Shown here: positions 1 through 32,581 of the stretch, piece after piece
Position numbering within the stretch: the stretch's first letter is position 1
Layout of the letters: each line of letters opens with the position of its first letter
Assembly: GCA_048941015.1 (NCBI GenBank)
Contig: JBHLNZ010000033.1
Location: 1 to 32,581, forward strand
Direction of reading: 5' to 3'
Origin: Promethearchaeota archaeon
GTDB taxonomy: Archaea > Asgardarchaeota > Lokiarchaeia > Sigyniarchaeales > SOKP01
DNA length: 32,581 bases
Position numbers and translations under genes: made by a program
The notes under the pieces: generated by a model
The model's database searches: none
What the model was told of the DNA's origin: nothing
What the model saw: the letters and a program-made list of their open reading frames with translations, nothing else

Positions 1-695
1 GTTGTTAATTCACCACTGGAAATACCAAAAGTTGTTATTAGTAAAGTTTGAAGAGTTGTATTTGTAACTGCTTCGAGCCAGATCAGGATACCATCCATAT
101 TTACAAAAGTATAAGCATTTGCTTCATTCCATAAATTTATAGTCTCAGTAAGTGAAAGGCCACTGGGACTTGGCAATCCTACTTCGAAATATGGAGCTCC
201 TGCAAAAGCGGCACTAAGTTCACTTAAAAATCCACCAGGTAAAACTGCTGCTCCCTGTATTGTACCATTAGCCCATTGTTCATAAAATGCGAGTTGTGCT
301 AGTTCTGGTACTGTATAACCTGTTTCATCGAAAAGTAATAGTGGAACGAGATTCGTCATAAAGTTCCCTAACCAACCTAATAGTATCGGTAATTGCATTC
401 CAGTGAGGGAAAAAGCTCCGCTTAAATAACCTTGAAGAGTCCCATTTCCTTGCATTGCACCAACCCATATTAATATCCCGCTATCATTCACAAAGGAAAA
501 AGAATTTGAATCATCCCATAGATCCATACATATCGGTACCGTTATGTTAGTGGGAGTTGGAACGCCTGCTTCAAGACCCTTGGTATCTGGTGGTAGTGTA
601 TCCTTAAAGAGGCTTAAATCAATTCCATCTTCAACAACGGATCCATTTGCCCATTGAGAGTAAAATACTAATTCAGCATATTGTTCTATCGTATA
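1..695 (-). repeat. Two ~126-aa internal protein repeats
   Basis: YTIEQYAELVFYSQWANGSV...GLEAGVPTPTNITVPICMDLWDDSNSFSFVNDSGILIWVGA versus YTVPELAQLAFYEQWANGTI...YFEVGLPSPSGLSLTETINLWNEANAYTFVNMDGILIWLEA. The Trp codons at 653 and 275 are 378 nt apart. Confidence 0.85.
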
Positions 696-1448
696 CGGTG
701 GTGAATAACCTGCTTTTACTATAACCTCCCATAGATAATCACTAATATAATTAGCAAGAGCTCCAAGTTGAGTCCATGTAGCATTGTAATAGTATTGCAT
801 AGTTGCATTTAATGTTTGATCGCCTAAAGTTACATTAAGACAGAGTTCCATATAACCCAATAGACCTGTGCCTAATTCAAGATCTGTAATTAATCCTGGT
901 AAAGGCCCCACACCATATAATAAATTATTTTGAGCAGTTACAGTATAACCAAGAGTAAATGCATCAAAGTCTCCGTATAGCGTATCATAATAGTCTGAAA
1001 CTCCTTGAGGAGTGCCGTAATCTGCTTGAAAGGTAGGACTATTAAAAAATTGTTCTTTAGCAGCAACTAAACCAATGTATAAAGCGACACCATCAATTGT
1101 TTGATTTATCGCTTGAGCTGCTCCTGAACCATTAATGATTAGTGGTAGTTGTCCTACAGCTTCATCTTTGAGACCATCTAAGACTGCAGGTGTTGCTAGA
1201 ACGGGCAATTGTTCTTCTAACGTAGTAAGTGCTTCTGCTTCAATACCCAAAAGTACATCTGGTGTACCTAAAGGAGGTAACTGTTCTTCCAAGGCTGGAA
1301 CAGCTTCGTCTTGAATACTTAAAAGAGCTTCAGGAACTCCTTCAGCAACTTGATTGACAATCATTTGATTTAAAGTGTATCCTGTTGGTACTAAACCAAT
1401 GCCAACAGCGAGTAAAATTATTCCTATTATTAATTTAGATTTCGACAT
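1..1448 (-). CDS. Membrane-anchored extracellular repeat glycoprotein (5' part only; runs off the window edge); possible CD36/LIMP-2-like luminal repeats
   Basis: Not in the ORF track because there is no stop in the window. Manual translation from ATG at 1448 is open for 482 codons: MSKSKLIIGIILLAVGIGLVPTGYTLNQMIVNQVAEGVPEALLSIQ... It has an N-terminal hydrophobic anchor, 11 N-x-S/T sequons, 24-aa repeats and two ~126-aa FYxQWANG(S/T) repeats. Confidence 0.9.
   Translation of the reverse strand, partial: MSKSKLIIGIILLAVGIGLVPTGYTLNQMIVNQVAEGVPEALLSIQDEAVPALEEQLPPLGTPDVLLGIEAEALTTLEEQLPVLATPAVLDGLKDEAVGQLPLIINGSGAAQAINQTIDGVALYIGLVAAKEQFFNSPTFQADYGTPQGVSDYYDTLYGDFDAFTLGYTVTAQNNLLYGVGPLPGLITDLELGTGLLGYMELCLNVTLGDQTLNATMQYYYNATWTQLGALANYISDYLWEVIVKAGYSPPYTIEQYAELVFYSQWANGSVVEDGIDLSLFKDTLPPDTKGLEAGVPTPTNITVPICMDLWDDSNSFSFVNDSGILIWVGAMQGNGTLQGYLSGAFSLTGMQLPILLGWLGNFMTNLVPLLLFDETGYTVPELAQLAFYEQWANGTIQGAAVLPGGFLSELSAAFAGAPYFEVGLPSPSGLSLTETINLWNEANAYTFVNMDGILIWLEAVTNTTLQTLLITTFGISSGELT
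1134..1337 (-). repeat. About three tandem 24-aa amphipathic repeats in the N-terminal region of the edge protein
   Basis: VPEALLSIQDEAVPALEEQLPPLG / TPDVLLGIEAEALTTLEEQLPVLA / TPAVLDGLKDEAVGQLPLII. Confidence 0.8.
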
Positions 1449-1531
1449 AATTAATATTTTAACGGTGATTTATTTAAAAGTTATCATAAAATGAAAAAAA
1501 AATTTGCATTTCTTTCTTTTATCGTTTTGTA

Positions 1532-1741
1532 TTATTTACTAAAGTTTTCAATTTCTATAAAATCTCCAACGCTTTCACCACCAAGTACAATTGTAATATC
1601 TTTAATTCCTGATTTAATAAGTGTTTTAATGACCTTATATAGCATTGGCTCATTAAAAACAGGTAAGAGATGCTTATTTGTTACTTTTGTCAAAGGAGAT
1701 AATCGAGATCCCGTCCCTCCAGCTAGAATTAATCCCTTAAT
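1532..1741 (-). pseudogene. Truncated sugar-1-phosphate nucleotidyltransferase (RmlA/SpsI-like), N-terminal ~69 codons only
   Basis: The minus strand reads (ATT)KGLILAGGTGSRLSPLTKVTNKHLLPVFNEPMLYKVIKTLIKSGIKDITIVLGGESVGDFIEIENFSK*. The GxGxRL...K motif is canonical, the first codon is ATT with in-frame stops just upstream, and it ends far short of the usual family length of about 240-290 aa. Confidence 0.85.
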
Positions 1742-1846
1742 TTGTTATCACATTCATTTATAATTGATAAATTTATAATCGAAATGTGGCGATTTTAATA
1801 ACATTAAATTTTTAATAAAAATTTATTTTTTTATTAGTGAATCTTT

Positions 1847-3757
1847 TTGGATGAGTCAATAATTTATTTAATTCAGATATTTTGCATTTTTCTACTATTT
1901 TTTTCCATTATTTCCGGATTTGGAGGTATATTTAATTATTTCTTTCAAAAATGGAGTAAAATAAAATGGAACTTATCATTGCTTGAGAATATTCTAATAT
2001 CCTTTACAATTGGAATTATTTTTTACATCCAATTCGGATATCTTCTTACATTTTTCAGAATGTTTAATTTTTTTACAGCTTATCTACCGATTATCATTTT
2101 AACTTCAATGTTCTTAATTTTTTTAATTAAAAAAAAAATAATTCAGAAGATTTTTGTATCAATCAAACATAAAATAGAATCTAATAAAAAGGATTATTTG
2201 ATTAATATTTTAATTCTTTTTGGAATATTTATTTTTCAATTTATATCTTTCTTTCCTTTTGTAAATGAAACATCCGCTTTGTTAGCGGCAGATCCTTACT
2301 ATTGGACTGAAAATGTACTTTATCTTAATAATTATGGATTAATTAACACTGAGATAATGGGACCAAAATATCCATGGGGATTTGTCATTTATTGTTCAGG
2401 TAATTTATTAGGATTTCAAGATTTTGGAATTTCATATTATTTTATGAAATTTTCATTTTTTCCTTTTATCATGATATATTCTCTAATAATGTTTTCAATT
2501 TCTCAAAGATTATTTAAAAGCAAATTTGCGACTTTTTTCTGCCTATTATTAATTATTTCACAAAGTTATTTCATATATCGCGTAATTCAATTTATTTCAT
2601 CAAGCCTTGCAATACTATTAATTTTTTTATCATTTGTTGTACTTTTAACAGATATTCCAAATTACTTTCTTGGTATAATCTTATCAACTATATTTTTAAC
2701 CAATCCAGTATATTCATTTTTTTTTATACTCGCATTGGGGATTTTCTATCTAATAAAAATGATTATTTCTTATAAGACATATAAAATCATTTTAAAAGAA
2801 ATTATTCAGGTTATGATTTTATCAATAATCTGTTTAATTGTTTATGTTTATAGTGTAATTGTAATATATAATCAGGATCTTTTTACCATTATTAAATCTT
2901 TTATCGAGGGTTTCAACACAGGACTATCTATTACTCTTTCCTCTTTTATAGGAAGTTTTCAGCCATATCAATTAATTATTATTAATATACTCTTAGAGGG
3001 CTTATATGTTATTTTTTTTTCAGTATTACCCGTTATAAGTATCATTTTTCTAATTAAAAATCGTAAAGTTACGGTTAATAATGATTTTAATTTGTTTTTG
3101 ATTATTTGTGTAATTTTAGTTGGTATTTTTGTTTTAATATTACCCCATTTTTTATACTCGCGTTTAATTTTAATTTTTTATAATAGAATTGCTGAAGCTT
3201 TTTTACCAAGTATCGTAATTTTAGCAGGATATTCATTGAGATGGTTAAGTTTACTGTTCAAGAAAATAAAAGAAAAGATAAACTTAACTTTTTTTAAAAA
3301 TAATAGGAAAACTCAGAGAAATAATTCGAAATTAAGGGATTCTAAACATTTCTACATTATAATGTGTATAGGGATATCATTATTGATGTTAAATCATTTT
3401 TATGCTCGTGAAAATGTGTATATAGATTATCGATGGGATGATTCTATTATTGATTGCATCTTTTATATTCAAAATAATATTGAAAAAGAGTCAAACATCG
3501 CAATCAATGAAAATGACGAAACTTTTTCGCCTAATAATTTGCTTTTTGATTATGAATTGTATTTAATTCCCACAAATATTAGTTTAACTTTCTCTGAATT
3601 CATAAATTTTACAGAAGGAAATTCAATCGAATATTTAGTCATAAATTTATCCTTTTATAACGAAAACTTTACCATAGAATTTCAAAATTCTACTTCATTT
3701 TACAAATTAACTAGCGGAAATCTTTCAACAGATTTTAATTTATATGAGGTTTCTTAA
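1847..3757 (+). CDS. Polytopic membrane protein, probable GT-C fold glycosyltransferase
   Basis: 636 aa with more than 12 hydrophobic segments. The loop motif ADPYYW followed by YPWG is typical of a GT-C first external loop. The C-terminal soluble domain carries several sequons. TTG start; no WWDYG motif. Confidence 0.6.
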   Translation: MDESIIYLIQIFCIFLLFFSIISGFGGIFNYFFQKWSKIKWNLSLLENILISFTIGIIFYIQFGYLLTFFRMFNFFTAYLPIIILTSMFLIFLIKKKIIQKIFVSIKHKIESNKKDYLINILILFGIFIFQFISFFPFVNETSALLAADPYYWTENVLYLNNYGLINTEIMGPKYPWGFVIYCSGNLLGFQDFGISYYFMKFSFFPFIMIYSLIMFSISQRLFKSKFATFFCLLLIISQSYFIYRVIQFISSSLAILLIFLSFVVLLTDIPNYFLGIILSTIFLTNPVYSFFFILALGIFYLIKMIISYKTYKIILKEIIQVMILSIICLIVYVYSVIVIYNQDLFTIIKSFIEGFNTGLSITLSSFIGSFQPYQLIIINILLEGLYVIFFSVLPVISIIFLIKNRKVTVNNDFNLFLIICVILVGIFVLILPHFLYSRLILIFYNRIAEAFLPSIVILAGYSLRWLSLLFKKIKEKINLTFFKNNRKTQRNNSKLRDSKHFYIIMCIGISLLMLNHFYARENVYIDYRWDDSIIDCIFYIQNNIEKESNIAINENDETFSPNNLLFDYELYLIPTNISLTFSEFINFTEGNSIEYLVINLSFYNENFTIEFQNSTSFYKLTSGNLSTDFNLYEVS

Positions 3758-3839
3758 AAATAGGATTAAACTGAAATTTAGATTAATTTTTAATTATTTC
3801 TGACTTTCTCTAATTTAAAAGACTATTCTAAAAAAAACA

Positions 3840-4943
3840 ATGTCAAAAATTATTTATTTTGTTGCTGGTGCAAGACCTAATTTCATGAAGATTGCTCCTT
3901 TAATTTCAGAGATGAAAAAAGTTAGCTTAAAATTTAAATTAATTCATACTGGTCAGCATTATGATTATAATATGTCAAAAGTCTTTTTTGACACGCTAGG
4001 AATTCCTGAACCCGATTTCCATTTGGAAGCTGGCTCTGGAAGTCATGCGGTTCAGACTGCTAAAATTATGATTGAATTTGAAAAATTATTAATGAAGGAA
4101 AAACCAATCTTAGTTGTAGTGGTTGGTGATGTTAATTCTACGATTGCATGTGCTTTAGTTGCCAAAAAATTGTTTATAGATGTAGCTCATGTTGAGGCAG
4201 GTTTAAGAAGTTTTGATACAAGTATGCCTGAAGAGCTTAATAGATTATTAACAGATCAAATTTCTGATCTTTTATTTATTACAGAGAAAAGCGCTGAAGT
4301 TAATTTAAAGAGAGAGGGAGTTGATCAAAATAAAGTATACTTTGTAGGGAATGTAATGATAGACACATTAATAAGTAATATAGAAAAATCAAAAAAATTA
4401 GACTTTTATAAGAAATTCAATATTAAAATCAAATCGTATGCTTTGGTAACAATTCATAGACCATCGAATGTTGACAATAAGGAAGATTTACTTAAGATTG
4501 TAGAAATTTTAACATATATTAGCCATAAAATTAAAGTTATCTTCCCGATTCATCCCAGAACCAAAAAAAGTCTAATTAAACATGATCTTTTAAATAAATT
4601 GGATAAGGAAAATGTTATTTTAATTGATCCTGTAGGTTATTTAGATTTTTTAAATTTAATGTATAATGCAAAATTTATTCTAACCGATTCTGGTGGTATT
4701 CAAGAAGAAGCATCATATTTGAAAATCCCAATTTTAACCATGCGTAAAAATACAGAAAGGCCAATAACCATCGAAAAAGGTACAAACACAATAGTTGGGA
4801 ATAACTTAGAAAAAATTAAAAAAAATATAGATGATATTTTTTCTAATAGTTATAAAATAGGACAAGAGATTGAAAAATGGGATGGATTTGCAGCTAAGAG
4901 AATTATAGAAATCATTAAGAAAGTATATTTTAATGAAAACTGA
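3840..4943 (+). CDS. wecB: UDP-N-acetylglucosamine 2-epimerase (non-hydrolysing)
   Basis: Motifs GARPNFMK, HTGQHYD, VGDVNST, HVEAGLRSFD..MPEELNR, TDSGGIQEEA and TERP. Confidence 0.93.
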   Translation: MSKIIYFVAGARPNFMKIAPLISEMKKVSLKFKLIHTGQHYDYNMSKVFFDTLGIPEPDFHLEAGSGSHAVQTAKIMIEFEKLLMKEKPILVVVVGDVNSTIACALVAKKLFIDVAHVEAGLRSFDTSMPEELNRLLTDQISDLLFITEKSAEVNLKREGVDQNKVYFVGNVMIDTLISNIEKSKKLDFYKKFNIKIKSYALVTIHRPSNVDNKEDLLKIVEILTYISHKIKVIFPIHPRTKKSLIKHDLLNKLDKENVILIDPVGYLDFLNLMYNAKFILTDSGGIQEEASYLKIPILTMRKNTERPITIEKGTNTIVGNNLEKIKKNIDDIFSNSYKIGQEIEKWDGFAAKRIIEIIKKVYFNEN

Positions 4944-4993
4944 ATTGATTGGACTCAATTATAAATTTATCATAGTCATTATAGGTAATCAAT

Positions 4994-6217
4994 ATGAAAT
5001 TACAACTCGAAAAATATTCCTTTGTTAGAAAAAGTAAATTTTATCGCTTTTTCAGAGATATAATATTTCCTTTTGGTTTGAAAATCATTTCAAAAGTATT
5101 TAGCGATAAAATTGACGAGAAACTAATAATTATGGGAGGATATGGGGGAAATATTTATCTTGATAACACTAAGTATCTTTTTGAGTATCTTAATCAAATT
5201 TCAGATTATAAAGTTGTGTGGGTTGCAAAATCAAGGAAATTAGTAAAAGAACTTAAGCGAAAAGGGTATAATGCGATTCATATGTTAAATTTTATAACAA
5301 TTAAATGGCTAAGAAAAGCAAAATTTATTTTTTTTACCCATGGTATTTATGATGTTCTACCAATTGAATTTTCACCAAAAACAACCATTGTCCTGACATG
5401 GCATGGGACTCCGATAAAGAAAATAATTTTTGATGAAGATCTTGAATTTTTAACCTATACAAAATGGGGAAAGTATTTTAGATTAAAATTGAGATATAAC
5501 GATTATCTTAATTATATTCTAACTCCAACTAGAGATGAAAATGAGCATAGAATTTTAAGCTCAGCATTTAAAGTGCCAATTGACAAAATTCTCGCTTTAG
5601 GTTATCCGAGAAATGATATTTTATTTAATGAAGACAAAAATTTTATTAATGATTTAAAACAAAAATATCAAATTCCAGAGGATATTGAACGTGTAATATT
5701 ATATTGCCCTACTTTTAGGGATGATCATTCTTTAATGTTCTCAATTTCAATGAAAGATTTAAATGAATTAGAAAAATTGCTACGAGAAAAAAAATTACTT
5801 TTTCTATTAAAAGGGCATTATTTCATCCAAAATGTGAACTTTGATGAATATAAAAATATTAAAATAGTCCCTAAAGAGTCGGATATTCAAGAACTATACA
5901 TAATAACTGATATTCTTATCACAGATTATTCTTCAACAATGTTAGATTTTTCTTTATTGAATAGACCAATTTTACTATTTCCTTATGATTTTGATGAATA
6001 TAAAAAAGTTAGAGGGATGTATTATAATTTAGAAGATATTGCACCTGGACCATTAATCTTTACATTCCAAGAGCTTATCAATAATATTAGAGATATCGAG
6101 GATATTAATAAAAAATATGAGCAGAAACGCAATCTAATTAAAGAACGTTTCAATAAATATCTAGATGGTAAAACTAGTGAAAGAATTTTAGATTTTTTTA
6201 ATATAAGAAAAAGATAG
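4994..6217 (+). CDS. CDP-glycerol glycerophosphotransferase family protein (TagB/TagF-like); candidate phosphonyl transferase
   Basis: Motifs TWHGTPIKK, GYPRND, LYCPTFRD, ITDYSS.MLDF, FPYD..EY...RG.Y and DGKTSERI. It lies directly upstream of pepM. Confidence 0.9.
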   Translation: MKLQLEKYSFVRKSKFYRFFRDIIFPFGLKIISKVFSDKIDEKLIIMGGYGGNIYLDNTKYLFEYLNQISDYKVVWVAKSRKLVKELKRKGYNAIHMLNFITIKWLRKAKFIFFTHGIYDVLPIEFSPKTTIVLTWHGTPIKKIIFDEDLEFLTYTKWGKYFRLKLRYNDYLNYILTPTRDENEHRILSSAFKVPIDKILALGYPRNDILFNEDKNFINDLKQKYQIPEDIERVILYCPTFRDDHSLMFSISMKDLNELEKLLREKKLLFLLKGHYFIQNVNFDEYKNIKIVPKESDIQELYIITDILITDYSSTMLDFSLLNRPILLFPYDFDEYKKVRGMYYNLEDIAPGPLIFTFQELINNIRDIEDINKKYEQKRNLIKERFNKYLDGKTSERILDFFNIRKR

Positions 6218-6292
6218 TAGTTCTCAAGATTTAACTTTTCAAACCATCAATTAATCCCATTCAATATTTCCAACCAAAATTTTAAATAAAAG

Positions 6293-6302
6293 TTTTATAA
6301 AA
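6293..6302 (+). promoter_or_regulatory. Candidate archaeal TATA box for the phosphonate operon
   Basis: TTTTATAAAA preceded by purine-rich AATAAAAG, about 27-36 nt upstream of the pepM ATG. The AT-rich background makes this weak. Confidence 0.3.
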
Positions 6303-6328
6303 TAGAAATTTCCATTTTAATAGAAAAG

Positions 6329-8023
6329 ATGAGTTTAAAAAATAGAATTTCTCCCGAAGAAAGAAGAAAGTTATTAAAACGTTTACTTGAGCAAAAAAAA
6401 TTTATTAGAGCAATTGAAGCCCATAATGGTTTAAGTGCAATCATCGCAAATAATATTCATATAAAAGAAGGAAATGAAATTTACGAATTTGATGCTATTT
6501 GGGAGAGTAGCTTGACGGATAGTGCCGCAAAGGGATATCCCGATGCGGATATAATAGGTCCTGAATCAAGATATAACACAATTAGAGAGATTATCCATAG
6601 TTCAACAAAACCATTAATTGTTGATGGGGATACTGGTGGAGATGCTACCAGTTTTGAATATTTTGTAAGAGCCTTAGAAGATATGGGAGTCTCAATGGTA
6701 ATAATTGAAGATAAGACTTTTCCTAAAAGGAATAGTTTAGATCCTAAGTCTAAGCAAACTCAGGAGGATCCAAATACATTCACCGTAAAAATAGAAAGGG
6801 GTAAAAGTGTTCAATTATCTACTGAGTTTATGATCGCCGCCAGAATTGAAAGTTTTATCTCCGGAGCAGGTTTAGAAGATGCAATCTTTAGAGCTAAAAA
6901 GTATTTAAATGCGGGAGCTGATGCTATTATGATTCATTCTAAAAAAGATAATGCTGAAGATATCTTTAATTTTGCGCAAGAATATCATAAACTTTTAGAT
7001 GAATTAGAAGTGAAAAAACCTTTAATATGTGTTCCGACAACATATAATACCGTTTATGAAAATCAACTAAGAGAAAAGGGCTTCAATATTGTTATTTATG
7101 CAAATCATTTATTACGCGCAGCACATAAAGTAATGCGAGAAACAGCTTTAAATATTTTGAAAAGTAAAAGAGCATTCGAAGCAGAATCCTTATGTACTCC
7201 TATAAATACGATTTTTGAAGACGTGGGTTTTATTGAGGTAAGAGAAAAAGATTTAAAATATAAGAGAGGAAAAATTCGTACTATTATCCCTGCTGCGGGT
7301 AAAGATATCAATTTTGATATACCAAAAGCTTTAATAAAAATTAAAGGGAAAGAAATTTTATTAAGGCAGAAAGACAACTTGAAAAATTGTGGTATTGAAG
7401 ATATTACAGTTATTAAAGGATACAAGAAAGAACTAATCAATCTTGAAGGATTTAAATATATTATTAATAATGATTATGAAGATACTCATATATTACATTC
7501 TTTATTTAAAGCTGAAGAAGACATGGTCAATGGATTTATATATTTAAACTCTGATATCTTATTTGACCAACAAGTCATTGAAAATCTTTTAAATGTTAAA
7601 CATGACATTGTTTTAGTAGTTGATAATTCATATACATACCATAAACATGATTTAGATAAAAAACTTGATTTAGTTTTAGCAAAAAATAAACCTAGTGCAG
7701 AACATAGAATGCTGCATTTAAAGGAAAATGAAGCAATACGAATTGGAAAGACTATCGATAAAAATATGGCAGATTATGAATATGTTGGAATTGCTTACTT
7801 TTCTGAATATGGAGCGAATATTATACGGAAAATTTATCATGAATCTAAGATGAGCCATATGGGAAGGTTTCACGAAGCAGAATCATTTGAAAAAGCTTCA
7901 TTTACTGATTTTATTCAAGAAGTGATTGATCGAGGATTTAGAGTTAGTTTGTTGGAAGTTCATAAAGGATGGTATGAAATACATAATAAAAAAGATGTTG
8001 AAATAGTTGAAAAGCTATTTTAA
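6329..8023 (+). CDS. pepM: Phosphoenolpyruvate mutase fused to a C-terminal nucleotidyltransferase (PntC/LicC-like) domain
   Basis: Diagnostic EDKxxxxxNS motif (EDKTFPKRNS) plus EAHNGLSA, VDGDTGG, ARIES, GADAIMIHS, VPTTY and VIYANHLLRA. The C-terminal NTP-transferase fold starts at about aa 316 (IIPAAG...PKALI, GYKKE, SDILF, GWYEIH). Confidence 0.96.
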   Translation: MSLKNRISPEERRKLLKRLLEQKKFIRAIEAHNGLSAIIANNIHIKEGNEIYEFDAIWESSLTDSAAKGYPDADIIGPESRYNTIREIIHSSTKPLIVDGDTGGDATSFEYFVRALEDMGVSMVIIEDKTFPKRNSLDPKSKQTQEDPNTFTVKIERGKSVQLSTEFMIAARIESFISGAGLEDAIFRAKKYLNAGADAIMIHSKKDNAEDIFNFAQEYHKLLDELEVKKPLICVPTTYNTVYENQLREKGFNIVIYANHLLRAAHKVMRETALNILKSKRAFEAESLCTPINTIFEDVGFIEVREKDLKYKRGKIRTIIPAAGKDINFDIPKALIKIKGKEILLRQKDNLKNCGIEDITVIKGYKKELINLEGFKYIINNDYEDTHILHSLFKAEEDMVNGFIYLNSDILFDQQVIENLLNVKHDIVLVVDNSYTYHKHDLDKKLDLVLAKNKPSAEHRMLHLKENEAIRIGKTIDKNMADYEYVGIAYFSEYGANIIRKIYHESKMSHMGRFHEAESFEKASFTDFIQEVIDRGFRVSLLEVHKGWYEIHNKKDVEIVEKLF

Positions 8024-8059
8024 GAATAACTTAAATGTAATTTAATTGTTTAAATTTTA

Positions 8060-9208
8060 TTGAATCTAAGAATGTTAGAATATATTGGTTATAATTCCAT
8101 TCAAAAGTTAAAGAAAATTCTTAAAAATAATAATTTCAAAAAGATTTTTTTAGTTACAGGAAGGAAATCATTTGAGCAAGATGAAATCAAGCAAATTATT
8201 CTCAAATTAATAGATGGATATGACTATTATCATTTTAATGATTTTACACCAAATCCAAATATTTTAGATGTAAAAAAAGGATTAGACATTATACATCAGG
8301 AAAATTTTGATGTTATTGTAGCTATAGGAGGGGGTTCTGTAATTGATATGGCTAAATCAATTTCATTATTATCAAAAAATAATGAACCCCCAGAAAAAAT
8401 AATTAAGAAGGAAGTAAAAATAACTAATAGAGGAATTCCGTTAATAAGGATTCCTACAACAGCTGGTTCTGGCAGCGAAGCAACTCACTTTGCCGTAGTT
8501 TATATTGGGAAAACAAAGTACTCCTTGGCTGATAAGGATTTTATGATGCCAGATTTTGTCATAGTTGATCCTCAATTTACGTTAACATTACCAAAGAAGA
8601 TAACAGCAGATACCGGTATGGATGCACTAAGTCAAGCAATAGAATCTTTCTGGAATACCTATTCTACAAAAGAATCTAAAAATTATTCAAAAAAAGCAAT
8701 TGAGTTGATTATATCTAATTTAGTTAAATCAGTGAACCAACCAACAAGAAAATCAAGATATAATATGGCAATAGCAGCTAATTATGCTGGTAAAGCAATC
8801 AATATTACTAAAACAACCGCTTGTCATGCAATATCCTATCCAATAACCTCATATTTCAACATTCCTCATGGGCATGCTGTTGCTTTAACTTTACCTTCCA
8901 TGATTGTTTTTAATTCAGAGGTTAATCAAAACGATGTTTTAGACCCAAGAGGAGTGAAGTTTGTAAAATCTGAGATGAATAAACTAATTTCTATTATTGG
9001 AGTTTCTGAATTTCAAGAAGCTGAAGAAAAGATTATCAATATTATGAAACAGATCAATTTAGAAACTAAGTTAAGTGAATTGGGGATTAATTCATCAGAA
9101 GATATTGATATTATAATTAGAAATGGATTTACCCCAAATCGAGTAAAAAATAATCCCCGATTATTGACAGAACTTCAACTCAGAAAGATTCTGGAGGGAA
9201 TTAAATGA
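8060..9208 (+). CDS. phpC: Phosphonoacetaldehyde reductase (group III iron-containing alcohol dehydrogenase, HEP-forming)
   Basis: Motifs GGGSVIDMAK, IPTTAGSGSEATHFAV, DALSQAIES, TTACHAISYPIT...IPHGHAVA and R.KNNPR. It sits between pepM and ppd. The start is TTG 8060 or ATG 8072. Confidence 0.85.
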   Translation: MNLRMLEYIGYNSIQKLKKILKNNNFKKIFLVTGRKSFEQDEIKQIILKLIDGYDYYHFNDFTPNPNILDVKKGLDIIHQENFDVIVAIGGGSVIDMAKSISLLSKNNEPPEKIIKKEVKITNRGIPLIRIPTTAGSGSEATHFAVVYIGKTKYSLADKDFMMPDFVIVDPQFTLTLPKKITADTGMDALSQAIESFWNTYSTKESKNYSKKAIELIISNLVKSVNQPTRKSRYNMAIAANYAGKAINITKTTACHAISYPITSYFNIPHGHAVALTLPSMIVFNSEVNQNDVLDPRGVKFVKSEMNKLISIIGVSEFQEAEEKIINIMKQINLETKLSELGINSSEDIDIIIRNGFTPNRVKNNPRLLTELQLRKILEGIK

Positions 9209-9921
9209 AAGTTATTATCTTAAATGCGGGAATTGGAAAAAGATTTGGAGATCTAACTAAAAATAAACCAAAATGTCTCATTAAGATAACTAAAAAAGAA
9301 ACCATATTAGATCTTCAATTAAAAACTTTAATTGAGTGTAATTTTATAGATATAGTTATGTTAACTGGTCCTTTTGAAGATATGATAAAGAATCATGTGA
9401 ATGAGAATTACCCGATTTTGAATGTACAATATATACAAAATCCAATTTATAATCAAACAAATTATATATATTCTATTTATCTACTTAAAGATATTATTAA
9501 TGATGCCATAATATTATTACATGGAGATTTAATTTTTACCAAAAAAGTATTGGAACAAATAATTAATTCTGAAGAAAAGAACTGTGTAATTGTAAATAAA
9601 GAAATTTCAATTCCCAGAAAAGATTTTAAAGCATTAATAGTTAATGAAAAAATAATAAGAATAGGAGTCGACATTTTTGAACCTAATAGTGCATTTTTAG
9701 CGCCTTTATACAAATTATCAAAACAATTTTTTAGAACTTGGCTTAATAAAATTGAAAAATTTATAGAGCAGAATAAAGTAAATTGCTATGCTGAAGATGC
9801 TTTAAATGAGATATTATACAAATTAGATTTAAAACCGATTTATATTAACGATATTAATTGCATGGAAATTGATGATTTTAATGATTTAGAGAGAATTAAA
9901 AAATATTTTATTGAAAAGTGA
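9205..9921 (+). CDS. Phosphocholine/phosphonate cytidylyltransferase (LicC/PntC-like)
   Basis: Motifs NAGIGKRFGDLTKNKPKCL, NPIYNQTNYIYS, LHGDLIF, YAEDALN and EIDDFNDL. It has an ATGA overlap with the upstream reductase. Confidence 0.85.
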   Translation: MKVIILNAGIGKRFGDLTKNKPKCLIKITKKETILDLQLKTLIECNFIDIVMLTGPFEDMIKNHVNENYPILNVQYIQNPIYNQTNYIYSIYLLKDIINDAIILLHGDLIFTKKVLEQIINSEEKNCVIVNKEISIPRKDFKALIVNEKIIRIGVDIFEPNSAFLAPLYKLSKQFFRTWLNKIEKFIEQNKVNCYAEDALNEILYKLDLKPIYINDINCMEIDDFNDLERIKKYFIEK

Positions 9922-9948
9922 AAAATTGAATAAATTGAGCTAACTCTT

Positions 9949-11085
9949 ATGATTTTATGTCAAGAATTTTTTGAAATTTTAAAGGAAAAAGGATTTTCTT
10001 TTTTTACTGGAATTCCTGATTCCACTTTTAAGGAATGGATCAAATTTATTATAGATAACGATGGTGGAGTTTTAAAACATATCATAGCATGTAATGAATG
10101 TGAGGCAATTGCTTTAGCTGCTGGCTACCATTTAGCAACTAAAAAAATAGGTGTTGTTTATATGCAAAATTCTGGTCTTGGTAAGACAGTAAACCCCCTT
10201 ACTTCTCTATGTGATCCTGATGTTTATTCTATACCTATTCTTTTAATGATAGGATGGCGTGGAGAGCCTGAGACAAAAGATGCTCCACAACATAAGAAAA
10301 TGGGAAGAATAACCTTATCATTATTAGATACACTTCAAATTCCCTATAGTATAATAGAACAAAATATTGAAAAGATTAGGTTAGAACTTAATAAAGTATT
10401 ACAGTATTTTAAAAATAAAAAAGGGCCTTATGCTTTTATCATACGACCTAACTTATTCCAAAAATATGATGCAAAAGTGAAAAAAGATAATGATTACATT
10501 ATAACAAGAGAAGAAGCAATTAATTTGATAATGGATAATTTAGATGGTAATGAAATTATTGTATCTACTACGGGATATACTTCTAGAGAATTATTTGAAT
10601 ATCGAGAATCAAGAAAAAAGAACCACCATCTAAGTTTTTATAATATTGGATCTATGGGTTGCGCTAGCTCAATTGGTCTTAGTATAGCACTGGAAAAACC
10701 GAATACAAAAGTTATCGTTTTTGATGGGGATGCAGCGGCTATTATGCAAATGGGTGCATTTACTACGATTGGTAAATATAAACCTTCTAATTTTACACAT
10801 ATTATATTTGATAATAGTGCTCATGAATCTACTGGGGGTCAGCCCACAAATTCAAATTCTTCTGACTTATTACAAATTGCACTTTCTTGTAATTATAAAT
10901 TTGGATTATATATTAAAAACATAAGTGAATTGAATAATTCGATTAAATTTATTAAAAAATCAGAAGGTCCTATTATTTTAATCATTAAAATAAAGCAGGG
11001 TTCAAGATCTAATTTGAAGAGACCTGAAAAGGATCCAAAAGATTATAAAGAACTTTTTATGAGTCATCTTACAAGCTTAAAATAA
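9949..11085 (+). CDS. aepY: Phosphonopyruvate decarboxylase (ThDP-dependent)
   Basis: Motifs GIPDS, YMQNSGLG..VNPLTSL, IGWRGEP...DAPQH, STTGYTSRELF, GSMGCASSIGL and the ThDP motif FDGDAA...FDNSAHESTGGQP. Confidence 0.95.
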   Translation: MILCQEFFEILKEKGFSFFTGIPDSTFKEWIKFIIDNDGGVLKHIIACNECEAIALAAGYHLATKKIGVVYMQNSGLGKTVNPLTSLCDPDVYSIPILLMIGWRGEPETKDAPQHKKMGRITLSLLDTLQIPYSIIEQNIEKIRLELNKVLQYFKNKKGPYAFIIRPNLFQKYDAKVKKDNDYIITREEAINLIMDNLDGNEIIVSTTGYTSRELFEYRESRKKNHHLSFYNIGSMGCASSIGLSIALEKPNTKVIVFDGDAAAIMQMGAFTTIGKYKPSNFTHIIFDNSAHESTGGQPTNSNSSDLLQIALSCNYKFGLYIKNISELNNSIKFIKKSEGPIILIIKIKQGSRSNLKRPEKDPKDYKELFMSHLTSLK

Positions 11086-11118
11086 TTATTACTTAACTAA
11101 GTATATGGTTTATTAAAT

Positions 11119-12375
11119 ATGGTTAAAGAGATATTATTTTTATCTTATCATTTCGCACCTTATAGTAAAATCTTAAGTATTAGAGCTGCTGAATTTGCAA
11201 AAAGATTAATTCAATTAGGTTATAAAATTTTTGTTGTTAGGGCTAAAGTTAATAAAAATGCTTTAAAAGATGGGAAACTCTTAGAGAAGGTTGATTCTCC
11301 CTTAATAGAAAATCATCCTGTTTTTAATTTAAGTTTCTCTAAAGAAGGAATACAATCTAATTTAAAGAAGGTCACACCAAATCTGGATATTATTAATTTT
11401 CTTCTATTTTTTCATTGGATCCCTCTTGCTTTTTTGACATGTCGCAAGCTGATAAAAAGAAATAACATTAGGTTAATTTATGCCTCAGCACCCCCTTTTT
11501 TTACCTTATTACTGGGATTTTTATTAAAAAAGATCTATAAAATTCCATTGATTATTGAATATAGAGACCCTTGGTCTTATAATCCATATTTAGAAGAGAC
11601 TGCAAAGACTTTTATTGATAAAACTTATTTAAAAATAGAAAAAAAAATTCTTAAATCAGCTGATTCTATTATTTGTATTAGTGATGGAATGAAACAATTT
11701 TTAATTGAGAAGTTCCCAGATCAATTAAAAAATAAAGATCTTAAAGTGATTCCTCATGGTGTTAATTTTGAAGAGATAAGTCAAATAGCTTTAAAGAAAA
11801 AACTAGAAAATGAGATAATTATTACATTTACAGGCAATTTATATGGATTAAGAAATCTCAAACCTTTAATAAAGATAATTTCTAGCTCTAAAAAATTTGG
11901 AAAATTAGATGGGATTTCACTAAAAATCAAAATTTTTGGCCGATATGATTCCGGTTATCTAGAAAATCTAATCAAAAAATATGATGTTATTGAATATTTT
12001 AATTTACAAGGATTTGTACCACGCGATATGTGTTTTGAAGAAGTATATAATTCTTCATTAGCTCTACATGTAGGAGAAGATCTGAATTATCCTACCTTAA
12101 GTTTTAAAGTTCTCGAATATTTGAGTATGAGAAAAAAAATTATGTATTTAGGAAAAGAAGATTCATACACAGCGAAATTTTTGGAAGAAAATGACATGGG
12201 ATTTACAATCCCTATTAATGATTTTAATGCGGGATTAAATAAGTTTGGACTTTTAATCGAAAAAATTAAGTCAAAACAAATTAGTTTAGAAATTTTACCC
12301 AATAAATTAAAAAGTCTCACTTGGGATAAGAATTCAAACGAATTAGCAGACATTTTTAAAAAATTTTTTAATTAA
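11119..12375 (+). CDS. Glycosyltransferase family 4 (GT-B)
   Basis: Motifs SYHFAP, SAPPF, EYRDPW, IPHGVN, FTGNLYG.R and K..EYL. Confidence 0.85.
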   Translation: MVKEILFLSYHFAPYSKILSIRAAEFAKRLIQLGYKIFVVRAKVNKNALKDGKLLEKVDSPLIENHPVFNLSFSKEGIQSNLKKVTPNLDIINFLLFFHWIPLAFLTCRKLIKRNNIRLIYASAPPFFTLLLGFLLKKIYKIPLIIEYRDPWSYNPYLEETAKTFIDKTYLKIEKKILKSADSIICISDGMKQFLIEKFPDQLKNKDLKVIPHGVNFEEISQIALKKKLENEIIITFTGNLYGLRNLKPLIKIISSSKKFGKLDGISLKIKIFGRYDSGYLENLIKKYDVIEYFNLQGFVPRDMCFEEVYNSSLALHVGEDLNYPTLSFKVLEYLSMRKKIMYLGKEDSYTAKFLEENDMGFTIPINDFNAGLNKFGLLIEKIKSKQISLEILPNKLKSLTWDKNSNELADIFKKFFN

Positions 12376-12413
12376 AAAGAGATATTCAATTATATTGTTA
12401 TCGAAAATATTCT

Positions 12414-14453
12414 ATGATGAATATACATAATTTAATGGTTAAACTTAAAAGGATATCATATTTCAAATTAATTAATTATTATAAGCCATATATTATAAAA
12501 AAAATATATTCGCTTTTTCTAAATAAACGAAAGCTATATTTAATCAATTCATATGTATCAGATAATTTAGTAAAACGTTATTTTGGGAAAGATTTGAATT
12601 TTGAAAAGCTTAGAAGCGCTTTTTTTGATACAGATATATTTAAATATTCAAATACAGATGAAATTACGATTTTATTAGAATATCTTAAAAAAAACAGTCA
12701 AGACGAGTTAGATACATATATTGAGCAAGCAAATAGACTATGTTATAATAAAGTTCCAATTTTTGAAAAAGAATATCATTTTGAAAAAAATTTCGATTGG
12801 TTTTATGGCTTTACAGATGACTTTTATTGGAAGTTCGAAAGATCCGATAAAATCGAGATTAGACCTAAATATAAGGATGAATTTATAGACATAAAATTGG
12901 TTTGGGAATTAAACAGACACCAATTCCTGCAAATTTTAGGTATAGCATATCTAATTACTAAACAAGAAAAATATGCGATAAGATTTAAAGAGATTATTTT
13001 AGATTGGATAAAAAAAAATCCTCCCTTGTATGGTGTAAATTGGATATCTGGGTTAGAAATCTCATTAAGATTGATTTCTTGGATATTAAGTTTATATTTC
13101 TTCAAGGGATCGATTAATATTAATAACAAAAGGTTTTTCGCTAAGATTTTTAAATCTATGTTTCAACACGCTTACTTCCTCAGAAATTTTTATACTAAAC
13201 GTTCATTTAATCATACTATTGGAGATATGTGTGGCGCATATTTATTCTCTAAGATTTTTAATGGAAATTCAAAAATAATAAAATGGCAAAAAAAATTCTC
13301 GCAGGAAATAATTAAAAATATAAAGCTTCAAATCAGGCCTGATGGAGTTAATATAGAACAATCGCTTAATTATCATAAATTTGTTTTAGAATTTTTTTCT
13401 CTTTTTCTTATAATAAGTCCTGAATTAATACATGAGCCAGAAAAAGCACTTATTGCAAAAATGTTTGAATATTTGTTTTATTCCATTAAACCAAATCATA
13501 AATTCCCTCTAATTGGAGATTCTGATGAGGGAAGAGCCTTGTTTCTCAGTAATAAGGGACATAAAGGCTTTTTAGAATTATTAAGTTTAGGATCAGTTTT
13601 ATTTCGTAACAAAGGAATAAAATATCTTACAAATCACCCTGCTATAATTACAGTTTTCTTGTTAGGAATTAAAGGTATTGAGGACTTTAATAAATTAGAA
13701 TCAATTGAATCAAATGTAAATTTTAAATTTTTCGAAAATTCTGGATATTTTATAATTAGAAATAATTGGAAGAAAAATGGAAATTATCTTTTTGTAGATT
13801 TTGGAAGATTTGGTCCACAGAATGCTCCACATTCTCATAGTGACATTACTAATATTATCTTTTCTTATAAGGGTAAGGACATCTTAATTGATTCTGGGAC
13901 TTATTCTTATAATAGATCTTGGGAGGAGAGATCTCATTTTAGAAGTAGTGTTGCTCATAATATTATATCAATTAATCACAACAATCAAGCAAAAATAGAA
14001 GGTTGGTTTAGTTGGGCTAATAAACCAAAGTTAAAGAGGAAAGTAAATAAAATTGAGTCTAATTTTGAGTTATGCTGTATACATAATGGTTATAAAGGTT
14101 TTTTAGTGAAAAGAGTAATTAATACTAATAAAAGTGTAGATGAAATAATAATTACGGATAAGATATTTTATAAAAACGAAGCAAAAGATGAAGAACCCCA
14201 CGATGTTGATTTGTTTTTTCATTTTAACAATGATATTGATCTTAAAATGAATCAAAATACTGTACAGATTGATAATAATTTATTATTAACTATTTCATCT
14301 GATAATGATTTTTCTATGAAAATTAATAAAACATATTTTTCTCCAATATATAGTCAGAAATGTGAAATTAAAGTTCTAAATATTCATTTAAATCATAATT
14401 TTAAATTTAAAAACAGTCTTCAAATAATATCAAAAATCAAGTCTATAGAATAA
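12414..14453 (+). CDS. Heparinase II/III-like (alginate lyase superfamily) protein
   Basis: Motifs KLVWELNRHQ, WIKKNPP..GVNW.SGLE.SLR, NH, DG..IEQSLNYH, IGDSD.G, HSHSD, DSGTYSY and RSS.AHN. No signal peptide is evident. Confidence 0.88.
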   Translation: MMNIHNLMVKLKRISYFKLINYYKPYIIKKIYSLFLNKRKLYLINSYVSDNLVKRYFGKDLNFEKLRSAFFDTDIFKYSNTDEITILLEYLKKNSQDELDTYIEQANRLCYNKVPIFEKEYHFEKNFDWFYGFTDDFYWKFERSDKIEIRPKYKDEFIDIKLVWELNRHQFLQILGIAYLITKQEKYAIRFKEIILDWIKKNPPLYGVNWISGLEISLRLISWILSLYFFKGSININNKRFFAKIFKSMFQHAYFLRNFYTKRSFNHTIGDMCGAYLFSKIFNGNSKIIKWQKKFSQEIIKNIKLQIRPDGVNIEQSLNYHKFVLEFFSLFLIISPELIHEPEKALIAKMFEYLFYSIKPNHKFPLIGDSDEGRALFLSNKGHKGFLELLSLGSVLFRNKGIKYLTNHPAIITVFLLGIKGIEDFNKLESIESNVNFKFFENSGYFIIRNNWKKNGNYLFVDFGRFGPQNAPHSHSDITNIIFSYKGKDILIDSGTYSYNRSWEERSHFRSSVAHNIISINHNNQAKIEGWFSWANKPKLKRKVNKIESNFELCCIHNGYKGFLVKRVINTNKSVDEIIITDKIFYKNEAKDEEPHDVDLFFHFNNDIDLKMNQNTVQIDNNLLLTISSDNDFSMKINKTYFSPIYSQKCEIKVLNIHLNHNFKFKNSLQIISKIKSIE

Positions 14454-14562
14454 TAGATAATTTTAATCAATAAATTTTACTAAAATATATTATTTAATTG
14501 ATATTCTATAAACTATAACTTTTCTCAATTGTTTTCCCAATTATTTTTAAGGTTATGAAAAA

Positions 14563-16743
14563 ATGAAAAAATTGTATATTAATCCAAGAGGTAAAGTTAT
14601 TTTACAAAAAGCAAGAGAACCTCAATTAGAAACAAAAGGTGTAATAGTTGACACTAAATATGCGTTAATTAGCTCTGGAACTGAACTATCTATAATTAAA
14701 TGGAAAAAAACAATGAATTTACCAATATATAAGCAGATTATTAAATCAAAATATCTTAGAAAACGAATAATGTCAGAATTTAAAAAGAATACATTAAGAG
14801 GGTTGTTCAAATTATTTAAAACTTATAAAGAAAGGGGTAGTTTTAAGAATTATGTTAATCCTTCTCATAATCTGACACCAATAGGTTATAGCTGTTCAGG
14901 TGTTGTTAAAGATTCAAACATAAAAGAATTTAAAGTTGGTGAAAAAGTAGCTTGTGGTGGATCTCATCATGCTGAAAGGTTATTTTCATCTAAAAATTTA
15001 ACAGCGAAAATACCTGAAAATGTGAGTTTCGAAGAAGCAGCATTTGCAACTTTGGGAGCGATTGCTTTACATGGTAGTCACCGTGCAGAAATTAACCAAG
15101 GTGAGAATATTGGGATAATTGGAACTGGATTAATTGGATTGATTGTTGTCCAACTAGCTAAAATTTCTGGAGCAAAAGTATTCGCTCTCGATTTAATTAA
15201 TAAGAGATTAAACTTAGCAAAAAAATTGGGAGCAGATATTATTATAAATCCTTATTATCATAACTCCAAACTAATTATTGATAAGTATACCGAAGCAAAA
15301 GGTTTAGATTCTATAATCATTTGCGCATCATCGAAGTCTAATAAACCATTGGAGGATGCTGTTGAATTAATACGTGATAAGGGGAAAATTGTTATGCTTG
15401 GTGCTTTTCCTATAAGTATTGACAGAAATAAAATATATTATAAAGAAACAGATTTATTAATCTCGCGTTCTTATGGACCAGGGCGGTATGATCCATATTA
15501 TGAGCATGAAGGATTCGATTATCCGGAAAGATATGTGCCTTGGACAGAAAAGAGAAATATGGAAATGTTTTTAAACCTAATCTCTGAGGGCAAACTAAAC
15601 GTAAAATCTTTAATTTCTGATATTGTTCCTGCTGAGTTAGCAAATAGCGCATATGAAAAATTAGACTCGGATCAAATAAATAATATAGCAATCTTATTGA
15701 GTTTTAATCAAGAAGAGACTTTACAAATTGATAATTATCATATGAAAGCGAGTGAAGCAGTCCAAAAGAAGTGTATAGTAGGATTAATAGGTTGTGGTTC
15801 TTTTGCACAAGGAACTCATCTTCCAATACTTTTAAGCAATAAGTTTTGTAAAATAAAAGCAATATCGACCAATTCTCAGAAAACTGCGGATTTCTGCCGA
15901 CGCACCTATAATCCAGAGTATACCACTACAAATTATAAAAAAATATTGAAAGATCCCGAAATTGATTTAGTATTTATTTATACGAGACATGATTTACACG
16001 CAAAAATTACAATTGATGCTATTCAAGCAGGGAAAAATGTATTTGTTGAAAAACCTATGGGAATAACTTTAGAAGAATGTCAAAAAGTATACGATATAGT
16101 AAAAAACTCTCAAAAAAATTATCAAATAGGTTTTAATCGAAGATATAGTCCTTTTATTAAAATATGTAAAGATTTGTTGCAAAATCGTCAAAATCCGATA
16201 ATTATTAATTATCGAATATCTAGTCAATTTATTCCAGGAAGTTATTGGGTATTTGATCCTGAAATAGGAGGAGGTCCAATTATTGGAGAAATGTGCCATT
16301 TTGTTGATTTGGTATTATACTTAATGAATTCAAATCCAACTGAGGTGATTGCGTATGGAGGTTATATGAGCCATAAAAACACAGAAGTATATGATAGCTG
16401 TGTAGCCTTAATAGAATTTGAGAATGGAGCTATAGCTAATCTTATATATACCGATTTAAATGGCCCAAATATGCCAAAAGAACGTATTGAAATCTATTCT
16501 GGTGATTCAGCAATAATAATTGATGATTTTAAATTTATGAACACTAGTGGTTTTGATGTTGGAAATTACAAGCTTAATACACAGGATAAAGGTCATAAAA
16601 ATGAGATAGCCAATATAATTTCTCTAAATTTAGGTCTGAAAGATCCGCTGGTAGGAGTAGATGATGCGATGAAAGCAATGGATCTTATATTTAAAATAAT
16701 TGAATCTATTAAAACAAGAAAAGCTATTAAAATAAATAAGTAA
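14563..16743 (+). CDS. Bi-domain oxidoreductase (MDR-type dehydrogenase plus Gfo/Idh/MocA domain)
   Basis: N-domain motifs ISSGTEL, GYSCSG, AFATLGAIALHG, IGTGLIG and SRSYGPGRYDP.YE. C-domain motifs IGCGSFA, VFVEKP, GFNRRYSP and GGG.IIGE.CHFVD. Confidence 0.9.
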   Translation: MKKLYINPRGKVILQKAREPQLETKGVIVDTKYALISSGTELSIIKWKKTMNLPIYKQIIKSKYLRKRIMSEFKKNTLRGLFKLFKTYKERGSFKNYVNPSHNLTPIGYSCSGVVKDSNIKEFKVGEKVACGGSHHAERLFSSKNLTAKIPENVSFEEAAFATLGAIALHGSHRAEINQGENIGIIGTGLIGLIVVQLAKISGAKVFALDLINKRLNLAKKLGADIIINPYYHNSKLIIDKYTEAKGLDSIIICASSKSNKPLEDAVELIRDKGKIVMLGAFPISIDRNKIYYKETDLLISRSYGPGRYDPYYEHEGFDYPERYVPWTEKRNMEMFLNLISEGKLNVKSLISDIVPAELANSAYEKLDSDQINNIAILLSFNQEETLQIDNYHMKASEAVQKKCIVGLIGCGSFAQGTHLPILLSNKFCKIKAISTNSQKTADFCRRTYNPEYTTTNYKKILKDPEIDLVFIYTRHDLHAKITIDAIQAGKNVFVEKPMGITLEECQKVYDIVKNSQKNYQIGFNRRYSPFIKICKDLLQNRQNPIIINYRISSQFIPGSYWVFDPEIGGGPIIGEMCHFVDLVLYLMNSNPTEVIAYGGYMSHKNTEVYDSCVALIEFENGAIANLIYTDLNGPNMPKERIEIYSGDSAIIIDDFKFMNTSGFDVGNYKLNTQDKGHKNEIANIISLNLGLKDPLVGVDDAMKAMDLIFKIIESIKTRKAIKINK

Positions 16744-16772
16744 TAAAAAATGTAAAGAAATATTAAACGCCG

Positions 16773-17552
16773 ATGCTAGAATCTATTGAAATTAAGAATA
16801 AATACGCATTATTTTCTACATTAAGAGATGATGTCATTTTCCAAAGAGATATCATAGATAATTTTATATTTTGTGGTGGGCAGATCAAATCTATTGACCA
16901 AGACGTATATAATTTTAAATTAAATGAGTATGTAGGATATATACTATGTTCTCAGGATCTTATTACAACATTAACTACTAATCAGATTGTAAAAATTCCA
17001 AATAAAGATGATCTAAAAACATTCGCTATTTTACCGTATGCATCATATGGAATGAAAATCCTAAGAATGTTAAATCTTGATTTTAGCAAGAAAATTTTGA
17101 TTATAGGGAAGAATATTTTCACAATTCTCTTAAAAAACCTAATCAAACTATCAGGAGCGAGTGCCTACTTATTCAGTTCAGAAGCGCTCCCTAATGAAAT
17201 TAAAGATATCACATTTGATAATATTATATACGATACATTAACTCCTCAAATTAACAGCTTGATTGCGAATATTAAATATCAAAATAAAATGGAATTGAAT
17301 AAAATTAACCTCTTTGATAAAGGATTGGATGACAGAAATTATCTTATGGGCATAAAATATCCATATGCCTATGTAAGATGGGACTTTAAAAGAAATCTTG
17401 AGTATTTTATTAATTTAGTTGAGACAAAAAAGGTAAACTTGGATTTTTTTAATATAACCGCTATACAGGTTAATAACTTGGCGGAATTACGGTTAAATAT
17501 GAATGATGTAGAAAAAGATTCATTGATATTATATAAAATAATTACTCGATAA
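16773..17552 (+). CDS. Degenerate paralogue of the MDR domain of the upstream bi-domain oxidoreductase
   Basis: Shared blocks: KYALFS/KYALIS, KIPN...FA/KIPE...FA, LIKLSGA/LAKISGA, and YPYAYVRWDFKRNLEYFINLVETKKVN versus YPERYVPWTEKRNMEMFLNLISEGKLN. The Rossmann glycines are lost. Confidence 0.75.
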   Translation: MLESIEIKNKYALFSTLRDDVIFQRDIIDNFIFCGGQIKSIDQDVYNFKLNEYVGYILCSQDLITTLTTNQIVKIPNKDDLKTFAILPYASYGMKILRMLNLDFSKKILIIGKNIFTILLKNLIKLSGASAYLFSSEALPNEIKDITFDNIIYDTLTPQINSLIANIKYQNKMELNKINLFDKGLDDRNYLMGIKYPYAYVRWDFKRNLEYFINLVETKKVNLDFFNITAIQVNNLAELRLNMNDVEKDSLILYKIITR

Positions 17553-17556
17553 GGAT

Positions 17557-18825
17557 TTAATTTTTTGGTTTAAATTTCATAACATCATCTAAGATTTGAA
17601 TAAAATCACTGTATCTTTTTATCCATAAAAATTCACTTATTACTCTATTATATCCATTTTCTCCCATTTTAATTCGTTTTTCTTCATTTTCATATAAAAA
17701 TTTTATTTTTGCTATAAGATCCTCTATATTATCTGGTTTAACTAGTAATCCCGTTTTTTTATTTACTACAGCATCTCTGATGCCTCCAGAAAATGAGCCT
17801 ATAACAGGAGCTTTATAATAATTAGCTTCTAAGAAGACTAAACCAAAACCCTCAATTGAATCGTTTGTTGTTACTGAAGCCATTACAAAAATATCTGACA
17901 ATTTATATAATTCATTTCTGATATGATTTTCACATTCACCAAAAAATTGAACTATATCACTTAATCCTAATTTTTCTGATAAATATTTTAAATAATTAGT
18001 GGATATTCCATCTCCTACTAGAAAATATTTTATATCGATGTCTTGTTTTCCTTCTTTGATATTTTTGATCGCTTTCATAACTAAGTCAAACTTTTTTCTG
18101 GGAACATGCCATCCAACGCTTAAAATTACAAATGTATCTTTAGAAATTCCATACTTTTTTCTTAATTCCTCTTTTGATTGCTTTACGCTATAATCTTCTG
18201 GAAAAATAGCTAAAGGAAGAATATATAATTTTTCTTCATTAATCTTATGAATCTTAAGAAAGATAGTTTTAGTAGTTTTTCCCAAGACTATGACTCCATC
18301 AATATTTTTAAAATACAATGATTTAAAATGAAATGCTCTATCCAAAAAACTGTCTTTTATTAAAAAATCGTTGCCATACGTAAAAATTAAGCCCTTTTTC
18401 TTAATCATCTTGGTAATTAAAAACACTAATGGAAGTGTATTTGAAGGAAATCCTCCTACAACAATATCGATATTAAATCTTTTTAAAAGAGGTAATATAT
18501 TAGCAATATTATTAATTATGATAATTATATTTCTTGGATTACTTAATAAATGAAGCAATATCTTAAATTTATCGTCTATAGTTGCTTTTTTATCCCTAAA
18601 TAATTCTATAATTGACATAATAAGAGTTGAAAGAAATTTTTTGCTCAGTTTTAAATTCTTTAAACTCACAGTTAAATTATCGTATATTAGATTATTCTTA
18701 CAATAAGGATTAAATACGAACAATTTATGATTCTTGCTTCTAAACGATTTACATAATGAATTCATATGATTACTAATTCCACCCTTTAATGGAAAAAAAG
18801 CATCTGTTATTAAAGCAATCCTCAT
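17557..18825 (-). CDS. Glycosyltransferase family 4 (PimB-like)
   Basis: Motifs FFPLKGGI, YGND, VGWHVPRKKFD, EGFGLVFLEA and GGIRDAV....TGLLV. Confidence 0.92.
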   Translation of the reverse strand: MRIALITDAFFPLKGGISNHMNSLCKSFRSKNHKLFVFNPYCKNNLIYDNLTVSLKNLKLSKKFLSTLIMSIIELFRDKKATIDDKFKILLHLLSNPRNIIIIINNIANILPLLKRFNIDIVVGGFPSNTLPLVFLITKMIKKKGLIFTYGNDFLIKDSFLDRAFHFKSLYFKNIDGVIVLGKTTKTIFLKIHKINEEKLYILPLAIFPEDYSVKQSKEELRKKYGISKDTFVILSVGWHVPRKKFDLVMKAIKNIKEGKQDIDIKYFLVGDGISTNYLKYLSEKLGLSDIVQFFGECENHIRNELYKLSDIFVMASVTTNDSIEGFGLVFLEANYYKAPVIGSFSGGIRDAVVNKKTGLLVKPDNIEDLIAKIKFLYENEEKRIKMGENGYNRVISEFLWIKRYSDFIQILDDVMKFKPKN

Positions 18826-18921
18826 ATTATTTATAAAATCCTAAAATAAATATATTTTAAGATTTTTAATATAGAATTAACGATTAATTATCTTCAAAGT
18901 AATTAAAATAAAGATACTATA

Positions 18922-19764
18922 ATGATTTGCAAATTTTGTAAAAGTGAAAAAGTATTCAAATTTAAATCTTTTAGCTCACCTTATTTTTCAAATAAAGATT
19001 TTACATTATATATCTGTGATAATTGTTCAAGTCAATTTTTTGATATAAATCAACATCAAATATCATTAAATAGATTATACGAAAAACTAGCTAAGAACAA
19101 GAATGATATTCCTTTAGATTTTTCAATTAAACAATATTGGGAAGATCAAAAAAAGATGATTTTTGGATTAATTGATAAGCAACCTATTTCAATAATAGAT
19201 ATTGGATGTAGAACTGGAGATTTTTTGATGCACTTTAAAAAAACTATTGAAAGAGAAGGTGTTGAGATATCTAATTATTATTCGGAAATAGCAAGTAAAA
19301 GAGGATTAAAAATTTATAATAGTAATTTTCAAAATACTCATTTTGAAAAAAAATATGATATAGTTTCAGCGTATAACATATTAGAACATATTGTTAATCC
19401 AATTGATTTTCTAAAAAGAGTAAGTTCAATTGTTAATAAAAATGGATTATTTGTTATACTTATTCCCATATTTAATTGTTTAAAAGTAAAATTTTTAACA
19501 AAACTAAATATCAAATGGCATATGTATATTCCCCCTGAGCATCTTAACTTTTTTTCAAAAAGATTTTTAGACTCATACTTAAATCATCTAGGTTTTAAAT
19601 TAGTTAAAAGATATTACTCATCTGGAGGTCTTATAAATCCTTTTAGAAGAATTCCAATAATAAATGGGGTATTTAGTAAGTTTATGTTCTATTATGACAA
19701 ATCTTTGTTAAATAAATTGCCAATTTTCGATCATTTGTTTAGTTATTATAAAAAGATTTTATAG
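18922..19764 (+). CDS. Class I SAM-dependent methyltransferase with an N-terminal Zn ribbon
   Basis: Motifs CKFC...CDNC, IDIGCRTG, GVEIS, NILEHIVNP and PPEHLNFF. Confidence 0.88.
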   Translation: MICKFCKSEKVFKFKSFSSPYFSNKDFTLYICDNCSSQFFDINQHQISLNRLYEKLAKNKNDIPLDFSIKQYWEDQKKMIFGLIDKQPISIIDIGCRTGDFLMHFKKTIEREGVEISNYYSEIASKRGLKIYNSNFQNTHFEKKYDIVSAYNILEHIVNPIDFLKRVSSIVNKNGLFVILIPIFNCLKVKFLTKLNIKWHMYIPPEHLNFFSKRFLDSYLNHLGFKLVKRYYSSGGLINPFRRIPIINGVFSKFMFYYDKSLLNKLPIFDHLFSYYKKIL

Positions 19765-19772
19765 ATCATTGT

Positions 19773-21413
19773 TTATAATATTTTTTTCAACATTTTTAAT
19801 ATTTTTTGAATAATCCTATGTTGTATTTTATCAGAAGTGAGTAGTGTTTCCAATGCTTCAATTTCTTTGGGTGAAAATATCTTAATAAGTCGATTTAAAA
19901 GAAGAAAAATTATTAAAAAAGAGATTAATGACATTATCTGCAAATTCTGAAAAAATAATAGATTTAGATTTAGAAGAATTTGAAGTCGTAGTGTTTTAAA
20001 TAGGAATTCTTCTAAAATCACAGCAATTACTAAAGATATGAAAAAATTAATATACTGGTAAAATATTTTATTAAGTTTTATTTTAACATCTCCAATTTTA
20101 ATACTTAAAAATAATTGAATTAAAAAGACTATGATATTGGATAATATCATACCAAAAATCGCCCCGATTATACCGTAAAATATAATTCCAATAAAGAATA
20201 AACTTATAATAATAATTAAGTTAATAATCGTTAAAATTGGAAGAATTTTAACTTTATTTTTTGCATTTAATAATGGAATTAAGATATTTCCTAAAACTGT
20301 GAAAATTACACTGATTAAATATAATTTAACGATACTAGAATAGATCAGATATGAATTTCCATATACGATTACAAGAAAAAAATCAGTTAAAATAAATAAT
20401 GAACCAGAAATTAATAACATTAAAAATAAGGAATATTTGAAAGTCATATTATAAATTTGATTAATTTGATCTTTTTCATTTTTAACATCCAAAGTAGAAA
20501 AGGATGTAATAAGTGGATTGGAAAAAGAAGATGCTGCAGTCAAAGAGATATGAGAATAATATTTAGATAGAGTAAATCCTGTTATAACGCTAAGAGGTTC
20601 AAATTCTTCTATTATAGGTGCTTGAAATTGTTTCCAGATTTCATTTAAAAATGAACTAACACTTAATGGAGTTCCATATTTTGATAATTTAGAAAGAGTT
20701 CTTTTGAAAGATACTTTTGTTTCATTAGAATATTTTATATTTATATAGAGTTTTAAGAAAAGCAGAAGACTATACAAAAATGGAATTATATATGAGATTA
20801 AATTTACTAAAGCAATAATTTCGAGATTTTTTATTCCAAATATCAAACAAATTATAAGAGCGAAGATATTAAAAGAAAACTTTAATATGGTTAGGAAAAA
20901 AATCAGTTTATATCTTGAAAAACCCTGATAAATGGAATCCAATAAAGAATTTAAACCAATTATTATAATAAGTGGTGATAATAAGAATAATATATGGGTA
21001 TAGTTTTGTAAACTTTCAGAAAAAAAAGAATGCAATATAGAAAAGATTAATACACTTATAGAAAATATTATCAACGAGAATAAGGATTTTATATAAAATG
21101 CTACCTTTATAATGCTTTTTAATTTATAATTTTTATTCAAGGTAATGTATCTTGGAATATAATAATTTACTGAAAAAGTTAAGGCTGGTGGAAAAAAGGT
21201 TAAAATTAATGAAATAATGTTAATATAGGTTAAAGCAAGGATTAAAATGCCCCATATCTCTTGCGAAATTAATCTAGCAATAAAAAAAGACACAATAATT
21301 TGGAAGATAAATATTCCATAATTGTTGAATAATGAATAGATTGCATTCTTAGCAAATTTTCGGTGTTCAATACGAATGTTTTTCCCACTCCAATTTTCTT
21401 CTGAACGCTTCAT
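19773..21413 (-). CDS. Oligosaccharide flippase (Wzx/MOP superfamily)
   Basis: About 14 hydrophobic segments; N-terminal FAKNAIYS...FIARLISQEIWGI; KYGTPL; located inside a glycan locus. Confidence 0.85.
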   Translation of the reverse strand: MKRSEENWSGKNIRIEHRKFAKNAIYSLFNNYGIFIFQIIVSFFIARLISQEIWGILILALTYINIISLILTFFPPALTFSVNYYIPRYITLNKNYKLKSIIKVAFYIKSLFSLIIFSISVLIFSILHSFFSESLQNYTHILFLLSPLIIIIGLNSLLDSIYQGFSRYKLIFFLTILKFSFNIFALIICLIFGIKNLEIIALVNLISYIIPFLYSLLLFLKLYINIKYSNETKVSFKRTLSKLSKYGTPLSVSSFLNEIWKQFQAPIIEEFEPLSVITGFTLSKYYSHISLTAASSFSNPLITSFSTLDVKNEKDQINQIYNMTFKYSLFLMLLISGSLFILTDFFLVIVYGNSYLIYSSIVKLYLISVIFTVLGNILIPLLNAKNKVKILPILTIINLIIIISLFFIGIIFYGIIGAIFGMILSNIIVFLIQLFLSIKIGDVKIKLNKIFYQYINFFISLVIAVILEEFLFKTLRLQILLNLNLLFFQNLQIMSLISFLIIFLLLNRLIKIFSPKEIEALETLLTSDKIQHRIIQKILKMLKKIL

Positions 21414-21720
21414 TCAATGACCAAGAATCCTATTTAATCAAAAATATTTTTTAAAATATAATAAACTAAATTCTTTATTAAGAAATCTATAAAAAAATAA
21501 AAGCTTTGGTAATCAAATTGTCAATATTTACACTATTGATATTTTTACTTTATTGGGATAAAAATTATAAGTTAAACATATGACTTAACTTTCAATCCGC
21601 TGTTCTTTAGTTTGGAAAATAAAAAATCGAGAAATTTTTTGACTTTACTTCATTTTAAATATTTAATTAATTATTTTGAAAACTTTTTTTTGAAAAAAAG
21701 ATAAGCTTTATTGATATTTC

Positions 21721-23055
21721 ATGCAAAAGATGATATTTTTAGCTCTAGACGGATTAAGTTGGAACTTAATTGAAGAACTTATCAATACTAACCAATTGAA
21801 GAATTTTAAAAAAATAATTGACTCGGGAATCTCAGCAATCCTTAAAGCTGAAGGATTCTTAAGCTCACCTAAGATTTTTTGTTCTATATTTACCGGGAAA
21901 AAGCCAGAAAAACATGGAATTTTAGATTTTTATTCTAAAGAAGAGCATTTAAAAACTGATCAAATTTGGGATATATTACACAAAAGGGGGTTTAGAATAG
22001 GTGTTTATAGACCCTTAAGTGTGTGGTCAGTTAAAGAATTCGATGGTTTCTGCATTCCTAATCCATTATTACTCGAAAAAACAACTTATCCTAAAAATCT
22101 GATGTTCATCAGTGAATTAGATAAAAGAGCTAGATCAGAGAAATATTCGATATCATTTTTGATAAAATTTTTTTGGAAACTAATTAAATTTGGTTTTCCC
22201 CCGATTAAAATGCTCAAGGTAGTAAAAAGAGTGTTCTTATTAACTTTCAGACGGGGATTAGAAGAGAGGATGTATCTTCTAAAAGAAATTGAATTAATCA
22301 TTCATACAAATTTATATTTAAAGTTATTACAGAAATACCCATTGGATTTTACTGTATTTTTTGATTATTCATTTGACACTCTTGGACACATATACATGAG
22401 AGATAGGGGAGAAATATCAAAATATTCTGATGTTTTACCTAATGCTTATAAATTAATTGATAATTTTTTAGGAAAGATAGAAAAGCTTGCACGAAAGAAC
22501 GATTTTCATATACTTGTCTGTTCTGATCATGGTTTTGAAAGGAAAAATAAGAAACTTGAAAGGAATTATCGAACTATTAATGTACTATATTTATTAAGAG
22601 AATTAGGATTTTACTATGATGTATATGGTATCTACATGACGGGGAGTGTAGTTTTTAGAATAAGACCTAACTCATCAAGAAGCATTGATGAATTTTATAA
22701 AGTACTTGATTCAATAAGATGTGATGGTAAGAAAATCTTTGATATTAAGGTGTATGAGAAAAAGTTGATTGTTTATTTAAACGATTTCTTTGGGGAGAAT
22801 AAGAATCTTAAAGTTGAACTTCCGAATAATAAAACCTTGAATATAGAATCGATAATTGATTTTAATCCAGGACATACTGGTTCTCATTCTGAGAAATATG
22901 GTGTTTTTATCATTGCTGGTTCTTCTATTGCGAAAGGGAAAAGAATTAGCGAAATTACCCCCTATGATGTTTCACCAACAATACTTTCAATATTGAACCA
23001 AGAAGTACCAAAAGATATGGATGGAAGGATTTTAACTGAAATTTTTGAAAAATGA
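21721..23055 (+). CDS. Alkaline phosphatase superfamily (nucleotide pyrophosphatase/phosphodiesterase-like) enzyme, cytoplasmic
   Basis: Metal-site motifs LALDG, S-P-x4-SIFTGKKPEKHGI, DTLGH, SDHG and TGSH; C-terminal DVSPTIL...MDGRIL. No signal peptide. Confidence 0.85.
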   Translation: MQKMIFLALDGLSWNLIEELINTNQLKNFKKIIDSGISAILKAEGFLSSPKIFCSIFTGKKPEKHGILDFYSKEEHLKTDQIWDILHKRGFRIGVYRPLSVWSVKEFDGFCIPNPLLLEKTTYPKNLMFISELDKRARSEKYSISFLIKFFWKLIKFGFPPIKMLKVVKRVFLLTFRRGLEERMYLLKEIELIIHTNLYLKLLQKYPLDFTVFFDYSFDTLGHIYMRDRGEISKYSDVLPNAYKLIDNFLGKIEKLARKNDFHILVCSDHGFERKNKKLERNYRTINVLYLLRELGFYYDVYGIYMTGSVVFRIRPNSSRSIDEFYKVLDSIRCDGKKIFDIKVYEKKLIVYLNDFFGENKNLKVELPNNKTLNIESIIDFNPGHTGSHSEKYGVFIIAGSSIAKGKRISEITPYDVSPTILSILNQEVPKDMDGRILTEIFEK

Positions 23056-23062
23056 ATGAGCT

Positions 23063-24361
23063 TTATATCGTTATTTTAAATATGGGTCTAGCTCTACCAT
23101 CTGAAATGTCATTAATTTGTTTAAAGTTATTTAAACATGAGTTTTTTATGATAAAATTAACAAACTGCTCGTTATTATAATTTTTATATGCATTTTTCAT
23201 AATCTTTTCTTTGGGATTATGAGGCTGAAAATACATTTCTTTAATTTTAAGATTATCAAGAAATTTAATTAATTTATAATATAAATCCTTCTCTCTAAGA
23301 AAATGATGAAATATATTTAATGCTAATACAACATCAAAATCGAATTTATCTTTATAATCAAATATCGATTTATTTATTATAATGAATTTCTTTTTCTCAA
23401 TATCTCTTAACTTTCTCATGAAATATACATTACTAGGTCTAAGTTCAACAGCATAACATTCAAATCCTAAATCTTCAAATTTATGACAGAAAAATCCTAG
23501 GTTAGCACCTATATCCAATAAGGTTCCATTCTTAAAAGTTAAGTTTTCTTCGATTATTTTGTATCTTTCATCAGTATATGATGATTCTAAAGTTAAATCA
23601 GGATGAATTAAAGGATGATATATTTCACCATGCAAATATTGAAATCTCAAAAATTCTTTGCTAAATTTTATCCATAATGGATGTCTTATAATTATTTCAA
23701 TAATTATTTTTTCTTGGTTAAGTATTTTCAATAATAAAAATGTCAATAAACCTTCAAAAATAATATATTCACCAGTTCTTCCTATTCCAACCTTGACTTT
23801 TTTTAATAATTCAAAAGTGTTTAAAGAATTTGAACTTTTATAGAACTCATCCAATTTATACAATGCATTTAAGAATTCATTCTCATCTTTAAAACCAACA
23901 AGAAGACGGCTATTAGAAAATTGTTTAACAATTTTAGAGTAAGATGTTGTTTTTCTCCAATCTATACCCTTTATAAAATGATCTAAAAGAAGTTGAAACT
24001 CGTCTGAATCTTCTATTTTATTAAGTTGATTTGGTAAATCCCAGTTATCTTTTAATTGATTTATTTTATTTACTTCCTTAATGTACTTAAAATATTTTAA
24101 TCTTTTACTTGCAATAGCATAAGTCTTTTTTTGATAATTACTAACATCAAATTTATCTGTATCAACTAATAATTCCATATACCAGACTTTATCATAAATC
24201 TGGTAGAGAATTTTTTTAAAAAATGGTATTATTTCAAAGATACGCCAGGCATAAAATCTAAATATTCTCTTCTTCAAACTTGGATTTCTTTCAAGAAATT
24301 TCCAAATTAAATTCGCAGTAATTTCTTTTAATTTATTAACCATTTTTTTCCGAAAACTCAT
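23063..24361 (-). CDS. Class I SAM-dependent methyltransferase with an N-terminal extra domain (degenerate ParB/Srx-like)
   Basis: C-terminal LLDIGANLGFF, AVE and FDVVLALNIFHHF. The N-terminal ~230 aa contain WD...HF..G.DW..T and VGIGRTGE...RHP.W. Confidence 0.8.
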   Translation of the reverse strand: MSFRKKMVNKLKEITANLIWKFLERNPSLKKRIFRFYAWRIFEIIPFFKKILYQIYDKVWYMELLVDTDKFDVSNYQKKTYAIASKRLKYFKYIKEVNKINQLKDNWDLPNQLNKIEDSDEFQLLLDHFIKGIDWRKTTSYSKIVKQFSNSRLLVGFKDENEFLNALYKLDEFYKSSNSLNTFELLKKVKVGIGRTGEYIIFEGLLTFLLLKILNQEKIIIEIIIRHPLWIKFSKEFLRFQYLHGEIYHPLIHPDLTLESSYTDERYKIIEENLTFKNGTLLDIGANLGFFCHKFEDLGFECYAVELRPSNVYFMRKLRDIEKKKFIIINKSIFDYKDKFDFDVVLALNIFHHFLREKDLYYKLIKFLDNLKIKEMYFQPHNPKEKIMKNAYKNYNNEQFVNFIIKNSCLNNFKQINDISDGRARPIFKITI

Positions 24362-24397
24362 GTATATATCGAAAATACAATATATGTTTTATCAAAT

Positions 24398-25570
24398 TTA
24401 ATTTAAATTTAGAACTTGTTTATAGAGATCAATGTGTAGATTGGCTGCTTTTTCCCAAGTATAGTATTTTTTAACTCTTTCTAATCCATTTTTCCCCATT
24501 TGTTGAATTAATTCTCTATCATTCAGTAATTCAATTATTAGATCACTTAATTGTTTGATATCTTTAAAATTACTTGTAAATCCTGTTTTACCATCAACAA
24601 TTATTTCGCTAGGACCCATTATATCAGATCCAATAACCGGTTTAGCACAAGCTCCTGCTTCTACTAAAACAAGACCAAAAATCTCTTGTCTTGAGGGATA
24701 TATTACTAAATCTGCTGCAGAATAGAATTTTGCTAAACCTTCTTTGGGAATGTATCCCGTAAAAATAACATTATTTCGTAAATTATACTTATAAATTAAT
24801 GATTTAATAACGGGGAGAAATCCAGCATCTCCACCTATAATTATTAATTTCACATTTTTTTCCTGATTAACTATTAAATTTAGAGCTTTGATTAATTTAT
24901 CGACTCCTTTACCTTTTGCTATTCGTCCCACATATAATAGTACATCATAACCTTCTAAATCATACATTTGATTTACTTCACTTGAGTCAACGGGTCTGAA
25001 AATCTCTGTGTTTACACCATGGGGTATAAAATGAATATGATCTTCCGTTACACCTAATTTTTTTATAATTGGTATTTCCATTTTGGTGACTGCTATATAG
25101 TGTGGATTCAATCTCTTTTTTAATAGTCCTATTGTTATATCAGAAATCATTTTTGGAATTTTATCACTATAATCCCAATTAATGCTAATTCCTCCATGAG
25201 GGGAGATTATAAGGGGTATATTTCTTATAAAAGAAAAAAAGGAGCCAACGTCCTCTTGAAAACTCCTTAATGCATGTGAATGAACTAGATCAATGTTTTT
25301 TTCTTTTTTTAACAAATATCGAAGAAAATTAAATGAAATTCTATATTCTCTAAATCGTAAAAATGAATTAAATCTAAAAATTTTGAAGTTTTCACTCCTT
25401 TCTTCAAAAAATACAGTTCTTTTTTTTCCAAACTTAGTAATTGCTGAAGTTGTAAAGATTTTACTTGAGATATTGTTTTTTTCTAAATAAGGAACGATTT
25501 CTGAAATAACATTATAAGGACCACCTAATTTGCCTGTGAAAAATGGAGTGAGCATTGCAACATTGATCAT
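24398..25570 (-). CDS. Glycosyltransferase family 4
   Basis: Motifs LGGP, ISPHG, IPHGVNTEIFRP, VGRIAKGKG and PSRQEIFGLVLVEAGAC.KPVIG. Confidence 0.93.
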   Translation of the reverse strand: MINVAMLTPFFTGKLGGPYNVISEIVPYLEKNNISSKIFTTSAITKFGKKRTVFFEERSENFKIFRFNSFLRFREYRISFNFLRYLLKKEKNIDLVHSHALRSFQEDVGSFFSFIRNIPLIISPHGGISINWDYSDKIPKMISDITIGLLKKRLNPHYIAVTKMEIPIIKKLGVTEDHIHFIPHGVNTEIFRPVDSSEVNQMYDLEGYDVLLYVGRIAKGKGVDKLIKALNLIVNQEKNVKLIIIGGDAGFLPVIKSLIYKYNLRNNVIFTGYIPKEGLAKFYSAADLVIYPSRQEIFGLVLVEAGACAKPVIGSDIMGPSEIIVDGKTGFTSNFKDIKQLSDLIIELLNDRELIQQMGKNGLERVKKYYTWEKAANLHIDLYKQVLNLN

Positions 25571-25595
25571 TACATTATTACTCTCAAATTTAAAA

Positions 25596-26810
25596 TTAGA
25601 ATTTTCTTTTCTTTTTAATTAATTCTATTATTAATTTTTTTAAATTATTCAGAATTTTTGGCCAAACATAATATTTTTCTATTAAATCAAATCCTTTCTT
25701 TCCAATCGCTTTTAACTTAGCTTTTTTTATACTTAATTGCTTTATTTTTTTAATTAATTCCAATTGGTTCTTTGCAAAAATAACTCCATTATCTTTACCT
25801 ATTTCAGAAATAACTGTTGGAAGGCTATTTGATAATACTGGCTTTTTCATTGCCATGTATTCCATCACTTTTACTGGAGTAATATCTTTTGTTATCTCGT
25901 TCAATTCAAAACTCATAAGACATAGATCTGCCAATTCAATATATTCAGTGACTTCAAAGAATGGTACCTTGCCTGTTAAAATTACCCAGTCCGCTTTTAA
26001 TCTCTCAATATAATCGATTAACTGATGATATATGTCACCATCTCCAACAATAATAAATTTCAATGCAAAATTGCCATTTTTTACTTCTGAATTATAATAA
26101 TCAATTATTTCCTTTAATCCAGCAAAATTATAAAGAAAACCCATGTATAAGATGATAAAATCATTATCCTTAATTGCATGCTTTAATTTTAATTTTTCTA
26201 ACTTTTCCCTATCTACAACTGTATTTTCTAAAGAGATGCCATTCAATAAGATATTAACTTTTTCATGAGGAACTCCTTCTCTTAAAACAAATTCTTGAAG
26301 TGATTTAGTTACAACAACCACATGATCAGAAGCTTTAAACAAAAATCTTGAGAATGCCCTTGCCAGACTTTGAGCATAATGAACTGGAACAAGCGTATGT
26401 AATAAATCAATATAATAAAAAATAAAGGGTATATTGAAAATTTTAGCGAGAATCAATCCTTCTAGTCCATTAGTTATTGAGAAAGCTATTATCAGATCAA
26501 CATGATTCTTTTTTATAAATTTTAAAATTTCGATGAAATTAGTTACCAAAGAAGTTATTCTTCTTAAATATGGGACCTGAAGATGTGCTGTTCGAATAAT
26601 TATAACGTTTGAATTTTTTACTGCTCGGTCTGCATGAGAATAAATTTGTCTTTTTATTAATAAGGACTTTGATTTAATAATTTTATCAATATCGTAATCT
26701 AGCACAGTAATTTTGATCTTAGGATTTTTAGAGAGTCTCTCAAAGATATGATGTTGCGTATGAGGCCCTCTAGTTAGCCAGTCGGTTTCTTGCAGCCCTA
26801 GGATATTCAT
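25596..26810 (-). CDS. Glycosyltransferase family 4
   Basis: Motifs LNGIS, YMGFLY.FAG, VGDG, GKVPF.EV..YI..AD and PVKVMEYMAMKKPVLS. Confidence 0.9.
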   Translation of the reverse strand: MNILGLQETDWLTRGPHTQHHIFERLSKNPKIKITVLDYDIDKIIKSKSLLIKRQIYSHADRAVKNSNVIIIRTAHLQVPYLRRITSLVTNFIEILKFIKKNHVDLIIAFSITNGLEGLILAKIFNIPFIFYYIDLLHTLVPVHYAQSLARAFSRFLFKASDHVVVVTKSLQEFVLREGVPHEKVNILLNGISLENTVVDREKLEKLKLKHAIKDNDFIILYMGFLYNFAGLKEIIDYYNSEVKNGNFALKFIIVGDGDIYHQLIDYIERLKADWVILTGKVPFFEVTEYIELADLCLMSFELNEITKDITPVKVMEYMAMKKPVLSNSLPTVISEIGKDNGVIFAKNQLELIKKIKQLSIKKAKLKAIGKKGFDLIEKYYVWPKILNNLKKLIIELIKKKRKF

Positions 26811-27012
26811 ATTATTTCTTGTTTCAAAAAAATTGATAATTTACTAATATAATGATTTCTAAGTATGAAAAAAAAATTATTTTATCATGCTGTTGTCTTT
26901 AAGTAAATGAAAAACATTAATTAATTTTTATTAATTGTATCATTAAATTGAATTAATTAGTATAAAAAATAAATTCTATATTTGGAAAAAATTTTTAGTG
27001 ATATGATGAAAT

Positions 27013-28401
27013 ATGACACAGAACGTACTTATAACGGGTGGTCTTGGGTATATCGGAAGTATTTTATATGATAATATAAAAGAAGAAGGATGGAATGCAG
27101 AAATCCTTGATAATCACTTATATAAAGAACTTGTCCCTGTAAATCCATTTGTTCAAGCAGATGTGAGGAATAAAGATGAAATCAAGAAATTGATCCAAAA
27201 CCATGATACTATCATAAATTTAGCAGCAGTTGTTGGAGATCCAGCTTGTTTGATTGATACAAATCTTGCTATTGAAATTAACTGCATAGGAACTAGAAAT
27301 GTAGCTGAACTATGCAAGAAATTTGAAAAAAAAATTGTCCATGTAAGTACGTGTAGTATTTATGGTAGTGAACCGAACGTTATAGTGAAAGAAAAAGATG
27401 AAGGCTTTCCAATTGATTTTTATGGACAAACTAAATATACTCAAGAGCGTATTGTAAGAGAAATTTGTAATGACAATTTCTGTATCTTACGATTAGGAAC
27501 AGCGTATGGCTTAAGTCCAAGAATGCGTTATGACTTGGTTGTGAATGTTTTTGCTGCGAGAGCTGCTAAGTTTAATAAAATTACTGTTTTTGGGGGTCAA
27601 CAAGAACGCCCTTTCGTTCATATCCGAGATATATCAAGAGCCATTATCCATGCTATTAAAAATAATCTAAATGGGATTTACAATGTAAGAGGAGATAATT
27701 TAAGTTTACTTAATTTAAGTCAAATTGTTAAAGAAATTACCAATTGCAAAGTGGATATTGATACTAATATTATTGATAAGCGAAGCTATATGGTTGACAA
27801 TTCAAAATTAGTTAATACAGGTTTTGAATATAAATATCATGTTGCCGATGCTGTTATAGAAATTATGAAATCTCCATCTGCAATGGAAATGCATAAGGGT
27901 ATTTATTCTAATTTAAAATTAGCTGAAAGAATCAAAATAGCTGAAACAATTGGTAAAAAAAGTTTAAGTTTAATACCTGGTGGAATAGCGATTGATGATC
28001 GAGGTTCATTAAGTTTTGCAAATGAATTTAATTTTTATGGCGTAAAAAGATTTTATCAAGTTCAGAACTTCTCAACATCTACAATTAGAGCATTCCATGG
28101 TCATTTAAATGAAGCGAAATATGTATATGTTGCTAAAGGGTCTGCTATTGTTGCTGCTGTTGAATTAGATGATCATGAATCTCCTTCAAAAAAACAACAG
28201 GTTAATAGATTTATCCTTTCCGATAAGAATCCACAAGTACTTTTCATTCCTCCTAAATATGCAAATGGTTTTCGCCCCTTAGAAGAAGATACACGGATAT
28301 TATTTTTTTCAACCAGTTCCTTGGAGGAAAGTAAAGGAGATGATTATCGGTATCCAGTTGATTATTGGGGAAAAGAGATTTGGGAAGTTGAAGATCGTTA
28401 A
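27013..28401 (+). CDS. NAD-dependent nucleotide-sugar epimerase/dehydratase (extended SDR) fused to a C-terminal RmlC-like cupin
   Basis: SDR motifs TGGLGYIG, NLAAVVGDPAC, STCSIYG, YGQTK and RLGTAYGLSPRMRYDL. Cupin motifs DDRG, KRFY, IRAFHGH and FIPPKYANGF. Confidence 0.88.
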   Translation: MTQNVLITGGLGYIGSILYDNIKEEGWNAEILDNHLYKELVPVNPFVQADVRNKDEIKKLIQNHDTIINLAAVVGDPACLIDTNLAIEINCIGTRNVAELCKKFEKKIVHVSTCSIYGSEPNVIVKEKDEGFPIDFYGQTKYTQERIVREICNDNFCILRLGTAYGLSPRMRYDLVVNVFAARAAKFNKITVFGGQQERPFVHIRDISRAIIHAIKNNLNGIYNVRGDNLSLLNLSQIVKEITNCKVDIDTNIIDKRSYMVDNSKLVNTGFEYKYHVADAVIEIMKSPSAMEMHKGIYSNLKLAERIKIAETIGKKSLSLIPGGIAIDDRGSLSFANEFNFYGVKRFYQVQNFSTSTIRAFHGHLNEAKYVYVAKGSAIVAAVELDDHESPSKKQQVNRFILSDKNPQVLFIPPKYANGFRPLEEDTRILFFSTSSLEESKGDDYRYPVDYWGKEIWEVEDR

Positions 28402-28415
28402 AATTAATAAATAGG

Positions 28416-29318
28416 GTGATTTTAATCGTAAATGTATTAGTTCTTGGAACTAGTGGAATGTTAGGTTCAATGGTATTTGATTACTTATCAAAAAACTCTA
28501 AATTAAATATTTATGGCACTGTTAGAAGTGAACAATTCCTAAAGGAAAATGTGTTAATTTTTGATGCTAACGATATTACTAAATTAGAGAAAGAAGAATT
28601 TGTCAGTTTGGATATCGATTATATTATAAACTGCATCGGAATTACGAAACCCTTCTGTAAAGATGATGATCCTAAAGGTGTAGAACGTGCAATTGCTATT
28701 AATTCAAAGTTTCCTTGGGAATTATCAAAATATACAAAAGAACATAATATAAAAGTAATTCAGATCGGCACTGATTGTGTTTTTTCAGGTAAAAATGGTT
28801 TATATAATGAAGATGACCCTCATGATCCTTTCGATGTCTATGGAAAATCAAAAAGTTTAGGAGAAGTTTTTGATGGATCAGCATTAATAATCCGATGTTC
28901 TATAATTGGACCAGAAATTAAAAAACAGAATTCCTTTTTATTAGAATGGTTTTTAAGTCAACCAAATGGGGGTACTATCGGTGGATTTGAACATCATATC
29001 TGGAATGGCATTACAACTCTTCAATTTGCTCAACTTTGTGAAAAAATAATTGTTTCTAATATATATGATGATCTTATAAAGGTTTCTTATATACATCACT
29101 ATACTCCGAATGTTATAGTAAATAAGTATGAGCTTATGAATATATTTAATGAAGTATTCAAAAAGAATTTAACCATAAATCGCGTTAATGTTCCAAATCA
29201 AGGTATTGATCGCAGTCTAGCAACGAAGTATGGAAATTTATGTAATTTAGATAAAAAGATGGATCTAAAGACTGTGGTTATGGAATTGAGAAATTATATG
29301 AAAGAATTTTATTCCTAA
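28416..29318 (+). CDS. RmlD-like 4-keto-6-deoxy nucleotide-sugar reductase
   Basis: Motifs LGTSGMLG, INCIG, TDCVFSG..G.Y.E.D, DVYGKSKSLGE, R.SIIG.E and W.G.TT. The start codon is uncertain. Confidence 0.88.
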   Translation: MILIVNVLVLGTSGMLGSMVFDYLSKNSKLNIYGTVRSEQFLKENVLIFDANDITKLEKEEFVSLDIDYIINCIGITKPFCKDDDPKGVERAIAINSKFPWELSKYTKEHNIKVIQIGTDCVFSGKNGLYNEDDPHDPFDVYGKSKSLGEVFDGSALIIRCSIIGPEIKKQNSFLLEWFLSQPNGGTIGGFEHHIWNGITTLQFAQLCEKIIVSNIYDDLIKVSYIHHYTPNVIVNKYELMNIFNEVFKKNLTINRVNVPNQGIDRSLATKYGNLCNLDKKMDLKTVVMELRNYMKEFYS

Positions 29319-29322
29319 TTAG

Positions 29323-30393
29323 TTATCTATCTGAATTTCTATAGAAATTTAATGAATTTCCGATTAGAATATTACATATTTTTTCTGCGATTCTCTCTCC
29401 ATAGTGAGTAACTGATTTAACTTTTCTGGATAGTGAGAGTTCGGCAGCATCAAGCATTTGTTCTACGTTTAAACCCGTTAATGTATTAATACCAAGTTCA
29501 ATTAAATCAATTCTTTCTGTACTTTCTCTTATTGTTAAGCATGGAGTTCCCAAAATTGCACACTCTTCGACAACTGTTCCACTATCAGTTATAACTAATT
29601 GTGCTTCTTTTTCCATTCCTAAAAATTCTAGAAATCCCTGTGGAGCAATTGGATTTATTCCTTGAGTAAAATCTAAACCAAACTTTTCCATCATTATTTT
29701 TGTTTTTGGCATTAAGATGAACTTAATTTCAATTTTTTTTCTTTCATATAACTTCTCTAAAAAATTCAATATAATTGTAAGATTTTCTTTAATTTCTGTA
29801 TTTTCAGCTCTATGACAAGTTACTAAAAAAAATGGGGTTTCTTGTTTGAAGGAAGGATTTGTAGCTTGAACAACTTCAACAATAGGATTGCCTACCACCC
29901 AGATTCTCCGTGGATTTAGCCCCTCTCTAATTAAATTATCCTTATGTTCTGGTAAGTAACAAATGTTTAAATCAGAAAGATGATCGATTACTACGCGGTT
30001 TTTTTCTTCAGGCATAATCCAATTTTTACTTCGCATGCCTGCTTCGATATGAACTAAAGGAATATTTAATTTAGAGGTAGCTAGAGCAAATCCTAAACTA
30101 CTATTATTATCTCCTAAAACAATTACAAAGGTAGGGTTTTCTTTTAATAAAACTTTTTCAAATTCAATCATCAATTTAGCTACTTGAGTGGCATGTGTTC
30201 CACTCTTAATATTTAAGTTATATTCAGGAATACGAACTCCTAATTGCTCATAAAAAATTTTATTGAGATTATAATCATAATGTTGTCCACTATCGACAAT
30301 AATATTTTCGAAATAAGTATCTAATTTCTTAATAATTTGGGAAAGTCGGATAATATCTGGTCGGATTCCAATACAGGTTATTATTCTTTTCAT
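29323..30393 (-). CDS. UDP-HexNAc 2-epimerase, FnlC/WbjD/Cap5G-like subfamily
   Basis: Motifs GIRPDIIRLS, SGQHYDYNL, LGDNNS, HIEAGMRS...MPEEKNR..IDHLSD.N, TCHRAEN, TDSGTVVEE and TER. Confidence 0.88.
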   Translation of the reverse strand: MKRIITCIGIRPDIIRLSQIIKKLDTYFENIIVDSGQHYDYNLNKIFYEQLGVRIPEYNLNIKSGTHATQVAKLMIEFEKVLLKENPTFVIVLGDNNSSLGFALATSKLNIPLVHIEAGMRSKNWIMPEEKNRVVIDHLSDLNICYLPEHKDNLIREGLNPRRIWVVGNPIVEVVQATNPSFKQETPFFLVTCHRAENTEIKENLTIILNFLEKLYERKKIEIKFILMPKTKIMMEKFGLDFTQGINPIAPQGFLEFLGMEKEAQLVITDSGTVVEECAILGTPCLTIRESTERIDLIELGINTLTGLNVEQMLDAAELSLSRKVKSVTHYGERIAEKICNILIGNSLNFYRNSDR

Positions 30394-30478
30394 AGTTTTC
30401 TAATAGAAAGAAATTTTCAAAAACTTTATGATTTAACTATTAGAGAAGAAAAATTATTTTTCCTTAAAAAAGTTCAAG

Positions 30479-31318
30479 TTAAATAACTACTCTTCTATTC
30501 CTAAGCAAAATCACGAAGATTCTTTTTATATAATAAATTAATAGGCATGAAAATATATTCAATGCTATTTTTGGAAGAATTATTTTGGAAGAGCCAAATT
30601 CACGTTGATACACTTTAATGGGACATTCTTTTATTCGATAGCCATGTAATATAACTTTTAATATTTGTTCAGTACAAAAAGCATAATCTATAAAGAGGCT
30701 TTTTTTAAATATCTCAATAATTTCTCTCCTATACGCTCTAAATCCATTTTGATTGTTTTTAATTTTTATCCCAAAAAACATTAGAATCAACTTCTCAGTT
30801 AAAACCTCACCGAATCTAGTAGAGAGTGGTAATTTATAATAGTAATTTCCTAAATACCTTGAACCAATAGTGTAATCAACCTCTCCATCTAAAATTGGTT
30901 TAATTAAAGAAAAGATATCATCGGGATCGTGTTGGCCATCAGTATCCATAGTTACGATAATCTCACCTTTAGCAAATCGAATACCGGAAAGTATTGCACC
31001 TCCATATCCAACATTTCTTTGATGAGAGATTACTTTTATATTCTTTGACTTTCTAATTTTGTTTATCCTTTTCAAACTGTTATCCGTAGAGTGATCATCA
31101 ACAACAATTATTTCAATTGAATCATGTACTGGAAGAGCTTCTAAAATTGGATTAATAGTTTTTTCTTCATTATATAAAGGTAATATAATGGAAATCAGAA
31201 TTTTATTATTTTCAATTAATCGATTAATATATCTATAAAAATCAATAAAATTGGCTCTTGGGGCGAAAGCTTCTTTTAATTGAGGAGAGGGAAGATTTAA
31301 AGATTTTTTTTTTTTCAA
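30479..31318 (-). CDS. Glycosyltransferase family 2, DPM1-like (polyprenol-phosphate glycosyltransferase)
   Basis: Motifs LPLYNEE, VVDDHSTD, NVGYGGA, MDTDGQH, GSRY and GFRAY. The TTG start is followed by an A12 tract. Confidence 0.9.
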   Translation of the reverse strand: MKKKKSLNLPSPQLKEAFAPRANFIDFYRYINRLIENNKILISIILPLYNEEKTINPILEALPVHDSIEIIVVDDHSTDNSLKRINKIRKSKNIKVISHQRNVGYGGAILSGIRFAKGEIIVTMDTDGQHDPDDIFSLIKPILDGEVDYTIGSRYLGNYYYKLPLSTRFGEVLTEKLILMFFGIKIKNNQNGFRAYRREIIEIFKKSLFIDYAFCTEQILKVILHGYRIKECPIKVYQREFGSSKIILPKIALNIFSCLLIYYIKRIFVILLRNRRVVI

Positions 31319-31470
31319 GAAGAAATCCCCAATATAAAAGATTTAAGTTTTAACTTCTCTCAAATAAAGATTTGTTAATTTAGTATAGGTATAATTTAAG
31401 ATAAATAAATTTATTTAATTGTCGAAAGTACGTTGAACTGACGAAAGGGTTAAAGTAATAATATTAATAA

Positions 31471-32442
31471 CTAAAATACAAGAGAAGGACGCTCAATAAA
31501 GAAAACGGAGTTGATTTTTTGAAGTTCTTTTTGATATCTTAAACTTCTGTATATCGAACTCTTTTTTAACAATTTTTCATAAACAGCAAGATCTCCTTTC
31601 GTGGTTTTTCTAAATATTGTAATTCTGAGTCTTTTGAGTAAGTATTGGAGAACACATAAGAAAAGGTGATAAGCTAATTTACTTAAAATAATATTAGAAG
31701 AACCAAATTCCCGATCATATACTTTAATTGGACATTCTTTAATTTTGTATCCTTCTAAAGAGGCTTTAAGTATTTGTTCAGTACAAAAGGCATAACCTTG
31801 GAATTTAATATTATCAAATATTGGTAAGAGTTTTCGATTGAAAGCACGAAAACCATTTTGATTATTCATTATACGTTTCCCAAAGAAAATTTGAATCGTT
31901 TTTTCAATGAGAATTTCACCTAATCTTGTAGACACAGGTAACTGATAAAAGTAGGTACCTAGATACCTTGATCCGATTGTATAATCAGCTTCCCCATCAA
32001 TAATTGGTTTTACTAAAGAAATGATATCATCAGGGCTATGTTGGCCATCTGAATCCATTGTAACCATAATATTACCATTTGAATGTTTGATTCCTGTAAG
32101 TACAGCGGCACCATATCCTTTATTTTTTTTGTGACTTATAACTTTAATATCTCCATTAAGTTTAGCTTTCTCAATTTGTAATAAGCTATCATCCGTTGAG
32201 TGATCATCAACAACAATTACTTCTATGGACTTATGATGAGGGAGTTTTTCTAAAACTGTTCTAATGGTATTTTCTTCATTATACATAGGCAAGATTATTG
32301 AGATAATAATTTCTTCTTCCTGTAATTTAGGATTCTTAAGAAGATCATATAATTCTTGGAAACGTTCATCATTTGAATTAATGTGGATTTCTTGATTATT
32401 TAATTCTCCTTTAAATTTTCTGCTTGAAGTTAAAAGATTCAA
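31471..32442 (-). CDS. Glycosyltransferase family 2, DPM1-like (tandem paralogue of the adjacent gene)
   Basis: Motifs LPMYNEE, VVDDHSTD, NKGYGAA, MDSDGQH, GSRY and GFRAF. TTG start. Confidence 0.9.
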   Translation of the reverse strand: MNLLTSSRKFKGELNNQEIHINSNDERFQELYDLLKNPKLQEEEIIISIILPMYNEENTIRTVLEKLPHHKSIEVIVVDDHSTDDSLLQIEKAKLNGDIKVISHKKNKGYGAAVLTGIKHSNGNIMVTMDSDGQHSPDDIISLVKPIIDGEADYTIGSRYLGTYFYQLPVSTRLGEILIEKTIQIFFGKRIMNNQNGFRAFNRKLLPIFDNIKFQGYAFCTEQILKASLEGYKIKECPIKVYDREFGSSNIILSKLAYHLFLCVLQYLLKRLRITIFRKTTKGDLAVYEKLLKKSSIYRSLRYQKELQKINSVFFIERPSLVF

Positions 32443-32581
32443 GGATTAGGCTCCGTTCAATAAACCATGAATTATTATATTCCGATTTTTAATATCTATT
32501 GCTACAGATAATATTAATATTATTGAATTTAAATTTATTTTAATTATTAAAATTATCTTTTGCTTTTAATAAATTTATTAT

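Follow-up and report, generated by a model that had tools for sequence, protein, structure and literature searches.

A barrel-less surface protein of a Lokiarchaeon is built from repeats related in sequence to the apex insert of long-form CD36 receptors

The CD36/SR-B receptors are regarded in the literature as a eukaryotic family. A gene at one end of a Lokiarchaeal contig raises the question of whether a relative of these receptors, or of only one part of them, is encoded in an Asgard genome, and what such a protein would do. The original prediction described a membrane-anchored protein with two 126-aa repeats, pointed to a similar stretch in Dictyostelium LmpA, and offered two readings, in which the protein would be prokaryotic kin either to the SR-B family or to the helical insert of that family. 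The window analyzed here is a stretch of 32,581 nt and is contig C81 in full. The features of the gene are as follows.

3..1448, minus strand: coding sequence of the barrel-less "QWAN-repeat" surface protein (ORF listing; full-length orthologue P0007)
1380..1433, minus strand: N-terminal membrane anchor (aa 6-20) and P-T-G motif (aa 21-23) (66 orthologues aligned)
1122..1337, minus strand: helical "stalk" made up of three 24-aa repeats in tandem, aa 38-61, 62-85 and 86-109 (visible in the sequence)
696..1121, minus strand: apical helical domain, aa 110-251 (AF2 helices, pLDDT above 90)
318..695, minus strand: module 1, a five-helix 126-aa "QWAN" module, aa 252-377 (module profile, 151 bits)
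3..317, minus strand: module 2, aa 378-482, with 105 of about 128 residues present (self-alignment; module profile)

The listed open frame encodes 482 aa, starts with an ATG at 1446-1448, and is stop-free up to the contig end. A full-length orthologue, P0007 (674 aa), is 83% identical to the window protein, and full-length orthologues of this identity run on for about 190 aa beyond the window break, through a third module and a closing TM helix. By comparison with these, the part beyond the contig end would be a C-terminal stretch of about 190 aa comprising the rest of module 2, module 3, and a C-terminal TM helix. Recovery of the full coding sequence succeeded in part: a 412-nt unitig extends 112 nt past window position 1 and adds a third copy of segment 273-328, located 384 nt (128 aa) further on, but the remainder of the gene was not found on any other contig of the same assembly. 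The G+C content of the gene is 38% versus 29%, with the excess in codon positions 1 and 2. Horizontal transfer was considered on account of this raised G+C and rejected; GC3 is 0.195, the same as in neighboring genes, and the gene is therefore taken as native.

In the window, the protein consists of an N-terminal anchor, three stalk repeats, an apical domain, and two 126-aa repeats, the second of which is cut. The anchor that had been predicted is there as a hydrophobic segment at aa 6-20. In the P-T-G motif behind it, P21 is invariant and T22 and G23 are nearly so across the 66 orthologues, and the AF2 model continues the anchor segment as a helix into the stalk. The N-terminal residues, MSKSK, are basic and presumably lie in the cytoplasm. 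The stalk repeats (VPEALL..EEQLPPLG, TPDVLL.., and TPAVLD..) sit in one long helix, residues 38-125 of the model. Stalk repeat and module counts covary, with 2/2, 3/3, and 4/4 as examples among orthologues, and the median length of the N-region is 209, 232, 252, and 305 aa in proteins with 2, 3, 4, and 6 modules, respectively. The apical domain holds five of the protein's N-x-S/T sequons and may be a degenerate partial module; hhalign finds only a weak match between it and the modules (E 1.5e-3 over 42 columns).

The repeats begin with FYSQWANGS at aa 262 and FYEQWANGT at aa 388, which gives a period of 126 aa. Aligned to each other (aa 252-353 against 378-481), they score 173; at a control split the score is 152, compared with 35 +/- 5.6 and a maximum of 52 for shuffles, and when profiles of repeat 1 and of repeat 2 from 66 orthologues are compared with each other, E is 8e-47. 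Thus, the period and homology of the predicted repeats hold, except that the second is incomplete in the window at 105 aa. We define the QWAN module as about 125 aa in five helices with the motifs FYxQWAN(G/A)(T/S), fExG, LW(D/N), sF(V/L)N, GxxxWxxA, and QLxxILxWL in that order. Module 1 reads FYSQWANGS, ExGxP, LWD, FVN, GILIW, and WL. With a profile from alignment A2, which contains 131 diverse module units and in which W15, E42, and W77 are invariant, the two window modules fit this definition at 151 and 104 bits, the latter over profile positions 1-102. The sequon of the QWAN motif is retained in 183/198 and 121/131 units, and it is present too in the Cavostelium, Muranothrix, and Hodarchaeal copies discussed below.

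Sequence comparison identifies the QWAN module as a homologue of the helical apex insert of genuine long-form CD36/SR-B proteins. By the same alignments, the module and the region preceding it are collinear with the CD36 apex expansion of Asgard archaea and of eukaryotes, namely Amoebozoa, oomycetes, and a euglenozoan. A repeat HMM built from Lokiarchaeal barrel-less proteins only was searched against 1.84 billion proteins (Z = 1.84e9). It matched the apex insert of Cavostelium (76 bits, E 2e-16 at that Z), a Muranothrix CD36-domain protein inside its apex insert (58 bits), two oomycete CD36 proteins (135-154 bits, up to 9 copies), and CD36 proteins of Hod-, Kari-, and Heimdallarchaea, again within the apex insert. 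In the reverse direction, a eukaryote-only HMM run on 8561 ORFs of the window's own genome gave only four matches: the window gene (1.4e-32), its paralogue, and two CD36 genes. An HMM of the CD36-embedded archaeal module reached the window gene at 2.1e-52, and a single Cavostelium module did so with phmmer at 7.7e-22. The family profile retrieves PF01130-bearing proteins (PF01130 E 1e-33 to 1e-90) from Thraustotheca, Aphanomyces, Cavostelium, Muranothrix, Hodarchaeales, Kariarchaeaceae, and Heimdallarchaeota. The module splits the core of these CD36 proteins into an N- and a C-piece, full-length single-module matches score 58-114 bits, and the motif order FYxQWAN(G/A)(T/S), LW, sF.N, G..W..A, QL..IL.WL is shared with the window protein. 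Four tryptophans and one glutamate of the module are conserved across archaea and eukaryotes. The kinship with the SR-B helical insert was therefore upheld by the reciprocal matches, with the repeat profile significant inside CD36 apex inserts, eukaryotic ones included. The Dictyostelium stretch given in the original prediction was also essentially correct, as Supplementary File 1 of PMC10715195 shows FYQQWANAT in the entry Dicdi_SR-B_2, there equated with LmpA.

Could helical repeats rich in Leu and Trp look alike by chance or as an effect of their composition? Individual oomycete copies are weak, many with a domain E above 1 at Z = 1.84e9. However, the scores of the full-length single modules, the selection of four ORFs and nothing else from 8561, and the recurrence of the motifs in identical order all speak against such an effect; the reciprocal searches already contradict it, and we give it almost no credence.

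Kinship with the insert does not extend to the family itself: the window protein is not a CD36/SR-B member, and it lacks the CD36 beta-barrel along with the lipid tunnel. The other reading, of a prokaryotic SR-B relative with its beta-core in the part lost at the contig end, draws on the motif named in the original prediction, which points to CD36 proteins, and on a topology common to CD36. Two flanking TM helices and one large extracytoplasmic domain make up the operational definition of SR-Bs (PMC10715195), and two TM helices do flank a large extracytoplasmic domain here, the C-terminal one being found in orthologues and in the complete own-genome paralogue (G000:C48:34471-36111), where it is followed by K/R. 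On the other hand, PF01130 gave no match to the window protein (P0001) even at E up to 10 and none among 120 listed homologues, and a local HMM of the CD36 C-piece matched 18 other proteins and zero from the QWAN-repeat family. The orthologue model is all-alpha; since it has no barrel to contain one, it has no intramolecular lipid tunnel. A beta-core of about 400 aa is also excluded from the cut-off part because only ~190 residues are missing, and in the 83%-identical orthologues this part closes with module 3 and a TM helix. The unitig past the break encodes a further module, not a core. Membership is already refuted for the full-length orthologues, and we consider it extremely improbable for the window protein.

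The predicted structure agrees with this picture. The AF2 model of the full-length orthologue (pLDDT 92.1, pTM 0.75) contains no strand as long as three residues, and a single module is modeled with pLDDT 96.7 and pTM 0.89. Foldseek lent the original prediction no help, as there was no match in the PDB at E <= 0.001 (best E 0.07 for the full model and 3.3 for the single module). VIA-align of the full model against 48,161 chains reached a best Z of 8.7, over only 60-80 residues of a helical hairpin, in which the N- and C-terminal helices of the model were paired; for the single module the best Z was 4.3 (homeodomain-like three helices), with none at Z >= 5. No CD36/LIMP-2 chain appeared in the lists of PDB chains for the full model or the single module, which does not prove a differing fold. 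A PDB sequence search returned nothing at E <= 10, and the ESM Atlas gave no usable match. Judging from the models and PDB searches, the module appears to be without a solved structural relative. Because no solved structure resembles it, the fold offers no hint of function.

Comparison with named receptors provides more context. Vertebrate CD36, SR-BI, and LIMP-2 are short-form SR-Bs with a three-helix apex bundle. Their ectodomain is glycosylated and their chain forms a hairpin with a TM helix at either end, as is predicted for the window protein, but they possess a beta-barrel and tunnel and it has neither; no sequence match was obtained from the window protein to vertebrate CD36-type PDB chains. 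The CD36 apex is the ligand-sensing site, expansions replace helices alpha4/alpha5, and the site of the long-form module corresponds to these ligand-binding helices of the vertebrate short forms (PMC10715195). Protist long-form SR-Bs (Dictyostelium LmpA/B/C, oomycetes, and Cavostelium) have a homologous helical module of ~125 aa with identical motif order and the sequon-bearing FYxQWAN(G/A)(T/S) in common with the window protein. The proteins compared were Aphanomyces cochlioides KAG9414753.1, Thraustotheca clavata OQR93551.1, and Cavostelium apophysatum EP01114_P006521; the Dictyostelium Lmp sequences were compared by eye. Amoebozoan proteins carry one to two copies and oomycete proteins at least nine. 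These receptors resemble the QWAN-repeat family in having a TM helix at each end and a large domain outside the cytoplasm, and the region before the module in the window protein is collinear with the start of the protist apex insert. In the protist proteins, however, the module is inserted in the apex of the CD36 beta-barrel (PF01130), whereas the window protein contains a stalk, an apical domain, and modules only.

Within the same phylum, the module is carried by long-form CD36 proteins of Hodarchaeales (MHA2363615.1), Kariarchaeaceae (MHA2249150.1), and Heimdallarchaeota (MCY3415128.1), with 81-114 bits in the Hod- and Heimdallarchaeal proteins and 97 in the Kariarchaeal one. Approximately 360 residues align collinearly with them (family profile positions 31-394), and the apical domain is collinear with the first part of the insert in the Hod- and Heimdallarchaeal and Cavostelium proteins (positions 113-402). 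These Asgard proteins keep the CD36 core (E 1e-79 to 1e-90), which the window protein lacks, and have one module each, compared with the array in the QWAN-repeat family. The window's own genome encodes a tandem CD36 pair (G000:C33:2863-5310 and 5824-8526). Its N-terminal PTG anchor and juxtamembrane helix are similar to those of the window protein, whose anchor segment aligns with TM1 and the juxtamembrane segment of the pair at 16-20 bits. The heads of the pair match the C-terminal half of the module only, at 47 and 27 bits versus 76 for the amoebozoan insert.

The architecture of the family is an anchor, a long helix of n 24-aa segments, an apical domain, n five-helix 126-aa modules, and a C-terminal anchor. 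For the window gene, the sequence suggests that n is 3, and the window contains 1.8 modules. Since both termini are basic, both would be cytoplasmic. The ectodomain, which is acidic (69 D+E vs 13 K+R in the orthologue), would fold back into a hairpin rod in which each stalk segment may dock on one module, and with one segment per module the length of the rod would scale with module number. An N-glycan could be attached to the conserved QWAN-G/A-T/S sequon of every module. Such a rod may present a recognition surface as found atop long-form CD36 receptors and so act as a cell-surface ligand- or contact-recognition protein (an adhesin or coat); with the tunnel missing, it could not itself deliver lipid into the membrane. 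We infer that the function is likely that of a glycosylated extracellular recognition rod without a lipid tunnel. Taken jointly, a doubly anchored, barrel-less rod of QWAN modules, kin to the CD36 apex and serving surface ligand or contact recognition, is the explanation we favor and hold to be reasonably probable.

A purely structural coat role would fit the same data. The protein might be an S-layer-like surface-coat glycoprotein whose kinship with the CD36 head is historical, with no common ligand-binding role. The strongly acidic, sequon-rich ectodomain would suit a coat, as would the multiple paralogues per genome, their module number of 2 to 8, and the position of the gene beside a surface-glycan biosynthesis island of ~26 kb in its own genome. 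In addition, of the 42 genomes of the window's family that have the module, about 30 gave no CD36 core. Nevertheless, conservation of the four tryptophans and the glutamate from archaea to eukaryotes seems excessive for a spacer, and the neighborhood is not conserved, with the glycan island here and unrelated genes around P0007. It would also be odd for an essential envelope protein that no QWAN-repeat protein was found in 27 of 68 searched genomes of the window's own family, 17 of which are listed at 71-100% completeness. We regard a coat as unlikely, though it deserves serious consideration. S-layer and PGF-CTERM families gave no Pfam or NCBIfam match in P0001 or P0007, and there is no PGF motif in the C-terminal anchors.

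It is also conceivable that the protein is an accessory partner of the same cell's CD36-type receptors, with which it would pair head to head when hydrophobic cargo is captured or passed on. In favor are the two own-genome CD36 proteins, with part of the module in their heads and a similar TM1/PTG segment, and the finding that every genome of the window's family with a CD36 core also matches the module profile, although the weak matches in G186 and G279 may be CD36 heads themselves. A CD36 core was undetected, however, in most of the module-positive genomes searched, and the genes are unlinked (C81 and C48 versus C33); we find this arrangement improbable.

The distribution of the recognition rod that we favor can be followed through its module. 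There are at least 149 homologues, none of which has a name beyond "hypothetical" or contains a Pfam domain; every homologue with an organism name is Asgard (Loki, Promethearchaeota, Hermod, or Thor), and 77 family loci lie in Asgard MAGs. No NCBIfam family was matched by P0001 or P0007, and a Pfam match to DUF3185 (E 2.5e-4, below its cut-off) was rejected as compositional, spanning the TM helix only. The module was found in 50 of the 301 Asgard genomes searched, including 41/68 of the window's own family and 2/7 of its order. Several paralogues per genome are usual. The protein family thus appears to be uncharacterized, Asgard-restricted, and concentrated in one Lokiarchaeal family. Other Asgard groups have one module copy per genome, only where a CD36 core is also encoded, and in G181 the module lies between two CD36 pieces of one ORF.

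Protist CD36 apex expansions have been described as lineage-specific, independent, and without homology to known domains (PMC10715195). Because they are built from the same module, heads published as independent inventions share one building block. The module may be ancient and common to Asgard archaea and eukaryotes, and its place on the CD36 apex may predate the last eukaryotic common ancestor, a reading we offer tentatively and consider possible rather than probable. If true, the long-form heads of amoebozoans, oomycetes, and euglenozoans would be ancestral or at least homologous, not independent expansions. Lokiarchaeia would also have detached the head from its barrel and copied it repeatedly to give surface rods of adjustable length. 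On these cells, the nearest to the eukaryotic ancestor, such rods would be candidates for an apparatus of recognition or contact. A module tree gave no direction between the barrel-less family and the CD36 head; it included 50 modules over 130 columns from 12 barrel-less proteins and 12 CD36 heads, was obtained with a quick search, and left out the own-genome C33 heads and other oomycete copies as partial. The only cluster with support (96) was that of CD36-embedded modules from archaea and metagenomes; the eukaryotic rows sat on long branches.

The enlarged CD36 apices of three eukaryotic supergroups and several Asgard lineages can now be traced to a definable, previously unnamed domain, which can exist alone, without the lipid-tunnel barrel, and for which a seed alignment and a high-confidence model are in hand for a new domain family. 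This reopens the question of the ancestral form of the CD36 apex and bears on the part of the head in particle or lipid recognition and on cell-surface contact in Asgard archaea. The archaeal CD36 genes have TFB, ParA, and MarR genes as neighbors, and their contigs look prokaryotic.

The target gene occupies window positions 3..1448 on the minus strand as a 482-aa open frame, with its ATG at 1446-1448 and no stop before the sequence ends. The window spans one entire contig (C81) of a 3.59-Mb assembly of 144 contigs with 29% G+C; the list of RNA runs has no entries. From the N-terminus, the protein contains:

aa 1-5: basic N-terminus, MSKSK
aa 6-20: hydrophobic helix
aa 21-23: P-T-G motif
aa 38-109: three tandem 24-aa segments
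aa 110-251: helical region
aa 252 and aa 378 (starts): two copies of a long repeat

The N-terminal anchor and two 126-aa repeats of the original prediction are both seen, but the second copy is incomplete, as the contig end stops it after 105 residues. Chance does not explain the repeat: exactly 126 aa separate FYSQWANGS from FYEQWANGT, the repeat self-alignment score is 173 (152 at a control split) versus 35 +/- 5.6 in shuffles, and repeat 1 aligns with repeat 2 across 66 orthologues at E 8e-47 (hhalign). The G+C excess of the gene is confined to codon positions 1 and 2. Since its GC3 (0.195) equals that of neighbouring genes, the gene is native, with its raised G+C due to a protein rich in Ala, Gly, Pro, Asp and Glu.

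A word-indexed search found at least 149 relatives. Among the matches listed, all are "hypothetical" or unnamed and lack a Pfam domain, and those labelled with an organism come from Lokiarchaeota/Promethearchaeota and from Hermod- and Thorarchaeota MAGs. The closest complete relatives, such as P0007 (674 aa, 83% identity), have three 24-aa segments, three modules (the repeat unit) and, at the C-terminus, a hydrophobic helix that precedes K/R; two-module versions have 519 aa and four-module versions 826 and 841 aa. Over 77 Asgard loci, three modules are commonest (40 ORFs), followed by two (23) and four (12), with a maximum of eight. One locus, a 74%-identical homologue (DATKTW010000076.1, 1-1293), sits in a MAG labelled "Candidatus Nanopelagicaceae bacterium", the sole non-Asgard label among the 77, and is most likely on a mis-binned Lokiarchaeal contig.

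The missing C-terminal end of the window gene was not found on any other contig of the assembly, which does hold a complete two-module paralogue of 546 aa with both anchors (contig C48, 34471-36111). The second, C-terminal TM helix that was looked for is present in this paralogue, as it is in the 674-aa orthologues. One unitig of 412 nt, from a sediment metagenome that is possibly the source sample, extends 112 nt beyond window position 1. In it, segment 273-328 occurs a third time, 384 nt (128 aa) farther along, a step equal to that between modules 2 and 3 in the orthologue. Window position 1 therefore marks an assembly break within tandem repeats. In four metagenome runs, unitigs end or change over within the conserved QWAN-motif stretches of both modules (window 250-330 and 640-740), and several near-identical strain variants occur; together, these explain the truncation of such genes in assemblies.

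The window protein is not a member of the CD36 family, the SR-B alternative of the original prediction. PF01130 matched neither it nor any listed homologue, nor did a locally built HMM for the C-piece of CD36 match it, and a beta-core is absent from the model of the 674-aa orthologue. When the profile of the 66 orthologues was run against 1.84 billion representative proteins, just 285 matched, and the remoter, longer matches were genuine CD36 proteins (PF01130 E 1e-33 to 1e-42 and 1e-79 to 1e-90; for one, P0236, 1e-6 at best). In all of these, the CD36 profile is split, with an N-piece to ~150 and a C-piece from ~150, and the matched region lies between.

CD36 proteins with the module, and matches to a module HMM made from 198 barrel-less units only (E values at Z = 1.84e9)
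Oomycetes: Thraustotheca clavata (OQR93551.1) and Aphanomyces cochlioides "scavenger receptor class B" (KAG9414753.1); 135-154 bits over up to nine copies
Amoebozoa: Cavostelium apophysatum; full-length match at residues 348-458, 76 bits, E 2e-16, reading FYQQWANAT...
Other eukaryotes: Muranothrix gubernata; 58 bits
Asgard archaea: Hodarchaeales, Kariarchaeaceae and Heimdallarchaeota; 114 bits for the Hod protein

The reverse search gave the same picture. An HMM of six eukaryotic modules matched exactly 4 of the 8561 six-frame ORFs of the window's own genome: the C48 paralogue (1.9e-34), the window gene (1.4e-32) and two CD36 genes (3e-8 and 6.5e-3). A single Cavostelium module, used by itself, recovered the window gene at 7.7e-22. 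The contigs of the archaeal CD36 genes look prokaryotic, with TFB, NadA, ParA and MarR as neighbours. The suggested kinship with the helical insert of CD36 proteins is thus borne out in both directions, and the window gene is a member of a new barrel-less family made of the CD36 apex-expansion module. By sequence comparison, it is well supported that one ancient module underlies both protist and Asgard CD36 heads. A tree of the modules did not show which way evolution ran, and the sharing may reflect either common ancestry or transfer.

The Dictyostelium LmpA stretch given in the original prediction agrees with the printed sequence of D. discoideum SR-B_2, which its authors equate with LmpA (Boohar et al. 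2023, Supplementary File 1, PMC10715195). It reads, in order, ...YFYQQWANATSIP...LLFNSSNENSILNQEIGSTLWINA...LTVDQIDMILNWWLNDF, and at the motif level these stretches follow the motif order of the module; EQWANAT and EQWANGT occur in D. purpureum SR-B_1 and SR-B_3 (PMC10715195). The same study deemed non-metazoan SR-B apex expansions lineage-specific, a view that our data contradict for Amoebozoa, oomycetes and Muranothrix. The apex region of Bigna_SR-B_3 from Bigelowiella natans (Rhizaria) has LIDQWANTDSTP (Supplementary File 1, PMC10715195; motif level only), a hint that a fourth eukaryotic group may have the module or a diverged version of it.

We searched 301 Asgard genomes for the module and PF01130.

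Module: 50 genomes; 41/68 in the window's family (usually 2-9 matches), 2/7 in its order; elsewhere single matches, each in a genome also bearing a CD36 core
PF01130: 21 genomes; 11/68 in the window's family, 0/7 in its order, 9 genomes in other families

In one genome (G181), the module match sits between two CD36 pieces of a single ORF. No CD36 core was found in about 30 of the searched module-positive genomes of the window's family, so the barrel-less family is independent of a CD36 partner. The window's own genome has two tandem, genuine CD36 genes (contig C33, 2863-5310 and 5824-8526; 815 and 900 aa). Their heads matched the C-terminal half of the module alone (47 and 27 bits), more poorly than the amoebozoan head does. 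Between these proteins and the barrel-less family, the TM1-PTG-juxtamembrane segments can be aligned at 16-20 bits, the PTG motif being common to both.

AlphaFold2 predicted a wholly helical orthologue (66 sequences, the 674-aa orthologue first; pLDDT 92.1, pTM 0.75), with a TM plus stalk helix at residues 2-125 followed by an apical domain, three five-helix modules, a long final helix and then the TM at the C-terminus. For one window module, modelled from 131 diverse units, pLDDT was 96.7 and pTM 0.89. No solved structure resembling either model was found: Foldseek gave no match at E <= 0.001, and exhaustive VIA-align returned helical hairpins only for the whole model, pairing first with last helices, and at best Z 4.3 for the module, with no chain at Z >= 5. 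In sequences read directly, 24-aa segments and modules were equal in number (2/2, 3/3, 4/4, 4/4, and 2/2 in the C48 paralogue). Among 127 non-redundant full-length barrel-less proteins, which are related rather than independent, median PTG-to-first-module lengths were 209, 232, 252 and 305 aa for 2, 3, 4 and 6 modules, each extra module adding about 22-24 aa. This correspondence, together with two adjacent terminal anchors, suggests that the protein may form a hairpin rod, in which the stalk helix would run up and the modules return downward, one per stalk segment.

Eleven sequons occur in the window protein, and the 674-aa orthologue carries 69 acidic versus 13 basic residues. The sequon of FYxQWAN(G/A)(T/S) is conserved in 183/198 and 121/131 module units, and the copies from eukaryotes and Hod have it too. 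Most likely, the protein would serve as an extracellular, glycosylated rod whose length can be adjusted, which would display the recognition surface that tops CD36 receptors elsewhere and act without lipid-tunnel activity. The main rival is a purely structural coat role.

A glycan-biosynthesis island makes up the remainder of the window.

1847-3757, plus strand: very hydrophobic polytopic membrane protein, 636 aa, divergent from the target gene
3840-29318: surface-glycan island, about 26 kb
6329-8023: phosphonate branch, PEP mutase fused to nucleotidyltransferase
8060-9208: phosphonate branch, Fe-ADH
9205-9921: phosphonate branch, nucleotidyltransferase
9949-11085: phosphonate branch, TPP decarboxylase
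Other island members: UDP-GlcNAc 2-epimerase; TagF-like CDP-glycerol glycerophosphotransferase; heparinase II/III-like protein; several GT4 enzymes, flippase, methyltransferase, phosphodiesterase and rhamnose-type epimerases

No Pfam or NCBIfam family matched the 636-aa membrane protein; because the island follows it, it is possibly an enzyme of glycan processing, or of the polymerase type, that has gone unrecognised. The P0007 gene lies among unrelated genes, and the neighbours of the family gene differ between genomes; the gene may be mobile, travelling as an inserted cassette. A Lokiarchaeal glycan decorated with phosphonate may merit separate study.

Follow-up and report, generated by a model that had tools for sequence, protein, structure and literature searches.

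The window, by which we mean the whole stretch of 32,581 nucleotides analysed here, carries a five-gene cassette that is best explained as a pathway which would make 2-hydroxyethylphosphonate (HEP), activate it as CMP-HEP and esterify it to a glycan through a TagF-like transferase. We give this reading a probability of roughly 0.7; the enzyme activities, the donor specificity and the acceptor are those that we infer. PEP mutase (PepM) would convert PEP to phosphonopyruvate, and phosphonopyruvate decarboxylase (Ppd) would pull that reaction forward by turning phosphonopyruvate into phosphonoacetaldehyde, from which a PhpC-type Fe-ADH would produce HEP. A standalone LicC/PntC-like nucleotidylyltransferase (NTase) would then form CMP-HEP from CTP and HEP, and the adjacent soluble TagF-like enzyme would use CMP-HEP as donor and place the HEP-phosphonyl group on a hydroxyl of a lipid-linked glycan, built by the neighbouring glycosyltransferases (GTs), before that glycan is flipped outwards. 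The same route, from PEP to the glycan ester, had been drawn in a preliminary description of the window, and profile cutoffs, a diagnostic tyrosine and gene coupling support it at the level of sequence.

Composition of the cassette

The cassette consists of the following genes.

4994..6217, plus strand: TagF/TarF-like CDP-alcohol-type phosphotransferase, 407 aa, no TM segments (Glyphos_transf 266.8 bits)
6329..8023, plus strand: PEP mutase (residues ~16-297) with a C-terminal NTase-like domain (residues ~315-564) (PEP_mutase 173.6 bits, NTP_transf_3 28.3 bits)
8060..9208, plus strand: predicted PhpC-type phosphonoacetaldehyde reductase, group III Fe/Zn ADH (Fe-ADH 144.6 bits, ADH_Fe_C 122.9 bits)
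9205..9921, plus strand: LicC/PntC-like NTase, proposed CTP:HEP cytidylyltransferase (NTP_transferase 42.4 bits)
9949..11085, plus strand: phosphonopyruvate decarboxylase, Ppd/AepY (TIGR03297 440.5 bits, cutoff 312.5)

An open reading frame check placed all five on the plus strand at the coordinates given in the preliminary description, and Pfam and NCBIfam agreed with its account of five co-oriented genes. The intergenic gaps are 111, 36, -4 and 27 bp, the start of the standalone NTase overlapping the stop of the Fe-ADH by 4 bp, and contigs of a second sample span the junctions between cassette and flanks. PepM passes the TIGR02320 equivalog (336.8 bits against a cutoff of 319.55; 338.9 bits in the genome search, where it was the single pepM of the metagenome-assembled genome, MAG). 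Its residues 127-136, EDKTFPKRNS, fit the catalytic motif EDKxxxxxNS that separates Ppm from the remaining members of the isocitrate-lyase superfamily (PMC6697681). Ppd carries TPP_enzyme_N and TPP_enzyme_C domains.

The reductase and the proposed HEP branch

The branch taken by phosphonoacetaldehyde depends on the assignment of the Fe-ADH, which scored above no equivalog cutoff in the NCBIfam profile search. The best two of its 1294 plasmid-borne homologues are annotated as phosphonoacetaldehyde reductase and lie in pepM-ppd clusters; they are 41.5% and 38.5% identical to it, and generic Fe-ADHs at most 32%. The best PDB match was 6jko/6jkp (E 3.7e-42). The metal ligands are D188/Q192/H256/H270, and four residues past His256 stands the diagnostic Tyr260 (HAISYP), where 6jko has His261 and Phe265 (HACSFP). 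A tyrosine four residues past the third metal ligand is strict in PhpC (Tyr264 in P. fungorum), the sulfoacetaldehyde reductase having phenylalanine (PMC13576164), and it is invariant in 13/13 pepM-linked Fe-ADHs. The second ligand, Gln192, is as in the sulfoacetaldehyde reductase SarD, while P. fungorum PhpC has His, the PhpC ligands being Asp/His/His/His beside a cationic clamp of Lys157/Arg349 (PMC13576164). Lys153 and Arg367 (NPR) are conserved and are candidates for the clamp residues.

Gene coupling points the same way. Orthologues at 57% identity or more occur in 27 of the 135 genomes of the host family, all but one of them pepM-positive, and 25 of the 27 lie beside pepM; the remaining two, each a partial copy, sit on short contigs, and one of these belongs to the pepM-negative genome G215. 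All other Fe-ADHs of the family are at most 37% identical to that of the window. On these residues and this linkage, the reading of the Fe-ADH as the enzyme that would make HEP from phosphonoacetaldehyde holds up. The preliminary description had seen no AEP transaminase in the window and was concerned that an aepZ elsewhere in the genome might divert flux. A profile search of the whole 95%-complete MAG found no AEP transaminase above cutoff, the best match reaching 175 bits against 360.8, and likewise no phosphonatase PhnX or C-P lyase PhnJ above cutoff.

Two NTase units

A PepM-NTase fusion and a separate LicC/PntC-like NTase had both been described, and both are present, although the fused unit turns out to be degenerate. 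The standalone NTase has a canonical NAGIGKRF...KPK, the N-terminal G-x-G-x-R ... P-K signature, and its paralogues retain the G-x-G-x-R motif. It matches LicC (1jyk, E 4.3e-9) and the PntC of T. denticola (6pd1, E 2.8e-8), and with the N-terminal NTase domain of S. copri AepX it shares 40.7% identity. Within HEP-type cassettes its identity is 45-77%, as against 28-32% with the NTase of AEP-type cassettes, and its sequence in this way tracks the branch enzyme. The domain fused to PepM, whose nearest solved relative is also LicC (E 3e-7), reads AAGKDINFD-IPK; in an alignment of six fused homologues every one lacks the signature arginine, and all type-A fusions share a 5-residue loop deletion and an insertion of about 10 residues. 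Since this domain has neither the arginine nor an intact loop, and its sequence does not follow the choice between HEP and AEP, HEP is probably cytidylylated by the standalone NTase; the degenerate domain on PepM may be non-catalytic.

Host and distribution

The MAG is that of an Asgard archaeon, in whose order Promethearchaeum syntrophicum MK-D1 is also placed. It contains no rRNA and has an estimated contamination of 5.1%, and the cassette contig, all of whose genes are glycan genes, offers no phylogenetic marker, so that a misbinned bacterial contig with a wrong Asgard assignment had to be weighed. We regard this as extremely improbable. The GC content and tetranucleotide composition of the contig fall inside the range of the bin, some 30 genomes from the host family have orthologous cassettes with 57-78% identity, on contigs as long as 700 kb, and two closed Asgard genomes contain related cassettes. 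The nearest named homologues are all from Promethearchaeota or other Asgard MAGs, the closest bacterial homologues in the plasmid collection being merely 38-46% identical. The Asgard-like host suggested from the letters alone is thus borne out.

Nor is the cassette peculiar to this contig, since pepM cassettes are present in about 11% of 400 Asgard genomes. In three pepM-negative congeners the same locus is present with the four biosynthetic genes replaced by an intact NTase and a GlpT-like MFS transporter, and the TagF-like gene stays beside the swapped cassette. The best explanation is that the window represents a "make" allele and the pepM-negative swap an "import" allele of a variable Asgard surface-glycan locus. 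In the sister genus g11 the Fe-ADH is absent from the homologous cassette, and a true AEP aminotransferase (437-442 bits, cutoff 360.8) stands in its place. Genus g12 carries a GlpT-like transporter and an NTase paralogue inside a HEP cassette locus, an arrangement that suggests one shared pathway. Type B Asgard cassettes, that of MK-D1 included, have a Fom1-like N-terminal CTP_transf_like-PepM fusion, and in other Asgard cassettes LicD-like or sulfatase-fold neighbours replace the TagF-like gene. The computation shows the gene identities, the diagnostic residues, their co-occurrence and the interchangeability of both branch enzymes and cassettes.

Glycan genes and the TagF-like transferase

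The cassette is surrounded by epimerases, GT4/GT1/GT2 glycosyltransferases, a flippase and methyltransferases by Pfam, in keeping with the surface-glycan locus originally proposed. The principal features are as follows.

1847..3757, plus strand: membrane protein, 12 TM-like segments, candidate glycan polymerase or ligase (no Pfam or NCBIfam match)
3840..4943, plus strand: UDP-GlcNAc 2-epimerase, sugar precursor (Epimerase_2 358.9 bits)
11119..17552, plus strand: GT4, heparinase II/III-like protein, ADH_zinc_N+GFO/IDH/MocA fusion and unknown 259-aa protein (Pfam)
18922-19764 and 23063-24361: SAM methyltransferases (Pfam)
19773..21413, minus strand: Polysacc_synt (Wzx-like) flippase, 11 TM-like segments (PF01943 36.5 bits)
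21721-23055: cytosolic AP-superfamily protein

The membrane protein heads the co-directional run and has a 40-41% identical orthologue at the equivalent position in loci L003/L048 and L070. The block at 11119..17552 accompanies the cassette in L003/L048, and in L070 it accompanies the import allele.

The TagF-like protein covers positions 10-364 of the 367 in the Glyphos_transf model, far above the gathering score of 22.1 bits, and contains TWHG (135-137), CPTFR (PTFR 239-242), KGHYF (~273-277) and ITDYSS (TDYSS 310-314). These correspond to the WHG histidine, PTxR, second histidine and TDYSS that we take to be the catalytic motifs of TagF/TarF. It falls below the equivalog cutoffs for TarF (200.4 against 550 bits), TarL (91 against 1000) and TarB (74 against 500), and by this measure is a family member and not an orthologue of any characterised teichoic-acid enzyme. 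In the literature searched we found no TagF-family enzyme demonstrated with a CMP-phosphonate donor.

One alternative is that HEP is made and CMP-activated but that the substrate of the TagF-like enzyme is a conventional polyol phosphate, for instance glycerol phosphate, with HEP attached by another enzyme of the locus, for example the AP-superfamily protein, or placed on a lipid acceptor. TarF is its top NCBIfam match, and pepM-negative genomes hold homologues at 45-58% identity, so the family is not phosphonate-specific. In these genomes the homologues occur together with a GlpT-like transporter and an intact NTase, a set that would equally suit the import of glycerol-3-phosphate, the making of CDP-glycerol and the transfer of Gro-P, and the Asgard cassettes with LicD-like or sulfatase-fold neighbours manage with no TagF-like gene. 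We nevertheless consider this alternative unlikely. The gene adjoins the cassette in 5/5 of the closest loci, five of its six closest orthologues (at least 60% identity) adjoin pepM, and the window has no glycerol-phosphate-forming gene. Furthermore, S. copri couples a TagF-family gene directly with HEP genes, and the g12 locus, with transporter and NTase paralogue inside a HEP cassette locus, points to a single shared pathway.

Enzymes of the TagF family are typically polymerases. Since HEP also keeps a free primary hydroxyl once esterified, CMP-HEP might serve as a bifunctional monomer from which the TagF-like enzyme would build poly(2-hydroxyethylphosphonate) on the glycan, a phosphatase-proof "phosphono-teichoic acid". 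To our knowledge this class of biopolymer is not yet described, and we regard it as a long shot. Its monomer could come from de novo synthesis in the window allele and from GlpT-like scavenging in the sister allele.

Comparison with known systems

The nearest bacterial parallel is a capsule-type locus of Segatella (Prevotella) copri DSM 18205 (NZ_CP085933.1) with an aepX triple fusion, aepY, a reductase and a CDP-glycerol glycerophosphotransferase-family gene, after which come a polymerase, a flippase and GTs. It shares with the window a PepM with fused NTase units, a TagF-family transferase and a glycan context, and its Ppd, PhpC-type reductase and PntC-like NTase unit are 43%, 39% and 41% identical to those of the window (the last to the standalone NTase). 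In contrast to the window, both of its NTase units (PF12804 and PF01467) lie N-terminal to PepM, the second being Fom1-like where that of the window is a degenerate C-terminal domain, the host is bacterial, and the TagF-like proteins are just 27% identical. The locus is annotated, and we found no experimental study of it in the literature searched.

The bacterial Pnt pathway comprises Ppm-Ppd-AEPT-PntC and a LicD-like transferase (Rice et al. 2019, PMC6697681), and its logic is that of the window, a phosphonate being made, CMP-activated by a LicC-like NTase and moved to a cell-surface glycan. The window combines Ppm with a nucleotidyltransferase and nearby cell-surface glycan genes, the combination by which Pnt clusters were defined, and 32.9% of the Ppm in that survey were fused to a PF12804 domain (PMC6697681). 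However, the AEP transaminase that supplies AEP is replaced by the HEP branch; characterised PntCs prefer AEP, and the Pnt transferase is LicD-like in a bacterial host where that of the window is TagF-like and archaeal. An AEP version is found in g11.

Chemistry as far as CMP-HEP is common to the early steps of fosfomycin synthesis, in which, by the account cited in PMC6697681, Fom1 (CyTase-PepM), Fom2 (Ppd) and FomC (PhpC-type) act in turn. Given this likeness, and since surveys of the antiSMASH type list archaeal "phosphonate BGCs" (PMC11051675), the product might be a diffusible, antibiotic-like small molecule and no surface decoration at all. This we judge very improbable. The window has no Fom3/Fom4-type genes or other tailoring enzymes typical of phosphonate antibiotics, and in several lineages the cassette sits among GT, flippase and epimerase genes with a phosphotransferase adjoining. 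The two systems also differ in that the PepM of the window bears a C-terminal PF12804-like domain and not an N-terminal CyTase. Fosfomycin is an antibiotic end product, whereas the product of the window is proposed to go to a glycan.

As cited in PMC8942020 and PMC8931226, HEP-glycan conjugates have been isolated from Glycomyces sp. and Stackebrandtia nassauensis alone, in the form of phosphonoglycans, and the PhpC branch accounts for 8.5% of bacterial ppm neighbourhoods (PMC8942020). These glycans are actinobacterial exopolysaccharides, compared here with the window by product description. In the work of Yu et al. (2014) HEP was reportedly ester-linked to a hexose, in a glycan with O-methylated sugars; the window likewise encodes methyltransferases. 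Among archaeal phosphonate pathways, a product has been isolated for one alone, the methylphosphonate route of Nitrosopumilus maritimus (PMC8942020), which consists of PepM, Ppd, Fe-ADH and MpnS and shares with the window the PepM-Ppd-PhpC steps to HEP. It continues through the O2-dependent MpnS to methylphosphonate. As the preliminary description had noted, the window has no MpnS gene, and none is conserved with the Asgard cassettes.

That description also thought that a HEP-glycan in an Asgard-like host would be new, which for the glycan was overstated: actinobacterial HEP phosphonoglycans, CMP-HEP and PepM-NTase fusions are all published, and the S. copri module is alike. The chemistry is known from bacteria, so that the host is new and the system is not; the new part appears to be the host lineage alone, undescribed in the literature searched.

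Predicted fate of HEP and the cultured relative MK-D1

MK-D1, with a genome of 4,324,194 bp (PMC11316595), carries its type B cassette next to neither a TagF-like nor a LicD gene, and a methyltransferase gene follows it. The N-glycan of this organism contains an unassigned residue of 311.08 Da (PMC11284389). HexNAc plus HEP amounts to 311.0770 Da and equals that residue, isobaric C2H5O3P esters being indistinguishable by mass.

The methyltransferase of MK-D1 and the two encoded in the window raise the alternative that HEP is an intermediate. A SAM methyltransferase of the locus might methylate it, or an MpnS/HEPD-type enzyme from elsewhere in the genome might oxidise it, leaving a different phosphonate on the surface. 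We find this quite improbable. In a wider comparison of 20 Asgard loci neither an oxygenase nor a radical-SAM gene is conserved alongside the cassette, and the methyltransferases are not conserved beside it and are more likely sugar O-methyltransferases. MpnS and HEPD require O2, and the hosts come from sediments. The MK-D1 adduct mass, moreover, fits unmodified HEP.

If transfer of HEP from CMP-HEP to the glycan is correct, part of the Asgard lineage would, like some bacteria, cover its cells with a C-P group that resists hydrolysis, and the hydroxyethylphosphonate in marine organic matter would have a source in sediment Asgard archaea. Natural controls for the roles of both NTases and the TagF-like transferase are available in the make/import and HEP/AEP cassette pairs, and MK-D1 is a cultured relative in which the idea of a HEP-glycan can be tested now.

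A phosphonate cassette within a surface-glycan locus

Judged from its gene content and from comparison with related loci, the window probably (about 0.7) encodes a system in which 2-hydroxyethylphosphonate (HEP) would be made, activated with CMP and placed on a surface glycan. The five genes placed at 4994-11085 in the preliminary description were recovered at exactly these coordinates and were assigned by profile matches as follows.

Genes of the phosphonate cassette
4994-6217 (+): soluble TagF/TarF-like protein (Glyphos_transf)
6329-8023 (+): PEP mutase (PepM) with a C-terminal NTP_transf_3-like domain
8060-9208 (+): group III iron-dependent alcohol dehydrogenase (Fe-ADH)
9205-9921 (+): NTP transferase of 238 aa, with a 4-bp overlap with the stop of the Fe-ADH gene
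9949-11085 (+): phosphonopyruvate decarboxylase (Ppd)

Both PepM (336.8 against a cutoff of 319.55) and Ppd (440.5 against 312.5) passed their NCBIfam equivalog cutoffs, and the PepM motif EDKTFPKRNS was found. The cassette lies in a run of eleven co-directional genes (1847-17552) with intergenic gaps of -4 to 111 bp. The proposed surface-glycan setting was confirmed by the remainder of the contig, which encodes two UDP-GlcNAc 2-epimerases, GT4, GT1 and GT2 glycosyltransferases, a Wzx-like flippase, methyltransferases, RmlD/epimerase-type sugar enzymes and an alkaline phosphatase (AP)-superfamily protein. The last of these (21721-23055, +) is a soluble Phosphodiest protein within the glycan locus with no specific family match. 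The product of the gene at 1847-3757 (+), a gene that also heads the locus in relatives (40-41%), is 636 aa long, has 12 TM-like segments and matches neither Pfam nor NCBIfam models; it may be a Wzy-like polymerase or ligase. Two unusual fusions were also observed, a 726-aa ADH_zinc_N and GFO/IDH/MocA oxidoreductase (14563-16743, +), kept at 67-73% in relatives, and a 462-aa NAD-dependent epimerase/dehydratase joined to a dTDP-sugar isomerase/FdtA-like cupin (27013-28401, +).

The contig (C81, 32.6 kb) belongs to a 3.59-Mb MAG of 144 contigs, with completeness of 95% and contamination of 5%. As no rRNA genes were found in the MAG, ribosomal-protein markers were used for taxonomy instead. The Asgard-like host suggested previously was upheld by the presence of archaeal S28e and the absence of bacterial L20 in the bin, by the composition of C81 (GC of 27.0% against 29.4% for the genome, with GC and tetranucleotide profile inside the range of the bin), and by the closest named homologues of the PepM fusion, all of which come from Promethearchaeota or other Asgard MAGs (55-78% identity). 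The closed genome of the cultured Promethearchaeum syntrophicum MK-D1 (G143) scored as the same order, and the host is an uncultured member of that order in another family. In a second sediment sample, the epimerase/TagF-like, TagF-like/PepM/Fe-ADH/NTase and Ppd/GT4 junctions are spanned by contigs of >99% identity, and at least three studies have yielded sediment and mangrove metagenomes with near-identical DNA; no RNA data set was listed among the sources of this DNA. Short joints in the second-sample contigs, whose sides measure no more than 20-27 nt in AT-rich sequence, were dismissed as spurious.

The Fe-ADH as the probable branch enzyme

Assignment of HEP as the product hinges on the identity of the Fe-ADH, and four independent lines of comparison support its prediction as a PhpC-type phosphonoacetaldehyde reductase. 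Among 1294 plasmid records with a match to the Fe-ADH, the top two (41.5% and 38.5%) are both annotated as phosphonoacetaldehyde reductase and lie directly 3' of aepX-aepY, in Fulvitalea axinellae and Segatella copri; subsequent matches are generic Fe-ADHs of no more than 32% identity. The best solved relative is the sulfoacetaldehyde reductase 6jko/6jkp, named as the closest homologue of PhpC in a 2026 study, which also found that the residue four positions after the third metal ligand is a strictly conserved Tyr in PhpC and Phe in sulfoacetaldehyde reductases (PMC13576164). In a ligand-anchored alignment, the window enzyme has His256/Tyr260 where 6jko has His261/Phe265, and the diagnostic Tyr was present in all 13 aligned pepM-linked Fe-ADHs, a set that covers the two Asgard cassette types and two Bacteroidota. 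Orthologues of at least 57% identity were found in 27 of the 135 host-family genomes and adjoin pepM in 25; the remaining two are fragments on short contigs, one of them in a genome (G215) in which pepM was not found. All other Fe-ADHs of these 135 genomes are at most 37% identical to that of the window. Finally, a homologous cassette in genus g11 of the host family, with PepM-NT, Ppd and NTase, lacks the Fe-ADH and carries a true 2-aminoethylphosphonate (AEP) aminotransferase (437-442 bits against a cutoff of 360.8), and thus the two known branch-point enzymes swap within one cassette frame.

The absence of an AEP transaminase, previously noted for the window, extended to the entire MAG, where none scored above cutoff. 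As the MAG also holds a single pepM and neither phosphonatase nor C-P lyase above cutoff, a catabolic or an AEP-forming role of the cassette is unlikely. A class-V aminotransferase on contig C126 was considered as a hidden AEP transaminase and rejected (175 bits against 360.8, best match BhcA-like); comparable sub-cutoff matches occur in all 14 control genomes. HAD-family matches were likewise rejected as PhnX (52 bits against 220), and the PhnJ profile had no match in the MAG. MpnS and HEPD need O2, and this requirement, together with the lack of a conserved oxygenase in the compared cassettes, argues against further conversion by either enzyme.

Two nucleotidyltransferases of different character

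While the previously described PepM-NTase fusion and LicC/PntC-like enzyme are both present, the fused domain (7271-8020) lacks the arginine of the GxGxR signature, and has a 5-residue loop deletion and a conserved insertion of about ten residues (around YHKH..DKKLDLVL). It is strongly conserved (57-77%) across every type-A fusion (PepM with a C-terminal NTase-like domain), keeps 57-59% identity across the HEP/AEP division of cassettes, and may be non-catalytic or repurposed. The standalone NTase (9205-9921), on the other hand, retains the canonical G-x-G-x-R...P-K signature, matches LicC and the T. denticola PntC structure, and shares 40.7% identity with the PF12804 domain at the N-terminus of AepX, the triple-fusion protein of S. 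copri. Its identity is 45-77% among HEP-type cassettes, as against 28-32% to the NTase of the same-family AEP-type cassettes. With its intact signature and its tracking of the HEP/AEP division, unlike the fused domain, it is the better candidate for the HEP cytidylyltransferase.

Proposed make and import alleles and the candidate role of the TagF-like protein

TagF-like homologues also occur in pepM-negative genomes, and three pepM-negative congeners (G248, G260 and G238) share the locus backbone with pepM-positive genomes. The locus of G248 (L070) matches the window in the TagF-like protein (54%), GT4 (56%), a heparinase-like protein (59%), the ADH_zinc_N/GFO fusion (73%) and the 12-TM gene, and its flanks align with the window at the DNA level. 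Between the TagF-like and GT4 genes of the pepM-negative alleles, however, two genes replace the four biosynthetic genes (window 6329-11085).

Segments holding an NTase paralogue and an MFS transporter in pepM-negative alleles
L070, 5516-7768 (G248:C119)
L068, 5756-7846
L069, 5927-8027

The NTase paralogue is 33-35% identical to the fused domain with an intact GxxxR...PK motif, and the transporter, 429-436 aa long and located at 6479-7768 in L070, is an MFS protein of organophosphate:phosphate-antiporter (GlpT/PgtP) type, of which none was found in the window's MAG. Most simply, the TagF-like protein would use a CMP- or CDP-activated phosph(on)o-alcohol, which would be made in the window and imported and then activated in the sister allele; the imported compound may be HEP or glycerol-phosphate-like. 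Retention of the TagF-like gene while the biosynthetic genes are swapped thus supports its candidacy as the transferase of the module. The mechanism proposed earlier, from PEP through HEP and CMP-HEP to a surface glycan, is well supported as a whole, with lower support for the TagF-like protein as the transferase.

Distribution in Asgard genomes

pepM was found in approximately 43 of 400 species-level genomes of the phylum (11%). The type-A fusion occurs in about 31 genomes, nearly all of the host family, and is patchy in the host genus (8 of 42 genomes, or nine with one congener carrying the other PepM type). The Fom1-like CTP_transf_like-PepM (type B) occurs in twelve, both closed genomes among them. 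The cassette is therefore not peculiar to the window, and the full set of Ppd, PntC-like NTase and Tyr-bearing Fe-ADH is retained in most cassettes of either type, though not in those of the three g11 genomes with the AEP-type version or in the type-B loci L064 and L067.

The neighbouring partner gene varies, being TagF-like in genera g1, g2 and g11 and LicD-like in several lineages. HEP cassettes of genus g12 (L053-L057) instead hold a sulfatase/alkaline-phosphatase-fold protein of about 501 aa, possibly an alternative phosphonyl transferase. In these loci and in L062, from a closed 6.04-Mb genome, the genes flanking the HEP cassette encode a GlpT/PgtP-type MFS and an intact NTase paralogous to the fused domain. 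Two AEP-type loci of the sister genus, L058 (G170:C10) and L059 (G175:C313), lie among two to four TagF-like genes, one of which codes for a protein of about 815 aa with two TagF domains. In L064 (7034-8846, G013:C15), a gene beside the type-B PepM resembles glycerol-1-phosphate dehydrogenase at a sub-cutoff score of 223 bits. A divergent NTase and two LicD-like genes accompany it, and together they may form a polyol-phosphate branch within a locus of this type.

A glycan residue of MK-D1

Nakagawa et al. (2024) described MK-D1 N-glycans of composition 304.13-Pen-Hex-HexNAc (801.30 Da) and 304.13-Pen-Hex-311.08 (909.30 Da), with no structure matching the 311.08 residue (PMC11284389); this unit was recovered by independent re-analysis (bioRxiv 10.64898/2026.04.15.718822). 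Glycoproteomics data for MK-D1 are public as PXD051006, cited in the NovoGlyco preprint. HexNAc plus HEP less water has a computed mass of 311.0770 Da, and MK-D1 carries a type-B cassette with a Tyr-bearing Fe-ADH. AEP, phosphate, phosphoethanolamine and glycerol phosphate as HexNAc adducts were rejected on mass, while an isethionyl ester (311.0675 Da) or isobaric C2H5O3P esters are possible. The MK-D1 cassette (L063) lies outside an obvious glycan locus, flanked by genes for a small SAM methyltransferase, a PLP enzyme, an LRR protein and a thermosome subunit, and no TagF-like or LicD gene was found in its flanks (C1:1146200-1166000). The assignment of the residue as HexNAc with HEP is suggestive, and not proof.

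Relation to known systems

Bacterial phosphonate tailoring as a rule proceeds through nucleotidyl activation, 32.9% of Ppm proteins are PepM-PF12804 fusions, and CMP-HEP is the product of Fom1 (PMC6697681). Of ppm neighbourhoods, 8.5% belong to the PhpC/HEP branch, and the exopolysaccharide of Stackebrandtia has yielded an isolated HEP conjugate (PMC8942020). A similar module is present in S. copri DSM 18205, where aepX (two NTase units and PepM), aepY, the reductase and a TagF-family gene are followed by polymerase, flippase and glycosyltransferase genes. The novelty claimed for a HEP-glycan was thus overstated, as these bacterial examples precede it. Our literature search found no published description of a HEP pathway in Asgard archaea, and cold-seep surveys go no further than counts of 'phosphonate BGCs' for six archaeal phyla (PMC11051675). 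In the window, a known bacterial system is seen in a new host lineage and with a slightly different architecture; it is testable in culture, and the make/import and HEP/AEP swaps enrich the picture with useful detail.

Follow-up and report, generated by a model that had tools for sequence, protein, structure and literature searches.

The window, meaning the whole stretch of 32,581 nucleotides that was analysed, is an AT-rich polysaccharide-biosynthesis locus (about 27% GC) from an Asgard genome of 3.59 Mb in 144 contigs that is 95% complete. From 1847 to 17552 every gene lies on the plus strand, in the order 636-aa protein, WecB, TagF-like protein, PEP mutase (PepM) fused to a nucleotidyltransferase (NTase)-like domain, iron-dependent alcohol dehydrogenase (Fe-ADH), 238-aa NTase, phosphonopyruvate decarboxylase (Ppd), GT4 glycosyltransferase, heparinase II/III-like protein, a protein with ADH_zinc_N and GFO/IDH/MocA matches, and a 259-aa ORF (Table 1). 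Downstream of this ORF are more glycosyltransferases, methyltransferases, a flippase, and sugar-nucleotide enzymes. The 636-aa protein has no family match in Pfam or NCBIfam. WecB, which also adjoins the TagF-like gene in three other loci (L119, L193, and L195), should produce UDP-ManNAc and is a possible supplier of the acceptor sugar. The ADH_zinc_N and GFO/IDH/MocA protein belongs to a superfamily that it has in common with TarJ, and its companion is the heparinase-like gene, not an NTase gene.

Table 1. Annotated features of the glycan locus and of the phosphonate cassette within it
Feature	Position	Strand	Basis or remark
636-aa protein, head of glycan locus	1847..3757	+	orthologues adjoin WecB in L119 and L193
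UDP-GlcNAc 2-epimerase WecB	3840..4943	+	TIGR00236, 347.5 bits (cut-off 210)
TagF-family phosphotransferase, 407 aa, ATG start	4994..6217	+	PF04464
PEP mutase fused to C-terminal NTase-like domain	6329..8023	+	TIGR02320, 336.8 bits (cut-off 319.55)
Fe-dependent alcohol dehydrogenase	8060..9208	+	PF00465, PF25137
LicC/PntC-like NTP_transferase, 238 aa	9205..9921	+	best PDB matches LicC 1JYK (4e-9), PntC-aminotransferase 6PD1 (3e-8)
Phosphonopyruvate decarboxylase Ppd	9949..11085	+	TIGR03297, 440.5 bits (cut-off 312.5)
GT4 glycosyltransferase of host glycan locus	11119..12375	+	PF13439
ADH_zinc_N + GFO/IDH/MocA protein, 726 aa	14563-16743	+	profile match

A reading of the window made earlier from the sequence only had described a stand-alone TagF-family gene directly upstream of pepM, and this description is borne out. 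The product matches PF04464 (Glyphos_transf) at E 3.7e-79 with 266.8 bits against a cut-off of 22.1, over profile positions 10-364 of 367, and the gene for the PepM fusion follows on the same strand after a spacer of 111 bp. PF04464 is single-copy in the source genome. The crystallized TagF of Staphylococcus epidermidis (PDB 3L7I) is matched at E 1e-46, and the window protein aligns to TagF residues 348-714 only, the extra N-terminal domain of TagF-type polymerases being absent. H137, in the motif TWHGTP, corresponds to the catalytic base H444 of TagF (TWH444GTP; H300 in TarL), and H275, in LKGHYFI, corresponds to TagF H584 (LRMH584YLI; H433 in TarL). Both residues are invariant in the family alignment, and the second invariant histidine of the family contacts the alpha-phosphate (PMC10901376). 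An AlphaFold model of the 407-aa protein (pLDDT 83.4, pTM 0.84), in which the first 37 residues form one long helix, has the TagF structures 3L7I-M as its best PDB matches (TM 0.75-0.77 across some 410 columns), with TarL and Cps3D/capsule polymerases next. The equivalog cut-offs of NCBIfam are missed for TarF (200.4 against 550), TarL (91.2 against 1000), and TarB (73.9 against 500). The closest homologues are Asgard proteins of 406-412 aa with 44-89% identity, from Promethearchaeota, Lokiarchaeia, and Thor-, Hermod-, and Hodarchaeota. From its residues and model, the protein encoded at 4994-6217 is predicted to be a catalytically intact, single-domain TagF-family enzyme with a GT-B fold.

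The four genes that follow form a phosphonate cassette. In the PepM fusion, the NTP_transf_3 domain occupies residues 319-433 and carries a loop of the form AAG[KTSE][DE]P; the arginine of the GxGxR motif is absent from all 23 readable fused proteins, out of 24 Asgard cassettes in total. The separate 238-aa NTase retains an intact GxGKR loop (NAGIGKR), its PntC relative being that of Treponema denticola. This NTase is kept in all cassettes, and proteins with 38-44% identity to it are found in bacterial PepM/Fe-ADH/Ppd clusters, mostly without a TagF-like gene. Since NTases of this type are a regular part of such bacterial clusters, the protein is a member of the phosphonate pathway rather than a private partner of the TagF-like enzyme, and we infer that it is the cytidylyltransferase acting on 2-hydroxyethylphosphonate (HEP). 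The Fe-ADH scores 198.5 bits against the phosphonate-ADH model TIGR03405, under its cut-off of 423.7, and its putative role as a phosphonoacetaldehyde reductase (PhpC/FomC-like) that makes HEP therefore rests on its fixed place in about 30 cassettes, together with the absence of an AEP transaminase gene from the window. The PepM domain would convert PEP to phosphonopyruvate, which Ppd would decarboxylate to phosphonoacetaldehyde; the Fe-ADH would reduce this to HEP, and the 238-aa LicC/PntC-like NTase would convert HEP to CMP-HEP. Fom1 makes CMP-HEP, as cited in a passage of PMC6697681. Given this activity and the gene set of the cassette, CMP-activated HEP is the expected product, and such a product requires a transferase.

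Other donors and other transferases were sought throughout the source genome. It had been noted previously that TagD and TarIJ are missing from the window, which extends to the genome as a whole: neither TagD nor TarI is encoded in the window, the best genomic match to the TagD model TIGR01518 reaches 35.7 bits against a cut-off of 165.4, and the best IspD/TarI match reaches 25.5 bits, under the cut-off of 27. The TarJ-superfamily protein mentioned above is present, but it is without an NTase partner. TagD is in general rare in the group, exceeding its cut-off in 3 of 400 Asgard genomes. LicD (PF04991), the enzyme most often put forward for transfer from CMP-AEP or CDP-choline, has no match in the source genome, and the Sulfatase-fold/CDP-OH_P_transf module of the type that accompanies other cassettes is absent from it. 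A Phosphodiest/AlkP-fold protein at 21721-23055 was considered as a rival transferase and rejected; it is placed outside the module because none of the other cassette loci contains an orthologue of it. The TagF-like enzyme is the only evident CMP-releasing transferase in this genome on which a CMP-HEP pathway could draw.

The association between TagF-like proteins and PepM was followed across 400 Asgard genomes, which were scanned for the TagF-like protein, PepM, and TagD; about 80 loci were fetched and trees were built. In a tree of 67 Asgard TagF-like proteins, the clade of the window protein has SH-aLRT support of 97-99, and its six members from genomes all lie directly beside PepM, as do the metagenome members P0002, P0014, and P0018. 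Counting all members of the clade whose context is known, 10 of 11 are directly beside PepM. The positions and orientations of GT4 and WecB vary among these loci although the adjacency to PepM stays. Within the GTDB family of the window, both genes occur in 20 genomes, the TagF-like gene only in 16, PepM only in 11, and neither in 88, a strong association at the genome level in counts that include kin and are not independent. Two further, separate clades of Asgard TagF-like proteins lie inside PepM/Ppd clusters (L143/L144 and L141/L142), one with an Fe-ADH and one without. About 30 genomes carry the four-gene cassette itself, and its companion is one of two modules. In eight Asgard cassette loci this companion is a TagF-like gene, and the Sulfatase-fold, MFS, and CDP-OH_P_transf module is missing. 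A Sulfatase-fold protein, and not a TagF-like gene, is present in 13 others; an MFS transporter and a third NTase usually accompany it, and 6 of the 13 also encode a CDP-alcohol phosphatidyltransferase. The TagF-like gene and the Sulfatase-fold module are together in none of the cassette loci examined, and of the 21 Asgard HEP cassettes whose flanks could be used, about 13 lack a neighbouring TagF-like gene.

Relatives that lack the cassette provide the counter-evidence, the most telling of which, for the CMP-HEP reading, is the protein P0011. This protein is 70% identical to the window protein and nested inside the PepM-adjacent clade, and its locus encodes a 639-aa protein, WecB, the TagF-like protein, GT4, a heparinase-like protein, an ADH-GFO protein, and a 260-aa ORF, with the cassette absent from its 24-kb contig. 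The TagF-like gene therefore persists without an adjacent cassette, and the four cassette genes represent a clean insertion or deletion at the junction of the TagF-like gene and GT4; in the cassette-less orthologous locus L193, the TagF-like gene is directly followed by GT4 after a spacer of 112 bp. In a sister clade with 52-57% identity, PepM does not occur within 9 kb, and one sister, P0047 (54% identical), adjoins a 134-aa TagD that scores 190 bits against the equivalog cut-off of 165.4. Relatives with 44-55% identity are also encoded in PepM-free genomes that are 92-100% complete (G249, G248, G238, G259, G266, G242, G155, and G276, with G174 at about 41% identity), and many TagF-like relatives from PepM-free genomes adjoin other NTP_transferase-family genes. 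The co-occurrence of this clade with pepM, which the sequence-only reading had put forward as a test, is only partly upheld: its members are almost always beside PepM, Fe-ADH, NTase, and Ppd, but a 70%-identical orthologue lacks the cassette. Part of what that reading had named as refuting its proposal is seen, in a 54%-identical sister beside TagD and in relatives of 45-58% identity from PepM-free genomes.

The donor pocket has been examined for features that might separate these groups. According to the rule derived in a study of TarL, a P-L motif denotes glycerol and G-A-F denotes ribitol (PMC10901376). The pocket motif after the catalytic histidine of the window protein is WHGTP-I, the small-polyol glycerol type, as it is in the TagD-linked sister L127, and bacterial relatives have WHGTP-L. 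Such a motif suits either glycerol or something smaller, and it does not single out HEP. Its use as a phosphonate marker was rejected, the PepM-linked Asgard and bacterial proteins being variable at this site (TP-I, NP-M, GD-I, AGAGY, TP-L, and FG-L). In the alignment columns compared, no residue consistently sets the PepM-linked clade apart from its sisters; the sole column found as a candidate signature of the PepM-linked clades, C238 in place of A, was discarded, as sisters carry C238 too. The structure model of the protein confirms the TagF fold (TM 0.77) and does not distinguish CMP-HEP from CDP-glycerol.

Among bacteria and methanogens, 76 loci with the nearest non-Asgard relatives have TagD within 10 kb in 33 cases and PepM in none. 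In the Lachnospirales, a scan found Ppd in 30 of 381 genomes and a TagF-like gene no more than 9 kb from Ppd in 4 of 31 loci. One of the 76 loci, from a Lachnospiraceae MAG (L010), encodes a Sulfatase, an NTase, an AEP transaminase, Ppd, and a GT2+TagF-like fusion beside fliD, with PepM on another contig of the same genome. A Lachnospirales operon (L240) encodes a YidC+TagF-like protein, a triple fusion of NTase, CyTase, and PepM, an Fe-ADH, Ppd, and a 601-aa TagF-like protein; TagF-like genes stand at both of its ends. Linkage of TagF-like to phosphonate genes is therefore also found far beyond the Asgard archaea, and TagF-like proteins appear, from the trees and gene neighbourhoods, to have been recruited to phosphonate genes independently in the other Asgard clades and in the Lachnospirales.

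A precedent for unusual donors is available within the family. In vitro, FtaD (CD0244) of Clostridioides difficile, a TagF-similar protein, takes phospho-N-methylthreonine from a CDP donor and attaches it to GlcNAc (bioRxiv 10.64898/2026.02.12.704994). The donors open to the TagF family for the decoration of single sugars therefore include CDP-X compounds of the non-polyol kind. 2-AEP is present on the glycan of C. difficile that FtaD modifies, and no enzyme has been assigned to it (PMC8861647). A literature search found no published link of TagF, PF04464, or glycerophosphotransferases to phosphonates. Rice et al. (2019) described the tailoring steps as "enigmatic" and offered LicD-like enzymes or glycosyltransferases as the only pointers (PMC6697681), and TagF-type enzymes are unmentioned there, in Li et al. 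(2022), and in Acker et al. (2022).

When these observations are combined, the TagF-like enzyme is proposed to use CMP-HEP for placing a single HEP-phosphonyl group on a sugar in the glycan that the locus makes, a candidate role whose chances we consider evenly balanced. The most likely donor in the source genome would be CMP-2-hydroxyethylphosphonate. An acceptor hydroxyl would attack the beta-phosphorus of the CMP-linked donor in-line, with release of CMP. The HEP-phosphonyl group would end up as a phosphonate monoester on the lipid-linked surface glycan that the locus assembles, and the sugar carrying it may be ManNAc, provided by the adjacent WecB. Because relatives clearly use other CDP-linked donors, the family is best regarded as taking whichever CMP-X its locus supplies. 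The sequence-only reading had offered the enzyme as the CMP-HEP ligation step, and that proposal has gained from the synteny of the clade with PepM and from the lack of an alternative transferase, and has lost ground to P0011, the TagD-linked sister, and the glycerol-type pocket. The comparative evidence being mixed and the pocket motif being of glycerol type, use of CMP-HEP is plausible and its status is that of a candidate.

The principal alternative, which we regard as rather unlikely though still to be reckoned with, is that the protein serves the glycan locus as a conventional polyol- or alcohol-phosphate transferase, using for instance CDP-glycerol made by an NTase encoded elsewhere, and that the HEP cassette, a mobile unit of four genes, became inserted beside it, the cassette product being attached by another enzyme or used otherwise. 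Locus L193, the same locus without the cassette and a clean insertion or deletion relative to the window, points in this direction, as do the true TagD beside the 54%-identical sister, the glycerol-type pocket motif, the relatives in PepM-free genomes, and the way in which the TagF-like gene, WecB, GT4, and the heparinase-like gene travel together. Set against this are a source genome that encodes neither TagD nor TarI to supply such a donor, and the fact that a CMP-activated phosphonate requires a transferase and the cassette brings none; with LicD, the cassette-type CDP-OH_P_transf protein, and the Sulfatase-fold protein all missing, there is no other candidate CMP-X transferase in that genome to take on the task. 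Moreover, the adjacency to PepM has been kept through several rearrangements, and it is seen again in clades that are unrelated and among bacteria.

Two other possibilities concern the fate of the cassette product. It might not be bound to a glycan at all, serving instead as a phosphonolipid head group or as a soluble or secreted phosphonate, with the TagF-like neighbour unrelated in function. The 13 other Asgard loci that pair the cassette with a Sulfatase-fold protein and an MFS transporter, and in six cases with a CDP-alcohol phosphatidyltransferase, suggest a lipid-linked route of this kind, but that lipid-type module is missing from the source genome and the window cassette lies inside a glycan operon whose genes, among them those for WecB, glycosyltransferases, and a flippase, all run in one direction, so that this explanation is improbable here. 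It had also been conceived that chains of HEP units might be formed, the enzyme acting as a poly(HEP) polymerase that adds each HEP-phosphonyl unit to the free hydroxyl of the previous one. HEP does bear a free hydroxyl, and the crystallized TagF fragment to which the window protein aligns is the catalytic domain of a polymerase; however, the window protein consists of no more than a GT-B domain, is comparable in size to TagB/TarF, and lacks the extra N-terminal domain of the polymerases (PMC10901376), and no comparative signal for polymerization was found. The idea of chains has accordingly found no support, and we give it a very slight chance.

The steps for making and CMP-activating phosphonates are known, and the enzyme that attaches phosphonates to surface glycans is the missing piece. 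Of the dissolved organic phosphorus in the sea, phosphonoglycans form a major pool (PMC8931226). If the proposed role is correct, a TagF-family phosphonyl transferase would fill this ligation gap, and the donor range of the family would widen from phosphate esters to C-P compounds. Glycan coats bearing phosphonates would then also be predicted for some of the Asgard archaea, which among prokaryotes are the closest relatives of eukaryotes. A broader and more tentative suggestion, to which we give somewhat less than an even chance, is that the TagF family constitutes a general, hitherto unrecognized class of phosphonyl transferases, with CMP-HEP and CMP-AEP as donors, that has been recruited repeatedly in Bacteria and Asgard archaea, the window gene providing the missing ligation step for HEP-decorated glycans.

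Parallels can be drawn between the window protein and three groups of known systems. With the teichoic acid enzymes TagB, TarF, and TagF (PF04464; PDB 3L7I-3L7M), it shares the fold (TM 0.77) and about 28% identity across the whole catalytic domain, the histidine of WHG, the second histidine, the motifs PTxR and TDYSS, and a pocket motif of the glycerol type, P-[LI]. It is also of primase/TarF-class size, and its WecB (ManNAc) neighbour is as in the teichoic acid linkage unit. It differs in the archaeal host, a genome without TagD or TarIJ, and the phosphonate cassette as neighbour. FtaD, likened to the window protein by its described activity, is TagF-similar, has a non-polyol CDP donor made by neighbouring genes, and adds a single substituted phosphate to one sugar after glycosylation; unlike the proposed system, its donor is a phosphate ester, its host is bacterial, and its acceptor is the O-GlcNAc of flagellin. 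The fosfomycin steps of Fom1, Fom2, and FomC, together with PntC and LicC, resemble the cassette in the PepM-NTase fusion, Ppd, and an Fe-ADH that in the cassette is proposed to give HEP, and in CMP activation before further use (CMP-HEP by Fom1 and CMP-AEP by PntC; PMC6697681). In the window, by contrast, the fused NTase is C-terminal with a degenerate loop and there are neither antibiotic-tailoring enzymes nor LicD, and where those systems point to LicD-type transfer, the candidate for the acceptor step is a TagF-family enzyme.

The four-gene 2-hydroxyethylphosphonate (HEP) cassette behaves like a unit that was precisely inserted or deleted at the junction between the TagF-like gene and the glycosyltransferase gene GT4. 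These two genes are separated by 4.9 kb in the window (4994-12375 being the region compared) and by a spacer of only 112 bp in the orthologous locus L193/L197, a 24-kb contig from Logan SRR8556254. Among 24 Asgard cassettes (drawn from the window, L116, L119, L143, L144, and L173-L192), the nucleotidyltransferase (NTase) domain fused to PepM carries the loop IIPAAG[KTSE][DE]P.F, which lacks the GxGxR arginine, in all 23 readable sequences, and the NAGIGKR loop is always retained in the stand-alone NTase. Bacterial HEP clusters also encode two, or even three, cytidylyltransferase-type domains.

The same cassette is associated in Asgard archaea with a second module (loci L173-L176, L179-L181, L185-L188, L191, and L192, from genomes G182, G183, G179, G209, and others), comprising an MFS transporter encoded immediately upstream of PepM, a third NTase, and a 501-aa Sulfatase-fold protein, with a CDP-alcohol phosphatidyltransferase additionally present in six loci. 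This gene content suggests a lipid-linked route, either to a phosphonolipid or EptA/LtaS-like. None of the loci examined combines the alternative module with an adjacent TagF-like gene.

Across the Asgard phylum scan of 400 genomes, TagF-like genes were detected in 55 and canonical TagD in only three, and many of the TagF-like genes instead adjoin NTP_transferase-family genes; the donors of Asgard TagF-like proteins as a group are probably other than TagD-made CDP-glycerol. Several Asgard genomes encode proteins of approximately 815-820 aa with two tandem TagF-like domains. One of these proteins is encoded at a distance of approximately 6 kb from a PepM cluster, which itself contains two single-domain TagF-like copies.

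Coordinates of features in the window and in other loci and genomes (G, genome; C, contig; G000, genome of the window)
Feature	Coordinates	Remarks
PepM-fused NTase domain	window 7244-8023	degenerate nucleotide loop
Stand-alone NTase, 238 aa	window 9205-9921	NAGIGKR loop
Type I phosphodiesterase/AlkP-fold protein, 444 aa	window 21721-23055	PF01663
ORF, 636 aa	window 1847-3757	no family match
ORF, 259 aa	window 16773-17552	no family match
Adjoining CDP-alcohol phosphatidyltransferase and 152-aa cytidylyltransferase-family genes	G000:C38:6100-7826	
Tandem TagF-like protein	G170:C10:327258-329618	
Tandem TagF-like protein	G174:C2:266986-269340	
Tandem TagF-like protein	G172:C13:3226-5577	
L240 operon (G567, Lachnospirales)	2993-15317	minus strand
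L010 (Lachnospiraceae MAG SUG1358)	3259-12565	

The PF01663 gene lies within the glycan locus of the window, and none of the other cassette loci that were examined contains an orthologue of it. The 636-aa and 259-aa ORFs, which gave no Pfam or NCBIfam matches, both occupy conserved positions in the loci orthologous to this one (L119, L193, and L194). Elsewhere in this genome, the gene pair on C38, whose cytidylyltransferase-family product is neither TagD nor clearly CoaD, may constitute a CDP-alcohol head-group pathway.

In Lachnospirales, the L240 operon encodes, in order, a YidC (60KD_IMP)-TagF-like domain fusion, a triple fusion of NTP_transf_3, CTP_transf_like, and PepM, and then Fe-ADH and Ppd. 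Next come a TagF-like protein of 601 aa, an acyltransferase, an Aminotran_5 protein, and a permease. In L010, 2-aminoethylphosphonate (AEP) pathway genes (NTase, AEP transaminase, and Ppd) are accompanied by genes for a Sulfatase-family protein and for a GT2+TagF-like fusion; the position of all these genes beside fliD and Maf-like glycosyltransferases suggests that a flagellin glycan is decorated with phosphonate. Such decoration is known in C. difficile from a chemical report.
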